NCBI GenBank assembly: GCA_965603825.1
Contig: CBFDEM010000043.1
Span: 372,001-436,000, forward strand
Direction: 5' to 3'
Source of the DNA: Blepharisma stoltei ATCC 30299
Lineage: Eukaryota > Protista > Ciliophora
Length of the DNA: 64,000 nt
A model generated the notes under the pieces. That model saw only the letters and a program-made list of their open reading frames with translations, did no database searches and was not told the origin of the DNA. Shown here in pieces: positions 1-64,000 of this stretch (positions within the stretch are counted from its first letter, which is position 1; every line of letters starts with the position of its first letter). A program made the position numbers and the translations under genes.

Positions 1-925
1 GTAAGCATCCTAAAGGGTCATCATGTGGATTGAGCGACAAAATAAATTTAACAAATTCTAAAGCAGCCTTAACACATCCTTTTCTCCCTAGACACTCAGC
101 GTACATATATAAACTCTTATAGAAAATTCTGTTATATGTGTTTGCTGCGATATCAAGTTCTAGACCATTCCCAATCGGTGAAAATTGATGATGAAAACTC
201 AGCTGAAAGCTATATAAAATTCTTTCTAATAAATTTTCCAGATCATTATAATTTCCTCTCATTTGTAAAGCGATTGACAACTGGTACAATCCTTCTATAT
301 GAAATGGATATGTCTTAAGAAAATCGTTAACAGCATTCAAATCATTCCCAATTAAGCTGTCCATATATTGTGAATGAAGCTTCGAATATCCTTTGCTAGG
401 CTTGAAATTAAAAATATGCCTGGAAGAGTCCGGACATCTCTCCATTTCCAGCAGATAATTAATATTCGTCGGCCAATTTTGCTTATCAGGGGTTAAAATC
501 ATCTTCCTCTGCGTCACATGAGAGTCCCTCTGGCCTTTGTTTTCTTCGGGAAACAACAAAGCGAGTTCTGGCCTTGGATCAAAATGCTTGGCTTGTCTCT
601 TCAGACAAGATACTGTGCTTTGCATATGGAAGGCATCATCAACACTTTTAATAGTTTTCAGCTCTTCCAGCAGAGAATCAACATCCCCAGTCACAATTTC
701 TTCTTTTTTCCTTGGGGCTGCTATTTTTGTGACTGGCAATTTTTCTTCTTCATGGTCAATGGACTCAAATTCATTTTCTTCAGACTCGCTTGATGATATG
801 ATGACAAAGTCGCTGAATTTATTTGAAGGCTGGGCCATGATTTCTTCTTCTGAAGAGTTTTCTGAGTCTAAGTTTTCTGTTGATTTTTGGGATTCAAGGA
901 TTTTTCTGACTTGTCTTAGGGACAT
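1..925 (-). CDS. TCF25: TCF25/Rqc1 (Nulp1) ribosome quality-control factor; 5' part only, runs off the window start
   Basis: ATG at 925-923 with an open frame to the window edge; missing from the ORF track. Acidic N-terminus, then QNWP, TYPFHIEGLYQLS and GRKGCVKAALEFVKFILSLNPHDDPLG, typical Tcf25 motifs. Confidence 0.85.
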   Translation of the reverse strand, partial: MSLRQVRKILESQKSTENLDSENSSEEEIMAQPSNKFSDFVIISSSESEENEFESIDHEEEKLPVTKIAAPRKKEEIVTGDVDSLLEELKTIKSVDDAFHMQSTVSCLKRQAKHFDPRPELALLFPEENKGQRDSHVTQRKMILTPDKQNWPTNINYLLEMERCPDSSRHIFNFKPSKGYSKLHSQYMDSLIGNDLNAVNDFLKTYPFHIEGLYQLSIALQMRGNYNDLENLLERILYSFQLSFHHQFSPIGNGLELDIAANTYNRIFYKSLYMYAECLGRKGCVKAALEFVKFILSLNPHDDPLGCL

Positions 926-943
926 TTATTAAAGTTAAAATGG

Positions 944-1669
944 TTACTTACTGTTAGGGGTTGAAAGCAAAGCTTCAAGCTGGTCTTTAAGTCTTTGGTT
1001 GGTTTTCTTCCTGAACTCGATTTCTTCCGTGTGGGCTCTTGCTTCGATTTCTTCACGCTCTTTTTCTTTTTGCTCGATTTCTTCAATTTCTTGGTCAAGC
1101 TCGTCTACCTCCGCTGTCAGATTTTCACATTCTTCTATGAGTTTCTTTATATCAGCGTCTGTTTCAGCTCTTCATTGTTCAGCTTGCAAGGCTTTTCGCA
1201 TACCATAAGCAATGCTGCTTTCATAGAGAGTTTGGTAAGACTGAATAGTCATTCTCAGCTCGTCTCTGACTCTTAGCAGTAAAAGCCCTCTTTCTGTGCA
1301 AATAATTGTTAGCTGCCTTATAAGCTCATCGAAACATTGACTATAGAGCTCTTCTCGAATAGGACAGATCCCAGTTTCTCTTGCTTGCCGAAGCTCAAGT
1401 AAGTTATCAAGCTGCTCTTGGAGTTTTATTACATCTTGGGTGGTTGCAGGGTTTGAACTAACATATTGGACCCAGAGTTGACCGTCTTCGGTACTTTCTC
1501 TAGGGGGGAGCACAGAGTTGAGGACATCTTCAATTTGAGCTTTGTCGGCAGGGACGTTCGGCCTTCCTGGGATGTTTTTTCCTTTGCCTTTGCCCTTTAA
1601 GGAAGTAGAAACTTGGATTTTGGTGTCATATTTAACAAGAGATTGGGCTTGCGGGAGGTTATTTGCCAT
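944..1669 (-). CDS. DNALI1: Axonemal dynein light intermediate chain p28
   Basis: LPPRE, RQARETGICPIREELYSQCFDELIRQ and LYESSIAYGMRKAL. TGA at 1172-1174 read as Trp continues into a coiled coil ending at TAA 946-944. Confidence 0.92.
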
Positions 1670-1931
1670 TTTATAACTGTACAAGCAAATTGAAAATTTT
1701 TTGGAAATGATATTGAATTGATAAAAAATTAATTTATGCAAGGGCTTCTTTGTATTAAAATACAATTTAAATTCATTAATTGAAATTTCTGATATATGTA
1801 AACATTATTCTGAAGTATATTGATTTAGCATTAGAAATTACTGAAAAACAACAATAATTCCAATAGTGCGATTTTATTAAAAAGCATAAAAATGCAATCA
1901 ATTAATACTTATTCAAATAAAAGATATAGAT

Positions 1932-2735
1932 ATGGATGATTCTCCAAGTTCAACCGACTCTGAATATTATCCAAGCTACATATTAAGTAGCAATGGGAAT
2001 ATCGTTCAAAAGTCATCACCTAGTAAAGAAACTCCAAAGCAAGCATTTCCTATCCCAGTAGATCGGATTGGGAATTATCTCCGCTCAGGACAAAAAATTC
2101 ATTTAGTTGGGCCAAGTTTTGGCTGCACTTTTCATACTATCAACGAAGAAAAAGACGAATCCTCTTCTAACGAAATTAGCCAAATGCCGAAAAAGCATTC
2201 AAATTTTCAGCGAAGTCGACAAAGGGTCTCATCATTCCAAAACTATGAGAGGAATAGAGAACTATTTATTCATAGAAGGCAGCAGACAATGCTACTCAGC
2301 AATACAAAAAAGAGAGAAAATCCAATTTTTGAAGAAAATTTTATTGGAAAAACACTGTCAATCCCTATACCGAAATTAGGGAAACTCAAAAAAGTATTGG
2401 AAGACATTGAAAATAAAGAACCGAAGAAAAGAGGTAGAAATATTTATCAAAGCTTTACCCATAGAGAGCATAATAATTATACACAAGATCTGCAGGCAAA
2501 ACTAGAAAGTATACATAGAAGAAATTCTTCAGAAAATTTAGACAAAAAAGAAAAAGTAAACATAAGAATGAGCAAAAGCTCACACAGTACAAAAAATATT
2601 GCGCCTTTGCCTAAAGAAGTAATAGACCGAATTAAAATGAAAGTTCAAGGAACAATCGGATATAAAGCAGTCAATATAGAACTGAAAAAATACATTAATT
2701 TCAAACTTAAAAACCCAGTAAGTTTATCTGGCTAA
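1932..2735 (+). CDS. Hypothetical basic, low-complexity protein
   Basis: 267-aa ATG-TAA ORF with coding-like composition between AT-rich flanks; no recognisable motif. Confidence 0.65.
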   Translation: MDDSPSSTDSEYYPSYILSSNGNIVQKSSPSKETPKQAFPIPVDRIGNYLRSGQKIHLVGPSFGCTFHTINEEKDESSSNEISQMPKKHSNFQRSRQRVSSFQNYERNRELFIHRRQQTMLLSNTKKRENPIFEENFIGKTLSIPIPKLGKLKKVLEDIENKEPKKRGRNIYQSFTHREHNNYTQDLQAKLESIHRRNSSENLDKKEKVNIRMSKSSHSTKNIAPLPKEVIDRIKMKVQGTIGYKAVNIELKKYINFKLKNPVSLSG

Positions 2736-3288
2736 TTAGATTTTTGGCAATGCATCAAAGCATTTAGCAGTGAAAAGCATTAAAAATTCAGCTTAATAGT
2801 AATTATCAATATTTAAAGATTTTATGCAGGAAAAAATTCTTATATTCTATATATCAGTGTAAAATTAAATGATCAAAATGTTTATCTTTAATTCATGCAC
2901 AATTTTATCACTTTAATATAATATCAGATCTTTATTTTTATTTAATCTTGAGCAAATTTTATTATATTCTGGTGAATGATGCTAAATATTTATAAAACAA
3001 ATGCAGGATTTTTAAAAATAAGCAATCCATTATTTTATTTTAATCTAATATTAGTTCAGCATTTCAGTGAAATTTAAAAAAAGTAGCTGTCTTAGAGCCT
3101 TTAAAAAATGCAAAGCTGACTTCCCTTAATATTCTATATTTACAAACAGTTGTAAACTTCATAAATGGATCTTCATTTCAAATGTTTTCATCTCAAAACC
3201 ATTTACAGAATTCCCATTCCACTTTCTATATTCCTTCTATTTAATATAAATTCAGCAGTTACCTACAATAAGATGCAATTATAAAATA

Positions 3289-4875
3289 ATGTCATCAAGA
3301 ATCTCTAACAAGGACGAAAAAAGTATTTTTGCAAGAACTGAAGTCAGGCTTGAAGAAGCTGACAAATTACCAATGGTTTCTCGAACTCCTAAAACGGCCT
3401 CCAGCTCAAGAAAGCTCTTAACAACCCAATCATTCAGAACATTCAGCGGGCCAAGGAAACCAGGCACATCATGGGCTGATTTTTTTGAAAGTAAGACTTA
3501 GCTAGGAAATATAAATTCCCCAAAACATATGCAATCTACTGAAATCCAAGCTTCTTTGAATCAAATCTCTCAAGAGATCGCCGAAATGTATTCTTCAGGC
3601 CCTTCCACACAGCGAAGCACGACTGCTATGACTTGGCAATTCACAAGAAATATTAGCAAGGAGCTTGAGAATCTGGAGTTTGTTGTTCTGACTAAGAAGA
3701 AAGAGTACAATATTATTCACAATGACGTGATCAAAAAAGAAAAAGGCCTAAAAGAGTTGGAAAATGAATTAGAAATGCTAGAAAAAAAGGTAGAGCAGCA
3801 AGACGAGCTAAATGAAATCTTGGAATGCAGAAAAGCTGAACATAACGAGGTAATCAACGGGCTTTTCAATGAGTACTATTACTTTGAAACACTCAATTTA
3901 ATGCTTGAATCACGCAAAGAAGCGCTAGGATTCACTGTAAAACCAGTCATTGATATGAGAGATGACTTGTCAAAACTAGAGAAAAAAATATCAGACACTT
4001 CAAAGGAATTCGCTAAGCTGAAAGAGGACGCAGAAATAGTGAGCTCTCAAGCAGAAGACATAAAGAATGGAATTGAAGAAGCTAAAATGTTCCATGAAAA
4101 TGATAAAAACGAGCAGTTTAATATTTTTCGGCACAAAGAAGTCATGTTTAATATCCTCCAGCAGGAGCATAAGCATAATCAGCTAAAACAAAAATACTTA
4201 AACTATCAAAAGAAGTTACAAATGCTGATCCCAATTCGTGACAAAATTGAGCATGACGAGCGGCTAAAAGAAAAACGAATGGAAGTAAAAAAGCAAAACG
4301 AGCGAGAAGAAGAGAAATTCAGAGAAATTCAACAAGCCACCAGCATTTCTTCAGTCAATGATTTGTATGCTTATTACCAATATTTACAAAAAAATGAAAC
4401 ACAGCTGAATGCGACGCTAAAAGAATCACTAGCTAAAATGGAGCTATTGAATCACGAAAGAAATCAATTAAACCACGAATTAAACGAAATTATTTTGCAG
4501 AGAGAAGAAGACAGACATATAAATTTAAGGGAAATCGAAAAAATAGAAGAAAGTTTAAAACAGAGAAATAAGCAAATGGATGACAACGAAAGAGTTCTTG
4601 ATAAACTCATTGGACTTGTTTCAGCTGCATGTGGAGCTGTAACGAGGCTAGCAAGCCAAGTTTTAGAGAACTCTGAAAGCATTGATGTAAAGCCGAGAAA
4701 TGTAGTAAAATATCTAAATAATTGCGCTGCAAAGCTTGAAGAGAAGTTGCAGGTAGTGTTTAGCTCGAGAGTCCAGTGGCAGGAAGAAAGTATAAATACA
4801 ACGTATAAATACAAAAGTCCTCCAGTCTGGCTGAAGCTGTCAACCTTACAGACGTCGCCTAGGGAACAAATATAA
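3289..4875 (+). CDS. Long coiled-coil protein (possibly outer dynein arm docking-complex-like), one 15-nt intron
   Basis: ORFs 3289-3501 and 3529-4875 join in frame after removing intron 3491-3505 (FFE-R-NINSPKHMQ). Heptad-rich; IQQATSISSVNDL weakly resembles ODA-DC proteins. Confidence 0.7.
3491..3505 (+). other. 15-nt spliceosomal intron
   Basis: GTAAGACTTAGCTAG: GT..AG ends, A at position 10. Removing it deletes an in-frame TAG and fuses two ORFs. Confidence 0.85.
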
Positions 4876-5049
4876 GGATAAGTAGTTTTGATAAAATTGT
4901 AAAATTTGACTCTCAGCTGAAATAATAGTAGATCTATTATGCATTGTAATAATCTAAAAAATTTATTGATCTTTGTGAGTTTATTCTTATTTTTAACCTT
5001 AGGTCATATTCCATGATTTTTACGATTTAACGTGGCAAAATATAATAAA

Positions 5050-5685
5050 ATGAACTCTGACCTCTTTCAGTGGTTTTGGGTCCATAACTCTTCTGAGCCT
5101 GATTATGTTTCTACATCTTTAATCCAAAGTTATTGAAGCTACCAATCTGCAGCTCTAATTATATACCTGATGCTAATCAAAAATTTTGTATTTGGAAAAA
5201 GAAATGATTTCAAGGCGCTTATTCTTTCACTAATAGTTATGGGTCTCACTAGCGCTCTTTTCCAAGTTTATGGGAACTTCTTGACTCAATTTATAATGCT
5301 TTCTGCAATCCTCATAACTCAACTTAATTTTGCTAGAAAAGCAAATATAGAGATTTCGCACGGATTGGAATGCTTTATTGCTGTCAACTTTTTAGCGAGC
5401 TTTTTCCATCCAATATTTATGTGGATTAATATTTTAACGCTTTTCATTGTTCTTGATAAGTTTATTTTAGGATTTTCTTTGAAGCTCTCAAGTAAAGGTG
5501 TTTTGTGTGGACTTTTCTTGATCACTCTTAATATTTTATATTTTGTTTGCTTGATACTTGACCTGTTTGACACAAAATTCCAATATTTTATTGCAGTTTC
5601 TTATGCTTTAATCTACACTTATCTTTTCATAAGCTTTTTAGCTCTAGAATATTTTATTTCTAAAGGACATATCAAAGAAGATTAA
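5050..5685 (+). CDS. Multi-pass membrane protein, weakly alkaline-ceramidase/CREST-like (degenerate)
   Basis: ATG 5050 is in frame with ORF 5170 through TGA(Trp) 5134. N-terminal SEPDYVSTSLIQSYWS resembles ceramidase CExNY..IAEFWN; several hydrophobic segments follow. Confidence 0.55.
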
Positions 5686-5711
5686 TAAATAACAATTTCT
5701 TATATAATTAA

Positions 5712-8700
5712 TTACAACGTTATATTATTGACTGTTTGCCTTATAATAGGGTTCTCACTGTCCATTGTAACGAGAGCGCAGGGACTAATTGCAATTGTAT
5801 GCGAAACATCATTAGTTTTATAGACTCCCACAAGTCTGTCTGCTAGCTCAAACATTTGATATCTCAGCGAGACGATAATAAATTGCGCATTCTTTGTCCT
5901 CCCTTTAATATAATTCGCTATCACGCTTACGTTTTGAAAATCTAGTGCTGCATCGACCTCATCCATCACATACAAAGCATTTGGCTTATAATGATGCAAT
6001 GCAAACACAAGTGATAAGGATGATAACGTTTTCTCACCCCCGCTCAAATTGGCCATTTTTTTCCAAGATTTATTGGGAGGCCTTACGGTAAATACAATCC
6101 CTTCAGCAAAAGGATCAGTTGAGTCAGCAAATTCAAGTTCAGCGTCGCCACCTCGGGTAATCATTCGATACATATCTCTCAGTTTTTGGGAAATTATGGT
6201 AAATCCTGTATTGAATTCGTTATATCTCTTGCTTTTAAGCTCGTTGTATTTCTTTTTCAGCATATCTTCTCTGTCACGAATTGCGTTTAGATCGTTTTCC
6301 TTTGCTCGCTTATCATGAAGTCTGGCTCGGTACTCTTGGATAACTGTGATATTTGGCTTTGCAGCTCGGAGCTCTTCTTGGATGGCGGCCTCAAGGTCTT
6401 TGACCTTCTCGAATTTTGGGAGAAGGCTTTCAAGCTCTTCTGGGAGAAAATTTTTATTTACGTGAAATCTCAATGTTTTTCTCTCGTCATCAATTTTCAT
6501 TCTTTTTCTTGGATTTTCAAGTTTTTCTTCATTCTCTTCAGATTTTTCAACGCTTTCTATTATCATGTCATCTCCCATGATGTCTTGGTACTCTTTTATT
6601 AATCCTTCATAGTCTTCTCTGTTTTTATTAATTCTTTGGTCTCATTTGTCAATTTCGGCCTCAATTCTTTTGATTGTAGAGGAAATTTCTTTTCTTTTAG
6701 CTTTGATTTCGTCACGAACTTTTAGAATTTCTTCGAACTCTTTTTTTAAAGCTTCCTGAGCTTTTTCCAGCTCTTTAAGCTGGGCTTCGTTTTCTCTTCT
6801 AATAGCAAGCGCATGCTCATGCTTTTGGATTAAACTTTCTGCCAAAGGCCTCAATTCTTCTCTTTCAGATTCTATGTCGCGCAAATTTTGATCGATTTTT
6901 TCTAAGCTTTCTATGAGCTCTTGAAGTTTTTTTGCAATTTTGTCGTGATCTTTTTTGCATTGTCCAAGCTTTTTTGTATATTTATTTACTTCGACTTCCA
7001 GATGATCTTCAGCTTCAGCTAAATGTTGTCTTTTAATTTTTATTGCTTTGAATTCATCTCCCCCAATATCATCAATTTGCTTTTCAATTTGTTCAACCTC
7101 TTTTTTCTTAGTTTCTATAAGAATTTCTATTTTCTTCATAGCTTTTTCGTTAGCTTCTTCTAACTTTTTAAGATCCTCTAGCTCTTCTTCTTGCCCTTCA
7201 TGGTCTATTTCTTGCAATTCTTTTTGCCTTGCTATAAGCTGAGTCAGCCTTTGAGTCATGCCTTGTAAATCGCTTTGAATAATTTTTAACTGATGAAAAG
7301 CTTGGTCTTTTTGCTTCTGCTCAGCTGCAATTTCTCCTTGAACGTTCTTCATAAAGGTATGTGTGGAATTCAGCCTATCATTCGCCTCTTTAATTTTTTG
7401 ATGCAATAAATCCATATCTTCTGGAGAAAAACTTGTCTTTTTCTCCCCAACAAGGCTCATAATCCCTCTCCTTGGCTTTGCAAACCCTTGCATTTCTCCT
7501 GAAGGGTTAATTATTTCTCCTGAAAGGGTTACCACACGGTGTCTTGTACTTCCGCCAAACGCAATTCTGCGGGCATCGTCCATAGTGTCAGCTACAAGAG
7601 TGTCAGTCATAGCGAAATAGAAAGCTGAAATTAATCGGGGGTCATCATATTGGATTTGGTCAAAAAGACGAGTAGCTCGATCGTCTGGGGATCGAAAATG
7701 AGCTTTTGCTTTTTGTTCCCAAATTGACTGGACTTTGTCGAGCACTATTATTGTGATTTTTCCTAAATTTCGCTGACGCACGAAGTCCAATAACATATCA
7801 GCATCGTGGACTGACTCAACTACAAGGTTATCAAGTCTTGGACATGCAGAAGAAATCGCTATATCAAATCGGGCATCAATTCTTCCTAAATCTCCTAAAC
7901 GACCTAATACACCTTGGATTTGACCTATTCTTTTAGCAGTAGAAATTTCTTGCAGAAGACGATTTTTGCCTTCAGCTTTTTTTTCAGCTTGCTCAGCTTC
8001 TTCTAATTGTTTCCTAAGTGAAGCCAGCTGTTTTTTATAAGCATCCGATTCTCCACTAAGTTCTTCAAACTTTTTCTTTCTCGCTTCATCATCTTTATGA
8101 AGTCTCTGGCACTTTAGTTCAATTTCTTCTGATTCTCTTGTTTTGGCTTCCAAATTCTTTTGGCAACTTTCAATGTCGTTAGCAATATTTGCAAATTCTA
8201 CATCCTCTTGAGCCCTTTCTTTAACAAGAAATTCTATTCTCTGATGAGTATTTTCAACTTTGCTTTTACAGTCATCATATTGCTTTTTAAATGGCAAAAG
8301 CTGCCTCTCAAGTGATGATTTCTGAAGCTGAAGCTCTTCAGTCGCTGCAATGATTTCTCTATTTCTTGCGTGGTATTCTTCATCAACCCTTTCTTTTTCG
8401 TGTTTAGTTTCTTCAAGACTCCTTATTGCATCTGGGAGAATCTGTGAAAGCTCACCTAGAGATTCTCTGATTTCATTTTTCCTTTTTTCTTCAGCCAATT
8501 TTTCTTTTTCTAACCCAGCTTTTTTATTTTTCAAAAACATTTGGTTTTCAATGAGTTCTTGATCTCTTTTCACTGCTTCTTCAAGCTGACTTTTCATCCT
8601 TTTTTCTTCTCTACTGTAGGTGGCTACTTGCTCGATTTTTTCTTCGTACTCTTGTATTGCTGCCATGTGCAGATTTTTCTTTTCTTTGAACCTGTTTTCT

Positions 8701-9539
8701 GTTTCCAGAAGCTGGCCTTCGACAACTATGAGCTCTTGTCTGAAATTAGATTCTTCAGTCTTAAATTGGTGCCTTCCTAAGAAATTCCTTAAGTTCCTTA
8801 TATCATAAAGCTCTTTTTCTAGCTCAATGTAAGCTAAAGCTTCATTTTTCGGGCCTTCCAAGTGGTCTAGTGCTTTTTGGGCTTCTTCTACTCTAAGTTT
8901 TTGTGCAGTTACTTCATCTGCAATTCCTTCAAGCTCTGTCTCAGCTTGGTCTATCAAAGGCACATACACATTAGTTCCTATGATTTCTTCTAGATACTCA
9001 AGAAGCCCTATTTTGCCTTCTTCCCCAATTGGGGCTTTAGGCTTCATCATAGCAATTTGTTCAACTTCTCCTTGTAAAATTAAAAACCTATTATGTTCTA
9101 AATCAATTCCTCTTAGCTTTAGAACTTGGGTAACTTCTTCGTGGGTGCTTGGGTTACCATCCAATTTATATTGAGAAGAACCATCTTTTGACACTATGCG
9201 TGTCAGAACTAGCCCAGAATTTGGGATGATATCGTATCCATCAGGAGTGTCAAGAATATCTTGGAAGTATACAGAAACCCTTGCAGATTTTAAGTCAGGG
9301 AAACTGTGAGAGTGGTGTATAAGCTCTGAAAGCTTCTTAAGTCTCATTTTTGCAGCTCTTTTCCCGAATGCAAATAAGAGACATTCAAGCAAATTGGATT
9401 TCCCAGAACCATTCGGCCCAACCACGGAGGTGAAGGACTTGTGAAAGGGCCCGATTTCTTTGATTCCTGCATAAGATTTAAAGTTCTCGAGCACAACTTT
9501 ATGAATCATAAGCCTCGGCGGTATTTCTTTATCTTCCAT
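5712..9539 (-). CDS. SMC4: Condensin subunit SMC4
   Basis: NFKSY, Walker A GPNGSGKSN, FLILQGEVEQIAMMKPK, hinge GRLGDLG, LSGGEKTLSSL and DEVDAALD. The two ORFs join in frame by TGA(Trp) at 6642-6644. Confidence 0.96.
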
Positions 9540-9768
9540 TTTATTATCCCTCTTAATCTAAAAATCTATGATTTTCTGTCCCCTAAATCTCCAAACAGCT
9601 TTTTCATGAATAAAATCTGAAAAAATCCTCTGAGTATTATAAATTTATAATCCTTACTAATAAATAAAGTGCCATGATTGTTTGTTTATTATTATCATAA
9701 TAAAATATTTGGAGGGATTTTCAATAAAAAAAGCCAAATTAGCTATAAATAAGTTAATTAACATTAAT

Positions 9769-11970
9769 TTATATATTTACAAGGTTCGTTTCTGCAGGAT
9801 GCCTCACAAGTGGCTCGAAACCTTCTAACACATCAGGAAGACTTTGAGTAAATGAGTCAGCAGCAAATTCCTGCTCGCATTCCCTATACATCGTGTCTCC
9901 TAGCTTAAGTGACGTGATCCCTCTATGCAAATACGAAGATTTCAGCTTTTTCATATCAATCGCCCTGGGTATAAAAAATTCTGCATTTCTAATTCATGGG
10001 TGTTGTAAAGCTTCTTGAGCTGAATAGCGCTGTGAAATATCGCGATTTAGCAATCGAGATATAAAATCTTTACCAGAATGTGTGATTCGCTCCCAAAAAG
10101 TGTCCTCAAAAGTAATTGGTTTGGTTATAGTCAAATTAATTTGAATTTCTTTATCTTTATGTTCAAATGGGAGTTTCCCACGAAGCAAAAGATAAGTAAT
10201 CACACCAATACTTCATATGTCAGCTTTATGATTGTAGCCTTCTTTTTTAAGCACTTCTGGGGCGGAATATCCTAGTGTCCCACATGCTAAATATTGGCTT
10301 TCACCTGGAGACGTCAGCTTGGAAAGCCCAAAATCAGCGACTTTTATTTGTGGGATGTCAGACTTGTCAACTAGCAAGATGTTTTCTGGCTTCAGATCTC
10401 TGTGAATAATTCCAATGTCATGCAGATAAGCAACAACTTCCAAGAGCTGCTTGATTATCCTGCTTGCAGCGTATTCCGAAAACTTATTTTTCATTGAAAT
10501 TCGTTCGTAGAGCTCGCCACCTTTAGCGTTTTCCATTACAATGAGAAGGTGCTTTTTAGTATCGAAAACTTCTTTGAATTTTATTACATTTGGATGATCA
10601 ATAAGCCTCATAATAGCAAGCTCGCTTCTCATAAAATCTCTTTCCTGCTTATTCAGCTTCTTCTTCATGATGACCTTCACAGCAAAAGTTTGGTTCGTTT
10701 TATATTCCGTAGCTAAATAGACATCTGAGAACTTCCCCTTACCAATTCTGTTTTTAAGTTCGTAGTACTCTTTGAATTTCCTGCAGTTCGACGCTTTTTC
10801 AAGTTTCTTAATCCAGTCGTCTCTCTCCGCTTTTGTGTCGCATCAGAGTTTGACTTCTTTGTAGCCAAGGTTTTGGTGACTCAAAGAGACTGCGAACTTA
10901 TTCGTCAAAATATAATCATTTACACTATTTACATAACATCCTTCCATAAATACAACGCCAGAAGGCATGATATCTTCTTCGTTATCTATAAACATAAGTA
11001 AGCTCTTTTTCAGCACAGCATATTTTTTCTCGAAAACATCTTTATCTTCTGGCTTCTTATATACAATTCCTGACATGTCAACAGGCTGCAATGGGTGACT
11101 TTTAGATAGCTGAAAGCCGACATAGCTGCTTCTCTCGTCCAAAGACTTGCTTTTTTGGATGCAAATTTCTGGTATGAAATCATCCTCTCCCCTAACCTTT
11201 ACTGATCAGATTTCTTCTTTGAAAATCACTGAAAATAAGTCGAAAAGTTTGGGATGTTGATAAATGAATTGAGTAAACTCGTCAAAATCAAGCGTTTCCT
11301 TTCCCCCAAATTGGTTCAAAATATGCCTGACCATTGAATGCACCCGAGAAATATAAGTTGGACCGTCTCGGTTGTACGTGAACTCTTTCTTCTTTTTAGT
11401 AACTGAGTTGCTCTTAGCTCTCATAAAAGGGGTTCGGATTTTGATAACCAGGTCTCCTGAGGTAGGGCTCTCGAAAACCCCGTCCTCAGTTGTCGAAATG
11501 TCAGCGATGCTAACAGTTTCTTTCAATGAGCCATGGACCATAGACACGAGTTCAGCTTTGTCAATGAACCCATCTCCTCTTAAATCATACAATTCAAATA
11601 TCAATTTCAACTTGTCTTGGATTGTGCCTTTACTATACCTCCCAATTCCAACGATAAAATCTTCAAAGTCAATTGATCCTCGCTTTAAAGTGTCAAAAAG
11701 TTTAAATAATCTCTCACCTAGCAAGCCCTAAATAAAAAATACAGGCAAAGGGAAAAACTGCAAGAACGCGTCTTTGTCAATTGTCTTTCCTGAGTCACTT
11801 TTTCGAGACAGATCCAAATAAATCTCTTTTAGAATACTTAATTCTTCTTTGGCGACTAAATAAAACTTACATAGTTCAGAAGCACAAAGTAGACGTGAAG
11901 TCACTCGCATTGTATTATCAGTTGTGCTGATAATTGATTTTTCTTTTCTTCTGCTTGAGCAGACGCCCAT
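9769..11970 (-). CDS. EF-hand + PH + Ser/Thr kinase (CDPK7-like), N-terminal MG acylation motif
   Basis: MGVC start at 11970 and intron 11728-11742. EF-hands (DTLKRGSIDFEDF, DLRGDGFIDKAEL), PH-like region, kinase motifs GKGKFS, HRDLKPEN, DFG and APE. TGA=Trp at 11206, 10843, 10213 (ADIW) and 9994 (HPW). Confidence 0.88.
11728..11742 (-). other. 15-nt spliceosomal intron
   Basis: Minus strand GTATTTTTTATTTAG; removal gives the conserved FFPLP|GLLGERLF. Confidence 0.9.
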
Positions 11971-12979
11971 TAAATATGTAATAAAATAATATGACATTTC
12001 TGCAGAGTAATGCATAAAAATAACATGAATTAATGGGCGTGGGGAGATAAACTGATACCCAAAAAATTAGGTGATAAAAATTAGTGGGATTTTAATTAGT
12101 AGCAGCGTCTCTGTGCAGTAATTTGAATTCTTTGCTCCAAAAATACTGATCAAGATGGTAAGTATTTAGAAGTTTCAAATAAACCTCAAAAAATAAAGGG
12201 CATGGAAAAGATTTTTCGAGATTTACTGGAAGAATAGTAAAATATAATAAGTAGTTAATAATTTTAAGGGAAAATATTTAATAGAATTACTGAGAAATTG
12301 AAATCATATAGATTTTTAGAGTTGATAAAAAGTAGATAGAGCTTAATCTTTCTGATATCAATTTTTAATGCAGTTAAAGAATTAGGTGAATGAATCGATA
12401 TATAGGTGTAGATGCCTAATGTAATTATAAATATTAGTTTACATACATTTAAGAGGCGAAAACGCAAAGTAGGTTAGCTATTTTATCTAAGTTTCATACC
12501 TGCAAAGCATAAAAGATTAATTGCCTCTGGATGTATTAAATAGTCATATAGATCCACGCTCCTAAAATTTTCTTATGAGCAGAGAGCTGCTCAAAAAATT
12601 GATCTGATAATGCTTTTAATGGATTTTATTATTTCACATTATTTTACTAATATGGTGAAATATTTAAGCCGAAGCTTATTCAAAAATTCTAAAAATAATT
12701 TTTTATGTGGAGATTTGGGGCTTGAAAAAGCATAGGCAAACAATTTCGAAATTTATTGGATTTAATTTTTTAAAATTCAAAATTTAATGACTAGAAATGA
12801 ATTGCATCAAATAGACTTTTACCAAATTATCCTCAATTGATAAGGTCTTAATTCAATATCATTTGAAATCCTTTTTTTAAAAATGAATTTTTGATATAAT
12901 GGTGATTTTATTATCCATAATGTTTATAAATAAAATACAAAATTAAAATGAAAAATAATTATTTGAATACTTATAACAA

Positions 12980-13696
12980 TTAATTAAACCTGGAACTTTC
13001 ATTAAAGCTTGAAGTTATCTCTTCTTGGCAATTGCTGAGCATTCCTAATATATCATTTTTTGCTTTATCCATCTGGTTTTTTAATAAAAATTCTAACCTC
13101 TTGCCTCTTTGGGAGCATTTTAATTTAGGCTCTTTTGAGAAGATTATTGCAGGTGGTCTTACAGCTCATTTTCTAATAGGCTCTTTGTGCCAAGCAGGGG
13201 ATTCATCATCTTCAGGATATCTATGTGTGCATAACGCTTGAATTGAATGACTAAGTTTTTGAGATCTAGCAGAGTGTGCAGAAACTTGAGGAATTTTTCT
13301 AATTTTTATAGGAGATTCTTTTTGGACTTCTCTGATGTCAAGTGCTTTTACAAGACTTTTACTAAGTGATGTTGTATTTTTCCTTATCCGTCTATCAATA
13401 AGCGTGTTTGGAATTTCAAATGAAGATCTTGACGACTTTGGCTTAGGCTTGCTTGTAAAAATCATCTCTGGCTTTTGTTTTACCTGATGTTTAGATGAAA
13501 TTTTAAGCCTTTCACGTGAGATCTTGAATTTTAAGTAATCCTCATATATATCTCTTGCTGGAATAAGTACAGGACGTAGAGCTATACTACGATTTTCAGG
13601 TAAGCAGTCATAGACATTGAGCTTTTCTGATTTCCACCTCTTATGTTTTCCTTTATCGCCCATGTTTAAAAAGTCATATAAATTTTCTTCTTGCAT
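12980..13696 (-). CDS. Hypothetical basic protein
   Basis: ORF 13166-13696 extended through TGA(Trp) to TAA at 12982-12980; no motif recognised. Confidence 0.6.
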
Positions 13697-13747
13697 TGGA
13701 TTTATAATCTGCTATCACTATTAATTGCCATAATAAGTATTAATATA

Positions 13748-15289
13748 ATGGAAAAGGTCGAGTCTCTCTTTTCTACCATACAAGAGCCTACGACTCTGCT
13801 TACTCCATCAACCAATATTTACACACAAGCTAATCAATGCTTAGACTCTTTAGCTAAGGAATTGAATCAGATGCTTTTCACAAAAGGCTTCGACGAAGAG
13901 CAAATATGAGGACAATTTGAGCTCATTAATAAAAATTTCCTGCCAAAACTCCAGCAAGATGCTGAAAATCATCAAGGAATACAAATGTTCGAAGAAAGTG
14001 AAGAAGAATTAGAATCAAGCGTCCTTGAAGAGAATTCAGAAAACGAAGAGTCTTCTCAAAATGAGGAAGAAATCGAAGAGCAAAGCGGCAGCGAAATGGA
14101 AGAAGGATCTGAAAACGAAAAGTCTGAAGGAGAAAAAGAAGGAAACGCAGTGGAAGATAAGTTTTTGAAGATAGATGAGCTTGAACAGTTTTTAAAAGAT
14201 GCCGAAATGGAGGAGGAAGATCCAGCATTAGAAGTCTCTGAAGAGGAAGATGAAGAGTCGAATGAAAGTGAAGAGGAAGAAAACGAAGAAGAGGAGAAAG
14301 ACTTCTTTAAAGGCCCTGATGAAGAAGAAAGCGAAGAAGAGCAAGAAAAGCTATTCACCTTTACAAGCCATGAAGACATGGACAAAATTGAAGACAAACT
14401 TGTCTCCAACAAGCCATGGCAACTTAGAGGAGAAATCCTGTCCACCTCAAGGCCAGTGAATTCTTTGCTTGACACCAAGCTAGATTTCGAATTGGCACGT
14501 AACCCTACTCCAAACACTCAAGCACCTGAAGTCACTGACCAAATAGAAGACATCATTAAACAAAGGATTTTAGACTTGGTCTTTGACGACGTCAAACCCA
14601 AACTTCCTATAGAAAAGTCAAAAGCTTTGACCTCTCCAGAAGACTTTATGAGCTATGAAAAGTCAAAGAAAAGCTTGGCTGAGCTATATGAAGAAGATTA
14701 TAAAAAAGACGTCCTTCGCATCCCTATGAATGAAGAGCAAGAAAAGGCGAAACAAGAAGCCATTAGAATTTTCAAAAAATTGAGCTACAGCTTAGATCTT
14801 CTGTCAAGCTTGAATCCAATCGCAAATCCTGTAGTAAAAGAAATGGAAATCAAAAGTGCTGAAGTTCCAGCGCTAGTGATGGAAGAAGTAATTCCGTTTG
14901 GGGTCAGCAGAGAGTCAACACTAAACCCTAGAGAAGTTTTTGACCCTTCAAAAGCTGAACTTAAAGCACCTGAGGAATTGACAAGCACTGATAGAAACAG
15001 CTCAAGAAGAAAACACAAGAGCACTATCAGGACAAGGAAAAAGGAAAAACTTGTGAAACTTATGGAAAAAATGGCAAGAGACCCAAGATATGGCAAATTC
15101 GAGTACCGAAAGATGCTGAAGGAGCAAAAAGCTAAAAAAGAGCTGATTGAAAACAAAAAACAAACAGAGACAAAGTTCACAAGGTCTTCAGAATTTTTCA
15201 AAAATCTCAAAAAAATCAACAAAGAAGTCGAAACTCGGAAGAAAAAAGAAGAAAGTCACAACAACATAAGCAAAAAAATAAAACTTTAA
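13748..15289 (+). CDS. MPP10: U3 snoRNP protein Mpp10
   Basis: GFDEEQI-W(TGA 13907)-GQ, acidic tract, KPWQLRGE..RPVNSLL, IKQRI..FDD and KSKKSLAELYEEDY. Confidence 0.93.
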
Positions 15290-15305
15290 TTTTCATTTAT
15301 AAAAT

Positions 15306-16127
15306 ATGCAGCCAGCAAGTTGTCTATTCTGTGACAAATCCGCAAACCCTTCCAAAACAATCATGATCTACGAAAACTACAACGCCATCAAGCCTTTAGT
15401 TTTAAAAGAGCATGGGTTTTTCAACAACCGGTTCGGACTTTTCCATCACGATAGAATCATTTCCACACCTCTCGGCTCCAAAGTCAAAGAAGTCAAAGAA
15501 AAAGGCTACATTTACACATTGACCACAACTCCAGAGCTGTGAACCAAAGGGATCAGCATGAGGACTCAAATTCTGTACAGAGCTGACATATCGATGATCA
15601 TAGGAAACCTCAATATTCGCCCTGGAAGCATTGTGGTAGAAGCTGGGACTGGCTCTGCCTCACTATCAATATCTATCATAAGAAGCTTACTTCCCCATGG
15701 AAAATTGTTTACTTTTGAGTTCAACCCAGGAAGAGCTGAAGAAGCCAAAAACGAATTTATTCAGTTGGGGCTTGAGAACAATGTAGTCAGTGAGTGCAGA
15801 GATGTCCTGGAAAATGGATTTTCGCATGCTGGGTATACAGAAGCTGATGCTGTATTTCTGGATTTGCCGTGTCCATGGAATGCTGTGGAAAAGGCGAAAG
15901 AGATTTTGAAAGTTGAAGGAAACCTTTGCACTTTTTCTCCTTGCATAGAACAAGTTCAGAAAACATGCCAAATGCTGAGGAAGCTGGATTTCCAAGAAAT
16001 AAAGACTGTTGAAACACTTATAAGACCTTATCAAGCAAGAACTAATGAGAAAGGAAATTTGTCAATACAGATGGATGCTGAGCAGGAAAGGCTGCACACA
16101 GGCTATTTAACATTTGCAATTAAATAA
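15306..16127 (+). CDS. TRM61: tRNA (adenine58-N1)-methyltransferase catalytic subunit
   Basis: TPEL-W(TGA 15540), RTQILY, EAGTGS, DAVFLDLPCPW, FSPCIEQV and HTGYLTFA. Confidence 0.93.
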
Positions 16128-16210
16128 ACCACTGAAATTGGCGTAATTTTGTGTTAATTGTATAGATTTCTATAATTTAAATTCTAAACTTTATTAGATA
16201 GTAAGCGAAC

Positions 16211-19200
16211 TTACAAAAACCAAGGTTTCTGCAATGCAGCAAAATACTTCTCAATTTCAGTTTTCAAAGCCACATTAGGGATCAAGTCATCCATCGTTAT
16301 GCTGATTCCAGTTATTGGATCTTTCCCAGTGAATTGAATAGCTTTAGTTATTGTTTCTTTATCATAGCATGTGTTTGTCTTCCGCACTATAACAGGATTG
16401 TCCATAATCACCCCAGTTATAGGGTCTAATAAATGCTTTGGAGCTCCTTGCTCATTATCATTACTCAGCAGCCCCCTTGTTAATTCTTCAATACTTTTTC
16501 CTGCATGTCTTCTTGTATGTTCTCTTGCCTTAATTTCATACATTGCATAATTATCTCTATACTCCGCTGCAATATTTGCATCTAGTGGGTCTAAAGGTTC
16601 AGGTGTCATAAATAGCCCATAAATACAGTCTAAAATATACCTGGCAGTTGTATCTACTGTATAAAATTGATCTAAGACTGAATGGCATATTCTTCCAGTG
16701 GCGTTTATATTGCAATGGTAAACAGGAGTTATGAATCTCACCTCAGGAGGGGACAAAGGATAGTCTTCACCGAACTTCATATACAGATGAAATAAGCCGC
16801 CTTCATATGGAGTGTGGTCTGGGCCTTTCATAAATATATTTCAAAATGCGGTATCTAACTCGCATGGGTATATACTTGCGCTTGGATGAGGATTCATTGT
16901 GATTGAGTGCAGTTCTTTCATTATACGCTTATATTTTACTGCAGAGTTGCTGGCGTCAAGTCGAGGAGGGGCCACAGAAGCTCGGTGAATAGTTTGACGC
17001 GGGTTCTCAGCTTGTAAAGAAGACTGCTGAGGAGGTTTGATTTTTGGCTGATTCGTAGAGAAATCTTTGCTTTGGAGCTGTGCTAAATCAGTCTCATCTG
17101 ACACAGTAACTCTAGGGTTTGACTGGCGACATCCTACAGACAGAAAAGTTTCTGACTCAAACAATTTGATTCCTTCCTGTATATTTGATGGTAAAAATAC
17201 ATAGCCACCAGTAGAAAAACAAACAGCTTTCAGGTTTTGTGATAGTGCTCCTACTACAACTGCATCCATGGTAATATTATTATACAATAAAGTTTGAGCT
17301 GCTTCCAAGTCAGACTTAGTAGAATAGTTATCCTCTCCATCACTGAGACATAAAATCCTCAAAATCACATCTGGATATTTCTTTTTTATTTCTTTTAGTT
17401 CCTTTGCAGCTTCAAAAATTGCGTCTCACAGTTTAGTTTGACCATCAGCCTGGATACTTTTTGCAGTCCTCGTAAATGTGAGAACGTTTTCTGTAAAGGT
17501 ACAGATTTTGGTAACTTTTGAGTTAAAAAGTACAAGAGAGGTTATATTTTTGAGATTGTAGCCAATTGTACGATCTGCGAAGGACTCAAAGATCTGCTTA
17601 GTAAGATCGAGCCTTGTATAGTCTTCAGTTGAGCTGAATTTAGTATTCATAGACCCACTTGTGTCAAATAAAACAACTATAGCCTCGTCTGGAATTCGCG
17701 TTATGATTTCGTTTCCTTCGTCTTCTCTACGGTGGATTTCAATTGCGCTGGCAAGTTCAGCGACATCAACAATTTCAACGCTGAGATCAAGAATATTCAT
17801 TAAATCGACTTTATTAGGCATCTTAGGGGTCAGTCCACAGTTAATGCAGATGTCCTTTATTTTGTTTCAGGTAATGCAGTGCTTGAATTCTGGAGCCTTG
17901 AGTGATAACGGAGCTACAATTTTAGTCAACTTGTGGTTATTTTTTAGTTCCATTGATTGGATATAGCTAATTCCTCTTGGAAAAGTTTTTCTTACATAGT
18001 CCATTATGCTTATTGACCCGTTATAGTGCCCAGTTCATACTTCGAGAGACTCTTTTTTGTTCAACGCTGCTCTTTTAATTATATACTTAAAATCTGACTC
18101 TTCTTTAATATCACTTTCGTTTACAAGCCCAATTTCAGCGATTTCTTGCCTATCCCTTGCTTTTTGAATTACTGCATTATATTCTAAATAGCAGTATTTC
18201 CCATCATTTTTTCTCAAACAGACTGGCCTTTCTATTTGGACAAAGGAAATCGGACAAATAATGCTGTATACTTCATGACTTTCCAAGCTCTGTAGCTCGG
18301 GCTCATTTTTGCTAGAAATATCACATAAAATTCCCATGATATCTAGAGTCTGCTCTAAAAGCTTATTATCTGGGATCACATTTTTAAACATTTCTTGTAG
18401 AACAATCTTGATTAAAACTATGAAGCCTTCTTCTAATGCTATAGAATCAAGAACACTCATAGAACTATTGCGGCTTAGCTCATATAAAGAATGCAATAAT
18501 GGGGAGCAATTATTAGTAAAGCATCTTATGCATGCTAACAATGCGTCTAGCTTAGCCTTTTCTGGCTTATTTTTGGATAAGCAGTATAAAAACGAATGCA
18601 AAGTCCTTTGTCCTTTAGTTGTTTGCTGGAGTGATTGAACAAGAATTGGCTTATAGGTTGTAGTTTTGTAGTCATAGCTCTCTATTTGATAAGTGAGAAC
18701 TTGATTTTCAATAACCCCAAAAGAGGCAACAAAAGCAGAATCGCTCACTAAATACCTCTCATCAGTTTTAATTTTCAGCTCGAATGGAGGTACCCCTGTA
18801 ATATTAAATAACTTTTGCTTTAGATTTAGAACTGTACATGTAGATAAATCTAATTTAATTGCATATCGTTTATTTTCGTCAGTCACATGCTTGACAAAAA
18901 TTGTAGAATCTCCAATTTCATGATTTAAAGCTGGCTCAATTTTAATATCAAAATAAGGGACTATAAATACACAGATTTTTTCTTTATTTTTTAACACTTC
19001 ACGGCAAGAAACCAAATATAATTGTGATAATGTTCCTACTACAGGATATCCATCCTCTGTATAAATCGCGCAAGTCCAATCAGGACGCATACACAGCTGA
19101 TCTTTTAATATATCATAAGCGAGCTTAGATAATTTTTCATCTTTCTCAATGATGATTTGTCGAGATTGCGAATTTACAGAGTTTAAGACTTTATATAGCA

Positions 19201-19570
19201 AAATCAGTTGATTTTCATTTATTTCTTCTATAATCTTAGCTTCTTCTTGAGTGGCAATTTCTTGAGCTTTAGGAGGTTCTGGGATTTCTTCAAGAGCCAT
19301 CATTTCAGCTTGATTGACGATTTCAACTAAGAGATTGATTTCCTCTTGGTGAGCTGCAATGCCTTTTTGGATTAAAGAAGCATAAGTCCTATCGTCAATT
19401 ATGCGATATAAAGTTCCTTTACGGTCATACATGAAGTAAAATGAATCAGCATTGATTCTGATATGTTCGGATATTAACTGGTTAAGATCTTTAAGAGTTT
19501 CGGGAGCAATAATACAGAGAGGAGGGCTACCTGGAATTGAAATTAGGAGGTCGATGGAAGAGTTTGCCAT
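16211..19570 (-). CDS. Multidomain ubiquitination protein: ubiquitin-like + VWA + E2 (UBC) + U-box, ~1,119 aa
   Basis: Four ORF fragments share one frame, joined by TGA at 18035, 17867, 17426 and 16841. UBL-like (TVLNLKQKLFNITGVPP), VWA MIDAS (DTSGSM, TKLWDAI, LSDGEDN), UBC (GPDHTPYEGG, YHCNINATGRIC) and U-box (LLDPITGVIMDNPV..DPIT..LIPNVALK). Confidence 0.85.
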
Positions 19571-19585
19571 TTTATTAATTGGCTC

Positions 19586-20557
19586 ATGAGAAAGAAATTC
19601 CAGTTTATAGAACAAAAGAAAGGAATATCTAAGACCCAGGGTCTCATATATAAAATCTTTCTAACTACAGCAGGAATTGATGAAACAGCTCTTAATGATT
19701 ATATGGGAAAGAAGCAATGCATTCATTACGAATTAGTTAAAAAGATGCTGGAAAGAGAAAGAGAAGCCAATGACAAACTACTGGCTGAAATAAATTCTAA
19801 AAAATTAGCTGAACGATCAACTCAAACCTCAAATTTTTCTTTTGAAAGATTGAGTATCATGATCACTGATTATGATAAACCCAACGAAAAATACCAAGAT
19901 TGCATCTGTGCAAGACAGTCATCAAGCTTCAACCGAAGTGATATCGCTGAGCAAGAGTTTTCCTCAATGCCTGTCTCTCTTGACTTATCAGACTCTAGCT
20001 CCGACTACTCAGTCTCAAGCCAGTCACAATTTTCATCAAGAAATTCCATTATATTTCCTGATCTCCCTATCAAAACTTTATGTGATGAAAATTTATCCAC
20101 ATCAATCAATTCTCCAGATCTTAAAACTCCTGCGAAGCCTCGCACAAAAGTGCCGCCTCTTCGCATTGATAAAATCCCGCAATACAATCCGTTTGACAAC
20201 CCTGTCTCATTTGAGAGTGGTATGTCAAGTTTATCGTTTTCAAAAAACTCATGATTATTAAGCTCGTTTAATTTTTCAGAGAACAGTTCAGGATTATTTA
20301 ATTTATCGTCATCTCCGAGAACTCCAAAAGCTGATGTAGGCTGCCACATAAATCCAGAACTTCTTGCGTATTATGGAATAAAATCTAACCCTGGCGACGA
20401 TGGAGTCTCAGCACCGACATCTATGTCCTCTTCAAGGTTTTTACACAGTAGAGAATGGTCTAATTGTTCGGGAATTGACGAAGAAAATATAGCTGTGTAT
20501 ATTCCAAGAATTGTACCAGTTGCGTTCTCTGTCATTTCAAATCAATTTCCCAAGTAG
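19586..20557 (+). CDS. Hypothetical Ser-rich protein
   Basis: ORF 19586-20254 extends through TGA to TAG 20555-20557. The true start could be a downstream ATG (e.g. 19702-region MGKK). Confidence 0.6.
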
Positions 20558-20606
20558 CAAATAATTATAATTGTAGCTTGTGAAAATAAATTAAATTTAT
20601 TTTTAA

Positions 20607-21662
20607 TTAGGCGATTGGGTAAGATGGCTGGATTTGGATACCGCAAACTCCGTCACCACTTACAACGGCAATTCTGATGTAGCCTGCTTCTCCCCAACTT
20701 GCGCCCCATGAGTTCTTTACTTTCCAGTATGGTGGGGAGTTGGTTTGGTCGTAGCCTACAATTAAAGCAAAATGGTTTACTTGAGTGCCGCAATTGTTAG
20801 ATACAATGCCTCCTTTATAAAGTTGCCAAGCAGGCTGATTAGCTTGGACTGCTACTGAAACCGGCTGAAGGGCAACAGCATTATATATTAATGATTCAAC
20901 GCCTCTGCCTGCATTTCTGTATGAGCCTATTTGTACGGCTTTTGTAGAAGTTTTATAAGTGCAAGATCCTTGCTTAACAATATATGGGTATATGCTTGCA
21001 GTAGTAACTCCATTATACTGAACATATTGAAACGCATTAACCACATTGCCTCCATTACACCCTTTGTTTCCATAATTAGTTGAGCAATCAACCAGTTGCT
21101 GCTCTGAAAGTGTCAAAAGTTGGTTGCCACTGATTTTCCAAGCGCTTTCGATAGCTCCTACAGATGAAAAAGCCCATCCACATGCACAGCCTCCTTGATT
21201 TAAGACTGGAGTAACTGCACCTTTCTGTGTCCAGTCAATTGAAGTAGGTATTGAAAGTTTTTCAGCCTGCTGGCTTTCTTGAACCTCTGAATGCTGGATT
21301 GTAATTGGACTTGATATTCTAGCCGAAAATTCTTGTGAAGTTAAATCAGAAAATTCAGTTATGCCTAGGATATAAGTTTCACCATGCGTATTGAAAATTC
21401 TAGCATATGCAGAATTGTCACGGAAGATTTTGAAGCGATTTTGATATTCTTGTTCACTTGAATACTGTTTATTATAGAGCTCAATAAATGATTTGAATTC
21501 TTGCTCTTCAAGCTCAAGTTGAGCTAATACTACTGAAGTTTCTCTTGAAGATGAAAAATTGGCGATAATTGCTATAATCCCAATAAATGCCACTAATCCC
21601 ACAAATTTCAAAGCTTTTTTATGGCTTTCTGGCTTTGATTCTGCAGAGAAATAATCCTCCAT
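20607..21662 (-). CDS. Papain-family (C1A, cathepsin L-like) protein with I29 propeptide; catalytic Cys position is Gly
   Basis: N-terminal TM anchor, ERFNIN-like propeptide, SIDWT, QGGCACGWAFS, LSEQQLVDC, GCNGG, NHF and YWKVKNSWG. Confidence 0.92.
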   Translation of the reverse strand: MEDYFSAESKPESHKKALKFVGLVAFIGIIAIIANFSSSRETSVVLAQLELEEQEFKSFIELYNKQYSSEQEYQNRFKIFRDNSAYARIFNTHGETYILGITEFSDLTSQEFSARISSPITIQHSEVQESQQAEKLSIPTSIDWTQKGAVTPVLNQGGCACGWAFSSVGAIESAWKISGNQLLTLSEQQLVDCSTNYGNKGCNGGNVVNAFQYVQYNGVTTASIYPYIVKQGSCTYKTSTKAVQIGSYRNAGRGVESLIYNAVALQPVSVAVQANQPAWQLYKGGIVSNNCGTQVNHFALIVGYDQTNSPPYWKVKNSWGASWGEAGYIRIAVVSGDGVCGIQIQPSYPIA

Positions 21663-21773
21663 AATAAATTATTTAATCACCAAAATATTTATAGCACCCA
21701 TACCATTGTTTTCTGACATAATTTCAAACTATTTAATTATAACTCAAAAAGTATTACAAAAATTTTTGATAAA

Positions 21774-23669
21774 TTAATTACACCTTGGACTTCTTGACCT
21801 TTCAAAACTTCTTCCTCCACCATTTTCTCCATTTTCCCTTCTTCTACCTCTATTTTCCCCTGGATTTGGGCATTCTCTTGACATATGACCCTCCTGTCCG
21901 CACTTAAAGCAGCCCTTGTTTCCAACATTTTTAGTGCTTGGATTAGTGCATTCTTTAGACATGTGTCCAGATTCTCCGCATTTGTAGCAAGCTCTGTCTC
22001 CTCCTGATTTTGCTGGGTTTGTGCATTCTTTTGACATGTGTCCAGTTTCCCCACATTTATAGCAGGCTCTATCACCTCCTGATTTTGATGGATTTGGGCA
22101 TTCTTTAGACATGTGTCCAGTTTCTCCACATTTGAAGCATTCTCTACCTTTTGGTTTTTCTTCGCCTTCTTCACCTTCTTCTGGGGCTTCTCCTTTGGGT
22201 TTTCTCATCATTCTTCTAAGTTCCCTTGGGACATTTTGTTGAGCCTCTTCTAAGACCTGTATCAAATTTTGTGCACATTTAGCATTATCTTTTGTAAAAA
22301 AAGAAATGGCAGTTCCTTTAGAAGTCCCTCTTGCAGTCCTTCCAATCCTATGAACATAATCTTCAATTCTTTTAGGGAAATCATAGCAAATCACATAGTC
22401 AAGATCTTTAACATCAAGTCCTCTGCTGGCCAGATCTGTCGCAATAACAATAAAATTTCTCCCAGCCCTGAAATCAAGAAGTGTAGTCATCCTATCTTTC
22501 ATTGACTTATCGCCATGAAGTGTAGCTGATTTTATTTCTTTTGATTCCAGCTCAGAGGAGAGAATTTCGCATTGAGCTTTTGTATCGACAAATATTAAGA
22601 TACGCTTTTCAGTCAGAGGCTTCACAATTTCAACGAGTTTGTCCATTTTTTCTTCTGAGTCAACGATATTTATGACTTGTGTGATGTTGTGGTTCGCAGT
22701 AACTCCTCCTTCTTTGCCAATGTGGATTTCGATTGGGTCTTTCATGAATTCTTTGGAAAGCTCCTCAAGAGTGTTTGGCCATGTGGCAGAGCATGCTATT
22801 ATTTGACGATCAGGACGGGCTTGGCTTAGAATTTTTCTGAGTTGAGGAGCAAAGCCCATGTCAAGCATTCTGTCGCCTTCATCTACCACAATGTAGCTGG
22901 TTCGCTTAAGATTGATAGCGCCGCACTCTAGGAAATCGAGAAGTCGTCCGGGAGTGGCAACGACAAGCTGGGGAAGAACTTCTAAGTCTTTCATTTGGAA
23001 TTGTCTTCCGTTACCACCGTAAAGACAGACACTGCGGATTTCAAGGCATTTGCCGAATCGGTTAGCTTCAAAGATAATTTGCTTAGCAAGTTCGCGGGTT
23101 GGAGCGAGAATAAGAGCAATTGGGCCTTGACCTGGTTGAATTGGCTGTTGGTTAGTTATGTGGATTAAGGCTGGAAGTACGTAGCTAAGTGTTTTTCCAC
23201 TACCTGTGCAGGCTATACCAATTATATCTTTTCCACCAAGGGCAGAAGGCAGCATTAAAGACTGTATAGGAGTTGGCTGAATAAACTTGGAAGCTTCAAA
23301 CAGTGCTGTAATTGCTTCTGGAAAACCAAATTCTGCAAACGAGATTATAGGCTTTATCTCACTGCCTTTAACCACTGAAGCATTCTGTGTAAAGAAGTTA
23401 TTGATATCTTCAAGTGAAAGAGTTGATTCAAAAGCCTTTGAGACAACTGGAATGAGAGTTTCTGAGTTCCAATCTATTTGTTGAAGCTTTTCTCCTAAGG
23501 TCTCATAGTTAAGAGGAGGAAGTTGAGGTTTAGCATTAGGGTCTTGGTTTTCGTTATTCTCGGTTGCTGTTACTTCTGGGATAGATGGCTTTGCAAAGCT
23601 GTCTCCCCATCCGCCACTAGTAGCAGTTGATCCCCAAGATGGAGCGTTGTCAAATGTAGTTGCTGACAT
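21774..23669 (-). CDS. DEAD-box RNA helicase (Dbp2/p68-like core) with four C-terminal CCHC zinc knuckles
   Basis: PTPIQ, TGSGKT, PTRELA, TPGRL, DEGD, SAT, RGLD and HRIGRTAR; four CX2CX4HX4C motifs. Confidence 0.93.
   Translation of the reverse strand: MSATTFDNAPSWGSTATSGGWGDSFAKPSIPEVTATENNENQDPNAKPQLPPLNYETLGEKLQQIDWNSETLIPVVSKAFESTLSLEDINNFFTQNASVVKGSEIKPIISFAEFGFPEAITALFEASKFIQPTPIQSLMLPSALGGKDIIGIACTGSGKTLSYVLPALIHITNQQPIQPGQGPIALILAPTRELAKQIIFEANRFGKCLEIRSVCLYGGNGRQFQMKDLEVLPQLVVATPGRLLDFLECGAINLKRTSYIVVDEGDRMLDMGFAPQLRKILSQARPDRQIIACSATWPNTLEELSKEFMKDPIEIHIGKEGGVTANHNITQVINIVDSEEKMDKLVEIVKPLTEKRILIFVDTKAQCEILSSELESKEIKSATLHGDKSMKDRMTTLLDFRAGRNFIVIATDLASRGLDVKDLDYVICYDFPKRIEDYVHRIGRTARGTSKGTAISFFTKDNAKCAQNLIQVLEEAQQNVPRELRRMMRKPKGEAPEEGEEGEEKPKGRECFKCGETGHMSKECPNPSKSGGDRACYKCGETGHMSKECTNPAKSGGDRACYKCGESGHMSKECTNPSTKNVGNKGCFKCGQEGHMSRECPNPGENRGRRRENGENGGGRSFERSRSPRCN
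21870..22140 (-). repeat. Tandem ~75-bp repeats encoding the zinc knuckles
   Basis: Units GCATTCTT..GACAT(G/A)TG recur near 21870, 21948, 22023 and 22098; the last three are near-identical (25-aa period). Confidence 0.85.
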
Positions 23670-23913
23670 TGTTTTATAAAGGAAAATAGCCCCCGCTATT
23701 TATAGTTGCAAAAAATAAGAGTTTAGCTCTTAAGCTGAAATTATTCCCTCTTTTAATTTTTATAAGGAACTAGAAAATGGTGGAGGCTTTAAAACACAAT
23801 AAAATTTATCAGCAATATTCTTTTACTTGCCAATCTGATACTAATTAATTTTAGTTATGCAAATTAAGCATGCTCACTATTAATGACTAAATTTGAAGAT
23901 AATTTTAATATTT

Positions 23914-24582
23914 TTATAAAATAGCTAAACAAATCGATATAACCCCAGCGATCTTTATAAAGGTCGCAAAACTATCATCGAAAAATTGGTATAAGTTTTG
24001 CATTGTTCCGTCTTGCAGGTGCATCAAAAGTTGATAATCCGAAAACTTATCATCCACACATCCAGGGAGATTTTGAGTATAAGGGAATAAATTCACAGTT
24101 AAACTTGATTTAAGAAAATCATCTATTTTTCCATCACATATAGAATCAAACATATCACGCATTATTTGATCATTTGGAGCAGGTAAACAATAGCTATACC
24201 CATCAAAAGCACATTCACAATACCACTTTTTTGCAGACCCCTTAATTTTGCAGTCATCATCTGTGTCACATCTCCACCCAAAAGTGGAAGACTCTAAATC
24301 TCCATTTCTGCGATGGCATAAAGAAGAATTAAGCTGGCCTTTTCTTTGCTCTGATATCTGATACATCTCTCTCGTTCTAATTGTGCAATTCACATATCTT
24401 TGCTGGGCTTTATAAGCTGGCATGATGTCAGCCAAATTGCATTTCATAGTTTCATTGCTGCAGCCGCCTATAAATATATCATTTCCGTTGATTTCAGCAC
24501 AGACGCCGTCCTTTAAATCTTTACATTGAATAGTTGGACAGACCAATGCTTCGGTGAGACCTAATAAAATCAATAAAAGCAT
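23914..24582 (-). CDS. Secreted/GPI-type cysteine-rich surface protein
   Basis: Signal peptide MLLLILLGLTEA, many Cys (CECAFDGYSYC), hydrophobic C-terminal tail. Confidence 0.75.
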   Translation of the reverse strand: MLLLILLGLTEALVCPTIQCKDLKDGVCAEINGNDIFIGGCSNETMKCNLADIMPAYKAQQRYVNCTIRTREMYQISEQRKGQLNSSLCHRRNGDLESSTFGWRCDTDDDCKIKGSAKKWYCECAFDGYSYCLPAPNDQIMRDMFDSICDGKIDDFLKSSLTVNLFPYTQNLPGCVDDKFSDYQLLMHLQDGTMQNLYQFFDDSFATFIKIAGVISICLAIL

Positions 24583-24607
24583 AAATTTTTATTAATATTA
24601 TTCAGTT

Positions 24608-25261
24608 ATGAAGCGGGGAATTCCAGCTCTCGACGTTTTAGTTTGCAATTTATGCTACAATGATTTATATGCTACGATTTACCAATGCAAAAAAGGGCAT
24701 TCTTACTGTGAAGCTTGCTATAATGATAATTTAGATTGCAATATTTGTAGGACTGCAATTTTGCCTTTTAGAAATAGGGTTGCTGAAGAAATCACGACTG
24801 AAATTGATATCCCTTGCAAATGGAAACAATGCAAGGAGGCTTGGCCCTTCAAAGATTTAGCAAATCATGAAAGAAACTGCAAATATAAAGCAATTCAATG
24901 CAGTCTGTGCAATGGTTTCGTTACTTTTATGCCTGATAAAATTGTAAAGCATGCAGAATCAGCCCATAATATCGCCTTCAAACCTAAAAAGCAGCCTTTC
25001 TCAATTGATAAGAGTGACCCTGATATAAAAACAAAACAAAAAGGAATAAAGATAAACAATATCTTTATAATACTAAAATTGCATAAGTCCAGTGATGGCA
25101 ACACTTATGTCACTTTCCAAACTTTAGATTACCGGCAGCAATTGATTTTTGTTAGTGCTCAAAGATTTAATCAATCAATAGCAGTATCTGGAGGAGAATC
25201 GCATCTAATTTTTAAGACAAATAGCAAAGGACCTATTAGAGTAATGGTAAGAATACAATAA
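24608..25261 (+). CDS. SINA/SIAH-like RING and TRAF-type zinc finger E3 ligase
   Basis: CNLC..IYQCKKGHSYCEAC..CNICR, RNRVAE and IPCKW..C..HERNC. Confidence 0.8.
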   Translation: MKRGIPALDVLVCNLCYNDLYATIYQCKKGHSYCEACYNDNLDCNICRTAILPFRNRVAEEITTEIDIPCKWKQCKEAWPFKDLANHERNCKYKAIQCSLCNGFVTFMPDKIVKHAESAHNIAFKPKKQPFSIDKSDPDIKTKQKGIKINNIFIILKLHKSSDGNTYVTFQTLDYRQQLIFVSAQRFNQSIAVSGGESHLIFKTNSKGPIRVMVRIQ

Positions 25262-25280
25262 TTGTAATTGATAATATAAA

Positions 25281-25760
25281 ATGCAAGATTATGGTTCAGT
25301 TAATTTAAGAGAGTGTATCGAAATGTGTGTAGATACTTGATTTGAAGACAACAGAGAAGAGGCAGAAAAAGGTCACACTGAAGCTATGCTTATTTACTCT
25401 CAATTGCTCTTTCATGGGAGTAGAAGTCGAGAGCCAGATATCCGCCAAGCAATATTTTGGCTAAGAAAGGCTTGCAAAAGCAGTCCAGAGGCCGCTTTTA
25501 GGTTAGGAAAGTTATATCAAAAAGGCAAATACATAGAACAAGACCTGGAGAAGGCTTATTTTTATTATAAGCTGACGACTGTGTTCAGATGCAAATGCGG
25601 AAATCAAAAAGAAGCATATCATACAAATCAAATAAGTAACGTCCACCCATGCTACCCGAATGAAGCTACAGACGCAATCAATAGTCTCCCGCTCACGAAT
25701 TCAGCTAAAAAGAAATGTGAAGCTAATTTTAATGCTTGGAGATCGTCGAGTTTAAAATAG
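25281..25760 (+). CDS. Sel1-like repeat protein
   Basis: ATG 25281 in frame through TGA(Trp) 25338; AEKGHTEAM, AIFWLRKA and AAFRLGKLYQKGKYIEQDLEKAYFYY. Confidence 0.8.
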
Positions 25761-25909
25761 TATTTAATGTTTTTATATTTATTTTATCTGACAAATAAAA
25801 AGATTTCAAGATAATTTTCGCTAAAAATAAATTTAAAAATTCTCTCTTTAGCTTTTAATTTCTCCCAAAAAGGGAAACATAAATAATTCATACCATTTAT
25901 ATTCCAGAG

Positions 25910-26209
25910 ATGGAAATTTCAGGGTTCAAGGCCTATATTTTGATTCTTTCTGCATGTGGATCAGTTTATCTTGTAAAGTTTACTTAGCTAGGCTTAGGAA
26001 TTGCTCTTTGCACTGATTATGAATATGTGGAAATCAAAAACAAATTTAAAGGAGGGATCGCCTGCATTATAGCGTCTCTGGTATATGGAAGTGTTGTTGC
26101 TTTTTGGGCTGTACAGAAATATAAGAGCAGAAGGAGAAAACCAAAAAGAAACTATAGAGTAAACACAGAAGCTGAAGGAATACAACTTTTACCTCTACGA
26201 TCTAATTAA
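25910..26209 (+). CDS. Small two-TM protein, RNase kappa / V-ATPase V0 subunit f-like; one 15-nt intron
   Basis: After removing intron 25973-25987: ILILSACGSVYLLGLGI...ACIIASLVY..FWAVQ, matching the RNASEK pattern LSAWG..L..LGI...CFIAA..Y. Confidence 0.6.
25973..25987 (+). other. 15-nt spliceosomal intron
   Basis: GTAAAGTTTACTTAG, phase 0, A at position 10; interrupts a TM helix. Confidence 0.82.
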
Positions 26210-26591
26210 TGTTAGCTATTTATTGTTTATATTGATCTCTGAAACTTTATATCACTGCTTCACATTTGTACATTATATTTTTGAGTTTAATATAAAGAAA
26301 CATTAAATCTAGGGATTTTATGCTAAGTTTACAATAATATTATTTAGGCAAAGTGAAACTCAAAGTTTGAGTGTGGAGTTGTAATCGATTATTCTAAATC
26401 TATTATCTGTTAATCATACTTGAAAATTTCTTAATAACTGATTAATTATCATTCACATTTTATATTGATTTACTGTTATCAAAATAATTATTTGAAGCCT
26501 CGCCTAGCTTCTTGATAATTTCTCATGAAATTAATTGATTTTGTTTACTCATTATTTTAATCAAAAATTTGCTTCATGAAAATTTATAGTA

Positions 26592-27338
26592 ATGAAAAGT
26601 TTCACACCTGTCCCGATGATTCCTATATCAGGGTTTAAATACCAAAAACAAACTCTCCTCTCTCGATTTCCAAGGCTTCGTAAAACAAAATACGAATCAG
26701 AGAAGAAAAGCTCATTGTCAAATTCGACTGTTTTAAATGTCCTTCGAAAATGCATATATCGAACAATTTTTAGAAAGTTTCGGCTACTAATAAAAAGCTT
26801 TTGCACTACAATGAACTCATTTTTGCTTCAGTACATAAGTCCTAGGCTTTCTAAGTTGGTTAGAGGTCGAACAAATAATGTGGAAGTTATGTTCAGGCTA
26901 TCTGGCAAGACATGGCCTCCTATGATTGTGTATAGTGCTAAAATCACCAATATCAAACTTATTGGATTTGATCCTGAAGAAAGCGAAACGAAAAGAAATT
27001 CTTGGAGAATGCTATTTACAGACGCACCTTTAAATGAGGAAACTATAGAAACGCCCTCAAGTAGATATGGCAGGTATTCTCCAGCTTTGGTGCATCCATC
27101 ACTTCCGTATCATCACCGAGGAATCAGAGGGCGCAAAAGTGATAGAAGATCAGGAGATTTAGAAGCTTCATATCATTTAAATAAGCCAAGTCTCATAAAA
27201 GATCATAGCTTTTCGAAACCCTTCCCGGCCTTCAAAAGAAGTGCATCTTCCCAAAAATCCCTCTACAGAAAAAACTGGGAAAAAATCGGAACAATAAAAA
27301 TTCAATGACAAAATTTAAATAAAAGCAATATACATTAG
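26592..27338 (+). CDS. C11orf65/MFI-like protein
   Basis: VMFRLSGKTWPPMIVY resembles the C11orf65 FRLGG..FPP.IYY motif. With TGA 27306 read as Trp the gene ends at TAG 27336-27338. Confidence 0.55.
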
Positions 27339-27470
27339 TTTTCCATTTAAGCCATTTTTTCACCTTAACTGTAATAAACTTATCCATATCTTATGAATGC
27401 TGAGTCTTTTAGGTGAATTTTTATTAAACAATCTAATATTTACATAAATTAAAGTACTGTATATAAATAG

Positions 27471-27923
27471 ATGGAAAACCAAAGCTGTTTTGATGACTTA
27501 GATTTTGAAGCCCAAGGAAAAGAATTTACTCAACATGAGCGATTTGGGTCGTTTGTAAACCTCCTCTGCGACCCAGATCTCTTTTTAGAAACTCCAATTC
27601 CTTCAGATGTTTTAAAATTGGATCCAGAAGATATCCCGATATTTGACCCACCAAAAATTATAAAAAACGACAAAGAGCCTGTTGAAGAGCCAGTAAAGCC
27701 TGCTGTTATTCAACCTAAAAGTGAGCCAGAAAAGCTCTCATTTGAAGAACGGAAGAAAAAAGTGGAGAAGTACTTGGAAAAAAGGAGAAAACGTCCTTGG
27801 CATAAAAAATTCGACTATAATGGAAGAAGAAGGGTAGCGAAGCAGAGGCTAAGAATAAAAGGTAGGTTTATTTCAAAGGAGCAAGCACAATCACTAGGAC
27901 TGGATAAGAGTCAAACTTTTTAA
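27471..27923 (+). CDS. CCT-domain protein
   Basis: ERKKKVEKYLEKRRKRPWHKKFDYNGRRRVAKQRLRIKGRF. Confidence 0.85.
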   Translation: MENQSCFDDLDFEAQGKEFTQHERFGSFVNLLCDPDLFLETPIPSDVLKLDPEDIPIFDPPKIIKNDKEPVEEPVKPAVIQPKSEPEKLSFEERKKKVEKYLEKRRKRPWHKKFDYNGRRRVAKQRLRIKGRFISKEQAQSLGLDKSQTF

Positions 27924-28038
27924 CTACACATAAAGTGAATTGACACAATGTATATATGCAACAATTTATTCAGTAAAAGTAATATTCACTACCGATTAAT
28001 TTGGCTTTAAAATTCCTCATAAATTCTCTTGTCTATAA

Positions 28039-29277
28039 ATGTCGAAATTCTTGTCATTTTTGCAAAAAATCCCCAACATTATCGATCAAGTCAACAAGCC
28101 AAAAGCTGATCAAGATTTAGTTCCAGTGTTTTCGTCTCAAGAAAGTATTTGTTAAGCAGATCTTCCTCCTGAAACGTTTTTTATTACTCCAAGAATTGCA
28201 ATAATTCCATATCCAACTCAAGATTATAGCAGTATCTTGGCCGGATATTTTAACACTCATTATGGGCGTAAGTATATGGTCTGGAATCTCAGCGAGCATC
28301 AGTATGAAACAGATATATTTGGCGGACAAGTTTTGGACTTTATATATGTTGGCTATCCAAATCCTCCTCTTGAAGTTATTTTCTCTATTTGCAATTCAAT
28401 CAAAGCGTGGCTTGATACTGATGCAGAAAATATCGCTCTGATCCATTGCCAGGCAACTAAAGCCAGAAGCTTTATGATCCTTGCCTGCTATCTTGCCTGG
28501 AGCAGCTTTGACTACCAAAATCCAGAACAAGCGTTAGCTCATATATGCGAATTCACGAAAACTGAAAGAATTAACTTGCTTTTTCCAACACAAAGCCGAT
28601 ATTTATGATATTTTGATAGAATTCTGCAAGGCGAAAGAGTAATTAATAAGTAGCCAATCACCCATAAGGTTAAGCTGCAAAGACTGATTATGAATGGAAT
28701 TCCAATAATAGAGAAGCAAGGGTCTTGTGTGCGGCCTTATATCCAAATCTTTAAAGGCTCTAACATGATCTACTCAAGCATTAAGAAAGATGCCCCACCT
28801 CTATCATTTTTTGAGTCAGACATGTCAATTTCTTTTGATATTGATTTAGAAGCAGAAGGCGATATTTTAATCAGATGTCGGCACCAAACAAAAGACAATA
28901 AAAGAATCACTATCTTTAGAGTCATGTTTCACACTGCCTTTGTAAGCGACATTCATATACGTTTTGCGAAGTCTGACTTGGATTTTGCAAATACTCATGA
29001 AGGGTTTGGAGACGATTTCATGCTTGATTTGTTTATCAGCGGCAGTGAGCCTGTAGAAGTTGAGCAGTCGCAGCAGCTGTGGAGATATATTGAGAAAAGA
29101 AAGAAGCACAGGAGAAATTCGGAGAGGAAGGTAGATACGGAAGAGGAAGAAGAAAAAGTTGACCATGAGCTCATAGAGAAGTTCAAGGATAAGATTGAGG
29201 ATAGCGGGGAAGAAGAGGGAGAGGAAGAAGACGATCTTGATGCATATTTCCAAAGTTTGGAGTCAAAAGGGAAATAA
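28039..29277 (+). CDS. PTEN/tensin-type phosphatase-C2 domain protein, two 15-nt introns
   Basis: ATG 28039, introns 28145-28159 and 28639-28653, TGA(Trp) 28606. FITPRIAIIPYP, YMVWNLSE, IHCQATKARS, PTQSRY, C2 domain GDILIRC..FRVMFHTAF, acidic tail. Confidence 0.88.
28145..28159 (+). other. 15-nt spliceosomal intron
   Basis: GTATTTGTTAAGCAG, phase 1, contains an in-frame TAA, A at position 10. Confidence 0.85.
28639..28653 (+). other. 15-nt spliceosomal intron
   Basis: GTAATTAATAAGTAG, phase 0, between the phosphatase and C2 domains. Confidence 0.88.
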
Positions 29278-29491
29278 AGATACATTGCCTAAAATTATTT
29301 TATAATTTGAGTGATAAAAGCATAATTCCGAAATTGAATGAGATTTTAGTAAAAAATATTAATTTGTTTAATATTCCAATTGTGAAACGATTTTAAGCGC
29401 ATAGACTGATTTAGAATAAATTAATGTAACAAATATTAATAGTCAGTGAGAAAGAACGCAGTTAATTATTTAAATTTAAAATAACCTGATT

Positions 29492-30106
29492 TTACTCTTT
29501 CTTATCTGGGAAAGATACATTATTCTTTTCATTTTCCAAGCCTCTTAGTGCTTCAGCTTGAATTTTCGACACAAACCTGCCTCTAATCCTTATTCTGTCA
29601 TCGGCAACCCTTTTTCTGCACTCGTAGGAGATCTTTTTACTGAAATTTCTTTTTTTCCTCTTCTCCCAAAACTTTTGGAGTTTTAGGTGTCTTTCTTCAA
29701 GCGTCAGCGTCCCAATTTTAGCAGTGTTTGAATACATGATTTGAGGCTTAGGCAAGAGCTGGTTTTCGTATTTTGTGCTCTCAGGTTTTTCTTTTGTTGA
29801 ATTATCTGAATTCACTATTGGAAAAAACTCAAAAGGCTGTGTTATGAATCGCTGGATGTCTTGAGCGTCTGGGGGGAACAGAGTAGGATCAAATGAAAAA
29901 AATACACTTGGATCGAACGGTTCTAGATCTGGACGTGGGGGAAACATTGCTTCCAGCATGTCTTCTCTTTTAGGGAACTCGCCATTGTCTGTCTCAAAAG
30001 GAATGTTTGCCATAAAAAACTGCTGGAGATCTGGAAGGAACGGCTGACCATTTCCATCTGGATCGTTCAGATCTCTGTCGTTTAGGAATATATTTGGGTC
30101 AAACAT
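29492..30106 (-). CDS. CCT-domain protein
   Basis: IGTLTLEERHLKLQKFWEKRKKRNFSKKISYECRKRVADDRIRIRGRFV; first ATG at 30106. Confidence 0.87.
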   Translation of the reverse strand: MFDPNIFLNDRDLNDPDGNGQPFLPDLQQFFMANIPFETDNGEFPKREDMLEAMFPPRPDLEPFDPSVFFSFDPTLFPPDAQDIQRFITQPFEFFPIVNSDNSTKEKPESTKYENQLLPKPQIMYSNTAKIGTLTLEERHLKLQKFWEKRKKRNFSKKISYECRKRVADDRIRIRGRFVSKIQAEALRGLENEKNNVSFPDKKE

Positions 30107-30508
30107 TTCCAATTTAATAGGATTATTATAATCAGAATCTGACTGTTTAATAAGAAATTCCGGATTTCATTTAACTGATTTTATTTAATTTTAAAAGTTG
30201 AAAAAGACTAAAAAATAAAATCATACTTAATTATATCTATACATTGCTTAATAATTTGAATGCAAATTTTAGTAATAAAGCACACACATTTACATGATGC
30301 CGATGAGTTTTGTAACAAAGCAGATATAAATAAAGAAAAATGAGATTCAAGCCTATTTATCTCAATTAATTAGAATGCAAATATTTTTTTACTTTAGTAA
30401 GGGGTTATTGTCTTTTTAAGTTCTTCTATTATATTAAATATAAAAAATTTTACTGTCAATAATTAAATGCTTTTCCTCTTAATTTTAATTTTTAAATAAT
30501 TATTATAA

Positions 30509-31345
30509 ATGCTACACGTAATCCTTCTTTTTATTTTAAAAGTTTCAGCTGATACAAGTCTTAAGTCAGAAACAACATTAGAAGGACAGCAATATTGCTC
30601 ATATCGTCCTAGGGCAGAAATTTTTGGACTTCTAAATGCAGAAAAAATAGAGCTTGAAAAAGGCAATGAATGTGTAAGCTGTGGATATCAGCAAGAATGC
30701 CAGAAATTAAAAGAAAAGTTAACAACTTTCCCATCCCCTGAAGATGCCTTAATTGGTAGAGACCGTGCTGTATCAATTTCTGACACTCATTACGTATTAG
30801 GAACAAAATTACTTGGCCCATTTCCTCCTGAAATGGAAGTAGCAATGTTCGGTTTAGGGTGCTTTTGGGGAGCTGAAAGGCTTTTTTGGAAACAGCCAGG
30901 TGTTTATTCAACACAGGCTGGATATGCAGGCGGATACACTCCAAATCCTAAATACGAAGAAGTTTGCTCAGGATATACTGGGCACAATGAAGTAGTTAGG
31001 GTTGTCTATGATCCAAGGCAAATTTCATATAAAACGCTACTTAAGCTTTTTTGGGAAAGCCATGACCCAACACAAGGAATGAGGCAAGGACTAGATCAAG
31101 GCACACAATATAGATCTATGATAATGGTTTACACACCTGAGCAAAGAGAAGTTGCAATGGAAAGCAGAAACATTTATCAAAGAGAATTGTTTAAGGCATC
31201 TCTTGGAACAATAACTACAGAAATTCGTCCTGTATCCGAGTTTTATTTAGCCGAGGAGTACCACCAACAATATCTAGCAAAAAATCCAGGTGGCTATTGT
31301 GGGCTTGGAGGAGTTGGAGTAAAAATGCCAAAGTCATTTGAGTAA
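30509..31345 (+). CDS. MSRA: Peptide methionine sulfoxide reductase A with N-terminal hydrophobic leader
   Basis: [45 protein letters not shown] and AEEYHQQYL. Confidence 0.95.
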
Positions 31346-31387
31346 TATAAATATTTGCTGAAATTAATATTTTCTAATTTTATTATA

Positions 31388-31966
31388 ATGGATGAAAAGG
31401 TGCATTTTATCAAGCAAGGACTACCCAGCGAAATTGTTGATTTTTCTTTAAGATGCAGAAGACAAGCTTTGCTGCTTATAATTTTTTCTGTTATTTGCTT
31501 GATAATTACAATAGCAAATTTAATTACGATATCATTTCATACTTTGTATTCAGGGATTATTGAATTATTTACATGTCTTATTGGGGTTGCAGTTGGAATA
31601 TTAGGACTTCGCGCAGCTCAATTTCAAAAGCTTTCTATTGTCAGAAGATATAAGTACTGCATAATTATTTATGCAATTTATTTTGTATTGAGTACAGTTG
31701 CTACAGGTCTCATTGAGTTCATATCATACTTGATGTCTTCAAAAGGTGCTGCTGAAGCTAGTATTATAGGGATAACTTTAAGTATCATTGTTTTGATATC
31801 ATTACCAGTATGTTGGTGATGTTCAGTGAGCGCTATTATTTATGCAAGGAATTTAGAAAACTATGAAAGAAATCCTTATGACACTGGCGAGGTAATTGAA
31901 AAAGTATCAACAGATATTGGTGGGTCAAGCTTGAATCCTATAAGAGGATCGATGATAAACATATAA
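31388..31966 (+). CDS. Four-TM membrane protein
   Basis: ATG 31388, four hydrophobic segments, TGA(Trp) at 31817, TAA at 31964-31966. Confidence 0.7.
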
Positions 31967-32145
31967 TTAACTGTAATATTGATTAATGCAATTTATTAAG
32001 ATATTGAGTTGCTTTACATCATTAATTAAGCTCAGGTTTGAGTTCTATTGATAAGAGCAGAAAATATTGCTCTCTTTGTACTTAGCAAGCTAATTTGTGC
32101 TCTTTCCTACTTAAATTTATGATAGCAAAATTAATATATATTTAA

Positions 32146-35100
32146 ATGGAAGAGGAAGAAGAAATAAAAACCAAAACTGAAAGCGAAGACGCCACAGGTA
32201 TAAAGTTAAGACCGCTAACTAAATACGAAGAAGATATGATGCTAAGAGCTAGAATCAAACACAAACAAAATATCACCCACGAACAAAAATGCTGGGGCAA
32301 AACGTTTCAAGGATCCGCTTTCATTCCAAAGCCAGAAAAAATCCTTTTCGAAGATTTTGAAGTTGGCCAAACCTATACTCAAACAGTCATACTCACAAAT
32401 GTTTCTTTTACATTCAACTCTTTTAAACTTCTGCCTTTAGACCCAGAAATCAAAGACTTTTTCAATATAGTTTTTACTCCTCCAGGCCGAATGTCAGCTG
32501 GGTTGACATGTCCTATTCAAATAACCTTCACCCCACAGATAAACTCAGACATAATTTCAGTTTTCCCAATCTTAAGTGAAACTGGCAGAATTGACATCCC
32601 TTTAGAATGTTTAAGCAAGAAAAGTGTAATTTCAGTCCAAAGCAATATTATTGATTTCGGTCAAGTCATTCTAGGTGAGCACTGCAATAGAACACTTGTA
32701 ATAAAAAACGAAGGTGCGTTGGGTAGTGAATTTTCATTATTAGATAAAGATGGAGAAGCCATTCCTGTAGTTGCTGATCAAACAATGCTAGTAACTCAAG
32801 AATCTTCTATTTCACAAAGCCAAATTCTTGAAAGCTCGCCAACTTACGAAGAAGTCAATCCAGAAAGCTTATTTTCTATGCTAAAATTCCCGAGATCTGG
32901 GAAAGTTGATGGATACTCCACAACGACGATTCCATTTAAATTTTCACCTGCAGACATAGGAGTTTATGAAGATACCATTATGATTGTATTCAAAAACAAA
33001 AAAACAAGTCCAATCATATTGACTGTGAGAGGAGAATGCATTGACGTCCCTATTTATGTAGAGCAAGAAGTATATGATTTCAAAGTTTGTGTATTAAATC
33101 ATACGTATCGTGAAAAAATTGTTCTTAGGAACAGAAGTGTGAATCCTATGAAAATTCAATTGACATTTCCAAAAGACGCTAAAGAGCATTTTGAATTTAG
33201 CCCTACCTTAGGATATATACAAGGATCAGATAAATTTGATATATGGGTTAAATTTAGACCTGATAATAATGCATATACAATGCTAGCTGCTTTTCAAGAA
33301 GCTCCTAATGCTTTTAATATCCCCATCAAAGTTACAGGAGCCAACCAAGTAATGCCAGTACCTTTTTCAATTCATGTAGAACTAACAAGTGATCTCATTA
33401 CAGTTGAGCCACCTTTATTGGATTTCGGTGATGTCTATGTACAAACTGCAGTAAGTATGAAATTTATTATGAAAAGCCACAGCGCGTTACCTCAAGAGTA
33501 TGCATTCGTTCGCTTGCCACAAACAATCTCAATACAGCCTTTTGATGGGTTTGGAACTTTACTTCCATTTGAAGAGCTCCAAATGACTGCCATTTATAGG
33601 CCAGCTCCTGTAAAAGCTGGGACTGAGCTTGGAAAAGATGCAAATGACTTCTACATAAGAGCTAAAACAGGCGACTTAACAGCAAGAGAGTTCAAAGTCT
33701 CATACTCCGCTAAACTTCAGTCCTGCCCAATTGCATTTTCTGCTTACAAAATTGATTTCCCAGGCCTCCCAGTAGGAGAGATGTCAGAATATATGATTTC
33801 TGTTACTAATTCATCCAGAAAACTACCATATGCAATTGAAATTATCCCTCCTCCAATAGATGTTGCTGGCCTGAAAATCACTCCTACTGTGATTCCAAGG
33901 CTTGCAACTGGGGATATGGGCAGAATTCTTATTAGATTTGATTCAGATTTTAGAGACCTTCAAAAGCGGGAAGATGCAGAAGAGTGGAATTTGGAAAAAG
34001 AGCTGTATAATATAGGAGGAAAAGTCTATGATTTTTATGTGGATGAGCCTGCTAAAAGAAGCCAGCATTATGAGTGGCTCATTCCTGTATATTTTAGGCC
34101 ACTTCTTCCTGATGGAGTGACTCGGCTGCATTATTTGCAGATGAAGACTGTTGTAATAAACAAAACACTGATCGCAGACCCAGAAGTGTTAGATTTTGGA
34201 GAAATTGCTGTTTCTTGCAGAAAAGTGGCAGAGTTTACGCTGCTTAATCAAGATACGCAGCCAGTCTCTTTATCAATGGATCCGCTTCCTCCATTTGGAG
34301 GGTTTACAGTCTTAAATGCTATGAGAGTAGTAGAGTCTGGCCAAAAGAAAGCAATAGTAGTTGAATTCGAGCCAATCAACCAGCAATATTTTGAGGAAAA
34401 ATTGACAATCAGGACTGGAAACTCTGCAGTCTCTATAGTGCTTAAAGGCAGAGGTGTCAGGCCAGAGCTCAAGCTCGACCCAGAAGATGGTTTGCTCAAT
34501 ATGGGAAATGCAATACCTGGTGATTTTGTCGAAAAAGCTTTTACTCTAAAAAATATCGTATCATTCCCATTTGAATTCATGCTCAAGAAGAGAATGGTTG
34601 GCGTACAAAATTATAACAGCTTAGTTAATTTTACGTTTATTCCACAGTATGGGAGAATAGAGCCAGGAAGCAGTTTGCAGGTCAAAGTTAAATTTAACCC
34701 TGACCACTCTTCAGAAAGGTATTATGAACATATCCTTATTGATGTTCCAAATCAAATTGATCCAAAAGAAATTTATTTGGCTGGAAGTTGTTGGAGGAGA
34801 TCTATGTATGTCAAGTACGATAAGCCATTTAGATGGCCTTCGTCCCAAGAATTAATAGAAGAGGAAAAAGAAGGCGCTTTAAACTTTTTGCAAAAATCAG
34901 CTGATAAGCCGCCAAGATTTGTCTTGACCTTTGTTAAAGATGCTCCTGGTCTTAGTCAAGAACTGCAGGAGCAAACCAGGCAAAGAAAAATAGTAGTTGG
35001 AAACTGCAAACTAAATAACTCAAAAAATGATAAGGCAGGGTCGTTTGAAATACTTATGCCAAAAGTGGATAATAATCTGTTTACATGTGATGTGGTAAAA

Positions 35101-35316
35101 GGAAATACTCCACCTGGCGCCGAACAAAAAATCACCTTTACTTTTAATCCGCCACCTCCCGATCCATTACTTAACGAGTTAGTAGTTCTAAGGGGAATTG
35201 GCCAATGGGTCGAAATCTTAGTAGAAGGTAGGATTTTAGGAGGATTCCTCCCGCCAGGCATTCCAGAAAGCAGTCCTTTTGAAGTGCTATTAAGAGGCTA
35301 CGTTCAGCAAATTTAA
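32146..35316 (+). CDS. CFAP74: Cilia central-pair protein CFAP74-like (tandem ASH/Ig-like domains)
   Basis: WGKTFQGSAFIPKP..ILFEDFEVGQTY..LTNVS and PPGRMSAGLTC; repeated (I/L)DFG..N ASH modules. Confidence 0.78.
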   Translation: MEEEEEIKTKTESEDATGIKLRPLTKYEEDMMLRARIKHKQNITHEQKCWGKTFQGSAFIPKPEKILFEDFEVGQTYTQTVILTNVSFTFNSFKLLPLDPEIKDFFNIVFTPPGRMSAGLTCPIQITFTPQINSDIISVFPILSETGRIDIPLECLSKKSVISVQSNIIDFGQVILGEHCNRTLVIKNEGALGSEFSLLDKDGEAIPVVADQTMLVTQESSISQSQILESSPTYEEVNPESLFSMLKFPRSGKVDGYSTTTIPFKFSPADIGVYEDTIMIVFKNKKTSPIILTVRGECIDVPIYVEQEVYDFKVCVLNHTYREKIVLRNRSVNPMKIQLTFPKDAKEHFEFSPTLGYIQGSDKFDIWVKFRPDNNAYTMLAAFQEAPNAFNIPIKVTGANQVMPVPFSIHVELTSDLITVEPPLLDFGDVYVQTAVSMKFIMKSHSALPQEYAFVRLPQTISIQPFDGFGTLLPFEELQMTAIYRPAPVKAGTELGKDANDFYIRAKTGDLTAREFKVSYSAKLQSCPIAFSAYKIDFPGLPVGEMSEYMISVTNSSRKLPYAIEIIPPPIDVAGLKITPTVIPRLATGDMGRILIRFDSDFRDLQKREDAEEWNLEKELYNIGGKVYDFYVDEPAKRSQHYEWLIPVYFRPLLPDGVTRLHYLQMKTVVINKTLIADPEVLDFGEIAVSCRKVAEFTLLNQDTQPVSLSMDPLPPFGGFTVLNAMRVVESGQKKAIVVEFEPINQQYFEEKLTIRTGNSAVSIVLKGRGVRPELKLDPEDGLLNMGNAIPGDFVEKAFTLKNIVSFPFEFMLKKRMVGVQNYNSLVNFTFIPQYGRIEPGSSLQVKVKFNPDHSSERYYEHILIDVPNQIDPKEIYLAGSCWRRSMYVKYDKPFRWPSSQELIEEEKEGALNFLQKSADKPPRFVLTFVKDAPGLSQELQEQTRQRKIVVGNCKLNNSKNDKAGSFEILMPKVDNNLFTCDVVKGNTPPGAEQKITFTFNPPPPDPLLNELVVLRGIGQWVEILVEGRILGGFLPPGIPESSPFEVLLRGYVQQI

Positions 35317-35391
35317 CCTTAATTCTCTTATTTTGTCTTTATTTTTCTAAACTTTAAGTAAAATCAATCTGCAAACTTAAATAAATCCAAA

Positions 35392-35907
35392 ATGTCATCT
35401 TTGAGTTACACAGAGATGGTGGGTATGGAAATTAAAGTGATCACTACACTTGACGAAGAACACAAAGGGAGAATTTACACTATTGACGAAGATGCAAATG
35501 TAGTCATCCTTTATAGAGGAAATGAAAATTCGAGAGATTATGTTTTTGTGAATACAGAATATATTAAAGATATAGTTGTGCTGGATAGAGAACGCCACAG
35601 GGTTGATACCGAAATACCTTATATAGATGTCAATAGATTTCTTGAAGACATAAGCAGGCAAATGGAAAAAGACTCACAAAATGCAGGGCAAATAAATGAG
35701 TTGGCAAGTCCTGAAGGCCAGCAAATCTTCAACGAAATATCTAGGACGTATAAGTGTGACTGGGATGGAGTTAATATATACCTGGTTGACCTAGATGTTA
35801 AGATTTGTGCTCCATATAGCAGTGAGAATGTTACAGGAAATCCAAGTGCTGTGCATAGAATTTCAAATGTGTTAATTCAAACAAGAAGAAAGCTAAATTT
35901 AGACTAA
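35392..35907 (+). CDS. LSM12: LSM12-like protein (LSm + anticodon-binding domain)
   Basis: N-terminal Sm fold; SPEGQQIFNEISRTYKCDWDG..I..V.I.APY. Confidence 0.8.
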   Translation: MSSLSYTEMVGMEIKVITTLDEEHKGRIYTIDEDANVVILYRGNENSRDYVFVNTEYIKDIVVLDRERHRVDTEIPYIDVNRFLEDISRQMEKDSQNAGQINELASPEGQQIFNEISRTYKCDWDGVNIYLVDLDVKICAPYSSENVTGNPSAVHRISNVLIQTRRKLNLD

Positions 35908-36204
35908 ATAAATCCATTTTGCAAAATTAGCATATGGGGATTTTATTAAGGTTTCATAAATTAACTCATAATAATTCTCTTTCATTCATTTTTCAAAGTA
36001 AATAAAATTTTTGGATAAATCATAGAAAACTATCATGATTTGAGAAAATTTTGAATAAATACGAATGATCAAGATAGAACGAATTTGAAGAATTTATTTA
36101 TTATTTAAAGCTGAAACTTAATTATTTTTTCTTGTTATTTTGGAGATTATGGCAGAAATATGAAATTCTGAATAATAATTTATTGACAGATTATTAAATA
36201 AAAA

Positions 36205-37002
36205 ATGTTTATGCATAATATTAAAGGTGAAACAGTCAAAAATATTCAAAATAAAGACATAAGCAAGACAAAAGACACACATTCATTGCCTAAATTATCA
36301 ACCGCAACCAAGCTAGAATACGTCCCAATAAAAATAATCTCTCATACTTCATCAGATGAAAATCAAATTACAGATAATTCTCAGCATTTATTAAAACTGC
36401 CTCACATGAGTCATTATTCATCTCTAAAGCCATCTGGAAATAAAGAATATCTTTTCAAACTTAATAAAATAAAACTCCTTTCTAAGCTCGGCCCTTTAAA
36501 ATCTAGGCAAAAAATTTTTCGCAATTCTGACAGAAACCTTATGCTTCAGAACCAACCATCAGATCTTTCACATCCTTTTGAGTGCCTCAAAGGAGCTCAG
36601 AGTCCAATGTCTCCTAATAAATCGTTTCAAAAAATTGAGCCCGCTGAAAAAAGTCAAATCACAGGACAGTTGAGTCCGAAAACAATACCAATAAATTACG
36701 CGCTTGAAGAAAAAGATCTGAAACGCCAAAAATTGTCCATAGACCTTTCAGATGAAATAATTGGAGCTGGAGACAATGTAAATCCAAGTCCAAAACTTAG
36801 TTTAAATGAAAGATTATCTATTATTACACCGAGAAAAGTATTGAAGCATTCAATTGGAAATAAAAAAATATTTTTTGGAGCTGATTTTAAAAATATGACG
36901 AGAAAGCCAAAAATAAAACAAATCAGCAACTCAAGTATTTATAGCACGATTACTGGGTGGGAGAACTATAATAAAGATGATTCTTTATATCCAGATAGCT
37001 AA
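36205..37002 (+). CDS. Hypothetical low-complexity protein
   Basis: 265-aa ATG-TAA ORF between AT-rich flanks. Confidence 0.6.
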   Translation: MFMHNIKGETVKNIQNKDISKTKDTHSLPKLSTATKLEYVPIKIISHTSSDENQITDNSQHLLKLPHMSHYSSLKPSGNKEYLFKLNKIKLLSKLGPLKSRQKIFRNSDRNLMLQNQPSDLSHPFECLKGAQSPMSPNKSFQKIEPAEKSQITGQLSPKTIPINYALEEKDLKRQKLSIDLSDEIIGAGDNVNPSPKLSLNERLSIITPRKVLKHSIGNKKIFFGADFKNMTRKPKIKQISNSSIYSTITGWENYNKDDSLYPDS

Positions 37003-37137
37003 AAGCTCGAATTTTTGCTTAATGCTATATAATTTGAATAATAATTTTTTTATTGAATATAAGCATTAGTAATCATCTATTATAAAAAGAAAAAACTCTA
37101 ATAATTTGCGAAAAATGTAAGTTAATTTACCATATAC

Positions 37138-38568
37138 TTAAAAAATGCTGCAGCTTGGGCTACAATTTCTCGTGTTTTCTCTTGTCTCAAGAAGAACAGG
37201 ACATTTACTCCTCAAAATTTCTTCGTGAATTTTACCCAAAATCCTATACCTGTATCCTCGTTTATCAATGCCTACTTCATTTTTCAAAACTTCATCAGTA
37301 ATAGGATATCTTGAGAACATAAGCTTTTTATTCATCTCAATATCATCGTATCCACTCTCTTCAAAACATATAAATAAATGACCTAGCTTTATCGATTCAA
37401 GCCATTGCTGGAATTCCGTTTTAGAGTCATTTAGCATAAGATTAGTTCTGGAGTCATAATGCTCTGATAAAGGCGTATCATAGATGCCTGACTCATATTC
37501 CAAACCCATCAGCAATCTAAAAATATGCCCTGGTTTCTCGATGCCAATTCCAGACAATACTTCACGTGTGATTGGCAAAGGGGTTTTCATCTGGTCAATC
37601 ATGCTGTCAAGATCATCAAATCCTGAGTCAACCAAAACTTGAAAATAGCGTTCAAGCTTCAAATTTTTCAAAAATTTCAATAAAAAAGCTTTACCTTCAA
37701 ATATATTGATGCTATTGCAATTTTCTCTGACTAAAAAGCTTTCTGATCCATTGATGCTTGAACCTGTGGTTTCTGATTTACAGTCATTTATTGTGTCTGT
37801 TCCTATAAAAAGGGTCATCTCTGAGTCAATACTGTATGCGATACTCATATACTTTGAATGCTGTGGACTTCCCTGAAAACTTCTGACAGTGCTGGCAGTC
37901 TCTTCATCTCCAATTTGTGCTTCTTTTACACTAAATAAACTACTGCCATTGTCAAAATCAAACTTTTGATAATAGCTATCTAAAATATTGACGATCATTG
38001 AGTTTTCAGTCAATTCTGCAGGAAATTTTCCATTGTTGTCTGTGATACTTACTTCTGCCCCATAATCTAATAACATCTTTAAACATTCAACTTGTTCGCA
38101 TTCTGCAGCAATATGCAACGAAGTTTTACCGGTTACCGAATTTTTTTCATTTGGGTTTGCACCTCTTAGCAGCAAAAGCTCTACAATTCCAACGTCACCT
38201 CTAAATGTCGCTTGATGCAAAGGTGTTTCTCCATCATTTGTTTTTAGATTTGGATTTGCATTAAATTCGAGTAAAGCTCTTACAAGCCTCAACTCCGAGT
38301 TATCAGCAGCTTGATGAAGTGGAGTTTCCCCTATCGCGTTTCTACAATTCGGATCAGAACCCTTTTCCAAAAGAAAATATGTTACCTCATACGAGCCACA
38401 GAAAACAGCATGAAAAAGGGGTTTTAGACTCAATTTGCTATCACATTGTTCTACTAAAATACGATTATTCCCACACATTTCAGATACTTTTTGCAGGTCT
38501 TTTTGGCCACATGCCACACAAAACTCATCAATTTCTGCTTGATCAGGAGCTCTAATCTCTTGTGTCAT
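37138..38568 (-). CDS. Ankyrin-repeat + two SAM domain protein with C-terminal CaaX
   Basis: GETPLH ankyrin repeats; SAM-like FLKNLKLERY..GFDD..IGIEKPGH, repeated; ends CSIF. Confidence 0.85.
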   Translation of the reverse strand: MTQEIRAPDQAEIDEFCVACGQKDLQKVSEMCGNNRILVEQCDSKLSLKPLFHAVFCGSYEVTYFLLEKGSDPNCRNAIGETPLHQAADNSELRLVRALLEFNANPNLKTNDGETPLHQATFRGDVGIVELLLLRGANPNEKNSVTGKTSLHIAAECEQVECLKMLLDYGAEVSITDNNGKFPAELTENSMIVNILDSYYQKFDFDNGSSLFSVKEAQIGDEETASTVRSFQGSPQHSKYMSIAYSIDSEMTLFIGTDTINDCKSETTGSSINGSESFLVRENCNSINIFEGKAFLLKFLKNLKLERYFQVLVDSGFDDLDSMIDQMKTPLPITREVLSGIGIEKPGHIFRLLMGLEYESGIYDTPLSEHYDSRTNLMLNDSKTEFQQWLESIKLGHLFICFEESGYDDIEMNKKLMFSRYPITDEVLKNEVGIDKRGYRYRILGKIHEEILRSKCPVLLETRENTRNCSPSCSIF

Positions 38569-38683
38569 TAAAATTTGTATAAAAACTTGGGGTGTTAAAA
38601 TATGAATTTCCTCAGAAAAAAGACGATTTAAATCAAATTAGTAAATAAGCTATATCAAGTTGACATAAAATAAAAACCGCGAA

Positions 38684-39799
38684 ATGGGGATTAAACAGCT
38701 CATGCAATTGATCAATGAAAAAGCTTCTGGGGCAGTCAAAAAGCTCCCACTGGATCGATATTCAGGCCAAATAGTTGCTTGTGATGCTTCAATGGCTATG
38801 TATCAGTTTTTAATAGCAACACAGTTTAGTACGAAATCAGGCCTTGGGATGCTAACAGATTCAGATGGCAACCATACAGCTCACTTGCTTGGACTGTTTA
38901 ATAGAACGATTATGTTTCTGGAAAACAGAGTCAAACCAATTTGGGTATTTGATGGGAGGCCACCAACAATGAAAGCAGCCGAGCTTGAAAAACGAAAAAA
39001 AGCTAAAGAAGAAGCTGAAGAAAACGTAGAAAAAGCAATTGAAGAAGGAAAAGAAGAAGATATCAAGAAATTCGGACAGAGAACTATTAGAATAACTCCA
39101 GAAATGAAAGAAGATGCTATGCAAATGCTCAGGCTAATGGGAGTCCCTGTAATACAGGCTCCTTGTGAAGCTGAAGCTCAGTGCGCTCATTTAGTGAAAC
39201 TAGGAAAAGCACAAGCTGTAGCATCTGAGGATATGGACAGCCTTACATTTGGAGCCACCTATTTATTAAGAGGATTTAATTCCAAAAAGGAGCCAATTGT
39301 AGAAATTAGCTATAATGAATTGCTTGCAGGACTTGAATTAAACCAAAGAGAGTTCATTGATTTGTGCATTTTATTAGGATGCGATTATACTGAGCATATT
39401 TCAGGTATTGGGCCAGTCACAGGGTATAAATTAATAAAGCAATATGGAACGATTGAAAGAGTAGTAGATCATATTTCAGGTTCAGATAAGAAAAAATACG
39501 CTATCCCTCAAGAGTTTAATTTTGAAGGAGCAAGAGAGCTCTTTTTAACCCCAGAGGTTGATAATTGTGATGGAGTTGAAATTCAATGGAATGCACCTAA
39601 TGAAGCAGAATTATCTCCATATTTAATCGTGCAAAAAGGGTTCGCCCAGGCAAGAGTTGATGCTGGCATTCAAAAACTCAAAAAAATTCAAGGAAGACCT
39701 GCACAGCTAGTGCTAGAACACTTTTTTGGAAAAGCTGAAGTTGTTAAAAGAAAGGCTCCTGAACCAAAAGGATCTGCTAAAAAATCAAAGAAAAAATAA
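38684..39799 (+). CDS. FEN1: Flap endonuclease 1
   Basis: MGIK, DASMAMYQFL, VFDG, EAEAQCA, SEDMD, LLGCDY, GIGP and PIP-box QLVLEHFF. Confidence 0.97.
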   Translation: MGIKQLMQLINEKASGAVKKLPLDRYSGQIVACDASMAMYQFLIATQFSTKSGLGMLTDSDGNHTAHLLGLFNRTIMFLENRVKPIWVFDGRPPTMKAAELEKRKKAKEEAEENVEKAIEEGKEEDIKKFGQRTIRITPEMKEDAMQMLRLMGVPVIQAPCEAEAQCAHLVKLGKAQAVASEDMDSLTFGATYLLRGFNSKKEPIVEISYNELLAGLELNQREFIDLCILLGCDYTEHISGIGPVTGYKLIKQYGTIERVVDHISGSDKKKYAIPQEFNFEGARELFLTPEVDNCDGVEIQWNAPNEAELSPYLIVQKGFAQARVDAGIQKLKKIQGRPAQLVLEHFFGKAEVVKRKAPEPKGSAKKSKKK

Positions 39800-39970
39800 A
39801 TTAGATAATAAACATGAGAAAAATTATGAAGCTGTCAAAAGCTAGATGCATACAGCAATATGCTTAATAATAGAAAAATTAAGATCTTTCTGCACGCTAT
39901 TAGCACTAATTAACTATAAACAGCAAATTAAAAGATATTTCCCAAAGAACTCCTTTTCATTATTATTTGT

Positions 39971-40453
39971 TTATTTTTTCTTAGCGACACCAACAGTCTT
40001 GCCTCTTCTTCCAGTAGTTTTCGTCTTCTGTCCTCTACATTTAACTCCCCACCAATGTCTGAGACCTCTATGCAGCATCATTTTCTTCATCCTTTCCAGA
40101 TCTTCTCTCATCTTGGCATCCAAAAAGTTGGCCACGATCTGAGAATCAGTTCCTACAACAATGTCCCTTCTTCTATTTAAGAACCATGTAGGGATGTTAT
40201 ATTCAGTTGGCTTATTGATGATGGTGACAATTTTCTCAATTTCTTCTTCTGTAAGCTGTCCTGCTCTTTTGGTAAGATCGACACCTGCTCTTTTGAGGAT
40301 GAGATTGGAAAAGCGTCTTCCTATTCCTTTAATTGCAGTCAAAGCATACATTACTTTGCGGCGACCATCAATATTGGTGTTGAGGATACGGAGGATGAAG
40401 TTAAATTCACTTTCTTGAGTTACGACCAATGATGACTATGTTACGATTACCAT
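39971..40453 (-). CDS. RPS18: 40S ribosomal protein S18 (uS13); exon 1 codes only the ATG
   Basis: [21 protein letters not shown] and [21 protein letters not shown] 40453-40451, intron 40436-40450, then SSLVV. Confidence 0.97.
40436..40450 (-). other. 15-nt spliceosomal intron directly after the start codon
   Basis: Minus strand ATG|GTAATCGTAACATAG|TCA. Confidence 0.9.
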
Positions 40454-40750
40454 TCTATGGACTTTAACTATTACTTAAATGGCAAAAGTTAGAAGATGAA
40501 ATATGCAATATGAGATTGAGATAACAAAAAATTAAAGATATTTATAATGAGAAAAGGTTTTGACAAAGGATATTTTATAAAAATTTTTCTAAATATTTTT
40601 GTACACTACCTCTAAAAACAAAAAAAATTAATATATACATCATTTATAGTGCTATAGTTTGTCTTAAATTGGCTTTATTCACTTTCTGTGTTATTTAATA
40701 AAATATATTATATTAAGCCATGCTGATTTAATATATAAAAAATTTAAAGA

Positions 40751-41641
40751 ATGGAAGCAGGCTTAGCATTCGAAGTTTTTGAAGCCTTGATGGCTGATGA
40801 CTCAAATAAGGCGTGTGTTGATTGTAATAGCCCGAACCCAGACCATGGCTCAGTAAACCATGGTGTCTTCATCTGCAATCAATGCGCGGTATCTCATCTA
40901 GAACTTAAAGGGGCAAGCAAAGTTAAATCTCTAAGAGATGAGCCTTGGAATCCCGAAGAACTCAAATTAATGATCGCAGGAGGTAACGCAGCCTTGCGAG
41001 ATTATTTTATGTACTACGGGTTTACAAATGAAACCCCAATAAATTTAAAATACCGAACAAGGTCTGCTACATTTTACAGAGATATGCTAGAAATAATATC
41101 CAAAGAAGTAAACTGTGAATCAAATTTTATGCCTTTAGAGGATGGAATTCTTTTAGCTCAGGATGAGCAAACCAAGCTTTATGCACATCCAAGACCTTCA
41201 ATTCTAGCTACAAAAGAAAACTCAAAAGAAGAAGTCGTGAGCTCGCAGCCAGAAAAAGGATTTAAAGGGTGAATAGTGAGGACTTTTAATAAAACGAGGG
41301 AAGCTGGAAATAGAGCATTCAAGAGAATTAATGACTTTGGAAATACTCCTAAAATGAGGAATCTAGAATCCAAATCACTTGGGCTTGTAAATAAAGTAAA
41401 ACACACTTTTAGACCAATTACTGCTGATAGCAGTAAAATAGAGTTTATGGATAAATATAGTAGCAATATAGCAGTAAGGGCAGTTCATACTTTTGAAAAC
41501 ATTAATTTGAGCCCAGAATCTCAAAAGATAAAGAGAGAAGCAATGAATTTAATGAATTGTAACTCTGAAAGCAGTTTGAATCCTGCAAAAGAAGCTGCTC
41601 TGGCAGAAGTTTATATTGAAGAAAATACTGAGAATCATTAA
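40751..41641 (+). CDS. ArfGAP-domain protein
   Basis: CVDC..P..GSVNHGVFICNQC..H..SKVKSL..W..GGN; two ORFs joined by TGA 41270. The catalytic Arg after His appears replaced (SHL). Confidence 0.85.
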
Positions 41642-42221
41642 TTTAGCTTTGTTTCAAAATAAACTAATTAGATAATTAAATAATCTGTCTGGTTTTACAT
41701 CTATCACAAATATTTTCATTTTATTAAAAGAGAGAAGAAATGGAAATCCCAATAGCATGACCCCAGGCTATCAAAAAAGACTCTTAAAAAATTTTCAGAA
41801 TTTTGCTTTGAAAATAATCTTACCAGATTTATGGATTTTTTTATTTCGTTCTGTTGATAAATAATTAACTTTTCTTTTATTTACTTCAATTTAAAAACAT
41901 CAAAAATCTCAGCTGCATGAACTAATTAGAAACTCATATATTAGGCTTAAAATATAAATGGAAAACTTTCAGCCAGAGATAAAAATTAAAACCTCTAAGC
42001 TTTAATTAATTTAAAATTAAGAAATTCTGAGCAGCTCTGAAACCTCTATTCTAGAAAAAATTAAAAAATTTAACTCTTATCTAATTTTTGACGAAAATTA
42101 ATAGCTCAAGCCCTAATAAAAAGATTTAAATCTTCTGAAAAATTTTCTATCTGAATTTTTAAACTACTGGTAAGTATTGAAATATGACTAGCATTTTTTG
42201 ATGGTTTTTATACATATAAAA

Positions 42222-43565
42222 ATGGGATCATGCCTCAAATGTGCCAAGAGCGAAAATTCAAATAACAACACGATTTCGATTTTGAACTACCCCAGAAACA
42301 GAGTTCTCGAGGTGATTCAATGGAACAAGCAAGGAGAAGCTGAAGATTTAATCGAAAAACGCATAGAGCTTACTAATCCTAAGATAGTTCTTGCGAGAGA
42401 AATTATACATAAAAATAGGAGATATTTTATTTCAGTTTGCACTCTGCCAGGCTTAAAGGCCGAAACTTTTGCCCCTAAAGTCTGCCAAGATCATTGCCTT
42501 GTAGCAGAGGACTCTAGCAGCATTCTAATGGCAATTCATGACGGCCATGGGAGTGAAGGTGAAAAAGTGAGTTCATTTGTAAGCAATGAACTAGAAAATT
42601 ATTATAGAACGCATAAGCAAGAATTTGCTAACTCTCCAAAACAGTCATTAATATTAGCAACCAAGCATTGTGACGAAGCCCTTTATCAGAGTGGGATTTC
42701 AATTACCTATTCAGGCACTACACAAGTCATAGCTTTAATACAGAATAATGAAGTCTATTTTGCCAATGTTGGCGATTCGAGAGCGCTTATAGCTTCTGGA
42801 TCTTCTAGACCAGCTACAGCATGTTACTCAAATGATGAGTGGGGATCTATTCTAGAAGATCTAAAAAAGGCCAGAAAATATCCAAATGCATACCCAATTA
42901 AGCCATTTCAATTAACAACGGACCACAAGCCTGATTCTGATACAGAAATTATGAGAATTCTTGAAAACGGTGGCTGCATCAAAAGAAAATCCAATAACGG
43001 TGTCAAATCAGGCCCTCATAGAATTTATAAGTTAACAGAAAATGCGCCAGGTCTCGCTACCTCCCGAACCCTTGGTGATAGAATAGCAAGACAAATTGGC
43101 GTCATTTGCGATCCTGAAATTACTTTTCATACCTTTGATTTTGAGCAGGACGAGTTTATCGTTATGGCTTCTGATGGCCTTTGGGACGTGATGTCCAATG
43201 AAGAAGTCGTCAATTTTGTAGCTGCCTATAAAGAAAACTGTCAAAAAGAAGTCGTCCAGCCATCAATTTCAGAAGCAAACTCAAGCAACTCATGCATTGC
43301 TCAACTGCTATGCGAAGAAGCAAGATTAAGATGGCTAAAGATTTCTGCCTATAAAAAGACAAATGTTGACGATATCACTTGTATAGTCTTAGATCTCAAC
43401 AAAGACAATAACGGATCATTTACAATGGAAACAAGTGCTGAGAAATCAGATAATAAAGTCATGCCTGAAATGAGTCCACATACCCCGCATGCTGATAGGC
43501 AAAAAGAAATCCTTTACAAGCACGTCATGAATTATGCACCATTTGAAGCTGGGAGATGTCCTTAA
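42222..43565 (+). CDS. Protein phosphatase 2C with N-terminal MGSC acylation motif
   Basis: CQD, DGHG, SGTT, NVGDSRA, DHKP, GLATSRTLGD, ASDGLWD and DDIT. Confidence 0.92.
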   Translation: MGSCLKCAKSENSNNNTISILNYPRNRVLEVIQWNKQGEAEDLIEKRIELTNPKIVLAREIIHKNRRYFISVCTLPGLKAETFAPKVCQDHCLVAEDSSSILMAIHDGHGSEGEKVSSFVSNELENYYRTHKQEFANSPKQSLILATKHCDEALYQSGISITYSGTTQVIALIQNNEVYFANVGDSRALIASGSSRPATACYSNDEWGSILEDLKKARKYPNAYPIKPFQLTTDHKPDSDTEIMRILENGGCIKRKSNNGVKSGPHRIYKLTENAPGLATSRTLGDRIARQIGVICDPEITFHTFDFEQDEFIVMASDGLWDVMSNEEVVNFVAAYKENCQKEVVQPSISEANSSNSCIAQLLCEEARLRWLKISAYKKTNVDDITCIVLDLNKDNNGSFTMETSAEKSDNKVMPEMSPHTPHADRQKEILYKHVMNYAPFEAGRCP

Positions 43566-43706
43566 ACTATGTAAATATTCTATTAATATATCTGGTCAAT
43601 TTTGGATTTTTGATACTCAAAGTATCCAAATATTGTCGCAGTTCTATACATAATCAGAGATTATTTAATTAATAACACGCTTGTAATTATGAGTAATTAT
43701 TAGAGT

Positions 43707-44801
43707 CTAAATAAGGCTTCGAGGCTCTGAAAAAATTTCTTTTATTTCAAGCTTGGTTATATTTCTGATAACGTCTTCTAATGTAATCATACCAATTATA
43801 GATGGAGATTGATTATCCTTATTGAGCCCAGTAACAAAAGCGACATGTGATTTTCCTTGCCGAAAAATATTTAAAAGGTCATAAAATGAGATTTCTTCTT
43901 GAACATAGAGAGGTTCTATTAATTTTATGCCTGAGTTCTTGATATAAATATTTTCATCAACTCCTACAAGCCTCTTCAAGAGTAGAATTCCTATAATATT
44001 GGATTTTTCATGTCTTTCATATATAGGTATTCTGCTAAACCCCGTATTTTTGATTTCACAGAGCATATGTCTTGTCAAAAGTGTGTCAGAACTGAGACTA
44101 AAAACTTGTTCTATAGGAATCATGTGCATATTAACAACATGTGAATTGATATCAATTAAATTCACAATTATTTTAAGCTGCTGCAGTCTTGCTGGGTCTA
44201 TATTTTTTGATTTTGAATATGTTGTCAATATAAAATTCTTTATTTCATTTTTATTAATTTTTCTTTTATGTTTTGAGCCTGAAATTTTATCCAAAAGCTT
44301 AGATAATGGCCATGCAATTGGTAGTAAAATATAAATAATTGATTTAATTAGCAGAATAGATTTGTAAGCAATTTCAATTTGCTTTGGGCCTGTGCAAATA
44401 GATTGCGGTATTATTTCTCCAAAAATTAAAACTATTGTAACACTTATAATTATTGATCCTATGTCTCCGATCATTGACTCTAAAATCAATGGAAGTGCTT
44501 CAAGTGCAAGCGAATTCACAATTATCAGACTGACAAGCAATAAATGGTGCTTCTTGATTAAGGGGAGTATTTTCATAGCTTGCAATTTTTCTTTTTCTGT
44601 TCCCGTAAGTGCTTTAGATTCCAGAGCCTCTATATCTATTGAGAGAAGGCCAACTGTTAATCCAGATATTATTCCTGCAAAAGCGACGAGAAGCCCTGAG
44701 AGGATCGAAAGAAGAAGGTAGACTTCTCAAGTAAAATTATCGGTATCTTTCGTTGAAGGAAAATTTCATGTTTTCTTGTAATTAGCATTTAGCATTATCA
44801 T
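43707..44801 (-). CDS. CNNM/DUF21 + CBS metal (Mg2+) transporter
   Basis: Extended 5' through TGA codons: FAGIISGLTVGLLSID, HHLLLVSL, FGEIIPQSIC, GFSRIPIY, GKSH and GMITLEDVI. Start at ATG 44801 or 44795. Confidence 0.88.
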
Positions 44802-45421
44802 ATCAGGAATTAATTCAATTCATATTGGAAATATGGATATAGTTTATTATGAATCAAATTAGAAATAAACTATTTTTGGAATAAAATAGCTTTCTTTTTC
44901 ATTATTTTTCGATGCCAATTAGACGACCATTAGGAAGTGATTTTATTAATTATCTACTATTTCAAATTAACAATATTTAAAGCTTAAAAATAGAACGTAT
45001 TATATAATTTTTAATATTCCATTTTATTTTTATAGTTCATTTAGATTATAATCTGCACTTGTTATCATTTAATTTAACAAATCACTTAAAAATCTGCACA
45101 GTTTAAAATTTAGGAATTTGAATTAAAAAATTAATATTTAATTAGATAAACTTGCGTTATTTATATTAAGTTCTTATTAAAAAATCAAAAATAAAGATAT
45201 ATGATTACTATTCAGCACATCAGAATTTAATTAAAATTAGAAATTATGCGATGATATTTATTTAAGCAATATAATGAGATCATTTAAGATCATGATGGAG
45301 AGAAAAATATCCATTTTATAATAGGCACAGCACAATAACTCAAAAATGAAATTCTTTATTAAAGTTTTGCATTTTTTCACTCAATCTTATAATCCTATTA
45401 ATAGAAGCTCTATATATCAAA

Positions 45422-48400
45422 ATGTGGGTGAGCTATTCATATGACGTAGGAAGTCTCAGCTCAGGCTCTGATTTATTCGGCTTTGAAATTCCAGAAAAAT
45501 CTGTTACTGATAATAAAATTTCATATGTAGATCTTTGAAACCTTTTATTAGAATACCAAGCATTTGTAAATTCAAGTACAACTATAAGTTACTATGATGA
45601 AGAAATAGGCGCATATAAAAATTTTTCATCAAAAGACAAACTCTCAACTGAAAGAGAAATTCAACTTCTCATCCAAAAATCACAAATTAGTGAAATTGGC
45701 ACTCTAGTAGAACGAATAGAAGACTTAGAAACCAATATTTCGCACCTTAAATCTATTTTAAAAGAAACTGACCAATTAAAACCTGTAAATCAAAACCAAG
45801 CAAGCTCAGAGCATCTTGACATGGCAATGCTATATGCAGCTCCTCTGACAAGGAAAGATGGGATCAAAGTAAAAGAATGCGATAATTGGAATTTAAATTT
45901 TGACTTGGAAAGGAAAAAATTATTGGAAGCTTTTGAAAGAAGCCAAATCCATGCATCAATTAGATTTGAAACAGCAACTTTGCAGCATTTAGGGGAAATA
46001 CTGGAGCTGCAACCCAAAATACTTCATATAAGCTGTCATGGGTATTATCAAAGGACTTTTCCTAATGAATTTGTGCTGGCTTTTGAAGACAGTAAATATT
46101 TAGGAATGAGGGATGAAGTCAATCAAAGTCGGCTTAAGAAAATTCTTGAGACCCATTGCAAGTATTTTAATATCGTCATCGTAAGTGCTTGCTTCTCACA
46201 AGCTATCGGGAACGTATTTCTAGATGCCGGAATTGACTGTGTAATTACAATTCACGACCAATGCAAAATTTTAGACGACGCTGCTATTTCTTTCGCAGTC
46301 ACATTTTATAGAAGTCTGCTCCGAGGAAAATCAATAAAAAACGCTTTTATTGAAGCCAAGAAAAATGTCAATTTTGAACAAGCTGTTATGAGAACAACTT
46401 GTTGCTGTGCCCACAACCATAAGCGCCAGTGTCTCTGAAAAGCCAGAAACGACCATGGAGAGCATACAATAAATGAAGAATGCACCTGTGAAAAACGAAA
46501 TAATGACTCAGTCCATAAGCTAAACTGTCAATGGGCGACCAAATTTCTTGCAAAATTCAATAAAACAAGGACTCCAAGTGAGCAAGAAATCAAAGATGGA
46601 AGCTGAGTAATTTGTTGCTGCTCACCAGAAGTCCCACATAATGAAGCAATGAAATTCAAATTACTGCTGAAAAACAAAGAAGTTGGGAATCAAATTCTCT
46701 TCTCTGAGCGCACACAAAATGAAATCCAGGAGCCTTATACATATGAAACTCCTTTTAAGCCACCTCCAATAAGGCAGAAAATCATAGGAAGAAACAGAGA
46801 AATGCAGCAGCTTTTAGAAATGGGCAAAAACAATAGAGTTATAATAGTAAGTGGGAAACTTGGCATTGGGAAATCTCTTCTGGTAAAAAGTGTTGCTCAT
46901 TATGCTTGTGAGAGAAGAATTTTCAAGCATGGAGTGCTTTATTTAAATCTCCAAGGCAAAACCAATTCAAGCACAATTAATCAAATGATAGCCAAAAGCT
47001 TAAACGTCCCTTGAGAAAAAAGCAAAGAAGAAATTGCAAGAATAATTGAAAACATGCATCTTTTAATAATCCTTGACAATATTGGTGGAATTATTGCTCA
47101 CAATAAAGAAAAAGTAAAAAATAAAATTGTTTCACTGCTTGAAAGGACACAGTTTCCTAAGTTTTGAATTGTCGTGAGTGGCGAGAATACTTTAAAGCTG
47201 GATAGAGCTGCAGAATTCAAGCTTGGAGAACTAAGTAAAAGAGCTGCAGCTAAGCTAATTAAAACGAGGACAGAAGTTTACCAGAAAATCAGGAATGATG
47301 TCCTGAAGCTTTTAAACGTTGTCTGCAAGTCTCCTTCTGAGCTGTTTCAAGTAATGCCTGTACTTATGGAAAAAACAGTTGATGAATTTTTACTTGACTA
47401 TCAGTCTCATCATTCTAGCCTTAATGAATATGAAGATTCTCGCTCCCTTTATTTATCACTTACTTATCTTCAAAACCGCAAGCCAGAAGCTGTCAATCTT
47501 ATCAAGCTACTGTCATTACTACCTGTAGGGATTTTTAGAGAAAATCTTAACCTTATATGCAGCAAACAAGTCTGTGACTGAAAAGACGCACTTTCACTTT
47601 TAGAGTCACAAGAAGGGGAAGAATGACTTGTAAAAATCCATTTGAATGACCATGATAATAACTCAGATGATAGCGAGGATGAAGAAAGCCAAGAGCTGCG
47701 CTCAAGCACGTTTCTGGATATGAATGAAAGCTTAAATATAATGGAAATTGAGCAATTGACGAGTCAAGAAATTCTGATGGTTTCTCAGCCTGTTAAAAAA
47801 TATATTAAATCTGAAGTCAGCCCGTTGGCTGATAATGCAATTGCTTGCATAGAGTATTTGGCTGCTTTGGCTAGAGCTCTAATGCAAATTATTAGCCAGC
47901 TGCCTTCTATGGCCTGCTCAAATGTGATGAAATCCCTTGGAAATTTCAACGCTTTAAATCCTTCACCAACCTGAAAGCTCTGTAACTACGAAGAAATTGT
48001 TGCAGAAATATTGAGCACTATAAAAAATTCAATAATTCCTCCCCAGAAGTTATTTGAATGCATGGAGCGCAATTTTGCAGACTACCTCAGTGAAAATTAT
48101 TTAAGGCAGATTTTTAATGACCGTAGAGATTCGCAAATTGGAAACCTTGTTTTCGAAATGGGGCAATGCGTGATGTGCATATACCTCCTCTTTGGGAAGA
48201 AAAACCAAGCATTTAATGTTATAGATAACATGAAAAAATGTCTTAAAACCTTCAGCGCCAATGAAACACTCAAGCATAAATTGAGGCTCTCCTGAAGTGC
48301 TATGAAAATTGAATATAAAAAGAAGTTCAGAATCGAAAAAGCTATAAAACAAGCTGAAAAAGCTTTGCAGCACTTTGAAATTAATGAAATGACTGATTGC

Positions 48401-50530
48401 TTGGCTGAAAGCTATTTATTAAGGGCAATTATTTCTATAAATGCACCTCTTAAGCGCAAAGAAATGTATGAGAATAGAGTAAATGAAATAAATGAAAACT
48501 TAGAACAGGCAGTAAGCCGTTTTAAAGATTTATGGTTCAGCATAGGAAGCTCAGGACTTGCACGATCTTATTTACTTTATTGTGAATGAAAAATTTCTAA
48601 TAACCATAGTGATGAAGAAATAATCAGAAGACTGCAAACCTCTTATAAAATATTCAAAGAACTGAATCTAATTGGCCTAGAAGAAAAATCTCTTTGTTTA
48701 TTGGGAAAAGCTTATTTTAACATGGAAAGATTAATTGCAGCAGAAGAGTCTTGAAGATTTGCATTAGAAATCGCACGGAAATTCAAAGACAGGAGCTATG
48801 AAGTCCAAATCAATGAGCAGCTAAATTTGATTTTTGAGCGCATAAGAAGACGCAGTGGAAATGTAATTGTGGTATTGAGAGCTTATCCTTTGGTATCAAT
48901 TAACTCTACTACTGGAAATTTTATTTTGGATTCTGTGGTGTGCACTCATTTTTCTACTTTCAAAAGAAACCTTCTTGATACTTTGTATCAACAACGAAAA
49001 CTGATTTATATGAAATTTGATGTTGGGACAAGACAAAAACTTATGGAGTATATAAAAGAAGGCTGCAAAGTACTACACCTCTCGACCTGCATGCCGCAAA
49101 GGGACTCTTTGGTATTAGAAAACAACAATTTTAGCGCTGATAATGTTTCTTTGCTAGAACTAGAAGAATTATTTGGCCCAGCCTCAGAGAGATGTGGATT
49201 GAGTCTAGTTGTATTAGCCATGCCTTTTTCTAAAAAAATTGGTGAGTATCTATTTAACCAAATCGGTATAGATTTTGTGATATGTTTCGATTATAAAGAA
49301 TATCCCCTCTGCAAATACTTAACACAGCTTCAGCTTATGTTTGAAAAAGCTATAGAAACATTTTGTGAAAAATTTTATGCGCTAATAGTAGAAGGGAAGA
49401 CTGTAAAAAAGGCATGAAAAGCAGCAAAGCGTGTCAGTGACGAATTTGTTGATTCTAATTCAAAACTTTTTGAACATTTTAATCATGAAGACTTCAATAT
49501 TGAAGAATTGTATAAAGGAAAAGGACCTATTTTACTAGGAAAAGGAGATAAGCCGTTGTTTAGTGACTCGTCAAGTGATATTCTTTCACATGAATCTGTC
49601 CTATTTCCTGGCAATGTGTTGCATACTTCAATACAAGGACAATATGTAAATATCAAAAGAACAAATAGCAGCCTAGTTGGAAGGCATAGGGCGATGTTCG
49701 AAGTCATAGAAAAACTGCTTGCAACGAGACTTGTCCATATTGTAGGACCAAAAGGGATTGGCAGAAGCTCTTTGATAAAGCATATAGGATATTATATGCA
49801 TACAAGGCAAAAATTTCCTGATGGAATATTTTGGATTAATATGAGATCCCAAGGGAGCTTGGCACAATTTAATGAAAATTTGGAAAAAGAAGGCTTATTC
49901 ATATCATTTGAGGATCGTGATATGGAGGAAAACCTTAGCCATAAAAGTTTGCTTTTAATGCTTGATGATTGTGATGATATTATTAGAGAAGCCAGGGCTC
50001 AGTTTCATAACTTAATTGAGACTTTGCATCGCAAATATAAAATTAGCGTAATAATTACAAGCTTTCCAATTGAGCTTGGATATCCTTGTGAGAGATATGA
50101 ACTTAATCCTCTTGAGCCTTTAGAATCAGCTTCAATGCTTCTGGCGTGCTTAGACAGAAGCCTAGATCGCAAAGAAGTAATTCCTTATAATAAAGATATG
50201 AATATTGCTCAAGATCTAGCTGAATCATCACTTCTGAAAGAATGCATGAATTTGCCGCTAAAAATAAAAGAACTTGCTTGTAAATTAAGCCAGGAGAATT
50301 TTAAAGTTCTTGAATTCAAAAGAATTCAAATAAGTGACTCCTCTGATTCACTTCCTTCAATTGTATCAACTATGACTGAAGCAAACGATTTAAGATGGTC
50401 AGACGAAGAAATATTTGAAGAAGAAAAAGAGACCAAAGGAGAAAGCAAAGAGCAAAAAACAAGAGATTATTCATTAAAAATGAAAAGAAAAAATACTGAT
50501 ATCGAGAAAAATCAAAAATCCAAACTTTAA
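45422..50530 (+). CDS. ~1,702-aa CHAT protease - STAND NTPase - TPR - pseudo-CHAT - STAND NTPase protein
   Basis: Eight ORF fragments share one frame and are separated only by TGA (about 12). CHAT1 ILHISCHG/VIVSACFS; NTPase1 IIGRNREM, GKLGIGKS, LLIILDN; TPR-like helices; CHAT2 VLHLSTC/VVLAMP; NTPase2 LVGR, GPKGIGRS, LLLMLDDCD. Confidence 0.85.
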
Positions 50531-50825
50531 TTATACAAGTTAATGAAATTAATATTTATTTAAACTGACAGATTTATATATTTAAATTTAAATAATGTAT
50601 AAGTAAATTAAATAAGCTACTGACAAATAATGAAGTTAGATTTTAATTAAAACCATTTTCTGATACAAATCAAGCTTTATGCTTGTATAATTAAAGTAAG
50701 AGATACTCAGTAAATATATTATTATAGCATCATAATTAAATTTCTGTTTATCATTTTAAAAATTTTACTGAACAATTTACGGTCAAATCTTTAAGAATTT
50801 AAATGTTTATTAAAATAAAAACACA

Positions 50826-51020
50826 TTAAGAACTGCAACGAATTTGCTTTCCTCTTGCCGCTCTGATATTTCTTTCATTTTCTTTATTGGCTCGTGACGC
50901 TCTTCTTTTATAAAGATTATTATGCTTAATGGGCTGAAGTACAGGTATCTTATTTGTCTTTGTAGAAGAAATTAAGCAAAGCTGGTTTTCCTGACCCAGG
51001 TATTGCATGCAGTTTCCCAT
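50826..51020 (-). CDS. Small basic protein with MGNC acylation motif
   Basis: 64-aa ATG-TAA ORF, more GC-rich than its flanks; myristoylation/palmitoylation-type start. Confidence 0.5.
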   Translation of the reverse strand: MGNCMQYLGQENQLCLISSTKTNKIPVLQPIKHNNLYKRRASRANKENERNIRAARGKQIRCSS

Positions 51021-51136
51021 TATATTTTTACTGTTAAAAAGCCGATGGATATTATCAAAAGAATAATCAACAAAAACTGTTTAATCCTTGATTCCGATCA
51101 ATTTTGAAAAATTTTCTGATTACATAAAATCTTAAA

Positions 51137-51748
51137 TTAAATAATTAGGCATTTGTTGGTACACGAGCACACAATTTTTTCATCTTCATGATCAGAAAAA
51201 TCAGTTGCAGTGGTTGCGGCTAGCTGATTAATATTTTGCTCTAGCCGCTTAATTGCTTCTTTTAGTTCTTTATTTTCTCTTTCTTTACCTTTTAAGATTT
51301 CTTCTCTTGTACTAAGCCTATGATTCATAGTTTGGACATCTCTCTGAAGGTTTCTCAGCTGATCCATTATTTGAGATTCTGCAGCTGAGACTGAGTGATC
51401 GTTATACTCATGGAGAGAACCCAATTGAATTCTATTATTGTTTTGGGTGGTGTTTGGAAATCCTGAAGGCTCGATTTTAATGTCATTTATTTTAGACTTT
51501 ACATACGCCTTTAACTTTTTCGTTTGCTTTTTAATGTCATTTACTTTGGGATTTTCTGTTGATATGTTTCCTATATCAAGTAAACTATCTGAATCTTCGT
51601 TAGATAGAATTTCATGACATTCAGGGCTTGGATAAGAATATAAAGAGCTTTCGTCTTCATTAAACTCATTGTTAAATGGGTTTTCGTATTTCTTTTGATA
51701 GGAAATCTCACTTTCAGAACTCGAACTTGATTTTTCGCCTTCAATCAT
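51137..51748 (-). CDS. Coiled-coil protein with C-terminal CaaX (CLII)
   Basis: ATG 51748; KERENKELKEAIKRLE coiled coil; ends CSCTNKCLII. Confidence 0.7.
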   Translation of the reverse strand: MIEGEKSSSSSESEISYQKKYENPFNNEFNEDESSLYSYPSPECHEILSNEDSDSLLDIGNISTENPKVNDIKKQTKKLKAYVKSKINDIKIEPSGFPNTTQNNNRIQLGSLHEYNDHSVSAAESQIMDQLRNLQRDVQTMNHRLSTREEILKGKERENKELKEAIKRLEQNINQLAATTATDFSDHEDEKIVCSCTNKCLII

Positions 51749-52006
51749 TAAAAGATTTATAATCAATTTAACATGGTTGAGGTAAGAGGATGCTGTTGAA
51801 ATTTAAATTAAATATTGAATGCATCAAGGATAATGTTTTCTAAATAATTATAAGCATTAATTAAATATTTGATATTAAATTTAGTATACTTATGCTAAAT
51901 ATGATTTATTATTCTGTTAAAATTACTTGATTGTCAATCTTCTGTTACTAATTCTAAAATTTATTATTGATTTCAAAAGTATTCTTTTTAATTTAAATCA
52001 AATAAA

Positions 52007-53509
52007 TTACAAAAAATTCATTAGTATATTTATCCCGAGAAAGAGCTTAACTCCAAAACTTACACAAAATATTCCATGAATATCTTCCATGCTGAAAACA
52101 AAATCAACATAATTATCCGACATTGAATCTTTAAGTTCATAAATCCCTTTAGCGCTATCTGCTAAGTAAACATAGCCTCCACATGAGCATATTCCTGCAG
52201 GGTCAGTTATATTACTCATTTCATATAATTTGTGAGTTTTATCTTTTGGATTGTAAGTTCACACTTCTCCATTTTCAAGTGAATAAAAAACAGATCCATT
52301 GTCTGTATATGTGACTCCTTTTGCAGATACATTATGAAAGGAATAAGTTTCTATCAAGCCTCCATTTTTGGTTTCAGTTTGTGAATCTGCCTTGTTCAAT
52401 GTTCCTGAATATTCATCGAGTTGACTATTAATATAATAAATATCATTTCTGCTATCCAAATCAATTGCTGTTGGATAATTTAATTTGTTGTTTATAATAT
52501 CTCTTTGATACATAATATAATGCTTATTGAGAAACCCAGAAAATAAGTCCATGTATCCGATGACGCTGATTTGGTTAAGAGCGGCATCCACAAAATATAG
52601 GTTTCCCAAATGATCAACTTTGCAATCGTAAGGATTGATTCCATGGTAGATGACATTATACATATTTTTAGCTAGAACAAACCTTCTATCACTTCATTTT
52701 GTTTCATATTGATAAATATAGCCTTTATTATTCAATCTGCTTTCAATGACATATAAATAGTTATGGTTTTCATCTAAGCAAGTAGCTGTAGGTTTCTGCA
52801 GACCTCCAATCAGCTCGACGACCTCATTTTCATTCAAATATAGCGCACTTACTTTTCCAGAGTCATACTTGTTAGCCAAATAAGTGGTTATTAATAAAAT
52901 TTTTGGTTTAAATACAGACTCTTGTGTTTTGCTTCTAAAAACATTAGTCTCAATAAAAGTTTCGATGACATTTTCGCTTTTGCTTTCAGGCTCTGGCATA
53001 ATTATAGTATTCACTTCGTTTATAACAGTAGCTTGGTCTTGATTTGACATTTGCCCTATATTCTGGCTGTTTAAGTTTAATTTTTCATCAATTCATCCTA
53101 CTTCAAGATCTTGTGATAAATCCAAACTGATATGTTCAAGCTTGATTTCATTTGCAATAATAATTGGAACTGTATTTTGGAATTCTTGGATTTTAGTTTT
53201 ATCTTGATGATTATCATAAGCATTTGGATTCAAAAATGCATTTCCTTCTTGTGCTCTTTGTCCAGTTTCAATAGAATTGTCGCCTATATAATAGCTGGAA
53301 TCATTATTATTTTCTAACTGATTAGCCTTTTCAAGTTGATCAGCTTTATCATTTTCTAAAAAAATTGAATAATTTTCCATTCTGTTATAATTTTCTTCAC
53401 GCATTTCCATCTCTGAAGAGACTTCGAGAGGGCTCTGCTTTGATGTGGACTCTAAAGCGAAAAGTTTCCATGTAACAAAAAAAATGCTTAGAACCTTGGC
53501 TACGTTCAT
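52007..53509 (-). CDS. Secreted/GPI-type beta-propeller (NHL/YWTD-like) surface protein
   Basis: Four ORF pieces in one frame joined by TGA at 53093, 52694 and 52259. Signal peptide; repeats GLQKPTATCLD..YLYVI, GNLYFVD, YPTAIDLD and YVYLADS; hydrophobic tail. Confidence 0.78.
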
Positions 53510-53556
53510 TTAATTAATTATTAAAATTTTCTTTAGTATCATGTCTAATTTAAACT

Positions 53557-54486
53557 TTAAAGCTTCGGCTTAGCCGTTTCTTGTATCAGGTATAAAACCT
53601 TTTTCAAAGTATCAGTTGTTGATGTAGGGTAATCTGGATTCCCTAGCCTGGTAGTTTCAAAACTGTTAATTTCTCTCCACCTTGCCTGCACATCTTCAGC
53701 TGAAAACTGACCTGAGAAAAATATTCCTGGTGATCTTTGCCATCTTACTCTAGTGATGAGTCCTCCACAAGCTTCATAAAGTCCTCCAGTATCATTGCAG
53801 CTTTCATGGCACAGATAAACGACTAAAGGAACAATTTTTTCAGGGGTTACTATATTTAGTATTTCAGGAGCCAACAAGTCTTCAGTCATTCTTGAAGCAG
53901 CAACTGGAGTTATTGAATTGATCCTGATATTATTTTTTTCTCCTTCTTTCGCTAATGACAAAGTCATCCCATGCAATCCCATCTTAGCTGCCCCATAGTT
54001 TGCTTGGCCAAAGTTTCCATAAATTCCTGACCCGCTTGAAGTATTGATGATTCTGCCGAACTTCTGTTGTTTCATATATTTCCAAGCCGCTTTAATTACA
54101 GTAAATGCTCCTTTCAAGTGAATGCTCATAATGATATCCCAATCTGCATCTTTCATTTTAAGGATGCTTGAATCTCTTAATATTCCTGCATTGTTTATGA
54201 CAATGTCTACCCTTCCAAAGTTTTCAATTGCTGTTTTTACTATGCGATCTCCGTTTTCAACTGAATCGTAGTTCGCAACTGCGATTCCTCCTAGTTTTTG
54301 GATCTCTTGGACTATTATATCAGCTACTCTTGATGAGTGGCCTTCTCCGTTTCTTGAGACTCCTAAATCATTGGCTACTACTTTAGCGCCTCTTTTTCCG
54401 AATTCAAGAGCATATGCTTTACCTAGTCCACTTCCTGCCCCAGTGATTATTACGACTCTGTTGTCAAACCTTAAGGAATCTACCAT
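53557..54486 (-). CDS. Peroxisomal MFE-2/HSD17B4-type 3-hydroxyacyl-CoA dehydrogenase (single SDR domain)
   Basis: LRFDNRVVIITGAGSGLG, NNAGILRD and YGNFGQANYGAAK; C-terminal PKL is PTS1-like. Confidence 0.9.
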   Translation of the reverse strand: MVDSLRFDNRVVIITGAGSGLGKAYALEFGKRGAKVVANDLGVSRNGEGHSSRVADIIVQEIQKLGGIAVANYDSVENGDRIVKTAIENFGRVDIVINNAGILRDSSILKMKDADWDIIMSIHLKGAFTVIKAAWKYMKQQKFGRIINTSSGSGIYGNFGQANYGAAKMGLHGMTLSLAKEGEKNNIRINSITPVAASRMTEDLLAPEILNIVTPEKIVPLVVYLCHESCNDTGGLYEACGGLITRVRWQRSPGIFFSGQFSAEDVQARWREINSFETTRLGNPDYPTSTTDTLKKVLYLIQETAKPKL

Positions 54487-55346
54487 TATTACGTCACAAG
54501 TTAGATACAAAATGGAATTCTTATGAGCGCATCTTATTAGGGAATGATATATAATGTAGGGTTTAAATGAACTATTTAATTATTAAAATCATCTATTCTA
54601 ATTTATATTAAATTCTTATAAAAAAATTATAAAGCTCTATATATAAAATTTTAGAAAATAAAGAAAAAATTATTGTGGTGAAACTATATCGGAATTAATT
54701 TTAATCAATTAGATGATAAGTATTGGTAGGCAAGGGAAATAAAAATACATTATTTTTTTAATATGTAAACTATTTATTTTTCATAATCTAAAAATATTTT
54801 TTCTTGGTTAATATTTATTGATATTTTAATCAATCTTGACTCTATTTATATATAAGAGATGCAAAAAGTCATTTATATTTTTGAAGCTAATTTTTTTTAT
54901 AGCATATTATTAGTTGATTATTTATATTTAAATAAGTCAATTAAACATTATTCTTACGAATTAGGGTCATATGAGCAAAAAATAATTGATAAAAAAACAT
55001 TCGAAAGCTGAATGGTCATACAAGGACTGTCTTAAGATTTTATAGCCAAAATAAAGATTTTAATTAAGGCAAAAAAAATTACCTTAAGTCAATAATTTGT
55101 TTTTGGGATATTTATATAAAACATTTATCGATAGCAATAAATCTAAAAGATTTCAGAGCTATGACATTATTTATTTGTAAATTATATTTTTAATGCAAAA
55201 TTTAAATGCTTCTAAATGAAAATCATTTTAAAAATCTAAAATAATAAAATTTGTTATGATAATGTGATAAAATGAATAAAGCGGGCATTATTAATATTAG
55301 CAATTAGTTCTTTTTCACAAGATAGCTATAATTTATTAAAAGTACT

Positions 55347-56027
55347 CTAATAATCTACTAAAAATTCAGATGGTGAATCAATTTCATCTCTAAATTCACT
55401 ACTATCATAAGAAGAAAAAGAATTTTTTCTTTCACCATCTTCATAAGTTAATGTGCTTTCCTCGCTATAAAAGCCATTACCTTCCCCAATCTCTCCGCCG
55501 CTCTCAATTCTAATCGTTCCTAATAGCTCATTTGCTTCAAGCCCAGCCCTTTCGCCTTTTCTAATAATACTTTTCCACCTATTTTTTACACTATTTTCAG
55601 TTCTTCCTTGCAATTCCTTTGAAATCTGGCTCCACTTGCTTCCAATTTCTTGTTGTCTTTTCAAAATATACATGTCTTCGTCAGCAGTCCACCCTCCTTT
55701 TTTCAATGATGGATTTAGATGGTTTCCTCATCTTTCCCTGCATTGTTTTCCATGCCTTATTAATTTTCCATGATACATTAAATCATTTAACTCTTTAGAA
55801 ATTGCTGTTCATTTTTTTGTGCCTCGCTTTTTAACAAGTTCCATCAGCACTTGGTCTTCTTTTTCAGTCCAAGATTGCCTTTGTACGTTAATTTCACTTA
55901 TTTCTGGTCTACAAACAGGTATAAATTTTTTGGTAGAATCATCAACTTTACAAGGGACCATTCATACATCATTATCGACTTCATATGCAGCGTTGTGGAT
56001 GCCCATTTTCCTTCCTTTAGTCTCCAT
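55347..56027 (-). CDS. R2R3 Myb transcription factor
   Basis: WTEKED..GTKK-W(TGA 55809)..GKQCRER-W(TGA 55728)GNHLNP..WTADED..GSKWSQI..GRTENSVKNRW. Confidence 0.92.
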
Positions 56028-56077
56028 TTCATTTATATCTTATATATTTATTAACTGGATAAATTACTGATTAATTT

Positions 56078-57562
56078 TTAATATTCACTTTCGTTTGTAA
56101 ATGTATATAAATATTCTTGAAACTGATCAAAATGAATTTTCCCATCCTCTGTTACATGTAGGTTATTTAGAAACTCTTTAAGCAGGCCTTCATTAATATT
56201 TGTGTCCCCTGAAAACCATTCCCTAAGTTCGTTAACTTCAAGATACCCAGATCCGTCTTTATCGAAAATCATAAATGTTTTTTCAAGATTTGTCTTGGTT
56301 ATCATTTTTCTTTTTTCTACTGTAGCTCTTAAAAATTCAGTATAGTCTATAACACCATTATTATCTGTATCTACAAACTCCATAATTCTATTAGCCTCAA
56401 GTCTGGCATCTTCATCAGTCATAGTTTCTTTAAAATGTGTATAAAGCTCCTCTTTTGAAATTACTCCATCGCCGTTAATATCCATTGAGCTGAATATGGC
56501 TTCCTGAGCTTTAAGCTCACTTGGCTTCATTAATTGGCTTAAAATAAATGTCTGAATTGCTTGCTTCAATTTAGAAGCTCTCCGCAGTCGGTTTATGTGA
56601 AAAATGCTGTGTCGGATATCTTCTTTGTTTTCATTAGAATTATGATGATAAGTGCACCATGGATGCATGAAGGCTTGAGATGCGTTTAATCTTTTATCTA
56701 CATCTTTAACAAGCAATTTTCTTATTAAATCTTTAGCCTCTTCAGAAATATTATTCCAGCGTTCTCCATCTAAGCTGAATTTCCCTTTTTTAATGAGTTT
56801 TATAATTTCAGCATCATTTCAGGCATCAAATGGTGAGGTTCCAGAGAGAAGTATATATAAAATTACTCCACAACTTCATATATCGCATTTTTCATTATAA
56901 TTTTTATCAAAAACCTCAGGAGCCATATATAAAGTAGTCCCATATGACCCAGTGATTTGGGTGTTAATTTCATAAAATGTGGCATTATCAAAGTCTATGA
57001 TTTTGATTTGAAGGTCGCCTTCGTTACCATCTGCTTCGTCAACTATCACCACATTTTCTGGCTTCATATCTCTATGGATAACCCCTCTGCTATGTAAGTA
57101 ACTTAGACCAGAAAATACTTGGCTCATGATTTTTGCAGCCTGCTTTTCCGTAAATACTAATAACTGTGAAACTTTATCAAATAAATCGCCTCCTTTACAA
57201 TACTCCATGACTATATAAAAGTTGGATCTATCTTCAAAATATTCAAAAGTTTTTAAAATATTTGGATGGTCTAAAGTCTTTAAGATTTCCACTTCACGGA
57301 AAACACTGCGGCTGTCTACCTCTGCTTTATTAAGCCCAGCTTTAGAAATAATTTTTACAGCTCTTGTATCACCTGTTCTTAAATCAGTACAGAGTCGAAT
57401 CTCCCCTAAAGCTCCAGACCCAAGTGGATCAGGGCTAAGTTTATAGATCGAATAAAAAGACCTGCTATTTTCCTGCACAAAATTCCCAGGTGCCAGTACA
57501 TCCACATTTCTTGGCCTCGTTGTTTCTAAAGCCTTATGCCCTGAGCTACATATGCTTCCCAT
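56078..57562 (-). CDS. Calcium-dependent protein kinase (kinase + EF-hands)
   Basis: MG start, HRDMKPEN, YMAPEV, KCDI-W(TGA 56876), second TGA at 56819. EF-hands DINGDGVISKEE, DTDNNGVIDYTE and DKDGSGYLEVNE. The DFG motif reads DFD. Confidence 0.92.
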
Positions 57563-57585
57563 ATTGCTGATATTTTTTAATATTC

Positions 57586-57855
57586 ATGGAGGATTCTTTT
57601 AATAAGCAAGTCAAACTGATGATTGATGCCACAAAATGCCATGAGGAATTTCAAGCTTATGATAACTGCATGAGTAAATCTAAAAAGAAATCAGAAGTCA
57701 AGAAATGTAAAGAGCTTTATAAGGTTTATCAGTTTTGCATTACAAAAAGAGAAGATGATAGATTGCATGTGTCAGATGATTGGGCAAAGTTTAAGGCTAA
57801 GTGGGGGCATTTACCGAATGAGCCGAGCCCTGAAGTTCCAAATAAAAAAGAGTAA
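57586..57855 (+). CDS. Twin CX9C (CHCH) mitochondrial intermembrane-space-type protein
   Basis: CHEEFQAYDNC and CKELYKVYQFC. Confidence 0.75.
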   Translation: MEDSFNKQVKLMIDATKCHEEFQAYDNCMSKSKKKSEVKKCKELYKVYQFCITKREDDRLHVSDDWAKFKAKWGHLPNEPSPEVPNKKE

Positions 57856-58272
57856 TTTAAATAAGTAAGAATATTACAAAGTTTATTAATGCATAAGTTC
57901 AGCTGAATTTTAATTGAGGGAATGTTAGTAAGACTTTATTATAGCTGAAAATGCTATTGTGTATGTATTTTTACTTCAAGAATAATCAAAAATGTGTTTT
58001 AATAATCATATTAGGAGATATAAATTGACGCATTAAATTGAGAAATTACAATATAAATCACCATATATTATCAAAAAAATAATCAAAATTAAAAGAACAA
58101 AAATTTAGCTTTTCTCAAGAATAAAAAGTACTGTGAAATGATTAAAGGTATTGGATACAAAATCATTTATCCTAATGATGGCATTCGTTTAGTTATTTAT
58201 ATTTCGCCTAGTGGGAATATTTAATTGAAGTCTTATTTTTAATCAACTTGATTACTTTTAATATACACATAA

Positions 58273-59205
58273 ATGGACAAAACTGGCAAGATCAACAAGA
58301 AACGTCTTGATGATGATTCTGAAGACAGCTATTACGAAGTCCAGCTAGAAGACATAATAACACAGGCGAAGCCTGAGGACCAAATTTCAAGAAGCTCATT
58401 AAGCATATACTCATTTGTCAAGTTTCTCCATTCATTTTGTTCATGCTTAAAAGTATCCACAAAAAAGCCTCAAAAAATAACAGAAAAGTTTGTTTTACTC
58501 CCACCAAAAGATTTTCAGTCAAAAATAGCCAAAACCCTTGTGTTAGATTTGGATGAAACCTTAGTGCATAGCTCATTAAAACCTGTCAACAATCCAGATA
58601 TGGTTATTCAAATAGAAGTTGAAGGAATAACAAGCTTGATTTATGTCAAGATTCGGCCAGGAGTTTCTGAATTTTTGGCTAAGGTATCAAGGCTCTATGA
58701 AATTGTGCTGTTTACTGCAAGCTTATCTAAATATGCAAACCCAGTGATAAACAAGCTAGATCCAGATAATTATATAAGCTCAAGGCTGTTTCGTGAAAAT
58801 TGCGTCATATATAATGGAAATTATGTGAAGAATTTAAGCCAGCTGGGAAGGAATGTAAAAGATGTAGTTATTGTGGATAACTCTCCGATTGCATATTCCA
58901 TGCATCCAAATAATGCTGTTCCAATCAAATCATGGTTTGATGACGAATATGATAAAGAACTTGGGAAAATTATTCCAATTTTGGAAAGTTTATCAAGAGT
59001 TGAAGATATTCCTTCAGTGATTCAAGATTTGAATCAGAGAAAAATAAAGCTAAGCCCGAAAAATATTTTGAATTTGCCGAAAACTGTCCAGCAGCAAGTC
59101 GAACTTTCTGGACCAAAAACATACAGAGAAGAAGAAAGAAGCTTCTTCAATTCCCCAATGTATAAATCGACTTCTGAAAAAGTGTTCAGATTTGAAACTA
59201 ACTAA
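58273..59205 (+). CDS. CTD small phosphatase (FCP1/SCP, NIF family)
   Basis: TLVLDLDETLVHS, RPG, FTAS..YA and IVDNSP. Confidence 0.93.
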   Translation: MDKTGKINKKRLDDDSEDSYYEVQLEDIITQAKPEDQISRSSLSIYSFVKFLHSFCSCLKVSTKKPQKITEKFVLLPPKDFQSKIAKTLVLDLDETLVHSSLKPVNNPDMVIQIEVEGITSLIYVKIRPGVSEFLAKVSRLYEIVLFTASLSKYANPVINKLDPDNYISSRLFRENCVIYNGNYVKNLSQLGRNVKDVVIVDNSPIAYSMHPNNAVPIKSWFDDEYDKELGKIIPILESLSRVEDIPSVIQDLNQRKIKLSPKNILNLPKTVQQQVELSGPKTYREEERSFFNSPMYKSTSEKVFRFETN

Positions 59206-59307
59206 GCATTTATATAAAGTGCTTTTATTATAATCGAAAACCTAAAATGGTTTAAAATTAATATTTTTGGAGTTTTTTTAATAGTATTTCAGACATTTTT
59301 AATTTAA

Positions 59308-59835
59308 ATGATCACTCAACTTATTCATTCAGGCGCCAATTCGATACCACGGAGCAAAAGTATGCATGATGCCAAATATGCATCAATATTAACGCCGATT
59401 GGTAAAATTGGTATATCAGTTCTCAACTCAAAGCTGGAATCTATTTCATGGCTCTCAGAATCATCTCCACTGATAGAGCCTGATGACCAAAGTACTAAAT
59501 ATATTGCATCTGAGCTTTCAAATTATTTTATGAATCCTAATTATAGATTCAACGTTGACATGATGCTCGTAGGCACCCCATTCCAGAAACGAGTTTGGGA
59601 AGCTTTAATTAATATTCCTCCAGGACAGGTAATGACCTATGGAGAGCTCGCAAAACAACTTTCTACAAGTCCAAGAGCAGTTGGAGGTGCTTGCAAGGCA
59701 AATCCTATTCCAATTATTGTCCCATGCCATCGAGTTGTAGCTATGAACAGCCTTGGAGGCTTCTTTGGTGAGCAAAGCGGTCATATGATGGATATAAAAA
59801 CCTGGCTGCTGAGGCATGAAGGAGCTAAACTTTAA
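59308..59835 (+). CDS. MGMT: O6-methylguanine-DNA methyltransferase (Ogt/MGMT)
   Basis: GTPFQKRVW, IPPGQVMTYGELA, RAVGGAC..NP..IIVPCHRVV and LL.HEG. Confidence 0.93.
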   Translation: MITQLIHSGANSIPRSKSMHDAKYASILTPIGKIGISVLNSKLESISWLSESSPLIEPDDQSTKYIASELSNYFMNPNYRFNVDMMLVGTPFQKRVWEALINIPPGQVMTYGELAKQLSTSPRAVGGACKANPIPIIVPCHRVVAMNSLGGFFGEQSGHMMDIKTWLLRHEGAKL

Positions 59836-59878
59836 ATTAAAATAATCCTGCAGCAAATTTTCATATATTTTTATAAAA

Positions 59879-60748
59879 ATGATCAACTCTCCCACATCTC
59901 AAAAAGGTGTTACCATGGATTTCATCAAAGAAATCTCTGAAAAGGTTTCACGATTAAGGAATTTAAGTAACTCAAAAAGCATTGCTGCTTTGGAAGTACA
60001 AATAAAAGAATTATCAGATTCTAAAACTTCGATGTCAGGGTTCACATCTCGAGAGATTTCTTATTTGAATGAAAAAACTGACTCTTGTATTGAAGTGCCA
60101 CCACCTAATGACTTGGAAGCAATGAGCGGATCAGGAATTCCTAATGATTCACTTAATATAACAATTAGCAGCTCTGATGCATTCTCTGATAAAGAATATG
60201 ACCCAATAGGTGACCATGAAAAAATCAAAAAGCGGCATAAAGATCTTTGCAAAGCTGTAAAAGGACAGCTTAGCAATTTAAAAAAGAAAAGCGAAGAAAA
60301 TATCAATAATACCAAGAAATTTAATAGCGAAATAGGATTTTATAAAGATCAACTGACTGATATGAAAAAATCTGTTACTGATTTATTGGAAGAAGCTGAG
60401 CACACAAAGGAATATTTGAGTAGCTTAAGAGGGCATTTTGAATCAGTGACCGAAAATTTGCGAGATAAAGAAGAACTTAATAAAGAAGTAGAATTTGATA
60501 TTAGCGATATAAAATCAAGCCCTCCTCCTGATCAAGCCAACATATTGGATATGATAAGACAGCTACAGGCAAAAACAAATCTTATGAAACAGAATATTTA
60601 TTGTAAGGAAACCGAGCTTGTTTATCGAGAAGAAGAAAATAAAGAGCTCAAAGAGCTAATTGCAAGGCTTGGAAAGAGTTTAGTGGACACAGAGCCAAAA
60701 CTAGAAGTTGAAGAGCAAAGTTCAAGCTGCCAATGCATTATAATTTAA
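59879..60748 (+). CDS. Coiled-coil protein with C-terminal CaaX (CIII)
   Basis: 289-aa ORF; REEENKELKELIARL; ends SSCQCIII. Confidence 0.72.
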   Translation: MINSPTSQKGVTMDFIKEISEKVSRLRNLSNSKSIAALEVQIKELSDSKTSMSGFTSREISYLNEKTDSCIEVPPPNDLEAMSGSGIPNDSLNITISSSDAFSDKEYDPIGDHEKIKKRHKDLCKAVKGQLSNLKKKSEENINNTKKFNSEIGFYKDQLTDMKKSVTDLLEEAEHTKEYLSSLRGHFESVTENLRDKEELNKEVEFDISDIKSSPPPDQANILDMIRQLQAKTNLMKQNIYCKETELVYREEENKELKELIARLGKSLVDTEPKLEVEEQSSSCQCIII

Positions 60749-62020
60749 GATTAGCTTCATGTAATTTATAATTATTTTATAATAAATATATAAATTTAAA
60801 ATATTTTAAATAAACGAAGAATTAAAAAAATGAATTTAATTTGTTATTTCATATTATAGAAGTAAAGAAATATTCAAGTAAGGTTTGCTTGCCCAGAAAT
60901 ATCACTAAAACAATTAATGCGAGTTCTTTTAAAAATAATATAATGAAATTAAAGATAAAGAACTTTAAAACAAACATACCTAAGCAATTTAAAATATTGA
61001 TTAAAATTTCTATATAAAAATTGAATATTTATTTCCCTTTATACAGCAAGCTTTAAAAGTTTAATTGCAGCATTTTTTATTAATTGAGAAAGGAAATAGA
61101 AAATTGCTTTATAAATTACTATAAAACTGATCAAAGATAAAAATCAAAACTAAATTAAGAAATAGCTCATCTTTTAAAGCAAATTCATTCAATAAATAAT
61201 TTAAAGAACTAAAACTTCGATAAATCTGAGATTATGACATGAGTCTGGATTTCTTTGAGTTTATTGAATATATTTATAATTAAAATAAGCTTAGCCCGAT
61301 ATTTCAATAAATTTTCCTTATTTTCATTTGTTTATCTTTTTCTTAAATAATAAAATTTAAAACGCTTATTATTTTATTCTTTTTATTGATCAGCTTCTTC
61401 CATTTTTGAAAACCATTTTCCCAAGCATCTTAAGAATAATGATAATTTTTTTAAGAATACGAAAGGTAAATTTATTTTTATAATTTGCGAGGCTGCATCA
61501 TAATTACCCTAAGCTTACTAACCTTAAATGAAATTTTTAATTTATTCAAAAAACTCTCCAAAGTTTTATTACCTAATTTTCTATAACAGAATTGCAAAGA
61601 TTTATTATGTCTATCTTTTATTTACTAAGATTCCATTATTATTGAAAATATTTATAAAACTTAATTTCATCAAATCAGGATTTTCAGCCTTGAAAATTTT
61701 TTTAGAAGTTTCAATACTTACATCTTGGCTTATTATAAGCTAAACTCTTATAAAATGTCATCTTTGCACTATAAATATTAAAAATTAATAATTTTCTAGA
61801 TTTTTAGCACCAGCAGTAATTCAAATACTAATGATTGCTATAGGCTAAAATGCTGGAAAACTTTATTATCATACTTAGAAAATACCAAAAAAATTAATAA
61901 AAGCCAGTTAATATGTTTTAATCACGATAATCCATGCTGAACCTTAAAACTAGATTTTGCCCTTTTTACAAGTATCCGTTTCACCATTTTCTAATTTATA
62001 CTTCGCAGAAAATTTAAATT

Positions 62021-62542
62021 ATGAGCTTCATCGACAGGCTAAATTTGACCCAATCAGTGTGGTTTTGCTGCATATACCCTAACTGCAGCAATCACTATAA
62101 CACAAAGTTCAATCTGAAGCAACATATCGAAAATGTTCACCTAAAACTCAAGAAATATCAGTGCAAATACTGCCAAAAACTCCTTATTAGCAAGCAAAAC
62201 CTTAAGGAACACTTAAATATTCATACAGAATCCACACCTTTTAAATGTAAGATTTGTGAAAAATCTTTTAGGCAAGCAAGTCAGCTTTCACTTCATAAGC
62301 GAACTCACTCAGAGAATAACATAATAGCAATAAACCAAGAACAAACTAAAAAAAGAAATAAACAAGCAAAAGACTTCTATACCCCCGATGTATCGAAGTT
62401 AGAGAGCAACTTTGTGATGACTCCTGTGCTACTAAACCTGCCTCTAATCAGAGATAGGAAGGAGTTTGGACAAAGATTGCCTGCTTTCACATCTATTAGT
62501 AGAAAATCAAATCCATATATAATTAAAAACAAACTTCACTAA
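62021..62542 (+). CDS. C2H2 zinc-finger protein (three fingers)
   Basis: CIYPNC..LKQHIENVH, CKYC..LKEHLNIH and CKICEKSF..LSLHKRTH. Confidence 0.88.
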   Translation: MSFIDRLNLTQSVWFCCIYPNCSNHYNTKFNLKQHIENVHLKLKKYQCKYCQKLLISKQNLKEHLNIHTESTPFKCKICEKSFRQASQLSLHKRTHSENNIIAINQEQTKKRNKQAKDFYTPDVSKLESNFVMTPVLLNLPLIRDRKEFGQRLPAFTSISRKSNPYIIKNKLH

Positions 62543-62981
62543 GTAAAGCTAATAATAATAATGATTATTTTTGTCCTTAAATAAAATGGCAGCCTAGTGA
62601 CTATAATTACGCTTAAAAGATGGAGAATGGGATAATAATGGCTGAGCATCAAAAAACATTTAAAAAATAATTTTTGGGTAATAATTTTGCAATAATATTT
62701 ATTGAGATTTTTTATTGGCGCTGTTTTTATTCTTAATCGTTTTTCAAATATTTACGCATTAATACCATACAAGTTATAACTATTTTTAAATCCAATAATG
62801 TTTTTAGTGATTTAAGCAGATAAGTCAAGATATAGAAAAAGAAAATTAAAATTTTTCAATTTTCGGGTTCATGTATTTTAACTCTGTTATGCAGCTATTT
62901 CTCAAAAAACCCTTAGCTGGATATATTTAAATCTTAAAACCAAAGATATCCCATATCCAGTTAAAATAATCATTTTCGAAA

Positions 62982-64000
62982 ATGATTAAATATGCCTTAC
63001 TAGGAGGTGCAGCGTGAGTACTTTATCCAATTGCTGATAATAAAATTAAATTCTACCATGCTGAAACTCCTAAGAATAAACAGCTCATTGAATCTATTCC
63101 AACTCTAGCAAAAGGCTCATTTTTCCCAACTATTTGAATTCCTGGAGGATTCTTGCAAGCTCTTTTAGGTTCAGGAAGAACAAGGATGAAAAATGACTTA
63201 AAATTCACAGAAAGCGTGCTTTATCAAAGGGAGCTAATTACCTTAGAAGATGGTGGAACATATTCCGTTGATTGAGTAATGGGAAATGAAATGCCAGACA
63301 ATAATAAAATTTTACTAATTGTCCCTGGGCTAACTGGAGGAAGTGAGGCTCCTTATATCAAAAACCCTGTGAAGATTGCGCAAGATAAAGGCTATAGAGT
63401 TGGAGTAGTTCATGGAAGAGGCATATGTGGTACCCCATTAACCACTTTAAAACCAAACTTGCTTGGCGATTCAAAAGACTTGGGATTTGCCATTCAGCAT
63501 ATACACAAAAAATACCCTGATGCACCAATAGTTGCATTGGGAACTTCAATGGGTGGAAATTTAGTCCTAAAATATGCAGGAGAGTCTGGAAACGATTGTT
63601 TATTAAAAGGGATTTCAGTAATTTCAACACCATTTGATATAGCGATATGTGCCAGGTATCTAAAAAAAAATTGGCCAAAATCAAGGATAGCTGATATGTA
63701 TTTAACAAAAAGTATCCTTAATATGATAACTAGGCATGAAGATTTCTATGAAGCTTGGGAGAAAGACTTCGGTGTTAGCATGGATACTGCAATTAAAGTA
63801 GAAAGGAGTTTTGATTTTGATTTGCATTTCACTTGTAAAGTTTTAGGACACAACGATCCTGAAGATTATTATGAATACTCAAGCTGTGTTTCGTATTTAA
63901 ATAAAATCAAAGTTCCAGTTTTTGCATTGAGCTCTATGAATGATCCTGTAGTGACCAATAAATGCATACCATATGATGAATTTAAATCAAACCCTAATTT
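62982..64000 (+). CDS. Alpha/beta hydrolase of the ABHD1/2/3-YheT family; truncated by the window end
   Basis: Absent from the ORF track. ATG 62982; PTI-W(TGA)..LQ, YQRELITLEDGG..VD-W(TGA), LIVPGLTGGS, nucleophile motif GTSMGG and NDPVV. Confidence 0.88.

Follow-up and report, generated by a model that had tools for sequence, protein, structure and literature searches.

The explanation that best fits a gene lying at 45422-50530 in our 64,000-nucleotide stretch of DNA from the heterotrich ciliate Blepharisma stoltei (the window), and one that we judge somewhat better than even, is a single gene read with TGA as tryptophan, for a seven-part protein that serves as a conserved switch for regulated proteolysis or cell fate, apoptosome-like or separase-like in logic. 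The gene is a member of a protist family that is conserved but uncharacterised. Since its members are few, alike from species to species and strongly constrained by purifying selection, we read the family as a conserved proteolysis or fate switch and not as a diversifying repertoire of pathogen receptors. A first-pass annotation of the same DNA had proposed a single gene with six parts, each of which was verified by profile, fold or profile-profile tests (Table 1).

Table 1. Parts and sites of the gene and its product, in window positions and residue numbers.
Feature	Position	Residues (aa)	Strand	Basis or remark
Whole CDS	45422..50530		+	1,702 sense codons, 12 in-frame TGA (Trp), TAA stop 50528-50530, no intron detected
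β-grasp domain, DIX/SOSEKI-like by fold only	45422..45685	1-88	+	AF2 model, pLDDT mostly >90
Long single helix, candidate coiled coil	45692..45772	91-117	+	AF2 model helix 91-117
CHAT (caspase-fold) protease core (CHAT1)	45803..46396	128-325	+	Pfam, PDB profile, Foldseek
Predicted catalytic dyad of CHAT1	46037-46039; 46190-46192	His206; Cys257	+	
Cys/His-rich insertion within CHAT	46397..46651	326-410	+	10 Cys + 6 His
Closing strand and helix of CHAT fold	46652..46720	411-433	+	Strand 412-416, helix 419-423 (AF2)
STAND NTPase 1 and following helical/winged-helix region	46769..47581	450-720	+	NACHT matches
NTPase 1 Walker A GKLGIGKS	46853-46876		+	Walker B LIILDN
Disordered acidic linker ahead of helical array		~732-767	+	
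All-helical TPR array	47723..48871	768-1150	+	AF2 pLDDT 84.6, pTM 0.81, helix pairs
Pseudo-CHAT domain (CHAT2)	48884..49456	1155-1345	+	CHAT fold, catalytic His and Cys both missing
STAND NTPase 2	49652..50371	1411-1650	+	NB-ARC matches; Walker B LMLDD intact
NTPase 2 Walker A GPKGIGRS	49745-49768		+	Arg AGA 49763-49765 replaces Lys
Charged low-complexity C-terminal tail	50372..50527	1651-1702	+	Poorly conserved, no family

The first CHAT domain was recovered by Pfam, by PDB profile and by fold comparison. Its core scored 51.6 bits against Pfam CHAT PF12770 as a piece of the window and 52.2 bits in the public protein P0001, where the curated cut-off is 24 bits, and its PDB profile match was 8tl0 (E 1.1e-17). 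The AF2 model of the domain (pLDDT 87) matched this same SAVED-CHAT structure at a Foldseek E of 4e-9 and a VIA Z of 22.8, followed by Csx29, DdvA, separase, metacaspases and caspases. Both halves of the dyad have their context (His206-Gly207 and Ala256-Cys257), and the motifs quoted for the gene in the first-pass annotation were all found, in CHAT1 (LHISCHG 201-207, VSAC 254-257) as well as in the first NTPase (GRNRE 456-460, GKLGIGKS 478-485, LIILDN 548-553). Judged by its residues, CHAT1 is an active-looking cysteine protease with an intact dyad.

The insertion in CHAT1 is predicted with confidence by AF2 (pLDDT about 90) and is better conserved than the catalytic dyad, each of its 16 Cys/His positions persisting in 61 or more of the 67 relatives. 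It matched no family in Pfam and gave no lead in the Atlas. It probably binds zinc, and its ten cysteines and six histidines would suffice for four sites; this 16-Cys/His module is the signature of the protist family. Since the structural alignments with CHAT proteins run from model residue 128 to 433, the module lies inside the CHAT domain; K411 and F412, in the segment that closes the fold, are nearly invariant among relatives.

Ahead of the protease lies a predicted β-grasp fold whose model matched the polymerising domain of SOSEKI (Z 9.8, 83 residues aligned, rmsd 2.8) and the DIX domains of Dvl2 (Z 8.9) and Ccd1 (Z 8.2). DIX, SOSEKI and PB1 are β-grasp domains that polymerise head to tail, and the predicted fold of residues 1-89 aligns to the SOSEKI and DIX domains over 73-83 residues at an rmsd of 2.2-2.8; it shows no sequence similarity to them, and no match was found in Pfam or PDB-profile searches. 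β-grasp folds are common. We describe the domain as DIX-like by fold only, on a similarity of Z 9-10. The profile of the adjoining helix matched coiled-coil peptides and GCN4 variants only (E ~1e-3), a match that composition may drive.

Two STAND NTPases are present. The first scored 38.8 bits against NACHT PF05729 when read through two TGA codons, and 47.6 bits in P0001, with a cut-off of 26.7 bits; an unbroken piece of a paralog scored 40.1 bits. Its Walker A lysine is kept in 24 of 24 aligned proteins. The second scored 29.6 bits against NB-ARC PF00931 in the window and 47.4 bits in P0001 (cut-off 23.5 bits). The two modules aligned with each other in hhalign at 97% (E 2.3e-11), which points to a duplication of the NTPase. 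Pfam does not tell NACHT and NB-ARC apart in these STAND modules.

The helical array comes after NTPase 1, and no repeat array was found after NTPase 2. A family profile of the array matched the consensus TPR (5e-17), TTC29 (2.6e-7) and RapI (7e-7), with the matches to TPR-protein profiles confined to its C-terminal half, and the structural matches span about 245-300 of the 430 model residues. LGN/Pins, Rap and the STAND-TPR protein PH0952 were the best Foldseek matches, the top 21 all being LGN/Pins TPR domains. Scanned with a single sequence, the Pfam TPR matches fell below cut-off. No LRR family appeared in Pfam scans of the protein or of the paralog piece; the repeats are TPR, and because LRRs are absent the protein, which the first-pass annotation called NLR-like, falls outside the strictly defined NLRs (NACHT/NB-ARC plus LRR).

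The second unit repeats the protease as well as the NTPase. Family profiles of CHAT2 and CHAT1 aligned in hhalign at 99.7% (E 2.4e-25, 173 columns), and at 93% when built from three sequences; the CHAT2 HMM matches CHAT1 in every member, and the best PDB match of CHAT2 is again 8tl0 (E 0.003). This unit had been described as decayed. That is true of the CHAT2 dyad, whose His and Cys are missing in 25 of 25 aligned proteins (24 full-length relatives and the window's protein), but the pseudo-CHAT is under purifying selection and both Walker A and Walker B of NTPase 2 are retained in 22 of 24 aligned proteins. We read the second unit as an old, selectively maintained regulatory half, composed of a pseudo-protease and a second switch, and not as decaying debris. 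The Lys-to-Arg replacement in NTPase 2 is limited to the window's copy and one distant relative, both paralogs keeping the lysine, and no variants at the Arg codon were reported across four sequencing runs. Replacement of the Walker A lysine by arginine is the change used experimentally to kill P-loop NTPases, so the second switch of this copy may not cycle. The highest pN of all parts is that of the C-terminal tail.

Extrapolating zinc binding, oligomerisation, protease activation and biological role from what the domain families do, we suggest that the TPR array would keep the NTPase modules off as long as no ligand or partner is bound. On binding, exchange of the nucleotide would lead to oligomerisation, possibly helped by the N-terminal module, and oligomerisation would cluster the CHAT protease and switch it on, such that downstream targets could be cleaved. 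The ligand-sensing, oligomerising protease switch of the first-pass annotation is a plausible reading of this architecture.

Two paralogs of 1,705 residues are encoded elsewhere in the B. stoltei genome, which has three CHAT loci. All five of its NB-ARC matches, and five of its 11 NACHT matches, fall within the three paralog genes. The three genes form one clade, the sister of which is a clade containing Stentor. The seven-part layout was found in 28 cluster representatives, relatives of a Stentor protein among them, and most of the parts also occur in one foraminifer protein. The literature search found no paper linking CHAT domains to ciliates and no characterised ciliate system of this type, in agreement with the first-pass annotation. 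We tentatively propose a more specific reading, possible but not one we would count as probable, in which the gene represents an undescribed family of SAR protists, known to date from heterotrich ciliates and from one or more foraminifers, and this family provides a self-contained "two-tier" switch for death or fate. Within a single polypeptide, a zinc-cluster CHAT protease and its dead twin would each be coupled to a STAND NTPase of its own, and the chain would assemble via a DIX-like polymerising head, making an apoptosome- or inflammasome-like device that arose independently of those in animals, plants and fungi.

Several known systems share parts of this design. The CHAT fold with its His/Cys dyad is also that of bacterial CHAT-STAND(-TPR/WD40) conflict proteins, SAVED-CHAT 8tl0 and Csx29/TPR-CHAT of type III-E CRISPR, and bacterial CHAT-STAND proteins likewise join CHAT to NACHT/NB-ARC-type NTPases and to repeat arrays, the TPR partnership included. 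Unlike these, the Blepharisma protein is the product of a eukaryotic nuclear gene, with the 16-Cys/His insertion within CHAT, a β-grasp N-terminus and a second unit in tandem whose protease is dead; a motif search of 185,579 species genomes turned up no close relative in prokaryotes. With Apaf-1/CED-4, animal NLRs and plant NB-ARC proteins it has in common a P-loop STAND NTPase, a repeat array as sensor and, at the N-terminus, an effector or adaptor. In apoptosome and NLR switches, induced oligomerisation activates a caspase-fold protease, and by analogy the logic may be similar here. In contrast to those switches, the protease is in the same chain and not recruited via death-fold domains, the repeats are TPR where those have LRR or WD40, each chain has two NTPase modules, and CARD, PYD and TIR are absent. 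Separase and c-FLIP/caspase-8 also keep an active and an inactive caspase-fold domain together, and the CHAT model matched separase chains at Z 12-12.7 and the protease-like domain of c-FLIP at Z 9.0; the Blepharisma copies differ in lying ~800 residues apart, with an NTPase and the TPR array between them.

An innate-immune sensor, in which the TPR array would recognise a bacterial, viral or symbiont molecule and CHAT would trigger host-cell death or defence, seems to us rather unlikely. In its favour, NLRs and bacterial STAND defence proteins have the same effector-STAND-repeat layout, the solved CHAT structures nearest to the model (SAVED-CHAT, Csx29) are bacterial defence proteases, and the ESM Atlas clusters closest in structure consist of bacterial CHAT proteins with NB-ARC/NACHT, WD40 or FGE-sulfatase fusions. 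PADLOC-DB gave weak matches to mad8, PDC-S01 and SAVED_CHAT, but no match to an Avs model, and the host is a eukaryote, so that the description as Avs-like could not be upheld. Further, the genome has three copies only and no lineage-specific expansion, and the whole architecture is collinear in distant relatives at 27-40% identity. Selection is strongly purifying: dN/dS among the paralogs is 0.066 overall (about 0.07), a pairwise value with dS near saturation that leaves room for positive selection at a few sites, and 0.057, also pairwise, in the TPR region. With three conserved copies, and with the TPR region included in this constraint, the role in immunity that had been put forward is not favoured, and a missing LRR points the same way.

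We consider it more doubtful still that the protein is a non-proteolytic scaffold or NTPase machine, whose CHAT domains would be binding modules like pseudo-caspases and whose output would be a two-tier NTPase assembly rather than cleavage. One of the CHAT copies is dead in every aligned relative, and conservation is higher in the Cys/His module and the NTPase motifs than in the dyad. In addition, a monophyletic subfamily lacks the CHAT1 dyad, and proteolysis is therefore not the output everywhere in the family. Against this, 55 of 67 relatives retain both catalytic residues of CHAT1, the dyad is intact in the Blepharisma/Stentor clade together with the HG and SAC motifs around it, and no other part has a pN as low as that of CHAT1 (0.055), whose dN/dS is 0.024.

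In animals, plants, fungi and bacteria, fusions of STAND NTPases to death effectors lie at the centre of immunity and cell death, and to our knowledge protists are almost blank on this map. We know of no description, for STAND-effector proteins, of a tandem protease-NTPase duplication, of a protease copy anciently inactivated yet kept, of a 16-Cys/His insertion more conserved than the active site, or of a possible polymerising head. The function of the family would bear on regulated proteolysis and cell-fate decisions in ciliates and, if the two-tier reading is true, the protein might govern events in giant single cells such as wound responses or programmed nuclear death. RNAi has been applied in Stentor (PMC4019465).

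The integrity of the gene itself can be judged from its reading frame. As first proposed, one frame of about 1,702 residues is broken by TGA only. It had been described as eight ORF fragments, and eight start-to-stop ORFs of 94-340 residues do lie in frame, but the TGA codons (residues 39, 339, 395, 531, 582, 720, 735, 851, 958, 1056, 1111 and 1332) actually divide it into 13 pieces. No TAA or TAG occurs in this frame over 45275-50527; by our own arithmetic (~34% GC, ~5% of random codons being TAA or TAG) the chance of so long a run is near 1e-40. Eleven of the 12 TGA codons align with TGG or TGA in both paralogs. Among relatives called in TGA-stop codes, tryptophan stands at position 339 in 15 of 21 and at position 851 in 18 of 21, and glycine is never the majority at TGA positions. 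Both sets of alignments support TGA as tryptophan in this CDS.

Contigs from four runs, probably of RNA, span 45408-50517 with no joints and zero depth on both flanks, single contigs covering nearly the entire ORF, and 21 of the 29 variants in the runs are synonymous. We read the CDS as a single intronless nuclear gene, and apparently a transcribed one if the runs are RNA, as we guess; contigs by themselves are no proof of one transcript. A pseudogene, a fusion of adjacent genes by stop read-through, or bacterial contamination might be suspected, as the standard code would interrupt the frame at 12 TGA codons and CHAT-STAND-TPR proteins are commonest in bacteria, but such an artefact is highly improbable and already contradicted by the TGA alignments, the mostly synonymous variants and low dN/dS, the contigs, the eukaryotic or ciliary neighbours (PP2C, CFAP74, ankyrin-SAM, an XPG/FEN1-like nuclease and NIF phosphatase), and a search with the family's conserved motifs through 185,579 species genomes, which brought up no prokaryotic relative. 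The gene had been thought hidden from annotation; it is not, because its translation is identical, letter for letter, to the public 1,702-residue protein P0001. Both paralogs, also from B. stoltei, bear the UniRef name "AAA+ ATPase domain-containing protein". The public annotation calls the gene correctly, under a name that is automatic and uninformative.

The protein encoded by the window's gene probably works like members of the effector-STAND-repeat class, with CHAT, STAND NTPase and TPR parts all found in it. These parts follow a seven-part order: a β-grasp domain with a helix, the active-looking protease CHAT1, a Cys/His insertion, NTPase 1, a TPR array, a second CHAT copy lacking the catalytic dyad (pseudo-CHAT) and NTPase 2 (see the table). 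The first-pass annotation, which had described a hidden NLR/Avs-like protein, is partly supported. The CHAT, STAND NTPase and TPR assignments stand, with the caspase-type CHAT fold found by profile and structure searches and the STAND NTPases by profile searches, whereas the protein is not an NLR in the strict sense (LRRs are absent), matched no Avs model in PADLOC and is not hidden. We found four features to be undescribed: the conserved tandem that joins an active unit to a pseudo-unit, a 16-Cys/His insertion within the protease, the DIX-like head, and the protist distribution. A literature search returned no paper joining the CHAT domain with ciliates, or a STAND NTPase and CHAT with ciliates. 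The gene model of the protein itself is already public.

Parts of the window's protein, and its two Blepharisma paralogs
Feature	Location or frame	Description
β-grasp domain	aa 1-88	AlphaFold2 model
Long helix	aa 91-117	
CHAT1	aa 128-325 plus 411-433	Pfam, PDB profile, fold
Cys/His insertion	aa 326-410	85 residues; 10 Cys + 6 His; CCCxHxH..C..H..H..CxC..H..C...CCC..H
NTPase 1	aa 450-720	NACHT
Helical region	aa 768-1150	All-helical array after disordered acidic linker
Pseudo-CHAT	aa 1155-1345	Divergent CHAT domain
NTPase 2	aa 1411-1650	NB-ARC, 29.6 and 47.4 bits
Paralog, contig 16	1,705-codon frame	6 TGA; 79% identical to window's gene
Paralog, contig 27	1,705-codon frame	8 TGA; 51% identical to window's gene

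The N-terminal part of the protein was modelled with AlphaFold2 over aa 1-450, using a 67-sequence alignment (pLDDT 87.4). In structural comparison the β-grasp domain comes closest to the SOSEKI polymerising domain (Z 9.8 over 83 residues, rmsd 2.8), followed by the DIX domains of Dvl2 (Z 8.9) and Ccd1 (Z 8.2). Pfam, PDB-profile and Atlas-feature searches gave nothing significant for this N-terminal domain, and because sequence support is absent, we take the DIX/SOSEKI likeness as resemblance, not membership. The long helix that follows matches coiled-coil peptides only. CHAT1 scores 51.6-52.2 bits against Pfam CHAT (cut-off 24), matches the PDB profile 8tl0 (E 1.1e-17), and is closest in fold to the SAVED-CHAT filament (Foldseek 4e-9; VIA Z 22.8), the next neighbours being Csx29/TPR-CHAT, DdvA, separase, metacaspases, legumain and caspases. 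Its dyad, His206/Cys257, is intact, as it is in 55 of 67 relatives. Conservation is higher still in the Cys/His module, where none of the 16 positions is conserved in fewer than 61 of the 67. The module was modelled at high confidence, had no significant match in Pfam, PDB-profile or Atlas searches; its 16 potential ligands would fit four zinc sites. Since structural alignments to CHAT proteins span model residues 128 to ~433, and the conserved strand KFKLL (411-416) comes after the module, we read the module as an insertion within the protease domain.

NTPase 1 is recognized by the NACHT model at 38.8 bits with read-through of its two TGA codons, at 47.6 bits in P0001 (the public 1,702-aa protein) and at 40.1 bits in an unbroken paralog piece. 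It has a Walker A Lys in 24 of 24 proteins and a Walker B of the form hhhhDN. The helical region (pLDDT 84.6, pTM 0.81) has TPR proteins as its structural neighbours, including LGN/Pins, Rap and the STAND-TPR protein PH0952; its family profile matches consensus TPR (5e-17), TTC29 and Rap phosphatases across the C-terminal half. Pseudo-CHAT is related to CHAT1 by profile-profile comparison (99.7%, E 2.4e-25, 173 columns), its HMM matches CHAT1 in every member, and its top PDB match is again 8tl0, with the catalytic His and Cys missing from all 25 aligned proteins. NTPase 2 is likewise homologous to NTPase 1 (97%, E 2.3e-11). Of 24 aligned proteins, 22 retain its Walker A Lys; the window's copy has Arg (AGA) instead, with no variant reported at this codon across four sequencing runs. 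Lys to Arg in Walker A is a standard loss-of-function mutation of P-loop NTPases. The C-terminal tail is charged and poorly conserved, and gave nothing significant in Pfam, PDB-profile or Atlas-feature searches.

Among 1.84 billion cluster representatives, a CHAT1 profile matched 3,632 proteins at E <=1e-3 and 41 at E <1e-30, and many of these matches are 1,600-1,700 residues long with two CHAT stretches. BLASTP relatives align collinearly along almost the entire protein, with 27-40% identity. Our own domain HMMs, applied to the retrieved proteins of at least 600 residues, found the complete seven-part order in 28; forms of ~770 aa with CHAT, Cys/His module and NTPase are also common. Few members carry species names, one being Stentor coeruleus SteCoe_35861 (P0005, 1,114 aa). 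This protein, the sole Stentor member with a name, stops after the TPR array and lies on a 12.8-kb contig. Its closest unnamed relatives show both units in full. The Stentor gene model may have been cut short. A 2,333-aa EukProt protein from the foraminifer Nonionella stella (P0021) has two CHAT-like domains, the CCCxHxH Cys/His module and two NTPases, and the family therefore extends past ciliates into Rhizaria; the domain models did not find the β-grasp and TPR parts in this protein. The genes beside other family members are eukaryotic or ciliary, one contig carrying Cullin, CFAP97, Arf, a Miro-type GTPase and HAUS5, and another Rap-GAP and RING. In a word-indexed search the next-best proteins were bacterial STAND/TPR proteins, at no more than 124 bits versus more than 800 for family members, and a scan of 185,579 prokaryotic species genomes with the family's conserved motifs gave 21 pattern matches, of which none is a relative.

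A FastTree phylogeny places the three Blepharisma copies in a single clade (support 100), which is sister, with modest support (81), to a clade containing the Stentor protein. This topology argues that the tandem duplication is old, as is the inactivation of the second protease, and that the duplications within Blepharisma are recent. Another clade (support 99) unites the members with a dyad-less CHAT1 and P0041. Five of these six full-length proteins (P0041, P0023, P0026, P0013, P0024 and P0015) have Gln in place of the CHAT1 His, most having lost the Cys as well; P0041 retains the His and has Asn in place of Cys. The 16-Cys/His module and the NTPase motifs are kept in all six. The protease is probably not the output in this clade. 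Family members may act as non-proteolytic scaffolds, those of this subfamily in particular.

By the Pfam CHAT model, the 41.46-Mb, 64-contig Blepharisma assembly holds three CHAT loci, the window's gene on contig 43 and two paralogs, both collinear with it from end to end. NCBI labels the paralogs "unnamed protein product [Blepharisma stoltei]" and UniRef "AAA+ ATPase domain-containing protein". The three genes hold all five NB-ARC matches and 5 of the 11 NACHT matches of the genome; the STAND repertoire of Blepharisma is therefore not an expanded one. Compared with the contig-16 copy, the window's gene has an overall dN/dS of 0.066 (CHAT1, 0.024; NTPase 1, 0.057; helical/TPR region, 0.057; NTPase 2, 0.083), with dS near saturation.

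From what STAND NTPases and caspase-fold proteases are known to do, we suggest that the protein most likely works as an NTP-dependent switch. In this model, the TPR array would keep one or both NTPase modules closed until a ligand or partner binds. Nucleotide exchange and oligomerisation could then follow, and the resulting clustering would render the CHAT protease active; the β-grasp domain and helix at the N-terminus may contribute further self-association. The half comprising pseudo-CHAT and NTPase 2 would act as a conserved regulatory partner. Separase and c-FLIP/caspase-8 are known cases in which an active caspase-fold domain is paired with an inactive one. A complex prediction for CHAT1 plus insertion with pseudo-CHAT, run without supplied alignments, scored 0.00 and speaks neither for nor against contact. 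Given the small size of the family, its conserved orthologues and a low dN/dS that extends to the TPR region, we prefer a conserved switch in regulated proteolysis or cell fate to an arms-race receptor; immunity is the less likely role.

The window's gene occupies 45422-50530 on the forward strand, with 1,702 codons, 12 in-frame stops, every one of them TGA, and a TAA terminator. TAA and TAG are absent from its frame from 45275 onward, a run with a chance of ~1e-40 by our own arithmetic from the composition of this ~34% GC DNA, and a spliced model is unnecessary. The observation of one long frame broken by TGA only was confirmed by translation and by identity to P0001, and all motifs quoted with it were found in the translated gene. 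The eight fragments counted originally correspond to eight start-to-stop ORFs of the frame, but the pieces between the TGA codons number 13. We searched the DNA of the window as such pieces and used P0001 for full-length searches, with TGA=Trp as table 4. The gene is real, nuclear and already annotated as one protein, P0001 being identical to its TGA=Trp translation at every letter, and thus it had not escaped annotation.

That TGA encodes Trp is supported by three lines of evidence. Eleven of the 12 TGA codons pair with TGG or TGA in both paralogs. Among 21 relatives from codes with TGA as a stop, Trp is found at position 339 in 15 and at 851 in 18, and most other TGA columns are aromatic or hydrophobic, Gly being the majority at none. 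Finally, genes across the window terminate with TAA or TAG and contain scattered TGA. Code 25 (TGA=Gly) and a bacterial origin are out, given these Trp and aromatic columns, the eukaryotic neighbours and the lack of any tRNA or Rfam match in the window. The neighbouring genes are of ordinary eukaryotic or ciliary kinds: PP2C, CFAP74, ankyrin-SAM, an XPG/FEN1-like nuclease, NIF phosphatase and a DEAD-box helicase with zinc knuckles. The ordinary ciliary gene at 32146-35316 (+), for a 1,056-aa CFAP74-like protein with multiple Ig-like/ASH domains, confirms the eukaryotic context. The helicase, at 21777-23699 (-), has four C-terminal CCHC zinc knuckles in a Vasa-like layout. Long frames also lie at 5712-9557 (-; 1,281 codons, 1 TGA), 9769-11727 (-; 652 codons, 4 TGA) and 16211-19660 (-; 1,149 codons, 4 TGA). 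No stretch resembling human sequence was encountered.

The stretch of the window's gene is present in four runs of one study, which are RNA by guess only. Contigs from these runs map to 45408-50517 without joints, insertions or deletions, and single contigs of 4,822 and 4,753 bases span nearly the whole ORF. None of the four runs has any depth in the flanking bins, 45100-45293 and 50532-50725. Because coverage that ends at the ORF edges is the pattern of a transcriptome and not of genomic DNA, we read the gene as producing one unspliced mRNA, although contigs are no proof of a single molecule. The contigs differ from the window's gene at 29 positions, 21 at third codon positions and 21 synonymous. 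These differences come from runs X2-X4, span 45679-50328, cluster in blocks (for example 47173/47179/47182) and resemble haplotypes of alleles or strains more than errors.
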